Shown: positions 1 to 14,234 of the stretch, in pieces
Layout: each line of letters opens with the position of its first letter
How positions within the stretch are numbered: the first letter of the stretch is position 1
Source of the DNA: a bacterium
GTDB lineage: Bacteria > JACPSX01
Reading direction: 5' to 3'
Length of the DNA: 14,234 bases
Assembly: GCA_035288405.1 (NCBI GenBank)
Contig: DATEAK010000276.1
Coordinates: 1-14,234, forward strand
Made by a program: the position numbers and the translations under genes
The notes under the pieces: model-generated
What the model saw: only the letters and a program-made list of their open reading frames with translations
Databases searched by the model: none
Told to the model about the DNA's origin: nothing

Positions 1-257
1 ACAAGCTCCGCCACCTGCTCGTACGAGACTCCTCCTCTCTCTCGGGCCGGTCGTTTCGTCATTGCCATGACGAATGCTTTTTCAACCCCTCCCTCGTCCA
101 TTTCGCGGATGGACTCTTCGGGACTCACGACGGTACTGAACGCTTCCGCCCCAAAAAGACGGTCCAGTCCGCCCCTCTGAATCGGGCTCCATTGCGCATG
201 TTCGGCGCCCAGGTGGCGGAGATCGGTCGCAACATCGATTGCCAGGAGGTCGCTCAT
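1..257 (-). CDS. amidohydrolase-2-like TIM-barrel hydrolase; 5' end only, gene runs off the window
   Basis: Not in the ORF track because it has no stop inside the window. Minus-strand ATG at 257-255 sits ~7 nt after GGAGGA (GAGGGAGGACCAAACATC-ATG). Translation: MSDLLAIDVATDLRHLGAEHAQWSPIQRGGLDRLFGAEAFSTVVSPEESIREMDEGGVEKAFVMAMTK... The ...EEsIrEMDEgGVEKAFVm segment resembles the ...eemdaaGIdkavl segment of PF04909-type amidohydrolases. It starts 22 nt after the MaoC stop, same strand. Confidence 0.4.
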   Translation of the reverse strand, partial: MSDLLAIDVATDLRHLGAEHAQWSPIQRGGLDRLFGAEAFSTVVSPEESIREMDEGGVEKAFVMAMTKRPARERGGVSYEQVAEL

Positions 258-278
258 GATGTTTGGTCCTCCCTCTCG

Positions 279-1403
279 TTAAGATTCCCGGCTGTGCAGC
301 CCCACAGTAGCCGTCCCTGTGACGGTAGTTTCCTTGCGCTGGTTTTCCGTCCACAGCTCGCAGTCGACCAGGCACTCGCTGCCCTCTTTGCGTTTGCCTG
401 TAATCCGTCCGCGACACCAGGTCGTATCTCCGAACAGGTTGGGACGCTCGATCTTCACCTGGAGACGTTTGAGAAACCCGTCATCCCCCATCCAATTCGT
501 CAGGAGGTGGCCCATCCAACTGATGCGTTGGTGGCCCACATCGTAGGCCCCGGGCATGCCGATGATTTCCCGGGCGACCCTCTCATCCAGGTGCCCCACG
601 GCAGCGTTGATGAGTTCGCCCTGGGCGTTGCGGTAAAACATCTTGTCGCCCTTATAGGGATCCAGATAGGATCGCTCCAGAGCCTTGAAGGGCGTAGGAT
701 AACCGAGGCCCGCCATGTAACAAACCATGTCCACGAGGTTCAGGGGACCTTTGACCACGGGAGTGATCAGGTCCCCCGCATTCACCTCTTCCCAGAATCG
801 GGTCTTGGATCCTCTCATTTCTTCGCGCAGAACGTCCTGGCGAATAGCTTCCAGTTGTTCCTCGGTGTAGGTCTGTCTGCGCGCCTCCTGGCGCATATGA
901 CCCTCGGCTCCAACCCGGGGAATGCGGAGTGTGCGTCCCAAAGCACGGGCAAGGAGCTTGCCGTCCTGCCGGGTGTAGGTAACTTCCCCCACCTGAATCA
1001 GGAAACGTTCCACTTTTTTCCCGCGATGTTCCTCTACGTCTACGATCCGCACGCATGGGGTAATGCCGTCACCGGCACGCGCCACATCGTAAAAAGTCCA
1101 ATCGGTTCCTCCGAAGATGAGCTGGATGCCTCCGAGCCCGGGGGCTACGATCGTCGTGTCAACGGTGTGCAGGAAAGTGGGCGGGGCAATCGTGCAGCCG
1201 TAAGGGCTTTTCTTGCCGTAATCCCGGCTGCACCAGAGAGGATTTTCGTCTCCGATTCCGTGGGCGTAGTGACGGATCGCGTCTTGACTCGCCTCCTCGT
1301 TCCATTGGTTTCCGGGTTTCGCTCGCACCACTTCCTGACCGATCATGGCGCGGGCTTCCTGAACCAGCTCGTCCGTCAAGGGAATTGGCTGGACACCTGA
1401 CAT
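279..1403 (-). CDS. MaoC-like / FAS1-type double hot-dog (R)-specific enoyl-CoA hydratase/dehydratase
   Basis: Track ORF is 279..1514. The likely true start is the internal ATG at 1403-1401 (MSGVQPIPLTDELVQEARAMIGQEV...), preceded by GGAGGAACCAAGTG. The ATG overlaps the IclR stop as TGATG. The ~374-aa product has an N-terminal non-catalytic hot-dog half and a C-terminal MaoC-like half (…GDDGFLKRLQVKIERPNLFGDTTWCRGRITGKRKE…). Confidence 0.75.
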   Translation of the reverse strand: MSGVQPIPLTDELVQEARAMIGQEVVRAKPGNQWNEEASQDAIRHYAHGIGDENPLWCSRDYGKKSPYGCTIAPPTFLHTVDTTIVAPGLGGIQLIFGGTDWTFYDVARAGDGITPCVRIVDVEEHRGKKVERFLIQVGEVTYTRQDGKLLARALGRTLRIPRVGAEGHMRQEARRQTYTEEQLEAIRQDVLREEMRGSKTRFWEEVNAGDLITPVVKGPLNLVDMVCYMAGLGYPTPFKALERSYLDPYKGDKMFYRNAQGELINAAVGHLDERVAREIIGMPGAYDVGHQRISWMGHLLTNWMGDDGFLKRLQVKIERPNLFGDTTWCRGRITGKRKEGSECLVDCELWTENQRKETTVTGTATVGLHSRES

Positions 1404-2323
1404 CACTTGGTTCCTCCGGTTGGGGTTAAACTTTTTGTTGCGGGGTTGAAAGCGGGGAAAACGAGCTTCTTGCCCGGGAATCCTATTTTCTGCGACAACT
1501 CGAGAGCCGCGCAAACAGCCGCCTGCCCGAGGGACTCGAAATCGCCGTCGAGGAACTGAGCAGCCGGCCTTCCAATGCCGATGGCACCCATCACCGCGCC
1601 GGATTGATCCAGCACCGGAGCAGCCACTGCCCTCACACCCGGAAGGGATTCGTTCCTGTTCGTGGCGTAACCTCTCCGGCGCACCCGTTCCAATTCTTGC
1701 AGAAGGAGCTTCGTGGAAACGATGGTCTCACGTGTGAAGGGACGAAGCGGGGATTTCTTCAGGAGCACTTTCACCTCAGCACCACTACATCCGGCCAGTA
1801 GAGCCTTTCCAATCGCGCCATAATGAATCGGACGCTGGTCCCCTTCGATGATGATCAGACGGACCTGGTCGGGGCTTTCAACGGCAGCCACGGTCACCTG
1901 GGTCAATTCCTCTCGATCGGCGACTCGGAAGAACACAGTGGCGCGATGGCGGGCGGCCACGGGCTTCAGGACGGGATTGGCCAGGTCACAGAGGTACTGA
2001 AAGTTGCGGACTCGCCTGCCCAGCTCGAACAGCTTGAGACCCAGGCAATACTTTCCGTTCGGTTCCTGTTGTTCCAGAAAGTGTCGCCCCACGAGCGTAC
2101 GCAGCGCTTTGTGCGCTCGGCTCTTGTGCAGCCCAAGACGACGGCTGATTTCGGTGACGCCCAGCTCTTTCTCGGGCCCGAGAAAGCATTCGAGGATGCG
2201 AAGGCCCACATCGAGCCCTTGGGCTAGATAAAGGGTCGTCTTCCGGCGACGAGGCGGTGAAGAAGTTGGCACTGAGTCCGTCCCCTCCGGGGGTAGAGAG
2301 TATAAGTGCAACTGCGATCCCAT
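1403..2323 (-). CDS. IclR-family transcriptional regulator
   Basis: N-terminal wHTH LAQGLDVGLRILECFLGPEKELGVTEISRRLGLHKSRAHKALRTLVGRHFLEQQ followed by an IclR-type C-terminal effector domain. Start is uncertain: no SD before ATG 2323. An internal GTG (residue 18) lies ~9 nt after GGAGGGG and is an alternative. Confidence 0.8.
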   Translation of the reverse strand: MGSQLHLYSLPPEGTDSVPTSSPPRRRKTTLYLAQGLDVGLRILECFLGPEKELGVTEISRRLGLHKSRAHKALRTLVGRHFLEQQEPNGKYCLGLKLFELGRRVRNFQYLCDLANPVLKPVAARHRATVFFRVADREELTQVTVAAVESPDQVRLIIIEGDQRPIHYGAIGKALLAGCSGAEVKVLLKKSPLRPFTRETIVSTKLLLQELERVRRRGYATNRNESLPGVRAVAAPVLDQSGAVMGAIGIGRPAAQFLDGDFESLGQAAVCAALELSQKIGFPGKKLVFPAFNPATKSLTPTGGTK

Positions 2324-2452
2324 CTGTTCTTGTATGGGAAAGCGAGTTTCGAGTTTAATCTTCTTGGCGCTGGATTGTAAACGGAAAAATTCAATGCCCC
2401 AACCCTATCCCAGAGGGAGAGGGAGAATCCATGTCCTGTCAAAATACGAGTC

Positions 2453-2526
2453 ATGGCCGCGGGCTCCTTGCGGTGGCATTTGTCGCAGTTCTCCTGGACG
2501 TTGTGGCCACCGAAACGGCGGCACAT
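2453..2526 (-). pseudogene. relic duplicate of the 3' end of the multihaem cytochrome gene (…GGHNVQENCDKCHRKEPAAM…)
   Basis: Nucleotides 2453-2526 are ~79% identical to 4139-4201, the 3' end of the cytochrome at 4106-4678, in the same orientation. Translation MCRRFGGHNVQENCDKCHRKEPAAM parallels ACASCHNTQENCQKCHRKQPTAM. A GGAGGAACT-ATG lies at 2526, but the downstream reading frame is low-complexity and runs into the IclR start region. It sits inside spurious track ORF 2224..2733. Confidence 0.4.
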
Positions 2527-2558
2527 AGTTCCTCCGCGGAAGGCCGCGGTAATCAGCC

Positions 2559-2587
2559 TTGACATTGCGCGGGCAAGGAAATAGAGT
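2559..2587 (+). promoter_or_regulatory. sigma70-like promoter candidate TTGACA-N17-TAGAGT upstream of the nucleotidyltransferase gene
   Basis: TTGACA at 2559-2564, a 17-nt spacer, then TAGAGT at 2582-2587, ~95 nt upstream of the 2684 start on the same strand. Sequence match only. Confidence 0.3.
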
Positions 2588-2683
2588 TGTTTCAAAGGAT
2601 TATGTTCGCGGATTGTTCCTGGTTGGAATGTGGGAACCGACGGCTGCGGGAATCGTGTTGGGAAGTGATCATCACTACGGGGG

Positions 2684-3037
2684 ATGCTTGTTGTGGCAAG
2701 ATCCAGGCAAGTGAAGAGTAGCCGGCCTCTCAAAGGGATTCTTCGGGAGCTTGCGCAGGCACTAAAAGACCGATACGGGGAGAAATTTGTGGGTCTCTGG
2801 CTCTATGGATCCCAGGCCCGCGGTCAGGCCCACGACCAATCAGACGTCGACCTTTTGTTGCTCCTGCGGGGAGAAGTCCGACCCTCAAAAGAAATTGACC
2901 GGATTGCCGACCTGCTGGCCGATTTTAACCTGCGGTACGGAGAACTCCTGTCGGTTCTCCCTGTACATGAGCAGACTTTCAAGAACGGCGACGGCCCTTT
3001 CTGGCGCAACGTGCGCCGGGAAGGCAAGGCCGCATGA
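2684..3037 (+). CDS. MntA-like minimal nucleotidyltransferase (Pol-beta superfamily), toxin-antitoxin-associated type
   Basis: Motif GSQARGQAHDQSDVDLLLLL matches the G-S-x(n)-D-x-D nucleotidyltransferase signature. Size is ~115 aa. The ATG at 2684 has a poor SD; GTG at 2693 preceded by GGGGGA is an alternative start. The stop overlaps the next gene as ATGA. Confidence 0.75.
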   Translation: MLVVARSRQVKSSRPLKGILRELAQALKDRYGEKFVGLWLYGSQARGQAHDQSDVDLLLLLRGEVRPSKEIDRIADLLADFNLRYGELLSVLPVHEQTFKNGDGPFWRNVRREGKAA

Positions 3038-3444
3038 TTGAACGGGAAGGCTTGATCCACAAGGCCCGGCGCTTCCTAATGAAGAAAGTACCGCCTAACG
3101 GAGCCCGGAGGAAAGATAACGGGATGCGTGCCGAATATGATTTCGCAGGCGGAATGCGCGGCAAGCACCATCGGGCCATGCAAGCCGGATATACAGTTAC
3201 GATTCATCAGGCGGATGGTACATCCGTCACTGAGGAGGTAAGACCTAAGGAAGGCGTAGTCATCCTAGCGCCAGATGTACGGGAGTACTTCCCGGACGCT
3301 GAGTCGGTGAACACAGCTTTGCGCTTGCTCATTAGGCTCATTCCTGACGAGCGTACCTCCGCTGCGAAAAGGGCGAAGAGTCGCGACGCGAGACGCCCGG
3401 ATGCCTTCCCCGGTGGCCGGAAATCGACCACGAAGAGGAGATAA
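3034..3444 (+). CDS. DUF4415/BrnA-like putative antitoxin-type protein
   Basis: The M-R-A-EYDF-AGG-M-RGK-H motif and …VVILAPDVREYFPDAESVNTALRLLIRL resemble the eYDFskakrGk / …v.irLd.dvleyf….iN.aLr… pattern of BrnA/DUF4415 proteins. The ATG at 3034 overlaps the upstream stop as ATGA. An internal ATG at 3124 (GGAGGA 11 nt upstream) would give a more typical ~106-aa product. No HEPN Rx4-6H motif is present, so it is not a HepT partner. Confidence 0.45.
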   Translation: MIEREGLIHKARRFLMKKVPPNGARRKDNGMRAEYDFAGGMRGKHHRAMQAGYTVTIHQADGTSVTEEVRPKEGVVILAPDVREYFPDAESVNTALRLLIRLIPDERTSAAKRAKSRDARRPDAFPGGRKSTTKRR

Positions 3445-3522
3445 GGGTAAATTGACTTCCGACTTATTTTCCAGGTCCAGGGGCTGGGTCAAAGGCCCTC
3501 GGTGAGATAGTGGAGGAGGACA

Positions 3523-3762
3523 ATGCCGAAGATTGAGGTAAACGAGGAGCAAATTCTGATTGCCCTGGAGCAGCTTTCTCCGGCGGCCAGACGGGTCGCA
3601 CTCGGCAAGCTGATTGGCGGCCTGGAAAGGCTCGACCGTCTGGTGGACCGAAACCGGGAAAAGATCGAGAGCATCTGTCGCGACCGAGGACTGGACTTTT
3701 CCCGACTCACGGAAGAAGAGCGCGAGGCACTGGTGGATGAGATTCTCCATACAGGTGCCTAG
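3523..3762 (+). CDS. small helical protein, putative antitoxin of the downstream PIN remnant
   Basis: Strong SD GGAGGAGGA directly before the ATG at 3523. The 79-aa product is charged, coiled-coil-like and has no TM. Its stop TAG at 3760-3762 is immediately followed by the GTG of the PIN fragment. Confidence 0.45.
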   Translation: MPKIEVNEEQILIALEQLSPAARRVALGKLIGGLERLDRLVDRNREKIESICRDRGLDFSRLTEEEREALVDEILHTGA

Positions 3763-3933
3763 GTGAAGGTTGTCCTGGACACCAACATCAATAAATTCCT
3801 CGAAACAGCTCAGGTCTCCGGCGCCACTTATATTATCTCTGGCGATCACCACCTTCTGAGTCTGGGAACATTTGCTAACATTTCTGTGATTCGAGCCCGC
3901 GCCTTTCTTGACACACTTGGTCCCAACGAGTAG
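3763..3933 (+). pseudogene. PIN-domain toxin remnant with in-frame internal deletion
   Basis: Starting from the GTG: VKVVLDTNI|NKFLETAQVSGATYIISGDHHLLSLGTFANISVIRARAFL…*. The N-terminal vvlDTN strand is fused directly to the C-terminal DNKFLE…A.YlvTgDkdLL……iltP.eFl segment of PIN_3-type toxins. About 80 central residues, including the catalytic acidic residues, are missing. At 56 aa it is below the track threshold. Confidence 0.5.
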
Positions 3934-4105
3934 AGGTTGCACAGAAGTATTTGCGGGTTCTTGATAAACTGGTGCGGGCGTACGGTCGGGCAAACCTGTC
4001 CATAACCGTCGATGGTGGAAAGTTTCGACAGTGAAACACCTTCCCTTTGGCCTCTTTCCTGGGGCAGGAGGAAAGGCTTCAGGAAAAGCAGACGGGTGAA
4101 GCGGT

Positions 4106-4678
4106 CTAGCTCGCTGATTTGTTCCCGGCTGCCGGGGCCATGGCTGTGGGCTGCTTGCGGTGACACTTCTGGCAGTTTTCCTGGGTATTGTGGCAGCTTG
4201 CACATGCCTCCATGGAAGGCCGGTTCGTCGGTGTGATGCGGGCGTCGTGGGCGATGTTCACGTGACATTGCACGCAGGCGACTCCCATGTCGCCGGCGTG
4301 AAGCTTGTGAGGAATCTTGATCCCCTACACGTTGACTCGCATGATTCTGGGCTCGCCGTTTCCCACTTCCTTGTGGCAACTGCGGCACTTCTTGTCCACG
4401 TCACCGGGATCCGCTGAGAAGCTCTGCGGGAAACCTTGAGCAATGGGAAACTTGGCCTTGCCGTGGCAGCCGATGCAGGGAATTTTGGAGGTGTGCCCTG
4501 TAGCGGAGACTGCAAGAGGTGTGGCCCCCTGACCGTGGCAGGTCAGGCAAAAGCTCGGATTGCCGGAGGAGTAGCGGATCAGAGACAGAGTTCCCACGAT
4601 ACTGAGAACGATCGCAGCCACGCCTCCTAGGAGGATGGGGCCGCGCCAGCGATGAGGGATGCGGATCCCGGGATTCAT
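4106..4678 (-). CDS. membrane-anchored NapC/NirT/NrfH-like multihaem cytochrome c (six CxxCH), interrupted by an in-frame TAG at 4325-4327
   Basis: Track ORFs 4325..4678 and 4106..4288 are in the same frame, separated by a single TAG (4327-4325) plus 12 sense codons (…RIMRVNV*GIKIPHKLHAGDMGVACVQCH…). There is an N-terminal TM helix, an SFCLTCH first-haem motif typical of NapC/NrfH, and then CIGCH, CRSCH | CVQCH, CASCH, CQKCH. SD GGAGGAAAACAATA precedes the ATG at 4678. There is no SD before the internal Met at 4288. Confidence 0.75.
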
Positions 4679-4692
4679 TATTGTTTTCCTCC

Positions 4693-6951
4693 TTACACCT
4701 TGGCTACTTCGACTTCAGTTTCCATCCAGGCGTATTCCTGGCTCACCGGATCTTCCTTTTTCGGAACGATGGCGTTTAGATAAATTCCGCTGCCTTGTCC
4801 CTCCCACCAGACCAGGAGGGTGTCGGGATCACTGCTCTTGAAGCTCTTGCCCCGGGCAATGCGGCCGTGCCCCCAGTGCCCGAAGCCTTCCGCACAGGCC
4901 ACCACCTGAGGGTGAACTCCCTGGCTGATCCGTACTTTCTGCGTGACGGTGCCGTTCGCAGTTTTCAGGCGCACCTGATCCCCCTCCCGCACATGCAGAG
5001 CTGCGGCGGTTTCAGGATGGAGCCACAGGGGGTTGTCATGCTGGATCTCGGCGAGCCACTTGCAGGCCGCGGTGCGAGACCCTCCGCGCACGGTGCCCTT
5101 GAAAGTGGCGAGCATGAGCCGGCCGTTCGTGCGCCCGTTTTTTTCGGGCTCATAGCTCGGCAATCCTGCGAATCCCTGGCGGTGCATGGCCTCGGAGTAA
5201 ACTTCAAAGCGGCGAGAGGCGGTCTTGAACCCTTTTCCCCGATACTGCCGGAATCGGGGCTTTGCTTTTTCGTTAAACCATACCCCTTTTTTCTTGAGGG
5301 CTTCAAACCCTCCGGCCCCGGCCAGTCCGTCGATCTTCGGGGCCACCTTTTCCAGGTAGTCTTCAAAACTCCGGTAGGGGAAGAACGGTTCGACTCCGGG
5401 GATTCGGCGCGCCAGATCCAGGCACACCTCGGTAAATGGTTTTACCTTGGGGGGAGGCGTGACGAGGGGTTGCCGCAAACTCACGTACGGTACGTGTTCG
5501 AAGCTGGGGCCTGACTCCAGATCCCAACGCTCGAGATAGGTGGCGTCGGGCAGGACCAAGTCGCACAAGATTGCGGTCTCGCTCATGAAGGTGTCCACTG
5601 CCACCGAGTAGGGAATGAGCCGCTCGTCCTTGAAGACTTGAGTGATGGACCCCGAGTCCGGGGAAGCGTAAACGGGGTTGGCGGTGTAGGCCAGGTAAAT
5701 TCCAACTTTGATTTTTCGGCGGGCAATGTCCGAGAACAGGTTGTTGTGGTGGAAGGGAGAAGCCTGGCTTACCTTGGGAGGCACCGGTGTCAGGTCCGGG
5801 ATCGCAGCTCGCCGAGGGAAACAGGGACCGCCGGGCACGTCGACGTTTCCGATCACGGCGTTCAGAAGCGCAACGCAGCGCTCGTTCTGTGTTCCCTGCT
5901 GCCGCATGGAAACTCCGCGACCCGTGAGTGTGGTCGCCGGCTTCGTGGTTGCAAACTCGCGGGCCAGCCTCCGGATCACTGCTGCCGGCACCCCGCTTAC
6001 CTTCTGGGCGGCTTCGGGCGTGTAGGGATCCAGGTGGCGGCGCATGTGAACCAGGGGGAAGTTCGTCCACTCTTCTAGAAACTGCCGGTCGTGGAGTCCT
6101 TCCTCGATGATGGTGCGGGCCATGGCCATGGCCACGAACCCGTCCGTTCCCGGAGTGATCGGGTACCACTCATCGCTGCGCCCCGAGGTGTTCGAGATGC
6201 GCACGTCGAAGGTGACCAGGCGGGCGCCGTTCATGCGAGCCTCGTTGAGGCGCTGGATGAGAGGCAGATGGAAGAGATAGGCCTCGTAAGGATTGCCGCC
6301 GAAGTTGAGGATGTATTTGCTACGGGAGATGTCGGGAATCAGCACATCCTCGCCGTAGGTGAGAAGAGAGGCTGTCTCCCGACTGGCGCCGCCCAGGGAA
6401 GTCTCCAGTGTGTCCGAGGAAGTTCCATAGGCATGCAGGAAGCGCCGCACGAAGTTCAGCGTGGCGTTCTCCTTGGACTTGAAGTTTCCCTGGAAGATGA
6501 AGCGGTCCGCCTGTCCTTTCGCCTTGAGCTCCTGCAGCTTGGTCGAGAGTTCCTGAATCGCCTGATCCCAGGAGATCTGTTCCCAGCGCATCTCCCCGCG
6601 CTTGCCCGTGCGCTTGAGGGGGAACAGGAGGCGATCCGGATTGTTCACCAGGTTGGTGCCCGCCTGGCCCCGGGCGCAGAGTTTGCCCCGATTATTGGGA
6701 TGCAGGGGATTACCCTCGATTTTCACCAGCCGCCCTGAGTTAGTATCCACGTAACCCAGGATGCCGCAGCCTGCCGCGCACTGAAAGCAGGTACTGGGGA
6801 TGGCGACCCGGGCTTTGCCGGTGGTACGTGATACTTCCTCTCCTCCCGGTTTGAGCTCCTGGCCGAGACCGGGCAGGGGAAGCATCTCCCCCAGGGCCAG
6901 AATTCCCGCCCCGCCGATTCCAAACTTAAGAAACCTTCTGCGATCAATCAT
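4693..6951 (-). CDS. Tat-exported molybdopterin (bis-MGD) oxidoreductase catalytic subunit, PsrA/PhsA/TtrA family
   Basis: N-terminal twin-arginine signal MIDRRRFLKFGIGGAGILALG. FS0 [4Fe-4S] motif CFQCAAGCGI…(27)…C. The 752-aa length matches PhsA/PsrA. Its start lies 2 nt after the SPFH stop (TAACGATG). Confidence 0.9.
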   Translation of the reverse strand: MIDRRRFLKFGIGGAGILALGEMLPLPGLGQELKPGGEEVSRTTGKARVAIPSTCFQCAAGCGILGYVDTNSGRLVKIEGNPLHPNNRGKLCARGQAGTNLVNNPDRLLFPLKRTGKRGEMRWEQISWDQAIQELSTKLQELKAKGQADRFIFQGNFKSKENATLNFVRRFLHAYGTSSDTLETSLGGASRETASLLTYGEDVLIPDISRSKYILNFGGNPYEAYLFHLPLIQRLNEARMNGARLVTFDVRISNTSGRSDEWYPITPGTDGFVAMAMARTIIEEGLHDRQFLEEWTNFPLVHMRRHLDPYTPEAAQKVSGVPAAVIRRLAREFATTKPATTLTGRGVSMRQQGTQNERCVALLNAVIGNVDVPGGPCFPRRAAIPDLTPVPPKVSQASPFHHNNLFSDIARRKIKVGIYLAYTANPVYASPDSGSITQVFKDERLIPYSVAVDTFMSETAILCDLVLPDATYLERWDLESGPSFEHVPYVSLRQPLVTPPPKVKPFTEVCLDLARRIPGVEPFFPYRSFEDYLEKVAPKIDGLAGAGGFEALKKKGVWFNEKAKPRFRQYRGKGFKTASRRFEVYSEAMHRQGFAGLPSYEPEKNGRTNGRLMLATFKGTVRGGSRTAACKWLAEIQHDNPLWLHPETAAALHVREGDQVRLKTANGTVTQKVRISQGVHPQVVACAEGFGHWGHGRIARGKSFKSSDPDTLLVWWEGQGSGIYLNAIVPKKEDPVSQEYAWMETEVEVAKV

Positions 6952-6953
6952 CG

Positions 6954-7952
6954 TTATTCACTCGCTGAATGGCTGCCGTTGGCGTCCGGCTTTTCACCGT
7001 TGCCGCTGTTGCTGTTCGTAATCTTGTTGAGCGCGGTCACGCCCATGAGAGCTCCCAGCCCCATGGTTTCGACGGCCGAGCTCGGTACGATGACCATGGA
7101 GCCCCTCTCCTTGAGGCCTTCGTAGAGCATGTTCATGGCTCGCAGGTGAAGGGCCGTGGGATTATCCTTGTAGGATTCGGCTGCCTCGGCGAACATCTGG
7201 GCAATCTGAGTCTCCGATCGTCCGAGGATCACTCGGGCCTGACGCTCTCTCTCTGCCTGGGCCTGGATCGACAGGGCGTCCTGGAGAGAGGCCGGGATGA
7301 TCACGTCCCGGATCTCCACGGAAAGAACCTGAAGGCCCCAGCCGTCGGTGCGCTTGTCAATGAGGTTCTTGATCTGCTCGTCGATATTCTCACGCCCCAC
7401 GAGCATATCGGAGAGCTCGCTCTTGCCGATCACATCCCGCAGAGCCGTCTGGGATGCCCAGCTGATCACGTCGTAGTAGTCGGTGACTTCCAGTGCCGCT
7501 TTTTCAGGGTTGACGACTTTCCAGAAGCAGACGGCGTCCACGTCTACGGGGACGTTGTCTTTGGTCAAGGTTTCCTCGGCCCGGAAGCCGGTAGCGGTTA
7601 GCCGCAGGTCGATCCAGTAGGGAATCGTGTCAATCAGGGGGAAGATGAAAAAGAGGCCCGGGCCCGCCATCCTATGGAATTTCCCCAAGCGCAGGACGAT
7701 GGCGCGCTCCCACTGAGTCGCGACCTTCAGAGCCAGAAGGATAAACACGCCCACCGCCAGCAGAATCCCAGTAGGAATCGGGTTGTTTGTCAGGACGAAG
7801 GCCCCTACTCCGAACAGGGCGCACGCCACAAACAAGGTGGCCGAGAGGAGATTCGGGCGCAGCGTACCGGCCCGGATCTTCTGGGCCTCGAACTCATCCT
7901 GCTGTCTTTTGGCGGCGCGCCGGATCTCTTGCTTGGTACTCGGTTCCATCAT
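6954..7952 (-). CDS. SPFH/band-7 (stomatin/HflKC-like) membrane protein
   Basis: One N-terminal TM followed by the characteristic ATQWERAIVLRLGKF…GPGLFFIFPLID SPFH core and a coiled-coil Q/E/R-rich region. Strong SD AAGGAGGAA sits 4-5 nt before ATGATG at 7952. It lies between the NrfD and catalytic-subunit genes. Confidence 0.85.
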   Translation of the reverse strand: MMEPSTKQEIRRAAKRQQDEFEAQKIRAGTLRPNLLSATLFVACALFGVGAFVLTNNPIPTGILLAVGVFILLALKVATQWERAIVLRLGKFHRMAGPGLFFIFPLIDTIPYWIDLRLTATGFRAEETLTKDNVPVDVDAVCFWKVVNPEKAALEVTDYYDVISWASQTALRDVIGKSELSDMLVGRENIDEQIKNLIDKRTDGWGLQVLSVEIRDVIIPASLQDALSIQAQAERERQARVILGRSETQIAQMFAEAAESYKDNPTALHLRAMNMLYEGLKERGSMVIVPSSAVETMGLGALMGVTALNKITNSNSGNGEKPDANGSHSASE

Positions 7953-7979
7953 TCAGTTCCTCCTTGCGTGGTTACCAGT

Positions 7980-8879
7980 TTAGTGTTGGGGAATTGCCTG
8001 TCCGCCGATTACCATGGTGTAGCGCATCGCGAAGATTCCGAGCATGACTAGAACCGAGGCCACCGAGATCCCAAAGGGGGTCCGGGTGATGCGGTTGCTC
8101 AAGAGGGCAAGGGGGACCAGCGCCCCCAGGAGGATCTCTCCTCCCAGGAAGATATTTCGGAAGGCCCCTGTGAGGATGAGTTGTGCGGCCTCGTACGCTT
8201 CGTCGTGGGAGTTCAAGAGGACGAGAATGTCCGTGCCGATCAGGGAGAGATCCGCAACGATGGATACGATCAGCATGACCACCAGGCCGTTGATGAGGTC
8301 CATGTTAATCTTGCGCTCGGCGCTGAAGAATTTGTCCCGGGCGATTGCGATCAGAATCATCATGGCGATTCCGGAAACCATGGCCGAAGCCAGAAAGATG
8401 AAGGGCATCAACGCCGTGTTCCACAAAATGCGCGCCTTGGCCAGAGCCAGGATGAACCCCGTGTAGCCGTGCACCGACAGGGCGAGCGGGATGCCGATCA
8501 AGCCGAAGATCTTTGTGAGCTTGGCTTTTCCCATAAACATGAAAGTTCCGTAGATCATGCAGTTGATCGGGTACAGGGTGAGAAGAAACGAACCGTAAGA
8601 AATGGCCGAAGTTGGGTTGATGTAGTAGAAGAGTTCCCAGAAGCGCCAGGGCTGCTCCAGGTCGATCATCAAGTTCAAGGGCGCCACGATAAGGAGCAGG
8701 ATAGCCACGACGACGCCGATCTTCCCCAGGGGCTTGTAGCGGATCATGCCGAAGCCGTAAGCCAGTGTGGACAGGATGAAGGAACCGGCGCTGAGTCCCG
8801 TGAGATAGAAATAAACGGCAATGGGGATCCCCAGAGCCTCTCCGTAAGCGACGTTGTAAATGGTCGTAACTTCAGTCAT
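7980..8879 (-). CDS. NrfD/PsrC-family polytopic membrane quinol-interacting anchor subunit
   Basis: 299 aa, ~8 hydrophobic helices, typical NrfD/PsrC composition. The start ATG is 1 nt after the FeS-subunit stop (TAAGATG), with AGAGGAAG SD. Confidence 0.9.
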   Translation of the reverse strand: MTEVTTIYNVAYGEALGIPIAVYFYLTGLSAGSFILSTLAYGFGMIRYKPLGKIGVVVAILLLIVAPLNLMIDLEQPWRFWELFYYINPTSAISYGSFLLTLYPINCMIYGTFMFMGKAKLTKIFGLIGIPLALSVHGYTGFILALAKARILWNTALMPFIFLASAMVSGIAMMILIAIARDKFFSAERKINMDLINGLVVMLIVSIVADLSLIGTDILVLLNSHDEAYEAAQLILTGAFRNIFLGGEILLGALVPLALLSNRITRTPFGISVASVLVMLGIFAMRYTMVIGGQAIPQH

Positions 8880-8880
8880 C

Positions 8881-9486
8881 TTAGGCTTCCTCTACCCTTG
8901 TTTTGGCGGCCATCTCATCGAGGCCGATATAGAAAACTCGGGGCTCGGTCCCCTTCTCGGGCTTGAGAACCTGGATTGCGTTGGTGGCGATGAGACGGGA
9001 GATTTCGCTTTCGGGGTCGTTCACGTCTCCAAACACGCGGGCCCCGCCGGGACAGGTGTTGACACAAGACGGCACCAGCCCGGCGTCCACCCGGTGAAAG
9101 CAGAAGGTGCATTTCTGCACGATTTTCTTGACGGGGTTCACGTGCCGGGCGTCGTAAGGACAGGCGGCCATGCAATACTTGCAGCCGATGCAGCGGTGCT
9201 CGTCGATCATGACGATGCCGTCGGGCCTGCGGTAGGTCGCTTTCACGGGGCACACGCTCAGGCAAGCGGGACGCTCGCAGTTGTTGCACAGGCTGGGGAT
9301 GAAGACACGCCGTACGTTGGGGTAAGACCCTTTCTCTACGGTCTTGACCCAGGTCCGGTAGACTCCGAGGGGAACATCGTTTTCACTCTTGCAGGCAACG
9401 GCGCAGGAGTGACAGCCCAGGCAGCGCCTCAAGTCAATGAGCATGGCGTAGCGTTTGCTTTTTTTTTGGGAACCATTCCCTTTCAC
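8881..9486 (-). CDS. PsrB/TtrB/NrfC-like four-cluster [4Fe-4S] electron-transfer subunit
   Basis: Four ferredoxin-type motifs: CLGCHSCAVACKSEN, CNNCERPACLSVCP, CIGCKYCMAACP, CTFCFHRVDAGLVPSCVNTCP. Conserved KRYAMLIDLRRCLGC N-terminus. GTG start. No Tat motif, so it is presumably a hitchhiker on the catalytic subunit. Confidence 0.9.
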   Translation of the reverse strand: MKGNGSQKKSKRYAMLIDLRRCLGCHSCAVACKSENDVPLGVYRTWVKTVEKGSYPNVRRVFIPSLCNNCERPACLSVCPVKATYRRPDGIVMIDEHRCIGCKYCMAACPYDARHVNPVKKIVQKCTFCFHRVDAGLVPSCVNTCPGGARVFGDVNDPESEISRLIATNAIQVLKPEKGTEPRVFYIGLDEMAAKTRVEEA

Positions 9487-9488
9487 GA

Positions 9489-9611
9489 TTACTTCCCTTT
9501 TTCAGAAAGGTTTTTCCCCTGCGCGCCAAAGGCGTGCCAGCTCCAGGCGGCAAACAGCGCCACCGCAAACAAAATTCCGCCGAACGTCAAAAAGATCTTA
9601 AACCAGGTCAC
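9489..9611 (-). CDS. unannotated 40-aa single-TM peptide (VTWFKIFLTFGGILFAVALFAAWSWHAFGAQGKNLSEKGK)
   Basis: GTG start at 9611-9609 lies 5 nt after AAAGGAGGAA. The TAA stop at 9491-9489 is 2 nt before the FeS-subunit start. It has a hydrophobic core and a basic C-tail, and is below the 60-aa track threshold. Confidence 0.3.
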   Translation of the reverse strand: MTWFKIFLTFGGILFAVALFAAWSWHAFGAQGKNLSEKGK

Positions 9612-9637
9612 TGGTTCCTCCTTTCATGGCCTTCGCG

Positions 9638-10054
9638 TTACCCTGAGTTCGGGGGGGTGCCCTCAGAGGAAAAGAATTGCTGTACCGTCCTGAGCCCGAT
9701 GAGGAGAGGAGTGGGCTCGGAGGACGCTGCGGGATCGAGGTTCTTCTCTGGGTCGAACCTCTCCAGGGATCTGTTGACGAGATGTTTGGTGATGGCTCCC
9801 ACGGCCAGCGCTACTAGAGAGCCTACGGCCAGCCAGAAGAGGCAGGCCACGGCCACTGCGAGGGCCATGCCGCCGACTACGAAGAGGGTGACGACTCCGC
9901 GCTCCGGCAGGGGAGAACCCATGATACTCACTGCCGAGATCAAGCCGAAAGAGCCCCCATAAAATATTCCCCAGGGAACTCCCACGAACAGAAAAACTGC
10001 GGCACCGGCAACAGCGCCGACTTTCAGTTGGAGTCGCAGTGCTCGTCGTGTCAT
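9638..10054 (-). CDS. hypothetical ~3-TM membrane protein with proline-rich soluble C-tail
   Basis: 138 aa. Three hydrophobic segments (AVAGAAVFLFVGVPWGIFYGG / FGLISAVSIMG / VVTLFVVGGMALAVAVACLFWLAVGSLVALAVGAI). Its start is 9 nt downstream of the receiver-gene stop. I recognise no family. Confidence 0.55.
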   Translation of the reverse strand: MTRRALRLQLKVGAVAGAAVFLFVGVPWGIFYGGSFGLISAVSIMGSPLPERGVVTLFVVGGMALAVAVACLFWLAVGSLVALAVGAITKHLVNRSLERFDPEKNLDPAASSEPTPLLIGLRTVQQFFSSEGTPPNSG

Positions 10055-10063
10055 GGCCCTCTC

Positions 10064-10495
10064 CTATTTTTGTACGCCCCCCTCCAGGGCCCGCAAAATC
10101 TGCCGCGGCTGGAAGGGCTCGAGAAAGCAAGGGAAGAAATCGACTTGCTCTCTTTCGCCACCGCAAAGCTCCGACTCATCTCCCACGGTTAGAATCACTC
10201 TGACCCCGGGATTGAGTCGGCGCACGATGGAAGCCACTTCGTATCCGGAAAGATCCCGAAGCTTCCCCTTGATGATGACTGCGTCCACCCCTCCGTTGAG
10301 CACCATGGAGACGGCCTTTCGGCCCTGGCGGGTTCGGGAAACCCGGTAGCCTTCCTCCTCGAGGAAATCCGTAAGGGACTCGCACTGGTCCTGTTCGTCG
10401 TGAACGAGAAGAATGCGCCGAACCTCGGGCCTTTCCGTGTCTCCGTTGCCCCTGGAGAAGAACTTTTTCCCAAGGAGATCCATCAATCCGTTCAT
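10064..10495 (-). CDS. stand-alone CheY-like receiver-domain protein with degenerate active site (pseudo-receiver)
   Basis: Track ORF is 10064..10546 with a GTG start. That start overlaps the sigma54 promoter, so the likely start is the ATG at 10495 (M18), with AGAGGAAC SD 7 nt upstream. The receiver fold is conserved (RRILLVHDE…T in RVILTVGD). However, the phospho-acceptor position reads VIIK (Lys) and the β5 Lys position reads CFLEPF (Glu). Confidence 0.7.
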   Translation of the reverse strand: MNGLMDLLGKKFFSRGNGDTERPEVRRILLVHDEQDQCESLTDFLEEEGYRVSRTRQGRKAVSMVLNGGVDAVIIKGKLRDLSGYEVASIVRRLNPGVRVILTVGDESELCGGEREQVDFFPCFLEPFQPRQILRALEGGVQK

Positions 10496-10529
10496 CGGTG
10501 GTTCCTCTGTTAGTGTTGCCATGGAGAAG

Positions 10530-10546
10530 TGCAGGTTGTGTGCCAC
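10530..10546 (-). promoter_or_regulatory. sigma54 (RpoN) -24/-12 promoter TGGCAC-N5-CTGCA for the oxidoreductase operon
   Basis: The minus strand reads G-TGGCAC-ACAAC-CTGCA (plus 10530-10546 tgcaggttgtgtgccac). This is one mismatch from TGGCAC-N5-TTGCA. It lies ~35 nt upstream of the proposed receiver start and downstream of an NtrC-type activator gene. Confidence 0.5.
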
Positions 10547-10591
10547 AGCGCCGACACACCGGCAACGCCTTAGCAGGCCGCTGAAAAAGTC

Positions 10592-10616
10592 TCGTGGTTC
10601 GACAGGCTCACCACGA
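10592..10616. promoter_or_regulatory. inverted repeat TCGTGGT-N11-ACCACGA, candidate enhancer-binding-protein UAS
   Basis: Perfect 7-bp arms at 10592-10598 and 10610-10616, centred ~85 bp upstream of the predicted sigma54 transcription start. Confidence 0.3.
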
Positions 10617-10784
10617 ACGGTTAAGTACTAATGTTTTCAATAGCAGTCCCGTTCGGCCTGAGCTTGTCGAAGGCCAAATGGAGGGCGTTAGATTTGCTGG
10701 AAGATTTGAGGGTCTGAGGAGTGTTCAGGAAGTTCGGAAAGGAGGGGAGAAAAAAAGTGAAACGAAGTTTTGCAAAGGATCATT

Positions 10785-12167
10785 TCATTCTTTAATGTCT
10801 TTCTGGCTCTCCTCAATCTTGCGCCAGAGGGTCACGGTGCTGATTCCGAGGATCTCAGAAGCCTTTTTGCGGTTCCAGCGGGTGGCCTGCAGAACTTCCA
10901 AAATGTAGTCTTGCTCGATCTTCTTGAGGGAAGGGTATTGATCAACCCCCTTGGCGTCATTTATAGCAACAGATGAGGCGGGTACCGCTTCGCTGTTGAG
11001 CTGGCTGAAGCTGTCTATGGTGATTATCTCTGCTTCGGTGAGGATCACGGCGCGCTCGACGGCGTTTTCCAGCTCCCGGACATTTCCAGGCCACGGGTAG
11101 CTCTCCAGGAGAGCACGAGCTCCAGGGGTGAACCCCCTCACCCGTTTCTTCAAATCCGCGTTATACTTCGCGAGAAAGTAGTCGGCCAGCAGAGGAATAT
11201 CTCCCGGTCGTTCACGCAAGGGAGGAAGCATGATCGGCATCACATTCAGCCGGTAGTAGAGATCCTCGCGAAAGGTGCCGCGGCGGATGGCATCCTTCAG
11301 ATCCCGATTCGTGGCCGCCACGATGCGCACATCTACGAAGACCTTGCGCTCGCTTCCCACGGGCTGGATCTCTCTCTCCTGCAAGGCTCGCATGAGCTTG
11401 GCCTGGAGATCAACGCTCATGTCCCCTACCTCGTCCAGGAACAAAGTTCCGCCGTCGGCGAGCTCGAAGAGCCCTTTCTTACGGCGCAGGGCTCCGGTAA
11501 AGGCGCCCTTCTCATGGCCAAAGAGCTCGCTTTCCAGGAGATCCGCGGGGATGGCGGCGCAATTGACCACCACCAACTGGCCGTTGGCACGGCTGCTCTT
11601 CTGATGAACCTGCCGGGCCACGAGCTCCTTGCCCGTTCCCGTTTCCCCCAGGATCAGCACCGTGGAATCAGTGACGGCCACCTTGTCGATGAGCTGGCAT
11701 ACTTTCTGAATGGGGTCACTCTCGCCGATGATTTTTCCGGCGCTCACGGAACGGCGCAGGGCTTCCTTGAGGGCCCGGTTTTCCTGGAGGAGGTGCTGGC
11801 GCTCCAGGGCATTTTTGATCACCAGGCGCAGCTCGTCGGGGGTGAAGGGCTTGGGAACGTAGTCTACAGCCCCCTCCCGCATGGATTCCACCGCCGTGTC
11901 CACGTCGGCGTAACCCGTGATCATGATGACCGCCAGTTGGGAATCGATTTTGTGAAGGGATCGCAGGAGCTCGATGCCGCTCATCTTGGGCATCTTGATG
12001 TCGGCCACGATGATATCGAAAGCGTCGGTCCGAAAGCGCTCAAGGGCTTCGAAGCCGTTGCTGCAGGTCACGACCTCGTAATTTTCTTTCTTGAGGGCTT
12101 GGGTGCAGGCGTCCCGTGTGTCTTCCTCGTCGTCCACGATCAGGATGCGCTTGCGGGGCAGTTCCAT
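10785..12167 (-). CDS. NtrC-family sigma54-dependent response regulator (receiver + AAA+ + Fis-type HTH)
   Basis: Canonical receiver (ILIVDDEED…IIVADIKMP), Walker A GETGTGKE, the GAFTGA motif, and C-terminal HTH EILGISTVTLWRKI. AAAGGG SD. The gene lies 13 nt downstream of the kinase stop. Confidence 0.92.
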   Translation of the reverse strand: MELPRKRILIVDDEEDTRDACTQALKKENYEVVTCSNGFEALERFRTDAFDIIVADIKMPKMSGIELLRSLHKIDSQLAVIMITGYADVDTAVESMREGAVDYVPKPFTPDELRLVIKNALERQHLLQENRALKEALRRSVSAGKIIGESDPIQKVCQLIDKVAVTDSTVLILGETGTGKELVARQVHQKSSRANGQLVVVNCAAIPADLLESELFGHEKGAFTGALRRKKGLFELADGGTLFLDEVGDMSVDLQAKLMRALQEREIQPVGSERKVFVDVRIVAATNRDLKDAIRRGTFREDLYYRLNVMPIMLPPLRERPGDIPLLADYFLAKYNADLKKRVRGFTPGARALLESYPWPGNVRELENAVERAVILTEAEIITIDSFSQLNSEAVPASSVAINDAKGVDQYPSLKKIEQDYILEVLQATRWNRKKASEILGISTVTLWRKIEESQKDIKE

Positions 12168-12180
12168 AAACCCTTTCCCT

Positions 12181-14118
12181 CTATGCAGACACCGCAGCCA
12201 CGCCGGCCTGCACCGGAAGGCGAAAGATCAGAGCCGTCCCTCCTTCACCGTTGCCGCTCTCAATCCAGATGTTTCCCCCGTGCCTCTGGATGATCCCGTA
12301 ACAGATGGAGAGACCGAGTCCCGTCCCTTTATCTTTGGTCGTGTAAAAGGGCTCGAAAACTTTGGAGTGCAGTGCCTTGGGAATGCCGGGCCCGTTGTCT
12401 TTTACCGTCACAACGACCCAGTCTAGATCGAGTGCCCGGGTAATGACCTCGATCCGTCCTCCGGCATGAAATGCCTGGACGGAGTTCTGCATGACGTTCA
12501 CCAGAACCTGCTGGATCTGACTGCGGTCGCAGATAACCCGGGGAAGATCGGGTTCCAAGTGCAAGTGACACTCTACATTATTAATACGGATCTCGTTGGC
12601 CAAAATGCTATTGGCGGCCAGGACGATCTGATTCATATCGTTGGGTTCCATGTCCGTGTTGGTGCTGCGAGTGTAGTCCAGCAGATCCGAGACGATCTTC
12701 TTGCTGCGCACCACGTTGTCCACGATCTTGCGGATGTTCTTGTAATGAGGATCCTCGGGGGCGGTTTCCTCCAGGACGAGCTTGGAATAGAGGAGGATGT
12801 TTCCCAAGGGATTGTTGATCTCATGAGCCACGCCGGCGGCGAGCTGCCCCGTGGCTGCCAGGCGCTCGGAGTGGATGAGCTGCTTTTGCAGTGATTCCCG
12901 GCTCTTCTCCTCGGTGAGATCGTGGGTAATATCCACATAGGCCAGGGTGTGGTCGTGCTCGTCTCGCAGGCTGCTGATGTTGACAAAAGCAGGGAAAGTT
13001 TTACCGTTCTTGCGCAGAAGCTGAATCTCGCTCCGGTAGGATCCTTCCAGTTCAACGGCATTCCAGACTCGACGCTGCGTCTCTCCCAGGAGGGAGTAAG
13101 GCTCACCGGTTAGTTCCATAGCACCGTAGCCGAGCATCTCCTCGGCGCCGTGACTGAAGAAAAGGATGGTGCCGTTGGGATCTATGACGATGATGGACTC
13201 GCGCACGTTGCCAAGCACCCGCTCCAGGAGTTCCTTTTTGTCCCGAATCTCGATGGAGCGTTTGAGGGCGTCGGCCATCTCGTTGAAGGATTGGGCCAGA
13301 ACTCCGATCTCGTCTTCTCCTTCGCCCAGAACTTTCCTGTCGAAATCCCCCTTGCTGAAGAACTTCGTCAAGTCCACGAGCTTTTTCAGGCGGTTGATCA
13401 CCAGGCGGTTCAACAGGAGACTCAGGACGATGACCGCGGTGATGATCATGAGTCCCATGGAGTAGAGAACCTCTCTGAATTTCGTGGCGATTTGCTTCTC
13501 AATGTCGGTCATGGAGAAGTCGGTGATGAGGACCCCGTTGATCTTGGTCAGGGGACTGTGACAGCCGTAGCACTCGGGTTCGTTGAAGATGGGGTTCACG
13601 TTGCGGAAGATTTGCTCGCCGTTCTCTTCCTTATATATGACGGTCTTGTTACGCACTTCGGGGCTATACCGGTGGCAGATCTGGCAGGTGTAATCGTTCT
13701 GATTGAGGATCTCACCGACCCGTCTCATCTCCGGGGACATCTTGATCTCCCCGCGCTTGTCCACCAGGAAAATGTTGTCTACCCCCTTCTGCTTGCCGAC
13801 GGTTTCGATGATGTAGCGGGCCTCCTCCAGATCGCGGTTGATCATGGCGTGCTTGAGGCTCCCCTTGATGACGTCGCTTAAGTAATGGGTGCTGGAATCC
13901 CGCAGGTTTTCGATGAGGTCGTGGCGAAAGCGGAACACCTGGTAGCTGTAGAAGACCGACATGATGGCCACGATGGCCACCACGATCCCCACAGTTGCCT
14001 TGAAGCGTAAGCTTTGATGAAACCTCTTGATCCTCAAAGGCCAACCTATGGATGCAGAACGAACTTCGAACGGTTGACCCCTCCCAATGGGGAATACATG
14101 TAGTCTCTTTGGGGACAA
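12181..14118 (-). CDS. sensor histidine kinase: TM, periplasmic domain with two c-type haem motifs, TM, HAMP, PAS, HisKA, HATPase_c
   Basis: TM1 ATVGIVVAIVAIMSVFYSY. ~160-aa periplasmic region containing CQICH (13686-13672) and CYGCH (13572-13558). TM2 VLYSMGLMIITAVIVLSLLL. Then HAMP, PAS, the H-box AAGVAHEINNPL, and N/G1/G2 boxes (DNGPGIP…GTGLGLSI). The track start at 14118 is TTG; the true start is uncertain. Confidence 0.9.
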   Translation of the reverse strand: MSPKRLHVFPIGRGQPFEVRSASIGWPLRIKRFHQSLRFKATVGIVVAIVAIMSVFYSYQVFRFRHDLIENLRDSSTHYLSDVIKGSLKHAMINRDLEEARYIIETVGKQKGVDNIFLVDKRGEIKMSPEMRRVGEILNQNDYTCQICHRYSPEVRNKTVIYKEENGEQIFRNVNPIFNEPECYGCHSPLTKINGVLITDFSMTDIEKQIATKFREVLYSMGLMIITAVIVLSLLLNRLVINRLKKLVDLTKFFSKGDFDRKVLGEGEDEIGVLAQSFNEMADALKRSIEIRDKKELLERVLGNVRESIIVIDPNGTILFFSHGAEEMLGYGAMELTGEPYSLLGETQRRVWNAVELEGSYRSEIQLLRKNGKTFPAFVNISSLRDEHDHTLAYVDITHDLTEEKSRESLQKQLIHSERLAATGQLAAGVAHEINNPLGNILLYSKLVLEETAPEDPHYKNIRKIVDNVVRSKKIVSDLLDYTRSTNTDMEPNDMNQIVLAANSILANEIRINNVECHLHLEPDLPRVICDRSQIQQVLVNVMQNSVQAFHAGGRIEVITRALDLDWVVVTVKDNGPGIPKALHSKVFEPFYTTKDKGTGLGLSICYGIIQRHGGNIWIESGNGEGGTALIFRLPVQAGVAAVSA

Positions 14119-14234
14119 ATGGCAACTAAGGTAATTGCACTACGCGCTGGGGTCCGGCCGGAGAGGGGATTGTGGCCGGGGGTTAAATCAGTGATTTCCC
14201 CCCCTCCCCCCGTTCTCCCTGAGCCAGTCGAAGG

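Follow-up and report, generated by a model that had tools for sequence, protein, structure and literature searches.

Direct repeats around a toxin-antitoxin-like island as probable recombination junctions of an integrase-less cassette in a multihaem cytochrome gene

What placed two copies of a sequence resembling the 3' end of a multihaem cytochrome gene on either side of a small toxin-antitoxin (TA)-like island? The window analysed here is the whole stretch of 14,234 nucleotides of contig DATEAK010000276.1 (positions 1 to 14,234). An initial annotation proposed that an element had integrated into the 3' end of the cytochrome gene and supplied a replacement end, with the left repeat as the displaced original end; a local duplication or deletion was offered as the alternative. 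The repeats, the element in the 3' end of the gene and the supplied tail are retained in our analysis, but not the reading of the left copy. The repeats probably mark where a 1.69-kb cassette without an integrase recombined, at both its ends, with the cytochrome gene, 33 nt upstream of the stop codon, at a site of tandem accretion resembling that of CIMEs (cis-mobilizable elements).

The repeats (2452-2507 and 4139-4194) are in the same orientation and align without gaps over 56 nt with 45 identical positions (80%), in agreement with the ~79% over ~70 bp first reported, and their family ranks top in a window-wide repeat search. Their ungapped local score of 57 compares with 17.1 ± 2.4 (maximum 33) in 500 shuffles, so the first description withstands the shuffled-sequence control on which it had been made to depend. 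With gaps, the homology spans 2452-2546 and 4139-4222 (score 58; shuffled sequence 17.0 ± 2.1, maximum 26), and a profile of the cassette module searched with nhmmer finds both copies, the right-hand match running over 4107-4222 (Table 1). The minus-strand translations of the copies are GHNVQENCDKCHRKEPAAM and CHNTQENCQKCHRKQPTAM, as had been stated. Chance similarity is ruled out by the shuffled controls. An assembly artefact is ruled out as well, since independent contigs from JGI and ENA assemblies with 96-99.7% identity to the window cross both the left junction (L008, L010, L011, L013, L015, L016, L018) and the right one (L007, L013, L015-L019).

The 1.6 kb between the copies hold genes on the plus strand only. 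The initial description of them as TA-like or degraded genes opposed in strand to their neighbours fits what was found, namely an MNT-type nucleotidyltransferase, a 136-aa ORF, a 79-aa ORF and a PIN remnant. The first of these also matches NCBIfam MntA at 1.9e-7, below the curated cut-off. Within the 136-aa ORF, bases 3228-3443 are a 216-nt presence/absence polymorphism (absent from L010, L013, L015, L016 and L001; present in L011, L017 and L018). The PIN remnant matches only the C-terminal 31 positions of the TIGR00305 profile, and the 79-aa ORF lies where its antitoxin may be expected, a putative role taken from position only. An exact look-up of the 79-aa ORF returned a single match, to an already known contig; exact look-ups found neither the Mo-oxidoreductase nor the 268-aa IclR protein on record.

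Table 1. Features of the window, and the cassettes of the related contig L001
Feature	Position	Strand	Evidence or remarks
IclR-family regulator gene, distal chromosomal flank	1403..2381	-	Pfam IclR_C, HTH_IclR
Left repeat, cassette-borne module: promoter arm and decayed copy of a cytochrome 3' end (attR-like)	2447..2596	-	nhmmer E 3e-54
Predicted sigma-70-like promoter in the module, TTGACA-17-TAGAGT	2559..2587	+	10/12 consensus matches
MNT-type nucleotidyltransferase, antitoxin-like, cassette gene 1	2684..3037	+	Pfam NTP_transf_2 2.6e-8, above cut-off
136-aa ORF, probably fused gene remnants	3034..3444	+	no Pfam or NCBIfam match
79-aa ORF	3523..3762	+	no family match; conserved in L001 at 13286-13537
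56-aa PIN-family toxin remnant	3763..3933	+	TIGR00305 E 1.9e-4; bit score 21.7, below the cut-off of 29.15
Non-coding or degraded spacer between convergent genes	3934..4105	.	long hairpin at about 4038-4089
Multihaem cytochrome gene	4106..4678	-	six CxxCH motifs; Pfam Cytochrome_C7, Cytochrom_c3_2, NapC/NirT
Cytochrome gene tail: last 10 codons APAAGNKSAS and TAG stop	4106..4138	-	putatively cassette-supplied
Right repeat, resident attB/attL-like segment within the cytochrome gene	4139..4222	-	module profile E 2e-14
L001 cassette of ~3.9 kb			TA-like genes and five small genes
L001 cassette of ~3.1 kb			BsuBI/PstI-type endonuclease and methylase
L001 cassette of ~1.5 kb			two small genes, one for a membrane protein predicted by eye and the other with a sub-threshold CarboxypepD_reg match

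The module recurs in a relative, the Tectomicrobia contig L001 (~87% nucleotide identity to the window), which has four copies of it: c1 in the gene, c2, c3, and c4 with only the arm. They bound three cassettes of unrelated cargo, with GC contents of 54-55%, 60% and 49% as against 61% in the operon, and the most decayed copy, c4, is the farthest from the cytochrome gene. The site is variable among relatives: L001 carries three cassettes and the window a single one. The L001 cassettes B and C, bounded by c2, c3 and c4, are missing from the window, where the distal copy is truncated. Some differences between the two contigs are ordinary indels, because no module copy lies at the boundary between an extra 2.6 kb in L001 and the shared TA part. 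No empty site, with the cytochrome gene directly followed by the IclR operon as the initial annotation envisaged, was found in any relative, and neither an excised circle nor a hybrid junction was seen among 5 related JGI and 10 ENA contigs. As the window species and L001 share the island and both repeats, the insertion is an old one that preceded their divergence. By the reasoning of the initial annotation such an ancestral state counts against an element; the unrelated cargo and the switching of gene tails still argue for one.

Compared with L001, the left copy is ~91% identical to c2 and c3 over 143 nt. Its homology stops at GCCATG|ACT: the copy breaks off at GCCATG (2452) and the tail is absent. 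The putatively displaced 33-nt tail is retained in c2 and c3, where it keeps the 10-codon length and the stop codon, at which homology finishes. Across cassettes and species the module cores are 89-93% alike, against 77-84% to any resident gene copy, and the cytochrome gene cores cluster by host. The modules also have in common a net length difference of 11 nt, through which a haem motif is lost, and a promoter arm of ~90 nt. Because the module copies form their own lineage, we reject the proposal that the left copy is simply the displaced end of the gene; the part truly displaced would be the 33-nt tail and not the body of the left copy. Differences between module cores are synonymous and non-synonymous in a ratio of about 1:2, with no clear coding constraint. 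The predicted promoter points into the island, and in all four module arms (window, c2, c3 and c4) both hexamers and the 17-nt spacing are invariant while the spacer sequence varies, a pattern that suggests promoter activity.

The right repeat covers haem motifs 5 and 6 of the cytochrome, which is encoded by the last gene of a Mo-oxidoreductase operon. It terminates in ...CACCGCAAGCAGCCCACAGCCATG and is the orthologue of c1 (L001 10414-10512). The initial annotation took it for the real 3' end of the gene; it does lie inside that end, but 10 more codons and a stop follow. These last codons are constant in length and vary in sequence with the neighbouring cassette. Contig L012, 98.9% identical to the window over 10 kb, changes exactly at the tail boundary to a different tail, GCTCCGGCTGTTTCAGGGAAATCGGCGGGGTGA. 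Conversely, two cytochrome haplotypes within the species have identical tails beside a core that is 9% different, their divergence being 8-16% at 4140-4300 and 0% below 4139. These two observations support the original idea that an element in the 3' end of the gene supplied the replacement end. Because the last 10 codons switch independently of the gene body, we place the crossover 33 nt upstream of the stop codon, at ...CACCGCAAGGAGCCCACGGCCATGGC. Four breakpoints cluster at GCCATG(GC): the end of the left copy in the window, L012 against the window, c1 of L001 against the window, and the end of the haplotype divergence. The breakpoints lie, however, in the longest stretch over which module and gene are identical, and homologous recombination would place them there too. 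Gene conversion with the left copy as donor was considered as a source of the divergent haplotype and rejected, as both haplotypes are equally far from the left copy (79% and 81%). As expected if an element supplies the replaced 3' end, the target gene is intact in relatives (L001, L005 and all same-species contigs), whose proteins are complete at 188-190 aa; an in-frame TAG at 4325-4327, away from the tail, occurs only in the window contig, where relatives have CAG (Gln).

In the mechanism that we favour, each cassette carries a conserved module of ~178 nt in three parts: a promoter arm, a degenerate version of the final ~95 nt of a cytochrome gene, and a 10-codon tail with its stop. A circular cassette and the gene would recombine at the block that they share, CACCGCAAGGAGCCCACGGCCATGGC. 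The gene would then keep its own body and take tail and stop codon from the cassette, and the pseudo-3' end of the cassette, with the displaced old tail, would come to lie on the far side. The promoter arm would drive the cassette genes, antisense to the cytochrome. Repeated events would stack cassettes, the newest beside the gene and the oldest and most decayed beside IclR; the window would represent a single cassette whose distal copy lost its tail through deletion. The intact recombination block would then read GGCCATGGCC, an empty site would join the gene core ...GCCATG to ACTCGTATTTTGACAGG, and a circular cassette would join TGCCACCGCAAGGAGCCCGCGGCCATG to GCCCCGGCAGCCGGGAAC. We infer the circular intermediate, and also its agent: either a site-specific recombinase acts in trans, or the cassettes are decayed islands as in CIMEs. 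The presence of the module in only two species-level lineages, with few independent events, weakens the cassette reading.

No recombinase domain was found in or near any cassette when all sizeable ORFs on both strands of 14-20 kb in the window and L001 were scanned with Pfam, and Pfam scans of the elements revealed no integrase, relaxase or conjugation genes. This absence fits a different origin of the same topology, in which a RecA-dependent single crossover of the Campbell type takes place in the ~26-nt identity block, excision proceeds via the direct repeats, and the module would be a portable homology anchor plus promoter. The position of the breakpoints in the longest identical module/gene block is as expected for such crossovers, the mosaic, recombination-like divergence within the cytochrome gene of one species agrees with them, and no strong structure resembling a recombination site emerges from DNA folds of the module copies (z between -1.9 and +0.7). 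However, 26 nt of identity inside DNA of ~80% similarity is a poor RecA substrate, and the 89-93% similarity of module cores between unrelated cassettes, in a sequence under no clear coding constraint, suggests selection on a DNA site. We regard RecA-driven insertion as possible but unlikely.

At the other extreme, the cassettes might belong to a system not described so far, in which a trans-encoded recombinase uses the 178-nt module as its site and stacks small defence and TA cassettes, each with a promoter of its own and a mimic of the 3' end of the host gene. What favours this is that the same ~90-nt promoter arm stands beside three or four unrelated cargos, a pattern poorly explained by larger islands that decayed independently. 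The logic would be similar to that of integrons, but with a site that mimics coding sequence and no linked integrase platform. We hold this extension to be doubtful.

The third possibility involves no mobile element: the cytochrome 3' end would have undergone segmental duplication and deletion locally, and unrelated indels would have brought in the intervening genes. The age of the island, common with both its repeats to the window species and L001, is compatible with this, and plain indels without repeats do exist at the locus (the 216-nt polymorphism, the 2.6-kb block and an IclR deletion in L001). Three cassettes with unrelated cargo and different GC that all end in the same module, module copies that form their own lineage with a common promoter arm and length difference, and the exchange of gene tails, within a single species, irrespective of the gene body make plain local duplication improbable, contrary to the alternative kept in the initial annotation.

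An integron-like array (an attC cluster without integrase) or Xer/dif modules can practically be dismissed in spite of the small, recombinase-free cassettes in one orientation, stacked with the newest by the insertion point and carrying defence genes and TA genes (the latter common in integron cassettes), for the repeat is homologous to coding sequence, each cassette has its own promoter-like site whereas integron cassettes are mostly promoterless, no module copy contains GTTRRRY / RYYYAAC boxes or an attC-like hairpin, no dif-like site was detected (best XerD-arm match with 4-5 of 11 mismatches; at least 14 of 28 mismatches to E. coli dif, the only consensus tried), no intI, attI or Pc platform lies nearby in the window, and L001 has no integrase.

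Returning to the integrase-less cassette, we searched more widely for a partner element. No integrase-bearing element using the same site was found, and viral, plasmid and phage collections gave no match. In viral contigs the promoter-arm 21-mer and a degenerate core 24-mer had 0 matches; in JGI metagenomes the core 24-mer retrieved five contigs of the same population and one chance match (L006, in a high-GC nuoD region). Comparison of the island with plasmids and phages by blastn yielded no match, a profile of the module pseudo-ORF gave no candidate among 5.8 billion proteins, and no tRNA, tmRNA or other known RNA was found as the true integration target. A neighbouring cassette of the L012 type was sought via the 205-aa lipoprotein of L001; its relatives, with at most 70% identity and from other phyla, are not the same cassette. 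Bases 1-938 of L017, which might have been a different neighbour, carry a ProA-like gene on a scaffold with Ns; they are probably chimeric and irrelevant.

Genomic islands are known to integrate in the 3' ends of tRNA, tmRNA and housekeeping genes and to supply a surrogate end, as SGI1 does at trmE; such islands encode their own tyrosine integrase beside the att site. The present locus resembles them in that the gene is rebuilt with sequence from the element, a copy is displaced to the distal side and the cargo is of the defence or TA kind; it differs in that no integrase is present. The resemblance to CIMEs goes further. In streptococci, CIMEs, which measure 1.2-13 kb, and tandem accretion arrays of integrative elements occupy the 3' ends of the protein-coding genes fda, rpsI, rpmG and rplL, and decay is most advanced in the unit at the greatest distance from the target (PMC7563491). 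Here too, direct att-like repeats flank the element (2452-2546 and 4139-4222 in the window; c1-c4 in L001), one of them in the 3' end of an intact conserved gene, and cassettes of 1.5-3.9 kb with adaptive or defence cargo and no integrase, relaxase or conjugation gene form a tandem array, the most decayed farthest from the gene. Unlike CIMEs, they have no known ICE/IME partner or site-using integrase; instead of a short identical core, the repeat is a long, imperfect gene homology of ~130 nt with a ~50-nt promoter arm; the same arm is found in every cassette beside unrelated cargo; and the host is an uncultured Tectomicrobia-related lineage with a respiratory multihaem cytochrome gene as target. 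Downstream of rhs, cdiA and mafB, orphan C-terminal modules form arrays whose exchange is thought to be homology-driven, and there as here same-orientation 3' fragments of the main gene are repeated, each bounding a small cassette (PMC3967940). In those arrays the toxin domain of the main gene varies and the cassette encodes its immunity protein, whereas here the main gene is a multihaem cytochrome of which only a 10-residue tail varies and the gene fragments are decayed. The cargo here, consisting of restriction-modification (RM), TA and small genes of unknown function, lies on the strand opposite to the cytochrome and has no relation to it.

Three cassettes in a row in L001 make this site a recombination hot-spot for defence genes, similar to tandem genomic islands. 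Should the cassette interpretation be correct, stacked defence cassettes (TA and RM) dock at a respiratory cytochrome gene of an uncultured lineage from groundwater and soil that is related to Tectomicrobia, and the known att-flanked islands would gain a new target gene and a cassette-like variant of unusual compactness. The breaks at the cytochrome stop codon in assemblies of this population would be accounted for, and annotators would be warned that the last 10 codons of this cytochrome are exchangeable. The 26-nt site and the 178-nt module could then be used as probes for the recombinase and for further arrays.

Two minor observations concern the edges of the island. The spacer between the PIN remnant and the cytochrome stop codon is without counterpart in L001, which has 2.6 kb with five genes at this place, and its hairpin gives an RNA fold of -29.9 kcal/mol on the minus strand (z -2.0). 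On the distal side, a promoter scan placed a promoter-like site for IclR at 2381-2352, and the region upstream of IclR is orthologous to L001 18991-19173, where it adjoins the degenerate arm of c4.

The initial annotation had placed direct repeats derived from the cytochrome 3' end on both sides of a small island in the window. These repeats were borne out: 2452-2507 and 4139-4194 are 80% identical over 56 nt, rank first among the repeat families of the window and align with a local score of 57 (shuffles 17.1 +/- 2.4, maximum 33), and a gapped alignment stretches the homology to 2452-2546 versus 4139-4222. The minus-strand translations proposed for the two copies also agree, as does the earlier gene map with the ORF and domain annotation of the window. 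Independent assemblies from JGI and ENA (96-99.7% identity) cross both repeat junctions, so the island structure is real. The window is an entire contig of 14,234 nt from an uncultured bacterium, and its 117-aa cytochrome fragment is on record as 'MAG TPA ... VJM80_09270'.

Features of the window and of the related contig L001 (c1-c4, repeat copies; A-C, cassettes between them)
Feature	Position	Strand	Remark
MaoC-like gene		minus	
IclR	1403-2323	minus	
MNT-type nucleotidyltransferase	2684-3037	plus	between repeats
136-aa ORF		plus	between repeats; no family match
79-aa ORF		plus	between repeats
56-aa PIN remnant		plus	between repeats; sub-threshold TIGR00305
Multihaem cytochrome	4106-4678	minus	
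Molybdopterin oxidoreductase		minus	
SPFH protein	6954-7952	minus	
NrfD		minus	
4Fe-4S protein		minus	
Response regulators		minus	
Histidine kinase		minus	
L001 c1	10414-10512		within cytochrome gene
L001 c2	14242-14419		
L001 c3	17303-17480		
L001 c4	18865-18921		arm alone left; directly before orthologue of IclR upstream region
L001 cassette A			five small genes plus window-shared antitoxin-like ORF, PIN remnant, MNT
L001 cassette B			BsuBI/PstI endonuclease (E 1e-58), Eco57I/N6 methylase, 96-aa ORF
L001 cassette C			two small genes: 199-aa ORF (membrane-protein-like by eye), 109-aa ORF (sub-threshold CarboxypepD_reg match)

With the Mo-oxidoreductase as query, a genome scan turned up a Candidatus Tectomicrobia MAG whose contig JACPSX010000092 (L001) shares ~87% nucleotide identity with the window across the operon. 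The stretch 3' of its cytochrome gene is longer than in the window and there are four repeat copies. The three intervals between them are unrelated in gene content, every gene being antisense to the cytochrome, and their GC contents are 54-55%, 60% and 49% (cassettes A, B and C), that of the operon being 61%.

A ~178-nt module is common to c2, c3 and the left copy of the window, the one near IclR. Read in the cytochrome direction, it consists of an arm of ~50 nt with no relation to the gene, a segment of ~95 nt with homology to the cytochrome 3' end, where a net difference of 11 nt in length abolishes the fifth CxxCH motif, and a 33-nt tail (10 codons and a stop), seen in c2 and c3, at which the homology stops. 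On the opposite strand of the arm, TTGACA-17-TAGAGT (window 2559-2587; 10/12 matches) points into the cassette genes; these promoter-like hexamers and their spacing are invariant in all four arms, the 74%-identical c4 included, and the spacer sequence varies. Compared over a 57-nt core, module copies share 89-93% identity with one another, across cassettes and both species, but just 77-84% with any resident gene copy. The gene copies of this core cluster by host.

The cytochrome tails, that is, the last 10 codons and stop, vary independently of the cores. Two cytochrome haplotypes of the window species differ by 8-16% in 4140-4300 and are identical from 4139 downward. The related contig L012, which over 10 kb shares 98.9% identity with the window, changes to another tail, APAVSGKSAG*, immediately after GCCATGGC; this tail is closest to that of L001 c1, and the contig stops at the stop codon. 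The window-L001 alignment ends at 4129, and the left copy loses homology at GCCATG|ACT. The haplotype, L012, window-L001 and left-copy breakpoints all fall at the end of CACCGCAAGGAGCCCACGGCCATGGC, the longest identical block shared by the gene and a module (c1 versus c3). Three independent assemblies of this population (L004, L012 and L014) end at the cytochrome stop codon or within ~40 nt past it, which would be expected were the gene followed by several different cassettes across the community. The two haplotypes coexist in one population; their divergence is 22% in 4501-4600 and about 0-1% outside this patch and 4140-4300. In the stretches compared, it is the non-window haplotype that is closer to L001, which gives the window allele the look of a recombinant mosaic.

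Reciprocal recombination at the CACCGCAAGGAGCCCACGGCCATGGC block is the simplest account of the tails and breakpoints. The gene would retain its own body and gain the last 10 codons and stop of the cassette, and the pseudo-3' end of the cassette would remain distally, fused to the tail that the gene had before. We favour a model in which att-flanked cassettes lacking an integrase accreted in tandem; their recombinase would work in trans or would have disappeared. The initial annotation, in which an element integrated into the cytochrome 3' end and left the original end behind as the left copy, is supported in part: an integration is favoured, but the left copy is cassette-borne and not the displaced original end. 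The displaced piece would be the tail alone, which the window has lost. The strongest competing explanation, less likely but possible, has RecA mediate integration and excision by single crossover via the 26-nt identity block; it predicts identical topology and breakpoints. Pure local duplication, the alternative offered earlier, is unlikely, the unrelated cargo and the differing GC content counting against it. An integron or Xer system was rejected since the motif tests failed (no attC boxes, no dif-like site by the E. coli consensus).

On both strands of the cassettes and flanks, the sizeable ORFs lacked any recombinase domain; no tRNA, tmRNA or Rfam family was found, and no convincing hairpin was seen (fold z -1.9 to +0.7). 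None of the contigs examined showed an empty site, circle junction or hybrid copy, and searches of viral, plasmid and phage collections and of called proteins did not recover the module. Among more distant relatives, L005 alone (cytochrome 72% identical) has sequence 3' of the gene: a convergent HTH_3/HTH_31 (Xre-type) gene, which we read as HicB-like, after which the contig ends. The evidence thus comes from two species-level lineages.

An array of att-flanked islands in tandem at the 3' end of a gene is a known kind of structure, and the feature described here is a variation on it. In the literature, the CIMEs described in streptococci (PMC7563491) come closest; as there, the farthest L001 copy, c4, is the most decayed. 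Two features sit less well with decayed islands: the cassettes are very small, and all keep the same ~90-nt promoter arm beside unrelated cargo. A genuine cassette system that relies on an enzyme acting in trans is thus conceivable. The likeness to rhs/cdiA orphan-module arrays (PMC3967940) is in layout only. The finding, otherwise of moderate interest, would gain if a dedicated trans-acting recombinase used the module as its site.

Other sequence differences were observed. An in-frame TAG at window 4325-4327 (minus strand) splits the cytochrome gene into 117-aa and 60-aa ORFs; the codon is CAG (Gln) in L001 and every same-species contig examined, including L017-L019 of the same haplotype, and these relatives have intact cytochromes of 188-190 aa. 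The TAG is a nonsense mutation of this strain or else an error in the consensus. Within the island, a 216-nt segment (3228-3443) is present in the window, L011, L017, L018 and L007/L025, and is replaced by ~16 nt in L010, L013, L015, L016 and L001. It gives the 136-aa fusion ORF; otherwise a shorter remnant is found (62-aa ORF in L001, 73-aa called gene in L013/L015/L016). By eye its product resembles an antitoxin C-terminus (…VREYFPDAESVNTALRLLIRL…).

In L001 (18991-19933 versus window 691-2349) most of the IclR gene is missing, the counterpart of window 1425-2165, and the upstream region and first ~50 codons adjoin the MaoC-like gene. The 205-aa lipoprotein-like and 89-aa ORFs at L001 10695-11610 are a widespread conserved gene pair (L020-L024; 52-70% identity, a Bacteroidota MAG included), directly 3' of a patatin-like phospholipase gene in 4/4 loci checked. 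In the operon, the SPFH/Band-7 gene separates the NrfD membrane subunit gene from that of the catalytic subunit, and the order 4Fe-4S, NrfD, SPFH, Mo subunit, six-haem cytochrome, which looks unusual for Psr/Nrf-type complexes, is kept in L001, L004, L012 and L014.

Follow-up and report, generated by a model that had tools for sequence, protein, structure and literature searches.

The genes of ttrBCA and srdBCA are arranged in the order B-C-A, and Aio is a known Mo-bisPGD enzyme in which no protein ligand binds the Mo. In QrcABCD and alternative complex III (ACIII), a penta- or hexahaem cytochrome occurs together with an NrfD subunit, an FeS subunit and a Mo-like subunit devoid of cofactor (PMC6303296, PMC13059093). 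QrcB is free of redox cofactors altogether (PMC13059093); for ActB, loss of Mo/W-bisPGD and of three [4Fe-4S] clusters has been described (PMC10100899). The 8-helix NrfD type normally partners true Mo enzymes, while Qrc and ACIII have the 10-helix type (PMC6303296).

The locus analysed here lies on a 14.2-kb MAG contig, the whole of which (14,234 nt) is hereafter the window and which probably derives from Candidatus Tectomicrobia. Ten genes lie on the minus strand at the coordinates given in the initial annotation, each assigned through Pfam or PDB comparison where a match exists, and the gene content and gene order described there are confirmed. The intergenic junctions are 1–27 nt, a Shine-Dalgarno (SD)-like sequence precedes each gene and no convincing internal terminator is found between the operon genes. 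The claim of a single close-packed minus-strand unit with B-C-A order is supported. We regard a sigma-54-controlled operon for a membrane redox complex as real. In all major genes, comparison with L005, a 90%-identical relative, shows more synonymous than non-synonymous changes; every close relative is a MAG. The extra genes that the initial annotation called unusual are not confined to this contig; those for the haem kinase, the sigma-54 activator, the pseudo-receiver and the slipin recur with the same core in Tectomicrobia, in Methylomirabilota/NC10 and in other metagenomic contigs, and gene-neighbourhood comparison finds the layout again in at least five other metagenomic contigs. The literature that could be searched yielded no characterised operon of such make-up, in line with the earlier statement that no module with these parts has been described.

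The sensor histidine kinase (12181–14118, minus strand, as are all genes below) has a first transmembrane (TM) helix at residues 39–57, a periplasmic domain, a second TM helix at residues 223–241 and a HAMP-PAS-HisKA-HATPase arrangement identified with Pfam. Its TTG start is uncertain. Two CxxCH haem-c motifs, C145QICH and C183YGCH (residues 145 and 183), are located between the TM helices, and the same CQICH...CxxCH sensor is present in the kinases of L005, L007, L010 and L048. The second haem site weakly resembles the haem-c PAS sensor of Geobacter (3b47, E 0.07) and PF21563 (E 0.003). The activator gene (10785–12167) follows 13 nt past the kinase gene and encodes an NtrC/AtoC-type sigma-54-dependent response regulator with a receiver, an AAA+ sigma-54 interaction domain and a Fis-type HTH (Response_reg E 1.2e-32, Sigma54_activat E 6.6e-74, HTH_8); it stays under the cut-off of each NCBIfam equivalog. 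These domains and motifs bear out the proposed NtrC-type activator and periplasmic di-haem kinase directly upstream of the operon.

Starting at the activator stop codon is a candidate activator-binding site (10758–10787, minus strand), an inverted repeat TGAAATGA-N14-TCGTTTCA; sequence comparison finds this block kept in L005. Between the activator gene and the promoter the window carries about 110 bp absent from L005, within which lies a MITE-like element of roughly 74 bp (10598–10671) with 12-nt terminal inverted repeats TTCGACAAGCTC and GAGCCTGTCGAA. The element gives no Rfam match and no other fetched locus has one. The sigma-54 type -24/-12 promoter is at 10530–10545 (minus strand, TGGCACacaacCTGCA) and reads TGGCAC-N5-CTGCA, one mismatch to TGGCAC-N5-TTGCW. 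A near-consensus element before the first gene was predicted correctly; its place was not, as it overlaps the program-called GTG start (10546) of the pseudo-receiver gene instead of lying inside the 238-bp gap. The match alone is not above chance (5 found against 6.3 expected in the window with two or fewer mismatches), and it is conservation at the corresponding position in five related loci, six with the window, that alone makes the promoter convincing. The equivalent elements upstream of the pseudo-receiver gene are TGGCACgcaacCTGCA in L005, cGGCACcctttTTGCT in L002 and L007, TGGCATaagccTTGCT in L085 and TGGCATgaagaTTGCG in L086. A GG-N10-GC element thus stands upstream of the first gene, and the neighbouring bEBP has a receiver, an AAA+ and an HTH domain.

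The first gene of the operon (10064–10495, SD AGAGGA) encodes a pseudo-receiver of 143 aa (Pfam Response_reg, E 3.2e-12). Its start is moved from GTG 10546 to ATG 10495 by comparison with L005, in which an upstream ATG is absent. The receiver fold is retained and the phospho-acceptor Asp is replaced; Lys occupies the position of CheY D57 and Glu that of K109. The activator's own receiver gives the same columns as CheY in this alignment. Both substitutions are shared by the orthologues in L005, L002 and L007 and are kept in two distant lineages, which supports the earlier description of a degenerate receiver inside the operon. Two small membrane proteins follow. The first (9638–10054, 138 aa, SD present) has 2–3 hydrophobic segments by hydropathy, no match in Pfam or NCBIfam and an orthologue in L005 only, where the frame is intact with 25 synonymous and 23 non-synonymous codon changes. 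The second (9489–9611, 40 aa) is a peptide with one TM helix and a strong SD (AAGGAGG) but no family match. Its ORF is retained in L005, where 5 changes are synonymous and 6 non-synonymous, and that it is coding is plausible but weakly supported.

The iron-sulfur subunit (8881–9486) is PsrB-like. It has 16 Cys in four CxxCxxCxxxC-type groups (Fer4_11), carries no signal peptide of its own and matches PDB 2vpw_B over its full length (E 1.4e-62). Among NCBIfam models TtrB is best at 259 bits, under its cut-off, and the DsrO cut-off is exceeded by 9 bits. The NrfD/PsrC-family quinone-interacting subunit (7980–8879, 299 aa, Pfam NrfD E 8.9e-44) has about 8 TM helices by hydropathy. It falls under the QrcD, TtrC, NrfD and DsrP cut-offs of NCBIfam, and in PDB only ActC (6f0k_C) matches weakly. 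The next gene (6954–7952) encodes a slipin, a stomatin-like SPFH protein in which Band_7 (E 2.5e-35) follows an N-terminal membrane hairpin formed by two hydrophobic segments within residues 35–77; the SPFH gene reported earlier inside the operon is confirmed. Close homologues carry the NCBI name 'slipin family protein', and the protein is about 60% identical to slipins of Paludibacter and Halothiobacillus. The nearest homologues (64–71% identity) are all sited between an NrfD gene and a Mo-like gene. In loci of Chloroflexota and Syntrophobacterales the same core is linked to a second SPFH subfamily (35–43% identity to the first); these clusters have taken in SPFH proteins of two different subfamilies.

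The Tat-exported PsrA-like subunit (4693–6951, 752 aa) has a Tat signal and the Pfam domains Molybdop_Fe4S4, Molybdopterin and Molydop_binding. Its FS0 cysteines C55, C58, C62 and C92 are present and invariant across the family. Pfam matches and Cys counts give a three-subunit set of an A subunit with an FS0 Cys group, a four-cluster B and a membrane anchor C. The best PDB match is PsrA (2vpw_A, E 1.8e-65). In the alignment, Gly187-Gly188 occupy the Mo/W-ligand column of seven reference enzymes, where PsrA has C173, Fdh (9vap), acetylene hydratase, PhsA and ArxA have Cys, PcrA has D170 and YnfF has Ser. Compared with these seven, the window protein offers no Cys, Sec, Ser or Asp side chain for Mo/W at this position. 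The Arg equivalent to PsrA R332 is retained as Arg345. The gene differs from that of L005 by 201 synonymous and 78 non-synonymous changes, and the window contains no TorD-family chaperone gene. Placement against the curated clades leaves the protein outside them. PhsA is its best NCBIfam model, with 340 bits where the cut-off is 694; the dmsA_ynfE (257/778), YnfF (176/1650), ArrA (159/1600) and TtrA (147/1750) cut-offs are missed as well. Identity to PhsA, ArxA and YnfF is 27–29% (PhsA 29%, ArxA 28%), and the family branches apart from all three. The initial annotation treated this protein as an ordinary respiratory molybdoenzyme, a view that the Gly-Gly in place of the metal-coordinating residue speaks against. 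A canonical Psr/Phs/Ttr/Arr reductase is unlikely.

The missing ligand is a feature of the family. Among 82 related loci, 66 lack the metal-ligand Cys, and 13 different residues are found in that column. A same-strand gene with at least three CxxCH motifs next to the core, taken as a multihaem cytochrome partner, accompanies 62 of the 66 Cys-less loci and 2 of the 16 Cys-type loci (Fisher p 1.5e-10). The four Cys-less loci without it are contig ends with 600 nt or less remaining downstream; with full flanks only, the counts are 45/45 and 1/7 (Fisher p 3e-7). Neither set of counts is phylogenetically independent. I186, C187, E188, H228, Y344, R345 (PsrA R332) and D469 are invariant in the Cys-type group and variable in the Cys-less group, in which 60 of 66 members have lost the R332 equivalent. 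In Cys-less and Cys-type proteins alike, conservation of the pterin-type motifs GxNP and DxRxT...PGTD is 90% or more, and the Tat motif is conserved in the family. Near the old ligand the Cys-less clade has newly conserved residues, N190 (96%) and P221 (99%), the former being Ser in the window protein. A TorD/NarJ-family chaperone gene stands after the Mo-like gene in 7 Cys-less loci. Two NJ trees conflict over the monophyly of the Cys-less proteins. Control of the Cys-type relatives lies with AioXSR/ArxXSR-like sets of a PhnD-type binding protein, a kinase and a sigma-54 regulator, and ACR3 arsenite-efflux genes adjoin three loci (Azoarcus KH32C, L020 and the Cys-less L057); neither a substrate-binding protein nor an ars gene is found in the window or its closest loci. 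The comparison across loci shows a widespread, large and uncharacterised family, in most members of which the PsrA-like subunit retains neither the metal Cys nor the other conserved active-site residues. Truncated contigs apart, these members always have a multihaem cytochrome gene alongside, its product with a NapC/NrfH-type anchor. The lost Cys together with the cytochrome partner points to such a family rather than to a standard sulfur, arsenic or selenium reductase.

In the window this partner is a membrane-anchored cytochrome c with a NapC/NrfH-like N-terminus and six CxxCH motifs (4106–4678). The NrfH model covers residues 17–76 (E 3.4e-9, 37 bits against a cut-off of 134) and Cytochrom_NNT scores 21 bits against 24, only the TM helix and first-haem region matching. 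A 12-haem homologue in L009 passes Cytochrom_NNT over residues 13–69 (30 bits), and the window protein is the counterpart of the N-terminal half of the 12-haem partners in other loci. The six haem motifs are as predicted, but the frame is broken after the third of them by an in-frame TAG (4325–4327, minus strand; ..RVNV*GIKIPHKLH..), through which the earlier reading ran. L005 has CAA (Gln) here and its orthologue is uninterrupted. With this nonsense codon in the cytochrome gene, the organism may have a defective complex; alternatively, the base may have been miscalled.

We tentatively favour, at a little under even confidence, a Psr-derived complex linking menaquinone to multihaem cytochromes and wired like Qrc or ACIII. 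Such a complex would face the periplasm and comprise the PsrB-like protein with four [4Fe-4S] clusters, the 8-helix NrfD/PsrC protein, the PsrA-like subunit and the multihaem cytochrome c, with electrons moving among the menaquinone pool (at the NrfD site), the B subunit's four clusters and the haems. Compounds of sulfur, arsenic or selenium would no longer undergo Cys-Mo chemistry at the PsrA-like subunit, which would probably still carry FS0 and a pterin cofactor, either vestigial or as a side branch. Regulation may begin at the di-haem kinase, which would respond to a haem ligand or to the redox state of the periplasm and phosphorylate the NtrC-type activator; the latter would then open the sigma-54 promoter, and the pseudo-receiver, its first product, could feed back on the kinase/activator pair. 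The slipin might scaffold or quality-control the membrane complex.

Three other readings have to be set beside this Qrc-like wiring. Because the FS0 cysteines, the pterin-type motifs and the Tat motif are kept and a TorD/NarJ chaperone accompanies 7 Cys-less loci, the cofactor may still be inserted and a catalytic role is conceivable. A less likely but serious alternative is that the subunit is still a catalytic Mo/W-bisPGD enzyme lacking a protein metal ligand, as in Aio, and acts on a small periplasmic substrate, perhaps an oxyanion, with the cytochrome letting electrons in or out in addition to the quinone site. If true, this would be new chemistry. The 8-helix type of the NrfD subunit, the clade-specific N190 and P221, the strong purifying selection on the A subunit, and the AioXSR/ArxXSR-like control of Cys-type relatives with ACR3 beside Azoarcus KH32C, L020 and L057 fit this reading. 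However, the ligand column is hypervariable, as are its neighbours, and the active-site residues invariant in Cys-type proteins are all free to vary among Cys-less ones, a pattern that usually marks a lost active site; N190 is not kept in the window, and a binding protein or ars gene is missing there and in the closest loci. The reading first given, an ordinary Psr/Phs/Ttr/Arr/Srd-type reductase for which sulfur oxyanions, polysulfide, arsenate or selenate were equally possible substrates, draws on the top matches to PhsA (NCBIfam) and PsrA/PsrB (PDB), on the B-C-A order shared with ttrBCA and srdBCA, and on homologues named 'thiosulfate reductase/polysulfide reductase chain A' in public sources. 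It is very improbable given a ligand position without Cys, Sec, Ser or Asp, the loss of other active-site residues in most of the clade, equivalog cut-offs all missed by a factor of at least 2, the low identities and the separate branching.

The remaining reading concerns this organism rather than the family: the nonsense codon and the MITE-like insertion in the regulatory region would mark a decaying, non-functional locus. TAG is a normal stop in the contig (of the kinase, the pseudo-receiver and the cytochrome gene itself), elsewhere in the clade the cytochrome partner is always present, and the extra 110 bp, approximately, separate the activator gene from the promoter. Against this, the remaining genes are intact with an excess of synonymous changes, the insertion leaves the promoter and candidate upstream site intact, and a lone C-to-T difference, in a MAG assembled by a third party, could reflect the assembly or variation within the population. 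We consider decay improbable.

The closest relative in a cultured organism is the uncharacterised B-C-A-TorD cluster on plasmid pAZKH of Azoarcus sp. KH32C. Its A subunit (WP_015451713) is 37–40% identical to that of the window over the full length (36.8% by tblastn, 39.5% over aligned columns), the FeS-NrfD-Mo order is the same and a sigma-54 regulator and kinase adjoin. In contrast to the window, it keeps the Cys (HTSVCESSKK), encodes a PhnD-type binding protein as well as a TorD chaperone, lacks both a multihaem cytochrome and an SPFH gene, and adjoins arsA and ACR3. The aio and arx operons (AioAB-AioXSR, ArxXSR/ArxB2ABCD) are likewise run by a kinase and a sigma-54 activator, and their third component, the PhnD-type binding protein, is present in the Cys-type sister loci. 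The window differs in its di-haem kinase and in having no binding-protein gene; AioA has a 3Fe-4S cluster, a Rieske partner and no NrfD, and ArxA keeps the Cys. TtrBCA and SrdBCA share the gene order, and TtrB is the top NCBIfam match of the FeS subunit, but TtrA is about 1020 aa with a Cys ligand and its model scores far below cut-off. PsrABC/PhsABC (T. thermophilus PsrABC, PDB 2vpw–2vpz) provide the nearest sequence relatives of A and B and the same plan of a Tat-exported A with FS0, a four-cluster B, an 8-helix NrfD-type C and periplasmic orientation. Gly replaces PsrA C173 in the window, however, the order is B-C-A rather than A-B-C, the family has an obligatory multihaem cytochrome partner and most of the clade has lost R332; at about half of the PhsA cut-off, with the Arg kept and the Cys absent, the protein falls outside Psr/Phs.

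ACIII (ActABCDEF) likewise links quinol to cytochrome c within one complex, which has a pentahaem cytochrome, FeS clusters, a Mo-like domain devoid of cofactor and a quinol site of the NrfD type. ActB fuses the Mo-like and FeS parts, whereas A and B are separate genes in the window, and ACIII has two 10-helix NrfD-type subunits, ActA/ActE cytochromes and extra subunits where the window has one NrfD gene. The window proteins match chains of 6f0k, 6btm and 6lod weakly and do not belong to ACIII. Relative to QrcABCD, the cytochrome c3:menaquinone oxidoreductase of sulfate reducers, the window retains FS0 cysteines and pterin-type motifs where QrcB is cofactor-less, has about 8 helices where QrcD has 10, and differs in gene order; all Qrc NCBIfam models are missed (QrcB 197/440, QrcC 129/400, QrcD 34/570 bits), so the match is one of composition and not of cofactor, helix or score definition. 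The 8-helix NrfD, the retained Arg345 and the disagreement of the NJ trees count against Qrc-like wiring. What the two have in common is the set of four module kinds: a TM-anchored hexahaem cytochrome, a Mo-like subunit without a working Mo site, a four-cluster FeS subunit and an NrfD-family subunit, with all redox parts in the periplasm (PMC6303296, PMC13059093).

The A subunit of the operon in the window is a Tat-signal Mo-oxidoreductase-type protein of 752 aa (4693-6951, minus strand). Its best PDB match is PsrA (2vpw_A, E 1.8e-65), and the metal ligand is missing. In HMMER alignments, Gly187 and Gly188 fall at the position of four ligands in solved structures, namely PsrA Cys173 (numbering counted from the printed alignment), the RICH-motif Cys of formate dehydrogenase 9vap, the Cys of acetylene hydratase 2e7z and Asp170 of perchlorate reductase 5e7o. 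PsrA Cys173 is reported to be the metal ligand (Jormakka et al. 2008). A separate MAFFT alignment places in the same column a Cys of PhsA (E. coli SE11 plasmid), a Cys of the arx-cluster Mo subunit (Sulfuricella denitrificans plasmid) and a Ser of YnfF. The window protein contains no Cys between C92, the fourth ligand of its N-terminal FeS cluster (FS0), and C359. Cys377 in the GGxC motif is ruled out as a substitute ligand, because relatives that have the ligand Cys carry Cys377 too.

This feature extends far beyond the window. A scan with one genome per species yields at least 548 related loci, 80 of which were fetched; the close relatives are all MAGs and come from more than 10 phyla. When the A subunits are aligned with MAFFT, the ligand Cys is missing in 66 of 82 non-duplicate loci (Cys-less), where this position varies (G, E, F, S, Y, T, R, Q, H, among others), while an I-C-E motif is invariant in the remaining 16 of 82 (Cys-type). 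With a cytochrome partner defined as an adjacent same-strand ORF with at least three CxxCH motifs, 62 of the 66 Cys-less loci have one, and in the other four no more than 600 nt of contig remain downstream, whereas only 2 of the 16 Cys-type loci do. For loci with adequate flanks the numbers are 45/45 and 1/7. The Fisher p values for Cys loss against cytochrome are 1.5e-10 (all loci) and 3e-7 (adequate flanks), for counts that are not phylogenetically independent. These comparisons show that, across the family, loss of the ligand goes together with a multihaem cytochrome. The commonest partner has 12 haems and 400–420 aa. The six-haem type of the window also occurs in five other loci (L005, L016, L017, L022 and L032). 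In alignment it covers the N-terminal half of the 12-haem proteins, with the TM helix, the NapC/NirT-like first haem and the KIPH(K/Q)LH motif among the matching features.

Residues I186, C187, E188, H228, Y344, R345 (equivalent to PsrA R332) and D469 are invariant in Cys-type proteins and unconstrained in Cys-less ones; the window protein keeps R345. Conservation is at least 90% in both groups for the FS0 cysteines, the GxNP and DxRxT...PGTD motifs, H638, H692 and W715-W716, and judged by alignment FS0 and the pterin-type motifs are retained in the family. In 11 Cys-type and seven Cys-less loci, the next gene after A encodes a chaperone of the TorD/NarJ family (PF02613). In an NJ tree of the N-terminal 354 columns, the Cys-less proteins form one derived clade, while full-length sequences, with PhsA, ArxA and YnfF as the outgroup, give an NJ tree in which the Cys-type group is nested inside them. 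Since the two trees disagree on Cys-less monophyly, a single Cys-loss event is not claimed; by tree placement the family as a whole stands apart from PhsA and ArxA. An unbiased neighbour search returns as conserved neighbours only the core genes, regulators, SPFH, TorD and a Rieske gene, and the other recurrent "families" it produced are alternative-frame ORFs inside the Mo gene. A gene for a Tat-signal Rieske [2Fe-2S] protein (PF00355, PetC-like anchor) is found no more than a few kb from seven Cys-less loci (L011, at 14830-15303, L026, L027, L036, L052, L067 and L068), which suggests a neighbouring Rieske/cytochrome b-type complex.

Re-derivation of ORF coordinates in the window reproduces the ten minus-strand genes at the positions first assigned to them. 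Upstream are a sensor kinase (12181-14118; HAMP-PAS-HisKA-HATPase, with two CxxCH motifs in a 165-residue loop between two TM helices) and an activator (10785-12167; receiver, sigma-54 AAA+ and Fis-HTH domains). The operon, also on the minus strand, then encodes a single receiver domain (10064-10495), a 138-aa membrane protein (9638-10054) and a 40-aa membrane peptide (9489-9611), both without a family match, a PsrB-like four-cluster protein (8881-9486; PDB 2vpw_B, E 1.4e-62), a 299-aa NrfD (7980-8879), a Band_7 protein or slipin (6954-7952), the A subunit and a TM-anchored cytochrome with six CxxCH motifs (4106-4678). Junctions are 1–27 nt, and a Shine-Dalgarno-like sequence precedes each gene. 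There is no convincing internal terminator, a terminator and sigma-70 scan of the window gives no excess over shuffled sequence, and an Rfam scan of the whole window gives no match at E up to 1. The closest locus, L005 from a Candidatus Tectomicrobia groundwater MAG, shares all ten genes and their order with the window, a complete MAG contig of 14,234 bp, at 82–93% nucleotide identity; the window therefore probably comes from a close relative of that organism. The genes for the 138-aa and 40-aa proteins are common to the window and L005 only; their frames are kept, with synonymous/non-synonymous changes of 25/23 and 5/6, respectively. The PsrB-like protein scores 208.9 bits with the NCBIfam DsrO equivalog model, 9 bits over the cut-off of 200, so automatic pipelines could mislabel it as the DsrO of sulfate reduction; the TtrB model scores higher (259 bits) but stays under its own cut-off. 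NrfD shows no PDB sequence match to T. thermophilus PsrC, although PsrA and PsrB are the best matches of the A and B subunits, and its sole, weak match is ActC of alternative complex III (ACIII; 6f0k_C, E 5.5e-6).

The genes beside the operon are unrelated to it. They encode a FAS1/MaoC-type dehydratase (279-1514, minus strand), an IclR regulator (1403-2323, minus strand), a nucleotidyltransferase-domain protein (2684-3037, plus strand) and, overlapping the latter by 4 nt, a 136-aa protein without a family match (3034-3444, plus strand); the last two look like a toxin-antitoxin-type pair. The approximately 660 nt downstream of the cytochrome gene (3445-4105) contain no convincing ORF, Rfam match or terminator-like site.

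Gene-neighbourhood comparison shows that the extra genes are not peculiar to this contig. The full layout of kinase, sigma-54 activator, pseudo-receiver, (cytochrome), FeS, NrfD, slipin, A and cytochrome is found in L002 (JGI metagenome), L007 (Methylomirabilota/NC10) and L086, and likewise without the regulators in L085. The nearest slipin homologues (64–71% identity) all lie between NrfD and A genes. Generic slipins from unrelated contexts still share about 60% identity with the window slipin, which rules out a dedicated, divergent SPFH subfamily. A second SPFH subfamily, 35–43% identical to the window slipin and 59–88% identical within itself, accompanies this core in Chloroflexota and Syntrophobacterales-type loci, where its genes precede the FeS gene or follow A. 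SPFH genes occur in 15/66 Cys-less loci versus 0/16 Cys-type loci. That two subfamilies were recruited, and at three different positions, points to a functional link. Their independent linkage to one respiratory module makes it a concrete bacterial setting for probing the role of SPFH scaffolds in membrane redox complexes.

The single receiver domain of the operon is, by its residues, a true pseudo-receiver. Aligned with CheY and the activator's own receiver, it has Lys at the phospho-acceptor Asp position and Glu at the conserved Lys position, and both substitutions recur in the orthologues of L005, L002 and L007. The CQICH...CxxCH sensor of the kinase is also present in the kinases of L005, L007, L010 and L048; its second haem site has a weak likeness to the Geobacter haem-c PAS sensor 3b47 (E 0.07) and to PF21563 (E 0.003). 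The initial annotation was right about a near-consensus sigma-54 element and misplaced it in the 238-bp gap: the best match, TGGCACacaacCTGCA at 10545-10530, overlaps the called GTG start at 10546. The element is kept in L005 as TGGCACgcaacCTGCA, where the ATG matching window position 10511 is missing; the start common to both loci is ATG 10495, preceded by AGAGGA. L002 and L007 (cGGCACcctttTTGCT), L085 (TGGCATaagccTTGCT) and L086 (TGGCATgaagaTTGCG) have an equivalent GG-N10-GC element directly before their pseudo-receiver gene. In the window alone the number of sigma-54 matches is not above chance (5 found, 6.3 expected), and the evidence for the putative promoter is its positional conservation across loci, not the single-window match. 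Pseudo-receiver starts have been called inside the promoter itself at 3924 in L086 (ATGGCA, public gene caller) and at 10546 in the window (GTGGCA, mechanical ORF listing), giving a spurious N-terminal extension in both. Between activator gene and promoter the window has about 110 bp more than L005 (about 10546-10687). This extra sequence includes a 74-bp MITE-like element with 12-nt terminal inverted repeats (10598-10671), missing from the otherwise collinear L005. Its translation gives 'FDKLRPNG ... VVSLSNHE' peptide strings, which also occur in numerous spurious hypothetical proteins from uncultured bacteria. The plus-strand ORF 10594-10908 is an artefact of this kind, not a gene.

For the window cytochrome the six CxxCH motifs are confirmed, but the frame is not intact: a TAG at 4327-4325 follows the third haem motif (..RVNV*GIKIPHKLH..). 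The L005 cytochrome has an uninterrupted frame of 195 codons with CAA (Gln) at this position, and TAG is the ordinary stop of the window's kinase, pseudo-receiver and cytochrome genes. Recoding is thereby ruled out, and a CAG-to-TAG nonsense change or an assembly error accounts for the codon. If it is a nonsense codon, the complex may be defective in the source of this contig.

The nearest cultured relative, found by tblastn of plasmids, is a cluster on plasmid pAZKH of Azoarcus sp. KH32C (L088; NC_020548.1, 59931-68244), with 37% identity over the full length. It consists of FeS, NrfD, Mo (879 aa) and TorD genes plus five further small genes, and the Cys motif is present; the Mo protein is under the cut-off of every curated family model. 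The cluster is flanked by divergently transcribed genes for a PhnD-type binding protein, a kinase and a sigma-54 regulator, with arsA and ACR3 alongside, and in this cultured denitrifier it looks like an aio/arx-style oxyanion-responsive system. PhnD-type genes are also found at Cys-type loci L020, L029, L053, L065 and L080. Regulators at pAZKH and at Cys-type loci indicate that sigma-54 two-component control is common to the wider family, and by analogy the Cys-type branch looks like a system that responds to oxyanions in the manner of aio or arx. ACR3-type arsenite efflux genes adjoin L020 (3331-4413; Cys-type, Bacillota) and L057 (194-1324; Cys-less, Thermoleophilia), which hints weakly at an arsenic or antimony connection.

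A canonical Psr/Phs/Ttr/Arr reductase is disfavoured, as the ligand is missing and the A subunit falls short of all curated family models: PhsA (340 bits, cut-off 694), dmsA_ynfE (257, 778), QrcB (197, 440), ArrA (159, 1600) and TtrA (147, 1750). The most far-reaching reading, to which we give somewhat less than even odds, is a third widespread class of CISM-derived quinone:multihaem-cytochrome oxidoreductase, an evolutionary intermediate between Psr-type enzymes and the cofactor-less Qrc and ACIII. It would have lost the Mo ligand and active site, gained an obligatory cytochrome and kept FS0, the pterin motifs and sometimes TorD, and a subset would have an SPFH scaffold and a periplasmic haem-sensing kinase acting through sigma-54. 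In the preferred reading, electrons would pass between menaquinone at NrfD, the B-subunit clusters and the haems, following the wiring precedent of Qrc and ACIII (PMC6303296, PMC13059093). The A subunit would be a relic or side branch, the slipin may act as scaffold of the complex, and the pseudo-receiver could feed back on signalling. The main rival is a Mo/W site that is still catalytic without a protein ligand, as in Aio; the cofactor features retained in the A subunit and the 8-helix NrfD favour it.

A literature search, with incomplete coverage, agrees with the initial annotation that no module of this make-up has been described, finding no account of the family or of its SPFH/pseudo-receiver/haem-kinase context. 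As a sequence comparison, the finding is a robust and family-wide result on CISM-derived respiratory modules. In public records, proteins of the family routinely carry the name "thiosulfate/polysulfide reductase chain A" or that of "molybdopterin-dependent oxidoreductase", and such labels could let them count as sulfur-cycling genes in metagenomic surveys. If Cys-less members lack such chemistry, these inferences would be wrong for many groundwater and sediment lineages, among them Chloroflexota, Nitrospirota, Nitrospinota, Methylomirabilota, Tectomicrobia, Thermodesulfobacteriota, Actinomycetota, anammox Planctomycetes and Armatimonadota. The family would also provide a natural series for how catalytic molybdoenzymes became pure electron-transfer complexes such as Qrc and ACIII, from Cys-type with TorD and no cytochrome, through Cys-less with TorD and cytochrome, to Cys-less with cytochrome and SPFH.

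Follow-up and report, generated by a model that had tools for sequence, protein, structure and literature searches.

A contig-private in-frame TAG in the gene of a NapC/NrfH-related hexahaem cytochrome encoded beside NrfD, FeS and MopB subunits

An in-frame TAG interrupts the gene of a hexahaem c-type cytochrome in the 14,234-nucleotide stretch of bacterial DNA analysed here in full (the window; GenBank contig DATEAK010000276.1, assembly GCA_035288405.1). This TAG is a one-letter change private to the contig, either a knock-out mutation or an assembly error, and it does not represent recoding of the genetic code. The probability that it is a recent and real null allele, created by a C-to-T change that turned Gln118 into an amber codon, is put at roughly 0.6. 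As far as the stop is concerned the result is ordinary: one candidate for stop-codon recoding is removed, and a gene of a metagenome-assembled genome (MAG) is flagged as a null allele or a base error. The module to which the cytochrome belongs is more interesting than the stop codon.

The cytochrome gene occupies positions 4106–4678 on the minus strand and is 190 codons long with a TAG stop codon. Translated from 4678 to 4106, it gives 190 sense positions, one internal stop and the terminal TAG. The internal stop is codon 118 (4325–4327), and the lesion is a C-to-T change on the coding strand, i.e. G-to-A at plus-strand position 4327. Six CxxCH motifs are found at residues 44 (CLTCH), 68 (CIGCH), 98 (CRSCH), 135 (CVQCH), 159 (CASCH) and 169 (CQKCH), three before the internal stop and three after it. 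The initial annotation of this DNA had reported the TAG at 4327–4325, the six motifs and a tightly spaced pair among them; the first two are borne out by the minus-strand translation, and the pair is present as CASCHNTQENCQKCH. Its description of the N-terminus as NapC/NrfH-type (a transmembrane (TM) helix and SFCLTCH) also holds, as do its other descriptive statements. A stretch of positive charges is followed by a hydrophobic helix of ~22 residues (approximately residues 13–35) and then by SFCLTCH, so that the single TM helix has the first CxxCH directly behind it (RWRGPILLGGVAAIVLSIVGTLSLIRYSSGNPSFCLTCH). In the AlphaFold2 model, this part is a helix spanning residues 9–38 with pLDDT values of 73–94. 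The model was computed from a 31-sequence alignment (pLDDT 72.7); another, computed from a 7-sequence alignment (pLDDT 41), was discarded.

Initiation of the gene is well defined. A Shine-Dalgarno sequence, GGAGG (AGGAGG), at 4688–4692 of the minus strand lies right behind the TAA stop (4695–4693) of the preceding MopB gene and 9–13 nt 5' of the ATG at 4678 (the 25 nt upstream are CCAAGGTGTAAGGAGGAAAACAATA). The reading frame that is open in this contig (4325–4678, minus strand) codes for 117 residues comprising the signal-anchor TM helix and haem sites 1–3. This product is found at NCBI as HLC26947.1 (P0003), deposited as 'MAG TPA: hypothetical protein VJM80_09270 [bacterium]', and the record comes from a single contig. 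The stranded C-terminal 72 codons (4106–4324, minus strand) carry haem sites 4–6, a c7/ActA-like trihaem unit, and have no signal peptide. The first ATG past the internal stop is 13 codons downstream (codon 131, 4288), and no Shine-Dalgarno-like sequence precedes it, as the initial annotation had noted; codons 136 and 140, both GTG, likewise have none in front of them.

Intact forms of the gene are found in other contigs. Protein P0008 shares 189 of 190 positions with the window protein, and its source contigs belong to three different ENA assemblies (L004, ERZ28563641; L005, ERZ4903125; L006, ERZ27254842). Over the 611 nt corresponding to window positions 4090–4700, all three are identical to the window save at 4327, where they carry C (CAG) and not T (TAG). 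Codon 118 is also CAG in L001 and in the JGI contig L003, which brings the related contigs with CAG (Gln) to five, and it is AGG in L002. Gln118 is present in every full-length member of the 90% identity cluster, and Arg, Leu or Asn takes its place in more distant orthologues (Leu or Asn in P0004 and P0005). In the alignment of 31 family members, position 118 is freely variable and lies just N-terminal of a conserved I-x-I-P-H-x-x-H motif. The alignment of orthologues that the initial annotation had proposed thus gives sense codons (CAG and AGG) and residues Q, R, L and N, and natural termination at the position of the TAG, which it had named as an observation that would speak against it, is displayed by none of the orthologues.

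The frame on both sides of the stop belongs to one protein. Full-length relatives retrieved in the protein search are 188–198 residues long, uninterrupted and equipped with six CxxCH motifs. Because the N- and C-terminal halves of the window sequence both align end to end with single proteins of 188–198 residues from other assemblies, the two halves are one gene and not a chance reading. No orthologue that ends or restarts at position 118 was found among those aligned. In intact relatives, the half that follows the stop is under purifying selection (omega of 0.17 for L001, 0.51 for L007 and 0.25 for L002), and both halves of the orthologues have omega values under 1. The TAG allele, on the other hand, was seen exactly once, in this contig: a scan of JGI for either allele returned a single contig, with CAG, and left the TAG allele without independent confirmation.

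In its intact form the gene encodes a periplasmic cytochrome c of 190 residues that is exported by Sec, is anchored in the membrane and binds six haems covalently. In the window allele, translation would end after residue 117, producing the TM helix with haems 1–3, and the product would lack haems 4–6 as well as the conserved His124, His127 and His144. The conserved non-motif histidines are probably distal ligands. Because haems 4–6 and three of the four conserved non-motif histidines would be lost, the truncated 117-residue product is probably misfolded and inactive. The 72 downstream codons are not expected to be rescued as a separate protein, having neither a ribosome-binding site nor a signal sequence, and only background near-cognate readthrough of UAG could give the full-length protein, at a trace level. 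Background misreading of UAG in E. coli mostly inserts Gln, which in this gene would restore the wild-type sequence. No polar effect of the stop is expected, because the cytochrome gene is the last in its operon; beyond it lie ~1.5 kb of unrelated plus-strand genes. The annotation of the deposited product should read disrupted 190-residue cytochrome and not 117-residue hypothetical protein.

The other private alleles of the contig bear on the choice between a mutation and an error. Across the stretch covered by four to five related contigs there are five window-private alleles, and all those other than the stop are in the adjacent MopB gene, where the changes at 4705, 4717 and 5950 are synonymous and the one at 5342 (V537A) is conservative. 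The contig has accumulated ~0.2% of private change, and its composition (three synonymous and one conservative SNP) suggests a genuine lineage with divergence filtered by selection rather than random error. A single lesion set against intact and selected orthologues, with no secondary decay, is the profile expected of a young nonsense-mutated gene, and this is the profile found. The lack of any other difference from the intact allele in 611 nt agrees with a recent mutation, but an error would look equally so. A rough estimate that combines the synonymous divergence with our own approximate figure for the share of random substitutions that make stops (~4–5%) suggests that a real nonsense change is a few-fold to tens-of-fold likelier than a stop from consensus error. 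Such a null allele may have gone to fixation in the strain, or the assembler may have picked up a variant. Counting against a fixed mutation are the missing secondary decay, the single occurrence of the allele and the price, as losing the cytochrome subunit of an otherwise intact and selected operon should be costly.

It is possible, though on the improbable side, that the organism really has CAG and an intact gene, and that the T at 4327 arose as an artefact in the consensus of a metagenome-assembled contig through low coverage, a strain mixture or a damaged base. C-to-T is the typical deamination or damage error, the 611 nt are otherwise 100% identical to three CAG-bearing contigs, both the TAG allele and the 117-residue product are confined to one contig, and this contig comes from a third-party-annotated MAG. 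Such an artefact has to be reconciled with the rarity of substitutions in a short-read consensus, of which, by the same rough figure, only ~4–5% would make a stop, with private differences that look selected and not noisy, and with the absence of frameshifts or other lesions across the 11 kb shared with L001. A recent null allele is thus the reading preferred here. The initial annotation had listed four explanations, two of which, a sequencing or assembly error and a recent inactivating mutation, survive, whereas stop-codon readthrough or recoding and a genuinely split gene do not. Reading of the TAG as pyrrolysine, or its efficient programmed readthrough, would yield the full-length six-haem protein, and the frame does stay open and homologous past the TAG; the next base is G, and TAG-G is possibly a weak termination context. 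But the position is unconserved (Q, R, L, N and others), and since contigs with identical flanks have CAG at this variable position, no co-evolved recoding signal can exist. TAG is also an ordinary terminator here: it ends three of the 13 genes in the window, including the cytochrome gene, and it ends the orthologues of this gene likewise. Recoding, which we regard as very improbable, is rejected on the strength of the CAG alleles, the variable position and the usual role of TAG.

Other searches for signals were negative. A tRNA scan of the window found none, an Rfam search of the window at gathering thresholds found no element, and a promoter and terminator scan of 3400–4800 found nothing relevant to recoding or reinitiation. 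To our knowledge, no known Pyl protein family is involved here. The likeness to the Pyl methylamine methyltransferases is limited to an in-frame TAG behind which the frame stays open; unlike in Pyl-recoded genes, the TAG of the window is unconserved, falls on a variable site and is replaced by CAG in otherwise identical contigs. A split gene, in which 117 residues and another ~60–72 residues made by termination-reinitiation assemble into one cytochrome, is barely credible. The haem motifs are intact in both halves, but no split orthologue was found, neither a Shine-Dalgarno sequence nor a start codon is near the stop (the first ATG being the one 13 codons on), and the second half, without a signal peptide, would have no way into the periplasm. 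In cytochrome c maturation, haem is attached covalently there, and an export signal is needed. A conserved split gene is therefore rejected, as the orthologues are unsplit and the downstream fragment has no start or export signal.

The cytochrome gene is also an allelic mosaic. Of 41 differences from L001, 27 are concentrated in a patch of 226 nt (4145–4370, 12%), and the other 14 are spread over the remaining 6.9 kb. L003 shares this patch, diverges again in the 5' half of the gene (4499–4606) and is window-like between these two regions. Pseudogene decay was considered as the cause of the 4145–4370 patch and rejected, since L004–L006 carry the haplotype of the window with CAG. Because these CAG contigs share the haplotype and L003 is differently mosaic, the patch is attributed to allelic recombination among strains and is unrelated to the TAG.

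A degenerate second copy of the equivalent of the last 56 nt of the cytochrome gene (HNVQENCDKCHRKEPAAM; 2452–2507, minus strand) lies 1.6 kb downstream of the real end of the gene, with 80% identity over 56 nt. The remnant region 2452–2594 (minus strand) is homologous to positions 17305–17447 of L007, a Tectomicrobia MAG, in which the remnant lies ~6.8 kb downstream of the gene end and continues to a stop codon of its own. The intervening DNA varies in content and length: it contains a nucleotidyltransferase gene and a 136-residue ORF in the window and about nine small genes in L007. The arrangement resembles a variable island bordered by a direct repeat that derives from the 3' end of the cytochrome gene. 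The nucleotidyltransferase-domain ORF (PF01909; 2684–3037, plus strand) overlaps the 136-residue ORF (3034–3444, plus strand), which has no Pfam hit, by 4 nt. This pair is toxin-antitoxin-like, lies inside the island on the strand opposite to the cytochrome gene and is also found in L004 and L005.

The initial annotation had contrasted the six haems with the usual four. The count is true but no oddity, because a sizeable family has six haems as its conserved state. When 1.84 billion representatives were searched with a profile, 1,513 relatives came up at E ≤ 1e-3, and the number at E ≤ 1e-30 was 50. Their common module, which consists of a TM helix, the motif YTTxNPxFCLxCH and six CxxCH, is either stand-alone (160–200 residues) or forms the N-terminal part of proteins with 7–21 haems. 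In 31 stand-alone members, the six CxxCH motifs and His144 are invariant, and His62, His124 and His127 are nearly invariant. The window protein passes the Pfam thresholds of Cytochrome_C7 and Cytochrom_c3_2 only. Its scores for PF03264 (NapC/NirT; 21.1–21.8 bits against 24.1) and TIGR03153 (NrfH; 37 against 134.2, residues 17–76, E = 3e-9) are below the respective cut-offs, and PF03264 is matched by 29 of the 31 family members at E ≤ 0.01. The family profile aligns with NrfH (2j7a chain C) over ~137 positions with E = 9.3e-13, a match at the level of homology that spans the TM helix, haems 1–2 and haem 4. The CxxCHxM motif, which supplies the Met ligand of haem 1 in NrfH, is missing (CLTCHGQ in the window versus CTSCHIM in NrfH). 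Residues ~118–175 (haems 4–6) score 32.9 for Cytochrome_C7 (cut-off 24.8) and, with the family profile, match 3ov0 at E = 1.5e-19; for this C-terminal trihaem unit, the best single-family PDB sequence hits are to ActA (E = 1.6e-5). Judged from these alignments, the cytochrome is best described as a distant hexahaem relative of NapC/NrfH in which haems 1–4 are NrfH-like and haems 4–6 are c7/ActA-like. The six-haem NrfH-related module is a widespread and uncharacterised family, regularly accompanied by NrfD, FeS and MopB subunits, of which the MopB has no Mo ligand.

The genes upstream of the cytochrome gene include the NrfD-type module named in the initial annotation, and all are on the minus strand: a four-cluster FeS subunit (TtrB/DsrO/NrfC-like; 8881–9486) and an NrfD/PsrC-type integral membrane quinone-interacting subunit (7980–8879), both identified with Pfam and NCBIfam, an SPFH/Band 7 membrane protein (6954–7952) and MopB, a molybdopterin-oxidoreductase-family subunit with a twin-arginine signal and an FS0 Cys motif (4693–6951). 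The order FeS–NrfD–(SPFH)–MopB–cytochrome recurs in L001, in L007/L012 (Ca. Tectomicrobia, GCA_016193065.1), in L009 and L010, and in L013–L016, four Actinomycetota MAGs in which the identity of the cytochrome is only 31–40%. In L011, the cytochrome gene is 5' of the FeS gene. The SPFH/Band 7 gene (stomatin/HflK-like) between NrfD and MopB is inside the operon and is kept in L001, L007 and L009; it is absent from the otherwise syntenic L010 and L013–L016.

Farther upstream, a 138-residue hydrophobic protein without a family hit (9638–10054, minus strand) is encoded between the genes for the receiver and the FeS subunit. L001 and L007 have conserved counterparts, and L009 has a 381-residue multihaem cytochrome in its place. 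The operon is preceded by a set of regulators. A histidine kinase (12181–14118, minus strand) contains two CxxCH motifs (13672–13686 and 13558–13572; residues 145 and 183) in the loop that joins its two TM segments; HAMP, PAS, HisKA and HATPase domains come after these segments, and the protein is probably a haem-c redox sensor. It is accompanied by a sigma-54 activator (12167..10785) and a stand-alone receiver (10546..10064), and the same set is found 5' of the operon in L007.

The peculiarity of the MopB subunit is the residue at the metal site. The Mo-ligating Cys173 of PsrA (2vpw) is replaced by Gly187 (6391–6393) in the window protein (SLGGASRE versus SLCTAPRE), and in each of nine orthologues (L001, L002, L007/L012, L009, L010, L013–L016) this segment is without Cys and without a Ser or Asp that would be conserved. 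The window protein and its orthologues nevertheless retain the FS0 Cys motif and the TAT signal. The best matches of the MopB are PhsA (340.5 bits, cut-off 694) and T. thermophilus PsrA (2vpw, E = 1.8e-65). The replacement suggests that the protein may be either cofactor-less, as in Qrc and alternative complex III (ACIII), or ligand-less, as in arsenite oxidase.

QrcABCD, a quinone reductase complex of sulfate reducers, combines a cytochrome c with six haems (QrcA), a MopB-family protein that carries no cofactors (QrcB), a four-cluster FeS subunit and an NrfD-like membrane protein (PMC8076601, PMC13059093). The presence of an NrfD together with a membrane-anchored multihaem cytochrome is normal in Qrc and ACIII, and in both complexes quinone is handled by the NrfD-like subunit alone (PMC8076601, PMC13059093). 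The initial annotation had counted two different quinol-interacting subunits in the operon. The NrfD is indeed present, but such a function is not established for the cytochrome, given that Qrc and ACIII pair a quinone-handling NrfD-like subunit with a multihaem cytochrome. Since a MopB without the Mo-ligating Cys makes the module Qrc/ACIII-like, NrfD plus a membrane cytochrome is not anomalous. The subunit composition matches that of Qrc and, more loosely, that of ACIII, from which we infer that electrons would enter or leave a Qrc/ACIII-like quinone-coupled complex through the intact cytochrome subunit. Like QrcA and ActA, this subunit would carry them between the quinone module formed by FeS and NrfD and partners in the periplasm.

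That the cytochrome is itself a second quinol dehydrogenase of the NrfH/CymA kind, acting beside or instead of NrfD, appears unlikely. The TM helix and first haem are NrfH-like (the TIGR03153 match at residues 17–76, E = 3e-9), and NrfH is matched by the family profile over ~137 positions (E = 9.3e-13), but the scores remain under the curated NapC/NrfH thresholds and the haem-1 CxxCHxM is missing (CLTCHGQ). Nap operons with both NapC and NapGH demonstrate that two quinol modules can coexist; the gene studied here, however, always adjoins an NrfD/FeS pair that already offers a quinone site. The hexahaem module heads proteins with 8–21 haems, as in the quinol-oxidising multihaem cytochromes of metal reducers (PMC9686372), yet the C-terminal half of the window protein resembles ActA, which is not a quinol binder.

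With the cytochrome as an electron entry or exit subunit, the proposed module comprises an NrfCD-type quinone part, a TAT-exported MopB without a Mo ligand, which would be a scaffold or have a non-canonical site as in Qrc and ACIII, an NrfH-derived hexahaem cytochrome and, often, an SPFH protein, and it is conserved from Ca. Tectomicrobia to Actinomycetota. The literature on a complex of such composition yielded only reviews of Qrc and ACIII and unrelated genomes. Tentatively, the operon might be an undescribed respiratory module that functions as a cytochrome c:quinone oxidoreductase rather than as a Psr-type reductase. If the complex works in the manner of Qrc or ACIII, quinone–cytochrome c coupling of this type would extend to soil and groundwater phyla without cultured members.

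Like NrfH, NapC and CymA, the cytochrome has a single N-terminal TM helix with the first CxxCH at once behind it. Those proteins are tetrahaem quinol dehydrogenases of the NapC/NirT family and go with NrfA or NapAB, whereas the window cytochrome has six haems and a c7-like C-terminal extension, lacks CxxCHxM, scores below the curated thresholds and is encoded beside a MopB/FeS/NrfD set. Cytochrome c7 (PpcA) and the polymerised c7 units of GSU1996 (3ov0) match haems 4–6, but both are soluble periplasmic proteins, and the c7-like unit of the window is fused to an NrfH-like membrane-anchored N-terminal part. The likeness to the polysulfide and thiosulfate reductases PsrABC and PhsABC comprises the MopB match, the TAT signal, the FS0 motif and the PsrB/PsrC-type partners; it is offset by the change of Cys173 to Gly, a score below half of the PhsA cut-off and an extra cytochrome subunit.

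Two further analogies are with complexes in which a multihaem cytochrome accompanies an NrfD-like subunit. ActA of ACIII (6btm, 6f0k, 6lod, 8k9e) likewise provides an NrfD/FeS/MopB-like complex with a multihaem c subunit anchored in the membrane. Unlike the window protein, ActA has five haems; ActB is a fusion in ACIII, which contains ActD–F in addition, and the similarity to the window protein covers only ~50 residues. All four subunit types of QrcABCD are encoded in the window, and the window MopB is without the Mo-ligating residue. However, the genes stand in another order, with an SPFH gene inserted in the operon, the MopB keeps its FS0 Cys motif and the NrfD is shorter (299 residues). The scores fall below the equivalog thresholds for QrcB (196.6 against 440), QrcC (128.7 against 400) and QrcD (34 against 570), with no match to QrcA, and the window module is therefore an analogue of Qrc and not a member of it.

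Follow-up and report, generated by a model that had tools for sequence, protein, structure and literature searches.

What does a stomatin-type gene do between the membrane-anchor gene and the large-subunit gene of a respiratory operon? This question is raised by the window, i.e., the whole stretch of 14,234 nucleotides analyzed here (contig DATEAK010000276.1 of the bacterial assembly GCA_035288405.1), where a gene for a 332-aa protein occupies positions 6954–7952 of the minus strand; all genes, gene parts and gene junctions described below are likewise on the minus strand. The product had been read, from the sequence alone, as a canonical band-7 protein, and homology searches, which could have placed it outside the SPFH family, confirmed a true stomatin-type SPFH protein. 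It contains the QWERAIVLRLGKF...GPGLFFIFPLID core and matches the Pfam family PF01145 (Band_7/SPFH) over residues 77–246 (E = 2.5e-35; 122.5 bits versus a cutoff of 23.6). The best phmmer matches in the PDB were the stomatin of P. horikoshii (1.1e-40) and human stomatin (6e-40), the latter aligned over residues 67–292, i.e., through the C-terminal helices, with E. coli QmcA at 3e-28 and HflK/C at about 1e-9. A Foldseek search with the AF2 model returned stomatins at ranks 1–9, led by human stomatin, PH1511 and QmcA, and homologues are labelled “slipin family protein” in the source records. An HflK or HflC identity was rejected on NCBIfam scores (78.3 bits versus 159.4 for HflK, and 42.4 versus 134.4 for HflC). 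The protein belongs with the stomatins/slipins: it is nearest to stomatins, not to HflK/C, prohibitin or flotillin, and carries a hydrophobic hairpin anchor immediately N-terminal to the SPFH domain.

The protein starts with a K/R-rich N-terminal extension (residues 1–34; 7851–7952; AF2 helix 5–31), at the end of which lies a GT[LF]R motif. This is followed by the membrane anchor, a hydrophobic helical hairpin (residues 35–82; 7707–7850; AF2 helices 35–55 and 58–82 with an Asn-Pro turn), by the SPFH (Band 7) domain proper (residues 84–218; 7299–7703; Pfam, PDB phmmer and AF2), and by long C-terminal helices (residues 221–283; 7104–7292; AF2 helices 221–261 and 265–283), the equivalent of the dome-wall part in stomatin and HflK/C. 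As the dome-wall helices of the solved stomatins are present, a closed homo-oligomeric dome would be expected by analogy; the AF2 model itself represents the SPFH monomer only. Family and architecture (anchor, SPFH domain, C-terminal helices) are shared with PH1511/PH1510 and QmcA-YbbJ (PDB 3bk6, 8z5g), whereas, compared to PH1511 and QmcA, the anchor of the window's protein is a two-helix hairpin placed after a clade-specific extension of 25–35 aa. The alignment shows this extension in all homologues encoded in the order NrfD-SPFH-large subunit, and solitary relatives start right after it; together with the conserved GT[LF]R motif, it suggests a new interaction surface. The sequence has positive charges at both ends of the hairpin; therefore, the N-terminus and the SPFH domain should lie on the same side of the membrane, presumably the cytoplasmic side, as does the SPFH domain of QmcA, and the N-terminal extension would be cytoplasmic as well.

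The gene order in the operon is FeS subunit, NrfD anchor, SPFH, large subunit and cytochrome, and the genes are co-directional and tightly packed. The strong Shine-Dalgarno sequence of its own that had been attributed to the SPFH gene is AAGGAGGA at 7958–7965, located 5 nt before the ATG and identical in the Tectomicrobia locus L011. At the other end, as described earlier, the SPFH stop codon TAA (6954–6956) is separated by 2 nt (6952–6953) from the ATG of the large subunit (6949–6951), and this gap is 2–21 nt in 6 of the 7 loci with the NrfD-SPFH-large subunit order. Neither SPFH junction contains a promoter- or terminator-like site. Given the 2-nt spacing, translational coupling of the SPFH and large-subunit genes is plausible.

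Unlike stomatin-NfeD pairs, the SPFH gene has no adjacent NfeD gene in the operon, and its partners are respiratory-complex subunits. In agreement with the sequence-only reading, none of the ORFs of the window gave a Pfam match to NfeD (PF01957), and no NfeD was found among the genes called in the related loci examined. The 138-aa protein with three TM segments encoded at 9638–10054 was rejected as an NfeD partner: it has no Pfam or NCBIfam match, and its tail is short and, as had been suspected, does not form an OB-fold. This protein is conserved no further than the closest relative, and more distant relatives have a ~380-aa c554-like multihaem cytochrome in its place.

The window's operon and all related loci examined were also devoid of protease genes, which bears on the possibility that the SPFH protein is a quality-control adaptor that recruits or restrains a membrane protease encoded elsewhere, and in this way controls the turnover of NrfD or of unassembled subunits. 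The best-understood function of bacterial SPFH proteins is modulation of FtsH (PDB 7vhp, 7wi3, 9cz1), and the loss of HflK/C in E. coli destabilizes specific proteins and affects respiration (PMC12005517). However, neither a protease nor NfeD accompanies the gene, the protein is of the stomatin type, with HflK and HflC scores far below the cutoffs, and its predicted orientation is cytoplasmic, like that of QmcA, and not periplasmic, like that of HflK/C; we thus consider an adaptor of this kind quite improbable.

The operon had been called a molybdoenzyme operon, with the SPFH gene placed between the genes for NrfD and for the catalytic subunit. The position holds, based on Pfam matches, and so does the three-subunit module, which includes an NrfD/PsrC-type integral membrane anchor of 299 aa (7980–8879; Pfam NrfD, E = 8.9e-44), a four-cluster FeS subunit of 201 aa (8881–9486; TtrB/DsrO/NrfC-like, without a signal peptide; Pfam Fer4_11), and a Tat-signal large subunit of 752 aa from the molybdopterin (bis-PGD) family (4693–6951; Pfam Molybdop_Fe4S4, Molybdopterin and Molydop_binding), with the twin-arginine motif RRRFLK and the invariant FS0 cysteines C55, C58, C62 and C92. 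An NrfH-like, membrane-anchored hexahaem cytochrome c gene is located at 4106–4678, and is interrupted in the window by an in-frame stop codon (4325–4327). The labels are what came into doubt. In a profile alignment, Gly187 of the large subunit (codon 6391–6393) aligns with Cys173 of PsrA and with the ligand Cys of ArrA, so that the canonical position of the Mo/W protein ligand holds none of Cys, Sec, Ser or Asp. Across about 55 members of the operon family, this column contains G, E, N, D, F, S or L; Psr-like outgroups keep Cys. A cofactor may or may not be bound without a side-chain ligand, as it is in arsenite oxidase. With Gly187 in place of the usual Mo-ligand Cys, the “molybdoenzyme” label is uncertain, and the same applies to “catalytic”.

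Among known systems, PsrA of T. thermophilus (PsrABC, PDB 2vpw) was the best PDB match of the large subunit (profile E = 2.8e-97). The window shares with Psr/Phs/Ttr the Tat large subunit with FS0, the four-cluster FeS subunit and the 8-TM NrfD anchor, and differs from them in Gly187, in the added membrane-anchored multihaem cytochrome gene and in the embedded SPFH gene. With ttrBCA, only the gene order B-C-A (FeS-anchor-large subunit) is shared; tetrathionate reductase TtrBCA was rejected on NCBIfam scores (TtrA 147 bits versus a cutoff of 1750, TtrB 259 versus 416, TtrC 68 versus 314). All NCBIfam equivalog scores of the operon subunits were below the cutoff, except for DsrO (FeS subunit). 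QrcABCD, the menaquinone reductase of sulfate reducers (PMC13059093, PMC8076601), consists of the same four parts (hexahaem cytochrome c, molybdopterin-like large subunit, FeS subunit and NrfD-like anchor), and its large subunit, which is without the usual active site, can be likened to that of the window. However, QrcB is without any redox cofactors, whereas the family of the window keeps all four FS0 cysteines; the Qrc gene order differs from that of the window, and QrcABCD was rejected, with scores of 196.6 bits versus 440 for QrcB, 128.7 versus 400 for QrcC, and 34 versus 570 for QrcD. Two Qrc/NrfD papers (PMC13059093, PMC8076601) list no SPFH partner of Qrc, and no report that links NrfD to an SPFH, stomatin, HflC or band 7 protein was found in the searchable literature.

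Is the placement of the SPFH gene a peculiarity of one genome? A synteny survey for SPFH genes between NrfD and Mo-subunit genes, as had been proposed earlier, showed the NrfD-SPFH-large subunit order in 6 of 6 diverged loci examined, including loci in Tectomicrobia and NC10 MAGs, although their large subunits are only 37–50% identical; a recent insertion unique to one genome is thereby ruled out. In an NJ tree, the SPFH homologues that are at least 64% identical group as a single clade, and every member with readable context (the window, L011 (Tectomicrobia), L007, L014 (NC10), L008, L009/L010 and L015/L016) sits between NrfD and the large subunit. Across these loci, identity to the window is 64–69% for SPFH, 61–66% for NrfD and 65–73% for the FeS subunit, and only 37–48% for the large subunit. 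A scan of a genome collection with the large-subunit protein alone found one true orthologue, L011. SPFH homologues at 57–61% identity are solitary genes elsewhere, and the nearest outgroups (P0034, P0023, P0028 and P0033) have unrelated gene contexts. Compared to the L011 orthologue, the SPFH gene has a dN/dS of 0.106, and the core subunits have values of 0.08–0.10; the SPFH gene is under purifying selection, like the core subunits.

A second SPFH lineage, 35–38% identical to the window's protein and with a single TM segment, was found in related operons. Its members account for at least 120 clusters in the database, at identities of 88% or above. Its genes lie between the large subunit and the cytochrome (L040, L044–L046, L048, L049, L069, L100 and L101), a placement downstream of the large subunit that recurs in many contigs of the Desulfobacterota type; in this second arrangement, 86–278 nt separate the large-subunit gene from the SPFH gene. 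In one contig (L080), a 67%-identical relative of the second lineage abuts the FeS gene, in front of it. In total, two SPFH lineages occupy three operon positions. The same order in six diverged loci, combined with the second lineage at two other positions, is good comparative evidence for the dedicated link to the complex that the sequence-only reading had suspected.

It should be noted that this link does not extend to the entire operon family. In a JGI sample of 53 related operons, 8 carry an SPFH gene and 45 have none in view, so the SPFH protein as a universal subunit of the family was ruled out, and complexes of this type can generally do without it. In all 53 of these operons, NrfD and the large subunit follow each other without an insert, and no SPFH gene was found at about 20 Psr-like outgroup loci. 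The SPFH-bearing operons are neighbours in FeS+NrfD trees. Monophyly of all of them, as judged from these sequences, is weakly supported: it is seen in the BLOSUM-distance NJ tree and not in the Kimura-distance tree, where an SPFH-less group nests inside the SPFH-bearing operons, and the bootstrap value is 34%. Only four NrfD positions, all weak, are specific to SPFH-bearing operons.

SPFH genes occur widely and move between genomes, and this, along with the many related operons that have none, would fit a slipin gene inserted by chance and carried along without contributing to the complex. Conversely, the SPFH gene has persisted even where identity between the large subunits has fallen to 37%, its dN/dS is low, its Shine-Dalgarno sequence and tight junction are conserved, and a different SPFH lineage is found elsewhere in related operons and at none of the Psr-like outgroup loci. 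A neutral passenger is thus strongly disfavoured, and we regard it as very improbable.

A function unrelated to binding or enclosure of the complex deserves more attention. The solitary sisters are very similar (about 60% identity), so a general membrane role could be all that the embedded copy has kept. It may be a co-regulated membrane-integrity or stress protein, produced along with the complex because heavy expression of the complex, or its substrate or product, stresses the membrane. The modest divergence of the embedded protein from the widespread solitary slipins, the majority of operons that work without SPFH, the few NrfD residues that co-vary with its presence, and the gaps of the second arrangement, where the SPFH gene could have its own regulation, are all consistent with such a role. 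However, genes of two lineages sit between structural genes, in three positions, and are not merely nearby; the clade-specific extension with GT[LF]R suggests a new interaction surface; and the arrangement seen in the window packs SPFH tightly against the large-subunit start. On balance, we find the membrane-stress explanation rather unlikely.

We lean toward the explanation that the SPFH protein is a dedicated accessory, most likely co-transcribed with the operon, of a sub-family of NrfD-anchored complexes, and that it forms a dome around the membrane anchors, aiding assembly, stability or regulation. This sub-family, composed of an FeS subunit, an NrfD anchor, a Tat-exported large subunit of the molybdopterin type and a membrane-anchored multihaem cytochrome, would carry out periplasmic electron transfer. 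By analogy with stomatin, QmcA and HflK/C, the SPFH protein would assemble into a homo-oligomeric dome on the cytoplasmic face, and the ring of membrane hairpins would fence a small patch of bilayer around the NrfD subunit(s) and the anchor of the cytochrome. A point against this is that only the membrane anchors could be contacted, as the SPFH domain is predicted to be cytoplasmic and the FeS, large and cytochrome subunits are periplasmic. The dome may help the complex to assemble or to remain stable, or it may control, on the cytoplasmic side, the anchor that handles quinone and protons. We infer only that the specific role may be one in assembly, stability or, as had also been proposed, raft localization.

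The 16-mer dome of human stomatin, which encloses the single polytopic clients AQP1 and UT-B (PMC12407830; PDB 9oh9, 9z7u, 9zd2), matches the structure of the window's SPFH protein best, along almost its entire chain, and one specific polytopic protein sequestered within an intramembrane ring is the mechanism that we propose for NrfD. However, human stomatin is eukaryotic, depends on palmitoylation and cholesterol, has channel and transporter clients instead of redox proteins, and is not genetically linked to them. Among PDB assemblies, FtsH is found inside the HflK/C cage, and that of QmcA has 26 chains. HflK/HflC-FtsH, prohibitin and SLP-2 (PMC12005517; PMC3986555) are SPFH assemblies that have cage-forming C-terminal helices and are tied to the abundance or assembly of respiratory proteins; yet they belong to another SPFH subfamily, are hetero-oligomeric, lie on the periplasmic or intermembrane-space side, and act broadly through AAA proteases. 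Unlike the window's SPFH protein, none of them is encoded inside a respiratory-enzyme operon.

A bolder version of the dome explanation, which we consider doubtful but worth stating, is that an undescribed sub-family of NrfD-anchored respiratory complexes, with a non-canonical large subunit of the molybdopterin type, has the stomatin dome as an obligate subunit, structural or regulatory. From the cytoplasmic face, the dome would gate the NrfD anchor, which handles protons and quinone, or insulate it, much as channels are modulated by eukaryotic stomatins, and the need for it would have been met twice, by two SPFH lineages. If true, this would be the first prokaryotic SPFH cage with a defined, operon-encoded client that is neither a protease nor NfeD.

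For most bacterial SPFH proteins, neither the clients nor the physiological roles are known, as a 2025 study of HflK/C states explicitly (PMC12005517), and comparative genomics now names a specific candidate client, an NrfD-anchored electron-transfer complex, whose operons in several phyla took in a stomatin gene. The vague idea of an organizer of membrane microdomains is turned into a testable two-partner system, with a parallel in the proposed scaffolding of the mitochondrial respiratory chain by prohibitin and SLP-2. The analysis also flags an uncharacterized and environmentally widespread family of complexes, with no canonical Mo ligand in the large subunit, which is found in MAGs of Tectomicrobia, NC10 and Desulfobacterota-like organisms from groundwater and sediment.

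Upstream of the 3-TM gene, Pfam matches identified a single-domain response-regulator receiver gene (10064–10546), a sigma-54 activator response regulator (10785–12167) and a histidine kinase whose periplasmic sensor has two CxxCH motifs (12181–14118). The receiver gene probably opens the transcription unit, and translation of it probably begins at the ATG at 10495, giving a 143-aa product; a sigma-54-like site (10530–10545) is found directly upstream of this start. The total number of matches in the sigma-54 pattern search was no more than expected by chance, and only this pre-receiver site is positionally sensible and conserved. No haem-type sensor kinase was in view at L009 and L080. A homologous sensor domain is encoded upstream of operons with the second SPFH lineage, and a homologous haem-type sensor kinase is common to the SPFH-bearing operons with a readable upstream flank.

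All genes of the operon and its regulators are located on the minus strand (ORF calling; Pfam and NCBIfam assignments). In transcription order, they encode a histidine kinase (12181-14118), a sigma-54-activator response regulator (10785-12167), a single-domain receiver (10064-10546), a 138-aa protein with three transmembrane (TM) segments and no family match (9638-10054), a four-cluster FeS subunit (8881-9486), an NrfD/PsrC-type anchor (7980-8879), the SPFH protein (6954-7952; PF01145, E 2.5e-35), a 752-aa molybdopterin-family large subunit with the Tat motif RRRFLK (4693-6951) and a membrane-anchored multihaem cytochrome c (4106-4678). The SPFH gene is preceded by the Shine-Dalgarno (SD) sequence AAGGAGGA (7958-7965, minus strand), and its stop codon TAA (6954-6956) is separated by 2 nt from the ATG of the large subunit gene. 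Scanning of the coding strand revealed neither a sigma-70-like promoter nor a terminator-like site at either SPFH junction, and no ORF of the window matches NfeD. Given these domain matches, the SD, the 2-nt junction and the lack of NfeD, the sequence-only reading, i.e., an SPFH gene with its own SD placed between the NrfD and large subunit genes without an NfeD partner, was accurate. Outside the operon, on the plus strand (2684-3444), a 117-aa ORF with a nucleotidyltransferase domain (NTP_transf_2, E 2.6e-8) shares 4 nt with a 136-aa ORF that matches no known family, a layout that resembles small toxin-antitoxin-like two-gene cassettes; region 2224-4300 contains no other convincing genes.

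The phmmer search of the PDB with the window SPFH protein as query matched PH1511, the stomatin of P. horikoshii (1.1e-40), human stomatin (~6e-40, residues 67-292) and E. coli QmcA (2.8e-28), with HflK/HflC reaching only ~1e-9. HflK/HflC identity was ruled out, as the equivalog models score far below their cutoffs. The AlphaFold2 model (alignment of 60 sequences; mean pLDDT 72) consists of an N-terminal helix (residues 5-31), a helical hairpin (35-55 and 58-82), the SPFH domain (84-218) and two long helices (221-261 and 265-283); the top Foldseek matches were chains of the human stomatin 16-mer, PH1511 and QmcA, followed by HflK/C. The phmmer matches, the HflK/HflC model scores and the Foldseek ranking thus identify a stomatin/slipin-type protein. 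Its hairpin is flanked at both ends by K/R-rich segments; therefore, the N-terminus and the SPFH domain should be on the same side of the membrane. The SPFH domain of QmcA faces the cytoplasm, and the sequence together with established knowledge of QmcA suggests the same side here, opposite to the predicted location of the Tat- and Sec-exported subunits.

Among 8000 scored SPFH homologues, P0001-P0018 (at least 64% identity) group as a single clade in the NJ tree, and this clade lies within the widespread "slipin family" proteins. The identical protein was found on six metagenome contigs with unchanged gene order, and the nearest genome, a groundwater Candidatus Tectomicrobia MAG (L011; 90% identity for the large subunit and 95% for SPFH), has the same gene order and the same 2-nt junction. 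The NrfD-SPFH-large subunit order noticed in the window recurred in our synteny survey in L011 and in all five homologue contexts that were read (P0007, P0009, P0011 from an NC10 MAG, P0012 and P0017): in 5/5, SPFH lies between NrfD and Tat molybdopterin-type genes, NrfD is preceded by an FeS gene, and a multihaem cytochrome gene follows downstream, although in one of these loci (L007) the cytochrome slot was assigned to an ORF on the minus strand and the FeS gene was detected by tblastn only. All five also have the receiver gene upstream, and the kinase/sigma-54 regulator pair is present wherever that flank is visible, except for locus L009, where housekeeping genes take its place. Identity to the window across the embedded-SPFH loci is 65-73% for the FeS subunit, 61-66% for NrfD, 64-69% for SPFH, 37-48% for the large subunit and 32-37% for the cytochrome. 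An alignment revealed a 25-35-aa N-terminal extension ending in a conserved GT[LF]R in the embedded clade, which the solitary sisters lack. The nearest outgroups (P0034, P0023, P0028 and P0033; 57%, 61%, 60% and 58% identity, respectively) have unrelated contexts, with neither respiratory genes nor NfeD beside them. The 3-TM protein, of no known family, occurs only in the window lineage and L011 (74-83% identity, dN/dS 0.23); in the more distant operons L007, L008, L014 (NC10) and L015, where SPFH is placed as in the window, its slot is filled by a multihaem protein of ~380 aa that resembles cytochrome c554.

The dN/dS values between the window and L011 are 0.106 for SPFH, 0.079 for FeS, 0.103 for NrfD and 0.089 for the large subunit, and we consider it very improbable that the SPFH gene is a neutral passenger, the least likely of the alternatives. 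The dS of the SPFH gene (6954-7952 versus L011 6006-6998) is 0.23, about half of the 0.42-0.71 of its neighbours at similar dN/dS, which could reflect extra mRNA constraint, e.g., for coupling, or a more recent exchange. SPFH-to-large-subunit gaps are 2-21 nt in 6/7 loci, and purine-rich stretches within the 3' end of the SPFH gene might act as SD sites for the large subunit, making translational coupling plausible.

We scanned JGI metagenomes with a large-subunit profile and searched the resulting loci by tblastn and HMM, which yielded 53 operons of the FeS-NrfD-large subunit order with large subunits 38-49% identical to that of the window. In none of the 53 are the NrfD and large subunit genes separated by an insert. 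Seven (L040, L044, L045, L046, L048, L049 and L069) carry a different SPFH gene, encoding a 263-aa protein with a single TM segment and 35-38% identity to the window protein, between the large subunit and a ~410-aa multihaem cytochrome. In one more (L080), the end of an SPFH gene 67% identical to this second lineage coincides exactly with the FeS gene start, and genes for Rieske, cytochrome b and multihaem cytochrome proteins lie upstream of this SPFH gene. The single co-directional block of L080 (699-7006) comprises Rieske, cytochrome b, 465-aa multihaem cytochrome, SPFH, FeS, NrfD and large subunit genes, the SPFH gene being at the seam between two quinone-reactive modules. This second lineage is well represented in the database, with at least 120 clusters at 88% identity or above, and two further NCBI MAGs have SPFH after the large subunit: GCA_040960625, with a cytochrome gene directly following, and Deltaproteobacteria bacterium RBG_13_53_10, on whose contig no FeS or cytochrome gene was called. 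No SPFH gene was found in ~20 Psr-like outgroup loci with the canonical ligand Cys. Downstream of the multihaem cytochrome in second-lineage operons, there is a conserved ~100-aa membrane-protein gene with no Pfam match, followed by a GAF-domain gene (L044 8489-8815, L069 10717-11004, L100 and L101 about 10040-10975).

In the large-subunit and FeS+NrfD trees, operons of the second arrangement form a robust clade (bootstrap 200/200), and all SPFH-bearing operons fall within one region. Their joint monophyly is weak (34% bootstrap), and a second distance measure nests one SPFH-less group inside. The simplest reading is that one sub-family of the complex is tied to an SPFH partner, whose gene was acquired independently, or replaced and moved, and now represents two lineages in three positions. 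A full-text literature search for SPFH-family proteins (stomatin, HflC/HflK, band 7, prohibitin, flotillin) together with NrfD returned no paper. SPFH proteins have been connected with respiration in a general way, through E. coli HflK/C (PMC12005517) and the band-7 proteins of mitochondria (PMC3986555); the placement of an SPFH gene inside a respiratory-complex operon, kept in several phyla and involving two SPFH lineages, appears to be new.

The evidence at hand is genetic: the genes are co-oriented and tightly packed, the embedded clade is conserved, a second lineage occurs at other positions, and the SPFH gene is under purifying selection; on balance, we lean toward a dedicated physical partnership of SPFH with the complex. 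The main competitor, a co-regulated general membrane-integrity protein, is a distinctly less probable explanation, and a protease-linked quality-control adaptor is rather unlikely. A possible mechanism of the partnership follows from the solved relatives, since stomatin, QmcA and HflK/C form closed domes, the membrane anchors of which surround a patch of bilayer (PDB entries). In the case of human stomatin, one AQP1 tetramer or UT-B trimer sits inside the dome and is contacted through intramembrane helices, through cytosolic loops or through a lipid belt (PMC12407830). By analogy, an SPFH dome on the cytoplasmic face would encircle the NrfD anchor(s) and the cytochrome TM helix, and might assist assembly or stabilisation, or regulate the anchor, which handles quinone and protons; the N-terminal extension specific to the embedded clade would be the obvious candidate contact.

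The best match of the large subunit is T. thermophilus PsrA (profile E 2.8e-97). The FS0 cysteines of the window subunit (55, 58, 62 and 92) are all kept and invariant. Gly187 (codon 6391-6393, minus strand) aligns with the Mo-ligand Cys173 of PsrA and with the ArrA ligand Cys; this column is G/E/N/D/F/S/L across ~55 related operons, and Cys is kept in Psr-like outgroups. The labels "molybdoenzyme" and "catalytic subunit" initially applied are thus in doubt, and the protein may be non-canonical or not a molybdoenzyme. The composition of the operon, i.e., hexahaem cytochrome, ligand-less large subunit, FeS subunit and NrfD anchor, resembles QrcABCD; however, the window proteins score far below the Qrc model cutoffs, and QrcB is devoid of any cofactors (PMC13059093, PMC8076601), whereas the window large subunit has the FS0 cysteines. 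The cytochrome gene contains an in-frame stop (4325-4327, minus strand; Gln in L001, L002, L004 and L011) that truncates the 190-aa NrfH-like protein with six CxxCH motifs after the third haem motif; it could be a population nonsense mutation or an assembly/sequencing error.

Among the loci searched, matches to the haem-containing N-terminal sensor of the kinase (E <= 1e-5, within residues 1-310) occur only beside SPFH-bearing operons and beside L058 and L065, two loci truncated on the downstream side; the lone exception is a short match (residues 207-288) in outgroup L078. The periplasmic sensor contains two CxxCH haem-c motifs, CQICH and CYGCH (13558-13572 and 13672-13686, minus strand). A sigma-54-type site, TGGCAC-N5-CTGCA (10530-10545, minus strand), located ~35 nt upstream of the probable receiver ATG (10495), is probably the operon promoter used by the upstream sigma-54 activator, although the window-wide total of matches to this pattern does not exceed the chance expectation. 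The site is kept in L011 (position 3414), and a similar one precedes the L009 receiver gene (position 5801). In second-lineage operons, a homologue of this sensor (36-38% identity, residues 24-310) forms the N-terminal part of another kinase, whose partner is a LuxR-type regulator.

Follow-up and report, generated by a model that had tools for sequence, protein, structure and literature searches.

The locus raises the question of what a receiver domain is doing at the head of a sigma-54-dependent operon when the residues for phosphotransfer are missing from its pocket. The gene lies at 10064–10495 on the reverse strand of the window, by which we mean the whole 14,234-nt stretch analysed, and encodes a 143-aa protein (MNGLMD...GGVQK) that we assigned from PF00072, receiver alignments, an alignment of orthologues and AlphaFold models. 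An earlier note on this DNA had read it as a receiver domain with Lys at the phospho-acceptor position and Glu at the position of the β5 Lys. HMM alignment to PF00072 bears out the domain, with a match of 47.5 bits (E = 2.4e-12) that covers profile positions 1–110 of 111 against a gathering cut-off of 30.2 bits, and the protein has the (βα)5 flavodoxin-like fold. The reading frame itself had to be shortened: the GTG at 10546 that had been taken as the start falls inside the sigma-54 −24 element, whereas the ATG at 10495 is conserved and is preceded at a distance of 7 nt by the ribosome-binding site GAGGA (10503–10507, reverse strand), and we therefore placed the start at this ATG. The database orthologues are all 143 aa long, and AGAGGA is invariant in the alignment of the orthologous loci (alignment A2). 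We also considered an amphipathic, membrane-binding helix at the N terminus (residues 1–16) and rejected it, as the hydrophobic moment is only 0.33–0.55 and pLDDT is below 50.

The pocket of the protein is made up of H32, D33, K76, T103/V104 and E126. Residue equivalences were taken from alignments to the solved receivers TrrA and AdeR, to the receiver of the NtrC-type activator encoded in the window, and to a profile alignment with 354 receiver domains, and these independent alignments all agree on the two central positions. Specifically, K76 in VIIK(76)GKL aligns to the acceptor of the hhhhD-x-x-MP pattern, a column that is Asp in 328 of the 354 receiver domains, and E126 in FLE(126)PF aligns to the Lys of xxKPF, a column that is Lys in 155 of 173 receivers. 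Pro127 is kept after E126; only the β5 Lys itself is replaced. The Asp of RDLSG, which had been named as the residue that might turn out to be the acceptor, falls at D+5 in the β3–α3 loop, and in two AlphaFold models β3 ends at K76 and β5 spans residues 123–125, directly before E126, with no other Asp at the end of β3 in either model. Two further statements about the pocket needed qualification. The acidic pair, described as retained, keeps its second residue in the window copy (DD2, Asp33, which is Asn in the other three orthologues and there forms a His-Asn pair), but its first residue (DD1) is His32. The equivalent of Thr87, likewise described as retained, can be placed only to within one residue: the family alignment gives T103, whereas the generic profile and a BLAST alignment to the receiver of the activator give V104. 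T103 is Thr in 61 of 72 family members and Ala in two of the four orthologues (P0003 and P0004). Because Lys replaces the acceptor Asp, Glu the β5 Lys and His the first metal-binding Asp, in a family without a complete catalytic set, the reading as a phosphorylation-independent pseudo-receiver is well supported, and we take the product to be a single-domain receiver fold predicted to be unable to accept a phosphoryl group.

A single-sequence word-index search found only four orthologues, at 68–100% identity, across which K76 and E126 are unchanged and the gene is under purifying selection (dN/dS 0.08–0.25). The top ranks of an exhaustive search were mostly multi-receiver proteins whose scores are sums over domains, and the wider family was recovered after per-domain re-scoring and a second search by profile. 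It comprises about 70 stand-alone pseudo-receivers from metagenome-assembled genomes of Acidobacteriota, Methylomirabilota and Tectomicrobia. On the family profile about 66 clusters score between 107 and 178 bits (the window protein scores 178), followed by a sharp fall to 72 bits or less. The acceptor Asp is missing in 70 of 72 members, and the two exceptions have no second acidic residue. Members share the motifs L-P-G-L-E/S-G-Y-E after β3, where the Pro at D+4 is missing from the window clade, and F-x-C-F-x-x-P at β5. The Cys at the K−3 ‘switch’ position (Cys123) is present in 66 of the 72, and also in 56 of 173 unrelated receivers retrieved. One member, P0041, a single metagenomic protein, is fused to a transmembrane helix and a five-haem c7-type cytochrome. 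No Pfam or NCBIfam family corresponds to this stand-alone group, nor did we find one in the literature searched, and as judged from these comparisons the family is discrete, conserved and previously unnamed.

Across the family, the acceptor and β5 positions do not vary independently. None of the 18 members with Lys or Arg at the acceptor position has the β5 Lys, against 40 of the 54 other members (Fisher p = 1e-8, with members counted without phylogenetic correction), and on a tree built without the two columns the change to Lys or Arg at the acceptor has at least three to four independent origins. In one pair of sisters, P0167 (K...N) and P0176 (S...K), the compared segments differ mainly at these two positions. 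The natural acceptor–β5 pairs of the family include Ser-Lys, Asn-Lys, Lys-Glu, Lys-Thr and Gln-Glu. The reciprocal change in charge in the pocket of the window protein, which the earlier note had found curious, is thus explained by the mutual exclusion of two pocket lysines throughout the family.

Upstream of the pseudo-receiver, and on the same reverse strand as all features described here, the window encodes a sensor histidine kinase and a sigma-54 activator. The kinase (12181–14118, by Pfam; its true start is probably downstream of 14118) has a periplasmic domain with two CxxCH motifs followed by HAMP-PAS-HisKA-HATPase; the motifs, CQICH and CYGCH, lie 38 residues apart, a spacing kept in nine orthologous kinases. 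The NtrC-type activator (10785–12167, by Pfam, sequence and alignment) combines a canonical receiver (DD/D56/T84/K106) with an AAA+ domain bearing GAFTGA and a Fis-type HTH. Directly after the stop codon of the activator is an inverted repeat, TGAAA...TTTCA (10752–10793), which we regard as a candidate upstream activator site. L016, L024 and L025 carry related palindromes, GTTTCA-N3-TGAAAC, at the equivalent position, and variant forms are present in further loci, among them L005 and L018, where no activator adjoins. A −24/−12 promoter, TGGCAC-ACAAC-CTGCA, matches the pattern TGGCAC-N5-CTGCA exactly at 10530–10545. Its GG and GC are unchanged across five lineages in which the flanks have diverged, and in every family locus examined an equivalent element precedes the start by 42–52 nt, so that the placement as first cistron behind a sigma-54 promoter is true of the window gene and of every family member examined. 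A second sigma-54-like site (9539–9525) has a mismatch at −12 and lies inside a conserved 40-aa reading frame, and we regard it as due to chance.

The genes that follow encode a respiratory module. A 138-aa polytopic membrane protein (9638–10054) starts 9 nt past the pseudo-receiver stop; it matches no Pfam or NCBIfam family and is lineage-specific, with only five homologues found, all in the same clade. Next are a 40-aa single-helix membrane ORF identified from sequence (9489–9611), which is called at the equivalent place in L004, L005, L007 and L008, a PsrB/TtrB/NrfC-like 4Fe-4S ferredoxin subunit (8881–9486; Pfam Fer4_11, and NCBIfam TtrB at 259 bits, under its cut-off), an NrfD/PsrC-type quinone-interacting membrane subunit (7980–8879; Pfam NrfD, 150.8 bits) and an SPFH/Band 7 membrane-scaffold protein (6954–7952; Pfam Band_7, 122.5 bits), whose position in the operon is likewise filled in L001, L004 and L018. 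The Tat-exported molybdopterin oxidoreductase catalytic subunit (4693–6951) is PhsA/PsrA-like by Pfam and NCBIfam and scores under every equivalog cut-off; a genome search with this subunit as query yielded L001, a Tectomicrobia contig, and otherwise just two distant enzymes. A membrane-anchored multihaem cytochrome c with six CxxCH motifs (4106–4678, by translation and Pfam) is interrupted by an in-frame TAG at 4325–4327, and its orthologue in L001 is intact at 188 aa.

We compared 12 genomic contexts of the family. In ten of these (the window, L001, L014, L016, L020, L021, L022, L024, L025 and the P0216 contig) an orthologous di-haem kinase with two CxxCH motifs and an NtrC-type activator lie directly upstream, a conserved synteny that supports the suggested link between the pseudo-receiver and the adjacent kinase/NtrC pair. 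Two lineages, L005 and L018, keep the pseudo-receiver in the respiratory operon with neither kinase nor activator adjacent. The ferredoxin and NrfD module is in the operon wherever the contig reaches far enough, and these genes are at least as constant as neighbours as the kinase pair. The gene next downstream varies by clade and can encode a monohaem cytochrome, a C554-like cytochrome, a ferredoxin or a membrane protein; in five loci the pseudo-receiver gene runs into the one after it, its stop codon overlapping the start of an exported or membrane gene. Across the 12 contexts we saw no conserved third neighbour, and a literature search returned nothing specific on this gene arrangement. At nine loci we also compared the α1 ‘specificity’ residues of the pseudo-receiver with those of the cognate activator, and three of the five positions are similar.

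The earlier note had suggested either an adaptor or anti-activator for the kinase/NtrC pair or a structural partner of the complex, and these two ideas are still our leading hypotheses. The pseudo-receiver would be produced only when the activator fires the promoter, and we therefore consider its most likely role to be that of a feedback adaptor that cannot be phosphorylated and acts on the kinase or the activator, an assignment that we hold tentatively and at less than even confidence. In its favour are the lost catalytic set, the conservation of the family and the coupling within its pocket, the sigma-54 promoter with palindromes and, in most contexts, the kinase pair upstream, and the modes of action proposed for the pseudo-receiver CmrT (PMC12632262). 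In such an adaptor, Lys76 and Glu126 would form a charge-reversed version of the canonical Asp57–Lys109 contact and could hold the pocket electrostatically closed without metal or phosphate. The protein might dock through its receiver surfaces on the DHp domain of the kinase, as a competitor that consumes nothing, or on the receiver domain of the activator, as a heterodimer partner, and either docking would tune the amount of activator that is phosphorylated or assembled. Its action would take place at or near the membrane, the site of both the complex and the kinase. The α4 helix is absent from the better AlphaFold model of the pseudo-receiver, which weakens the usual α4-β5-α5 dimer face. Several observations speak against an adaptor: L005 and L018 keep the pseudo-receiver without an adjacent kinase or activator, the ferredoxin and NrfD neighbours are no less constant than the kinase pair, the P0041 cytochrome fusion and the stop/start overlaps fit a complex-bound role equally well, and the α1 kinase-specificity residues are only partly like those of the cognate activator.

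In the main rival, the pseudo-receiver is an accessory or assembly subunit that binds the membrane complex from its cytoplasmic side, is needed for stability or assembly, and takes no direct part in two-component signalling. Wherever the contig is long enough it forms one transcription unit with the ferredoxin and NrfD genes, it stays in that operon when kinase and activator are not adjacent, its junction with the next gene is overlapping or tight, and P0041 is a natural fusion to a membrane-anchored cytochrome. The NrfD loops, the 138-aa membrane protein, the SPFH protein and the cytochrome anchor are candidate docking partners. Nevertheless, the catalytic, ferredoxin and cytochrome subunits are either exported by Tat or located in the periplasm, which leaves little of the complex facing the cytoplasm, the change of downstream gene between clades means that there is no constant adjacent partner, and the fusion is one metagenomic protein; we regard a subunit role as possible but somewhat doubtful.

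The single-domain architecture leaves the target open, and the protein might instead be a constitutively ‘on’ receiver whose signal is its abundance and whose target is unlinked. That target could be a second regulator, a protein of motility or metabolism, a protease adaptor, or a redox partner reached through Cys123. A review of pseudo-receivers (PMC12632262) gives regulation by expression level as a simple model where a pseudo-receiver lies downstream of a two-component system, and the conservation of Cys at K−3 would suit a redox partner, but a redox role for Cys123 is putative and Cys at this position is common in unrelated receivers too, and the 12 contexts offer no conserved third neighbour; we think this output role unlikely. 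Far less probable still is that an ordinary phosphorylatable regulator has been misaligned or that the gene is a functionless, decaying receiver remnant. The window copy does have D33 and a Thr near the T position, but Lys falls at the acceptor by four independent alignment routes, the models offer no alternative Asp at the end of β3, and the low dN/dS together with the invariant K76 and E126 in the four orthologues of the window clade argue against decay.

We also speculate, with considerable doubt, on a broader version of the feedback adaptor in which the pseudo-receiver would be the obligate third part of a redox-sensing cassette with the di-haem periplasmic kinase and the sigma-54 activator. 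Held at the membrane with the new NrfD complex, it would report the abundance or state of that complex to the kinase or the activator, and its acceptor/β5 pair (Lys-Glu, Ser-Lys, Asn-Lys and others) would fix the pocket in a permanently ‘closed’, binding-competent conformation. How bacterial pseudo-receivers work “remains a mystery”, in the words of a 2025 review (PMC12632262), and the family offers a compact, conserved and genetically simple test case, in which a lone single-domain pseudo-receiver goes with a single kinase, activator and promoter. Its natural pocket variants indicate that the acceptor and β5 positions are physically coupled even without phosphate, and its loci flag a widespread, unstudied combination of haem-c sensor kinase and sigma-54 activator over NrfD-type respiratory modules in uncultured Acidobacteriota, Methylomirabilota and Tectomicrobia.

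Among known systems, the closest class is that of the pseudo-receivers or aspartate-less receivers (ALRs) of PF00072. According to two papers (Maule et al. 2015, PMC4395418; Bourret et al. 2025, PMC12632262), ALRs make up about 4–6% of receivers and are defined as proteins that are computationally receivers but lack the phosphotransfer residues, the acceptor Asp especially; Arg, Lys and His together account for 4% of ALR acceptor positions, and 70% of ALRs keep a basic residue at the β5-Lys position. The window protein falls within this definition by sequence, being a receiver by HMM without the acceptor Asp, and it resembles ALRs further in its (βα)5 fold, its degenerate metal-binding pair and the expected absence of phosphotransfer. 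Unlike most ALRs it also lacks the β5 Lys, and its family shows covariation between acceptor and β5 positions; in the sections consulted, these papers stress coupling between DD1 and K and do not describe coupling between D and K (PMC4395418; PMC12632262). Also unlike ALRs at large, it is a stand-alone protein in a fixed genomic role. We considered HP1043 as a precedent for an acceptor changed from Asp to Lys and set it aside, as its Lys replaces Asp8, the first acidic residue, and its acceptor region is deleted.

CmrT of the Clostridioides difficile CmrRST system is a pseudo-receiver for which kinase competition, heterodimerisation or output by abundance have been proposed (PMC12632262). Both CmrT and the window protein are genetically tied to a normal kinase/regulator pair that drives their expression, but CmrT has an OmpR-type DNA-binding domain and shares an operon with its kinase, whereas the window protein lacks an output domain and is encoded first in a sigma-54 target operon. 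The Geobacter cbcBA operon is a sigma-54-dependent, quinone-linked cytochrome operon that the adjacent NtrC-type BccR induces when redox potential is low, and an additional gene within it, GSU0596, is response-regulator-like (bioRxiv 10.1101/2021.04.15.440034). It differs from the window operon in gene order, in the type of complex (a b-type cytochrome) and in regulator orientation. Within the proposed cassette, the role of the pseudo-receiver would parallel PspA-type or flux-sensing feedback, but with a receiver fold. In the PspA–PspF system the leading gene of a sigma-54-dependent operon encodes a protein that feeds back on the activator, and small membrane proteins are encoded beside it. 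PspA, which is all-helical and IM30/ESCRT-III-like, binds the AAA+ domain and has no homology to the receiver fold, and the likeness is thus one of genetic arrangement only. A structural precedent is MSMEG_2064 (Rv3143), a response-regulator subunit of mycobacterial complex I that has a structural rather than a phosphotransfer role while bound (PMC10068793). Like the window protein it is a single-domain receiver fold encoded with a respiratory complex. Operon membership and the P0041 fusion are suggestive of a like role here, and were the pseudo-receiver a subunit of its complex, the mycobacterial precedent would extend to a different class of respiratory enzyme.

Over nearly the entire PF00072 receiver profile the window protein matches at 47.5 bits (cut-off 30.2; E 2.4e-12). 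Four independent routes, namely phmmer alignments to TrrA and AdeR, two receivers of known structure, a BLASTP comparison with the receiver domain of the NtrC-type activator encoded in the window, a profile alignment that took in 354 receiver domains, and the family profile of stand-alone pseudo-receivers, agree on the residue equivalences apart from a one-residue ambiguity at the conserved Thr. Lys76 falls at the acceptor position (CheY D57), a column that is Asp in 328 of the 354 domains, and Glu126, followed by the conserved Pro127, falls at the beta5-Lys position (CheY K109), a column that is Lys in 155 of 173, as the earlier note had claimed for both. That note had held that its reading would fail if the Asp of RDLSG aligned at the acceptor position; this Asp was not so aligned, so the reading stands. 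Its statement that the acidic pocket is kept holds only in part, and the Thr87 equivalent that it reported as kept is ambiguous by one residue. The second acidic residue is present as Asp33 in the window copy but is Asn in the other three orthologues, and the first is His32. The family alignment puts T103 at the CheY T87 position (Thr in 61 of 72 members, then mostly Ala), whereas the generic profile and BLAST put V104 there, and two of the four orthologues have Ala at residue 103. Three defining features of a functional receiver are thus lost, and the fourth, the Thr, is T103 or V104 depending on the alignment. By every criterion tested, the protein has the PF00072 fold and belongs to the pseudo-receiver, or aspartate-less receiver, class, as the earlier note had proposed; with both acceptor Asp and beta5 Lys replaced, it is predicted not to act as an ordinary phospho-acceptor.

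The ORF first assigned to this protein, 10546..10064 on the minus strand with a GTG start, gives 160 aa on translation. Its end at 10064 is correct, but its first codon overlaps the -24 element of a sigma-54 -24/-12 promoter found by pattern match (TGGCAC-ACAAC-CTGCA, 10545..10530, minus strand). Across five aligned orthologous upstream regions the GG and GC dinucleotides, an AGAGGA ribosome-binding site and an ATGAA(C/T) start are invariant, the sequence around promoter, ribosome-binding site and start is divergent, and every database orthologue is 143 aa long; we therefore place the gene at 10495..10064 (minus strand, 143 aa), beginning at the conserved ATG. The values of dN/dS among the four orthologues, 0.08–0.25, indicate purifying selection, which argues that the window gene is a functional pseudo-receiver rather than a decaying copy. 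Misalignment or decay as the source of the unusual pocket is very unlikely.

A single-sequence search returned four proteins only, and HMMER, run exhaustively over 1.84 billion representatives, placed a single cluster below E = 1e-30, with generic receivers ranking after it. When these hits were re-scored per domain, the best single-domain matches reached 68–89 bits, versus 30–55 bits for ordinary receivers, and were stand-alone proteins with a non-Asp acceptor and 28–38% identity to the query. A profile built from them recovered ~66 clusters at 107–178 bits before an abrupt fall to ≤72 bits. The family members, 123–157 aa long, are encoded by uncultured Acidobacteriota (Candidatus Acidoferrum among them), Methylomirabilota and Tectomicrobia; the window protein itself is OFW27709.1, assigned to an Acidobacteria MAG of Rifle groundwater. 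Database annotations call them 'response regulator' or 'CheY-like' and nothing else, and neither Pfam nor NCBIfam holds a dedicated model. Among 72 family sequences the acceptor is Ser in 29, Asn in 17, Lys in 16, Gln in five, Arg in two, His in one and Asp in two, and in the two Asp members the second acidic residue is replaced by Ala or Arg; the beta5-Lys position is Lys in 40, Glu in 14, Ala in six and Thr in four, with others in the remainder. Hallmarks of the family are L-P-G-L-(E/S)-G-Y-E after beta3, Thr103 and F-x-C-F-x-x-P at beta5, and the 'switch' position three residues before the beta5 Lys (C123 in the window), normally Tyr or Phe, is Cys in 66 of 72 members.

The acceptor and beta5 residues are paired far from randomly: Ser/Lys occurs in 26 of the 72 sequences, Asn/Lys in 11, Lys/Glu in seven, Gln/Glu and Asn/Ala in five each, Lys/Thr in four and Arg/Glu in two. 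The reciprocal charge change remarked on in the earlier note is explained by a family-wide pattern: the beta5 Lys is kept by 0 of 18 members with an acceptor Lys or Arg versus 40 of the 54 others (Fisher p = 1e-8, uncorrected for phylogeny). On a neighbour-joining tree built with both columns left out, the combination of an acceptor Lys with a lost beta5 Lys has at least three or four distinct occurrences, of which two are nested inside the Ser/Asn-Lys crown; the clearest case is the protein P0167 (IIMK...CFPNP) and the sister-placed P0176 (IIMS...CFPKP), where the differences between the displayed segments lie mainly at the acceptor and beta5 positions. In CheY, Asp57 and Lys109 are in contact. 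By analogy, the two side chains would touch here as well and the pocket would take one cation only, so that Lys76-Glu126 would represent a charge-reversed solution. Maule et al. find that just 4% of aspartate-less receivers have a basic residue at the acceptor position and speculate that such residues may substitute for the missing metal ion (PMC4395418), and the covariation that Bourret et al. describe in pseudo-receivers involves the first acidic residue and the Lys (PMC12632262); relative to these accounts, the coupling of acceptor and beta5 Lys is a family-specific addition.

We recovered genomic context for 12 lineages. A GGCAC-N5-TTGC-type element lies 42–52 nt 5′ of the pseudo-receiver start in every locus examined, in agreement with the earlier placement of the gene as first cistron behind a sigma-54 promoter. 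In ten of the 12 contexts (the window, loci L001, L014, L016, L020, L021, L022, L024 and L025, and the contig of protein P0216) the pseudo-receiver gene is directly preceded by two genes, one for a kinase and one for an NtrC-type activator. The kinases are orthologous to one another, with a HAMP-PAS-HisKA-HATPase architecture, and in all nine from the window and the eight named loci the periplasmic domain carries a pair of CxxCH motifs spaced by exactly 38 residues (residues ~145–187 of the window kinase, 12181–14118, minus strand), which suggests that these operons are controlled by a c-type di-haem sensor of redox state or of a ligand. The activator is canonical (DD, D56, T84, K106, GAFTGA), and palindromic TTTCA/TGAAA elements directly follow its stop codon: GTTTCA-N3-TGAAAC in the GC-rich loci L016 (7810–7824), L024 (7888–7902) and L025 (5179–5193), and a palindrome with 23-nt arms at 10752–10793 in the window. 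L005 and L018, which have neither the kinase nor the activator next to the operon, carry related palindromes, and we regard these elements as candidate enhancer sites of this activator family. In the P0003 lineage (L005, L006) the place of the kinase and activator is taken by divergently oriented genes, an ArsP-type permease and an MFS fragment among them, and the sigma-54 promoter and an upstream TGAAA/TTTCA element are retained. Between palindrome and promoter, the window and L010 share a ~118-nt insertion missing in the closer L001; it includes an inverted repeat at 10598–10671 (23-nt arms, 83% complementary) that may be a small mobile or REP-like element. Farther away, an IclR-type regulator (1403–2323, minus strand) and an NTP_transf_2 nucleotidyltransferase-domain ORF with an overlapping 136-aa ORF (2684–3444, plus strand), which may form a toxin-antitoxin-like pair, are unrelated to the pseudo-receiver.

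Downstream, the gene set differs from clade to clade, with ferredoxin and NrfD genes found in every context on a long enough contig. Most members precede a cytochrome c (~212 aa), a multihaem c7-like protein (~243 aa), ferredoxin and NrfD; L022 has a C554-like multihaem cytochrome after the pseudo-receiver, and L025 a cytochrome c, large ferredoxin and NrfD. The window clade has a 138-aa membrane protein, a 40-aa membrane peptide, ferredoxin, NrfD, an SPFH/Band 7 protein, a Tat-exported PhsA/PsrA-like molybdoenzyme and a multihaem cytochrome, and L018 resembles it in ferredoxin, NrfD and Band 7. The unannotated 40-aa single-helix ORF (VTWFKIFLTFGGILFAVALFAAW...; 9489–9611, minus strand) lies between the 138-aa protein and ferredoxin genes, and a 40-aa gene is called at the matching position in L004, L005, L007 and L008; a near-consensus sigma-54 match inside it (9539..9525) is probably due to chance. 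The HflK/C-like SPFH/Band 7 gene (6954–7952, minus strand), between those for NrfD and the molybdoenzyme catalytic subunit, also occurs in L001, L004 and L018, keeping its placement in the distantly related L018 operon, and is an unusual partner for a Psr/Phs-type reductase. The gene for a six-haem, membrane-anchored cytochrome c (4678..4106, minus strand) has an in-frame TAG at 4325–4327, where the Tectomicrobia orthologue (L001 9947–10513, 188 aa) has CAA (Gln); this could be a nonsense mutation, strain variant or assembly error.

The pseudo-receiver is conserved and is expected to be expressed from no promoter other than the one targeted by a sigma-54 activator. The leading reading, held at less than even odds, is that of a feedback adaptor independent of phosphorylation: acting on the kinase or the activator, it could compete at the kinase DHp domain without consuming phosphate or pair with the activator's receiver as a heterodimer. 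At the alpha1 specificity positions pseudo-receiver and cognate activator are similar at three of five. The main rival reading, somewhat less probable, would make it an accessory subunit of the membrane complex encoded downstream. Its stop codon overlaps the next gene's start in L016, L020, L022, L024 and L025, and the metagenomic protein P0041 (331 aa) is a natural fusion of pseudo-receiver, transmembrane helix and five-haem c7/c3-type cytochrome, the last being collinear with the cytochrome that ends the operon; as a Rosetta-stone case, the fusion hints at a pseudo-receiver acting next to a cytochrome at the membrane. Because both neighbours are nearly constant, the adaptor and subunit readings are not told apart; an abundance-driven output to an unlinked partner is a third, less likely reading.

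The arrangement resembles PspA-PspF feedback. The modes considered here, DHp competitor and heterodimer partner, are those discussed for CmrT in a 2025 review (PMC12632262). Geobacter cbcBA is a loose analogue, a sigma-54-dependent operon with an extra regulator-like gene, induced by the adjacent BccR (10.1101/2021.04.15.440034); a pseudo-receiver-led sigma-54 respiratory operon was not described in the papers searched. This family would mainly offer a clean experimental entry to how bacterial pseudo-receivers work. Pseudo-receivers make up ~6% of bacterial receivers (PMC4395418, PMC12632262) and are therefore a known class; the novelty lies in a discrete stand-alone family, its fixed position at the head of a sigma-54 respiratory operon that adjoins a putative di-haem sensor kinase, and the covariation of acceptor and beta5 Lys.

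Follow-up and report, generated by a model that had tools for sequence, protein, structure and literature searches.

A sensor histidine kinase with two CxxCH motifs in a predicted periplasmic Cache domain, encoded next to a sigma54 activator and a molybdenum-enzyme operon

Here, we describe a sensor histidine kinase encoded in a 14,234-nucleotide stretch of bacterial DNA (hereafter, the window; positions 1 to 14,234 of contig DATEAK010000276.1, assembly GCA_035288405.1, GTDB lineage JACPSX01). The loop between its two transmembrane (TM) helices is best explained, with a probability that we put at roughly 0.7, as a periplasmic single-Cache (PDC) domain of the Cache_heme/PF21563 family that carries two covalently bound c-type haems, with a Met-based switch at haem 2 driving the adjacent respiratory operon. 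The kinase gene and the parts of its product are given below, with residue numbers that follow the open reading frame 12181..14118 on the minus strand (TTG start at 14118 according to the ORF finder).

12181..14037, minus strand, sensor histidine kinase gene (TTG start at 14037, 618 aa)
13933..14001, minus strand, TM1, residues ~40-62 (Kyte-Doolittle window scores 1.7-2.1)
13471..13932, minus strand, predicted periplasmic single-Cache sensor domain, residues 63-216
13843..13845, minus strand, codon of Met92, candidate distal axial ligand of haem 2
13672..13686, minus strand, CQICH, residues 145-149, motif of the putative extra haem 1 (helix alpha3, between beta2 and beta3)
13558..13572, minus strand, CYGCH, residues 183-187, motif of haem 2, the putative ancestral haem of Cache_heme
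13399..13470, minus strand, TM2, residues ~217-240 (Kyte-Doolittle window scores 1.6-2.5)
13261..13416, minus strand, HAMP domain, residues 235-286 (Pfam PF00672)
12910..13230, minus strand, cytoplasmic PAS domain, residues 297-403 (Pfam PAS_9/PAS)
12208..12849, minus strand, HisKA (DHp) and HATPase_c kinase core, residues 424-486 and 531-637 (Pfam)

By comparison with the homologues P0001 and P0004, TTG 14037 is probably the true start, rather than TTG 14118; in the resulting 618-aa numbering, the motifs occupy residues 118-122 (CQICH) and 156-160 (CYGCH). The protein has the features of a class I (HisKA) transmembrane kinase, namely, HAMP, a DHp domain with the H-box His (residue 432, in HEINNP) and HATPase_c with N and G boxes, and HAMP, HisKA and HATPase_c all score above their Pfam thresholds.

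Both motifs named in the preliminary description are present in the TM1-TM2 loop, with the quoted flanks (DYTCQICH and EPECYGCH), and their positions form the exact ends of the interval that it reported, 13558-13686. The loop comprises about 154-155 residues, and all four of its Cys fall within the two motifs, which start 38 residues apart. When the loop was shuffled 10^6 times with its composition preserved, one or more CxxCH occurred at a frequency of 0.25% and two or more at 1e-6; given this frequency and the conservation reported below, a chance origin of the motifs was rejected. Basic segments flank the membrane helices on the inner side (RIKRFHQSLRFK before TM1 and NRLVINRLKKL after TM2). 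Given this positive-inside pattern of charge and a HAMP domain that follows TM2 immediately, the loop is assigned to the outside of the cytoplasm, the location on which the haem reading of the preliminary description depended, and a cytoplasmic loop was rejected on the same charge bias and HAMP position.

The sensor loop has the single-Cache (PDC) fold, and the family profile matches the structures 3b47 (E = 2.1e-10) and 3b42 (E = 1.4e-8) in the PDB. CYGCH aligns with the CQSCH of these two structures (Cys140/Cys143/His144 of GSU0582/0935), His187 with His144, and Met92 with Met60 (chain residue 26; numbering from PMC8396549), where His144 and Met60 are the crystallographic axial ligands in GSU0582 and GSU0935 (PMC8396549); CQICH is absent from both proteins. 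The earlier proposal that the motifs bind haem is thus strengthened by significant homology to crystallographically proven haem-c sensors that includes the proximal His and the distal Met. Against PF21563, with its gathering threshold of 27 bits, the window protein scores 18.4 bits over its full length and 23.1 bits when only the domain is compared, and the two-haem kinase of locus L022 scores 34.6 bits, above the threshold. Among 79 family members sampled with Pfam for domain architecture (78 relatives evenly spaced among 150, and the window protein), 46 match PF21563 at E <= 1e-3, and the protein P0153 (52% identical) has a precomputed match to it.

Relatives of the sensor domain were identified by an exhaustive HMMER scan; a word-indexed search matched only 3 with a single sequence and 7 with a profile. 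The family comprises 345 cluster representatives at E <= 1e-10 and 996 when the limit is relaxed to E <= 1e-3, and spans lineages of Tectomicrobia, Methylomirabilota, Thermodesulfobacteriota and Chloroflexota, among others. Both motifs are retained in 136 of the 152 best matches, so the persistence in orthologues that the preliminary description had called for is borne out, and their spacing of 36-39 residues (mostly 38) holds although the relatives are only 27-55% identical. Motif 2 is kept in practically all of these matches and is invariant across 145 relatives, as CxxCH or Cx4-5CH. The Cys and His columns are 97-100% conserved, and Met92 (138 of 145 members, 95%), Asn179 (95%) and Arg172 (86%) are also strongly conserved. 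Current database labels for the two-haem proteins are only ‘ATP-binding protein’ or ‘PAS domain protein’.

The kinase gene is followed by the genes and predicted regulatory elements listed here.

10785..12167, minus strand, NtrC-type sigma54-dependent response regulator (receiver, AAA+, HTH_8; GAFTGA present)
10530..10545, minus strand, predicted sigma54 -24/-12 element TGGCACACAACCTGCA with one mismatch, preceding the small receiver gene and the operon
10064..10495, minus strand, stand-alone pseudo-receiver in which Lys occupies the phospho-acceptor position; the first gene downstream of the sigma54 element
9524..9539, minus strand, second sigma54-like element TGGCACGCCTTTGGCG, weaker than the first and ~40 nt upstream of the Fe-S gene
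8881..9486, minus strand, 4Fe-4S subunit of the Mo-oxidoreductase complex (Pfam Fer4_11; NCBIfam TtrB/DsrO-like)
7980..8879, minus strand, NrfD/PsrC-type membrane quinol-interacting subunit (Pfam NrfD)
6954..7952, minus strand, SPFH/Band-7 membrane protein, conserved within the operon
4693..6951, minus strand, Tat-exported molybdopterin catalytic subunit, Psr/Phs-like (Pfam)
4106..4678, minus strand, NrfH/NapC-like membrane cytochrome

The regulator matches the Pfam receiver, AAA+ and HTH_8 domains with 113, 248 and 49 bits, respectively, and its receiver Asp lies in ...VADIKMP. The best PDB match of the catalytic subunit is 2vpw PsrA (E = 2e-65), and its score against NCBIfam PhsA, 340.5 bits, does not reach the equivalog cutoff of 694. 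By these profile comparisons, the operon enzyme is related to Psr/Phs without being a PhsA equivalog; identification as PhsA, TtrA or ArrA was rejected, all scores being below the cutoffs. The NrfH/NapC-like cytochrome has three CxxCH motifs before an in-frame TAG at 4325-4327, and six if this codon is read through. Since a Tat-exported enzyme and a multihaem cytochrome are among the products of the operon, the host should be able to mature cytochromes c.

Related loci were found with an 8-sequence alignment. The order kinase, sigma54 activator, pseudo-receiver, Fe-S protein, NrfD, SPFH protein, Mo-oxidoreductase and cytochrome is kept in full in loci from Tectomicrobia (L001), Methylomirabilota (L002) and Thermodesulfobacteriota (L004 and L005), with kinase identity among the syntenic loci of only ~50%. 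The placement of the kinase beside its sigma54 activator and the respiratory operon, as first described, is therefore correct and extends to at least three phyla, and in all five loci a sigma54 -24/-12 element lies between the activator gene and the operon. These elements were searched for with the consensus TGGCAC-N5-TTGCW (-24 GG / -12 GC). An equivalent of the element at 10530-10545 occurs at the same position in L001, L002, L004 and L005, with ~0.025 expected per 300 nt; the second element also occurs in L001 and is absent from L002, L004 and L005. Because the window-wide count of consensus matches with two mismatches allowed is not above chance (5 found, 6 expected), the promoter assignment rests on position and on conservation in the five loci.

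More distant two-haem kinases (L020, L022/L024, L014 and L030) are paired with NarL-type regulators and adjoin genes for Mo-enzyme, Fe-S and NrfD proteins and for cytochromes with 5 to 17 haems. At L018 and L013 (only 4 kb of flank), respiratory genes were not found downstream. At most loci with enough flanking sequence, a two-haem kinase lies beside an operon for a periplasmic Mo-enzyme and a multihaem cytochrome. The window kinase most likely controls the adjacent respiratory operon.

Taking the motifs, topology, fold, homology, conservation, synteny and promoter element that come from the analysis itself, we infer haem attachment, a Met switch, a signal and a direction of regulation along the following lines. 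Haem 2 (Cys183, Cys186, His187) would be the ancestral haem of the family, with its sixth ligand provided by Met92, near the end of the long N-terminal helix into which TM1 continues. Haem 1 (Cys145, Cys148, His149) would be an addition specific to the subfamily, located on helix alpha3 in the lengthened beta2-beta3 connector. By analogy with GSU0582/GSU0935, reduction of the haems, or a small ligand displacing Met92, would change how haem 2 is coordinated and its spin state, and shift helix alpha1 relative to the beta-sheet. This shift could be transmitted through TM1/TM2, HAMP and PAS to the kinase core, the state of which would set how far the adjacent NtrC-type activator is phosphorylated. 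This activator would then open the sigma54 promoter at 10530-10545, allowing expression of the pseudo-receiver, the Fe-S, NrfD and SPFH proteins, the Psr-like Mo-enzyme and the NrfH-like cytochrome. Haem 1 is most likely an electron entry or relay centre or a second ligand site, and would link haem 2 with periplasmic cytochromes or with the substrate or product of the enzyme.

A more specific version of this mechanism is put forward only tentatively: the two-haem Cache domain could be a distinct, widespread and hitherto undescribed class of periplasmic sensor. In it, haem 1 would serve as an electron antenna through which the His/Met switch haem comes into equilibrium with the cytochromes of the periplasm; CQICH, on helix alpha3, is predicted to be on the same side of the Cache fold as the ligand pocket. 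Kinases of this kind would monitor the redox poise of the periplasmic respiratory chain, or the flux of electrons through it, and turn on Mo-enzyme and multihaem modules accordingly, which would explain their repeated placement beside such operons, whichever class of response regulator they are paired with.

The same coordination chemistry would also serve a haem-based sensor of gases or small ligands (NO, CO, or sulfide, polysulfide or sulfite) rather than of redox potential, an alternative that we consider unlikely. Here, the ligand would bind an open or weakly ligated haem and displace Met92, and the sulfur species would be those made or used by the Psr-like enzyme. NO and CO bind GSU0582/0935 reversibly, displacing Met60 (PMC8396549), and the spectroscopic behaviour of Cache_heme domains that are fused to signalling modules is that of NO sensors (PMC12889525). 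Furthermore, no conserved distal (sixth) ligand for haem 1 was found in the family alignment, so this haem may be five-coordinate, and the regulated operon encodes a substrate-specific reductase, a type of operon that is often substrate-induced. However, the same type of sensor is found beside several different Mo-enzyme/multihaem operons, for which a general redox cue is a better fit, and the second haem, expected of an electron relay, has no obvious use in a ligand sensor.

That second haem is itself at issue if only CYGCH binds haem and CQICH is a structural disulfide, a metal site or a decaying remnant. Motif 1 is without structural precedent, lies in the region of the predicted model with the lowest confidence (pLDDT 74-77), and is lost in 5 of 152 relatives, of which 2 retain the Cys pair without the His and 3 have no trace of motif 1. 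Because some relatives are without motif 1 or its His, haem 1 appears to be dispensable in some lineages. However, motif 1 is conserved in about 95% of the family, and the His immediately after its second Cys, present in 141 of 145 sequences, together with the fixed spacing to motif 2, is the signature of a haem-c site and not of a disulfide; moreover, CxxCH is the recognised substrate of cytochrome c maturation in the periplasm of bacteria that have it. A single-haem sensor is accordingly judged improbable, and two covalent haems remain the preferred reading.

Still less credible is the notion that the cytoplasmic PAS domain of the kinase is the operative input and the haem domain an electron-transfer appendage or dimerisation module, for which it can be said that stand-alone Cache_heme proteins are proposed to be redox rather than sensory proteins (PMC12889525), but against which the two-haem domain shows the pattern of a portable input domain, followed by HAMP in 75 of the 79 sampled members and joined on the cytoplasmic side to many different modules, with PAS present in 32 members, GAF in about 20 and GGDEF in 8. 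Both HisKA and HisKA_3 cores occur in this sample.

The two-haem kinases are concrete candidates for the means by which uncultured anaerobes time the expression of alternative respiratory modules, a matter that is poorly understood. No family of bacterial extracellular sensors is larger than that of the Cache domains. To our knowledge, a covalent cofactor in these domains was recognised only in 2026, and then as one haem only. A conserved version with two haems, represented by hundreds of sequence clusters, would add an intramolecular electron-relay design to the Cache repertoire.

Among known systems, PsrABC of Thermus thermophilus (PDB 2VPW-2VPZ) and PhsABC share with the window operon a Tat-exported Mo-bisPGD subunit, a four-cluster Fe-S subunit and an NrfD-type subunit, to which the window operon adds the SPFH protein, the NrfH-like multihaem cytochrome and the pseudo-receiver; unlike PsrABC and PhsABC, relatives of the window operon also have a five-haem c554-like cytochrome. 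With NtrB/NtrC, AtoS/AtoC and ZraS/ZraR, the kinase shares a sigma54 regulator partner (receiver, AAA+, HTH_8) and a predicted downstream -24/-12 promoter, whereas its input domain is unrelated to theirs; AtoS and ZraS are the best-scoring matches to its cytoplasmic part, with all scores far below the equivalog cutoffs.

The Cache_heme/sCache_heme proteins (DUF3365, Tll0287; PDB 5B82) are described with a single CxxCH. Every characterised member of Cache_heme has one haem per domain, a trait from which the window domain departs by its second conserved CxxCH. The haem of Tll0287 reportedly has His/Cys ligation, according to its 2017 structure paper, in contrast to the conserved Met of the two-haem family. 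A second CxxCH motif is not mentioned in the preprints of Deshpande et al. 2026 (PMC12889525; 10.64898/2026.05.25.727664). Literature searches on di-haem sensor kinases returned nothing relevant. Proteins with two motifs are said to have been listed first by Londer et al. in 2006. Signal transducers listed with two haem-binding motifs are GSU0599, a two-component protein, GSU0591, Adeh_2011 and Adeh_3383, and this set is related to GSU0582/0935 (PMC3831638; PMC8396549). These four are listed without being characterised; the remark in the preliminary description that di-haem sensor domains on kinases are rarely characterised agrees with these passing mentions, the only ones found.

The closest comparison is with the Geobacter sulfurreducens chemoreceptors GSU0582 and GSU0935 (PDB 3B47 and 3B42; PF21563, Mcp40H-20_sensor), where, as in the window kinase, the sensor domain is extracytoplasmic, lies between two TM helices and is followed by HAMP. 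The PAS-like/single-Cache fold is shared, as are the CxxCH, which lies on a short helical insertion ahead of the last strand and aligns residue for residue, and the distal Met on the N-terminal helix. The two Geobacter-type domains have one haem and a chemoreceptor output, whereas the window protein has a PAS-HisKA kinase output with a sigma54 activator as partner, a second conserved CxxCH 38 residues upstream, and a beta2-beta3 connector that is longer by about 12 residues. The window kinase is probably an uncharacterised two-haem version of this known family of haem sensors.

The kinase is encoded by an ORF at 12181..14118 on the minus strand (a 645-codon frame), for which TTG at 14037 (618 aa) is the likelier start codon because it agrees with the homologues P0001 and P0004; residue numbers throughout follow the 645-residue frame. 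An H-box His is present, and the kinase carries the following features.

Residues 145-149 (window 13672-13686, minus): CQICH, predicted haem site 1
Residues 183-187 (window 13558-13572, minus): CYGCH, predicted haem site 2
Residues 235-286: HAMP, directly after TM2 (Pfam)
Residues 297-403: PAS (Pfam)
Residues 424-486: HisKA (Pfam)
Residues 531-637: HATPase_c (Pfam)

The two motifs, which coincide exactly with the two ends of the interval reported in the preliminary description, start 38 residues apart and contain all four Cys residues of the loop. Among 10^6 shuffles of the loop that kept its own composition, two CxxCH motifs arose once (1e-6) and one motif in 0.25%. Hydrophobic segments at residues ~40-62 and ~217-240 enclose this loop of ~154 residues; the N-terminal flank RIKRFHQSLRFK and the stretch NRLVINRLKKL past TM2 are strongly basic, and the loop-side flanks are net neutral. 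Given these segments, the charged flanks and the HAMP domain straight after TM2, the loop is extracytoplasmic, so the cytoplasmic location named beforehand as incompatible with haem attachment does not apply.

Searched alone against Pfam, the loop produced only sub-threshold matches, to PF21563 Mcp40H-20_sensor (23.1 bits; cutoff 27), Tll0287-like (PF11845), sCache_3_2 and dCache_1, and its top PDB sequence match was 3b47 (E = 0.068, with CYGCH in the aligned part), which is the haem-c sensor domain of GSU0582, a Geobacter chemoreceptor. When 1.84 billion cluster representatives were scanned exhaustively with HMMER, 996 proteins matched at E <= 1e-3, 345 of them also at E <= 1e-10 and 20 even at E <= 1e-30, and 45 of the matching domains were used to build a profile, A1. 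This profile matched 3b47 (E = 2.1e-10) and 3b42, from GSU0935 (E = 1.4e-8), over two stretches each. In the C-terminal stretch, CYGCH pairs with CQSCH of both structures and His187 with His144, their proximal ligand (PMC8396549); in the N-terminal stretch, Met92 pairs with chain residue 26, which is Met60 in the numbering of PMC8396549 and serves as distal ligand in the GSU0935 crystal. An AlphaFold2 model on A1 was confident (pLDDT 87.2, pTM 0.81), with the topology alpha1(2-34), alpha2(38-49), beta(54-60), beta(65-68), alpha3(84-90), beta(100-104), beta(110-119), a short helix, beta(134-143) and alpha5(145-157) in domain numbering (add 59 for the 645-residue numbering); Mlp24, PctA, TlpB and CitA are listed with this model. 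The sensor domain belongs to Cache_heme, as named in two 2026 preprints (PMC12889525; 10.64898/2026.05.25.727664), and one two-haem kinase, at locus L022, exceeds the PF21563 threshold (34.6 bits).

Of the two motifs, CYGCH represents the ancestral Cache_heme site. Helix alpha3, which carries CQICH, is part of the beta2-beta3 connector, the region of lowest model confidence (pLDDT 74-77); this connector is ~12 residues longer than in GSU0582/0935, which have no CxxCH at that position. Both motifs occur in 136 of the 152 best matches, spaced by 36-39 residues (mostly 38), and in several of the remainder site 2 reads Cx4-5CH. Among the same 152, site 1 is lost in five, two of which retain the Cys pair without the His, and site 2 in none. 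Across an alignment of 145 sequences, conservation is 97-100% in the Cys and His columns, dispelling the concern raised in the preliminary description that the motifs might be absent from orthologues, and Met92 (95%), Asn179 (95%), Arg172 (86%), Asp200 (88%) and Gly195 (99%) are also retained. This alignment shows no further conserved His or Met to serve as sixth ligand of haem 1 (His90, 45%), and haem 1 may be five-coordinate or ligated from a partner subunit. The periplasmic Cache domain is homologous to proven haem-c sensors and combines two conserved CxxCH motifs with a conserved Met.

The two-haem domain is a portable input module. A Pfam scan of 79 sampled full-length family members identified HAMP in 75, HATPase_c in 62, HisKA in 32, HisKA_3 in 33, PAS in ~32, GAF in ~20, GGDEF in 8 and PF21563 (E <= 1e-3) in 46; source databases label two-haem relatives only as 'ATP-binding protein' or 'PAS domain S-box protein'.

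Beside the kinase, the following genes are encoded in the window.

10785-12167, minus: NtrC-type sigma54 activator, GAFTGA present
10064-10495, minus: small receiver
9638-10054, minus: 138-aa hydrophobic ORF, no Pfam match
8881-9486, minus: 4Fe-4S subunit
7980-8879, minus: NrfD subunit
6954-7952, minus: SPFH/Band-7 membrane protein
4693-6951, minus: Tat-exported Mo-bisPGD catalytic subunit
4106-4678, minus: NrfH/NapC-like membrane cytochrome
3034-3444, plus: 136-aa ORF, no Pfam match
2684-3037, plus: nucleotidyltransferase-domain (MNT-like) ORF
279-1514 and 1403-2323, minus, at the left end: IclR-family regulator and FAS1/MaoC-dehydratase-like protein

Four further loci share the gene order kinase, activator, small receiver, Fe-S, NrfD, SPFH, Mo subunit, cytochrome: L001 (Candidatus Tectomicrobia, 88-95% identity), L002 (Methylomirabilota), and L004 and L005 (Deltaproteobacteria/Thermodesulfobacteriota; kinase ~50%, Mo subunit 37-48% identity). 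All five loci carry a sigma54 -24/-12 element (TGGCAC-N5-xTGC) in the interval from the activator gene to the small receiver gene, at 10530-10545 in the window (TGGCACACAACCTGCA), for an expected chance rate of ~0.025 per 300 nt. Sensor, sigma54 regulator, promoter element and respiratory operon are coupled in a conserved manner. A weaker second element, TGGCACGCCTTTGGCG (9524-9539, minus), lies ~40 nt upstream of the Fe-S gene and occupies the same place in L001, but not in L002, L004 or L005.

The first gene past the sigma54 element is the stand-alone receiver, whose ORF-finder GTG start at 10546 overlaps the element; its true start is probably ATG at 10495. In every lineage its phospho-acceptor Asp is replaced by Lys (Gln in L014), with Glu at the conserved Lys position, which marks it as a conserved pseudo-receiver (L001 4141-4572, L002 4696-5106, L004 13342-13761, L014 6301-6759). 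Between the receiver and Fe-S genes, relatives encode a five-CxxCH periplasmic c554-like cytochrome (L002 5139-6308, L004 13785-14918, also L005, L014 and L015), in place of which the window and L001 have the 138-aa ORF (83% identity between them; neighbours, 88-95%). The Mo-bisPGD subunit is Psr/Phs-like, nearest to PsrA (2vpw, E = 2e-65), and scored under every NCBIfam equivalog cutoff for PhsA, TtrA, ArrA and DmsA; between loci it diverges much faster (37-48% identity) than Fe-S (72-73%) or SPFH (64-67%). The SPFH gene, unusual inside a Psr/Phs-type operon, sits between the NrfD and catalytic-subunit genes in L001, L002, L004 and L005 as well, across phyla. An in-frame TAG (4325-4327; CAG, Gln, in L001) cuts the NrfH/NapC-like cytochrome after ...RIMRVNV and is a recent nonsense mutation, strain variant or sequencing error; beyond it the frame is conserved to the stop at 4106 (79% over 193 aa) with three further CxxCH, and the intact protein would carry six haems.

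The MNT-like and 136-aa ORFs overlap by 4 nt and could represent an inserted toxin-antitoxin pair separating the respiratory operon from the IclR gene; no other convincing gene was found in the surrounding 2.2-4.3 kb stretch. The listed IclR and FAS1/MaoC-dehydratase-like ORFs overlap by ~110 nt, so one of their start codons has probably been placed too far upstream.

Another 30 loci came from a metagenome scan, several with a two-haem kinase followed by a sigma54 activator. The more distant members are arranged differently. In L020 (707-9049), L022 and L024 (both 587-10571), the sensor is 44-46% identical and belongs to HAMP-GAF-HisKA_3 kinases with NarL/LuxR regulators, directly upstream of Mo and Fe-S subunits (with NrfD in L022/L024) in operons carrying an 8- or 17-haem cytochrome (17-haem in L022/L024); a related SPFH gene follows the Mo-enzyme/17-haem operon of L022/L024, near 10654. 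L014 and L015 encode 5- and 8-haem cytochromes, and L030 has 14- and 10-haem cytochromes downstream, near 14296 and 16680. Across the window and 13 loci with at least 4 kb downstream of the sensor gene, near-duplicates included, respiratory Mo/Fe-S/NrfD or multihaem genes follow the sensor in 12 of 14 and are absent from L018 and L013, a suggestive association.

The reading we favour, with a probability of about 0.7, is that of a two-haem Cache sensor that controls the neighbouring operon. Within it, sensing of redox state is somewhat favoured over that of a specific ligand, since one and the same sensor recurs beside different respiratory modules. In the oxidised state GSU0582/0935 are high-spin; on reduction they become low-spin with His/Met ligation, and Met60 is displaced by NO or CO (PMC8396549). 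In the window kinase, reduction or the binding of a ligand would, by analogy, alter Met92 coordination at haem 2 and thereby move helix alpha1, continuous with TM1, a movement that HAMP and PAS would relay to the kinase; most simply, haem 1 would be an electron relay or second ligand site.

For mono-haem Cache_heme sensors, structure and spectroscopy are known. GSU0591, GSU0599, Adeh_2011 and Adeh_3383, known here by description, have 'an additional haem-binding motif' (PMC3831638; PMC8396549) and are listed in the literature but never studied, and the 2026 Cache_heme preprints make no mention of two-motif proteins (PMC12889525; 10.64898/2026.05.25.727664). The two-haem sensor is a so far uncharacterised version of Cache_heme, of moderate interest and unlikely to shock a specialist; new and testable are the size of the subfamily, its fixed two-site geometry and its recurrent link to periplasmic respiratory operons.
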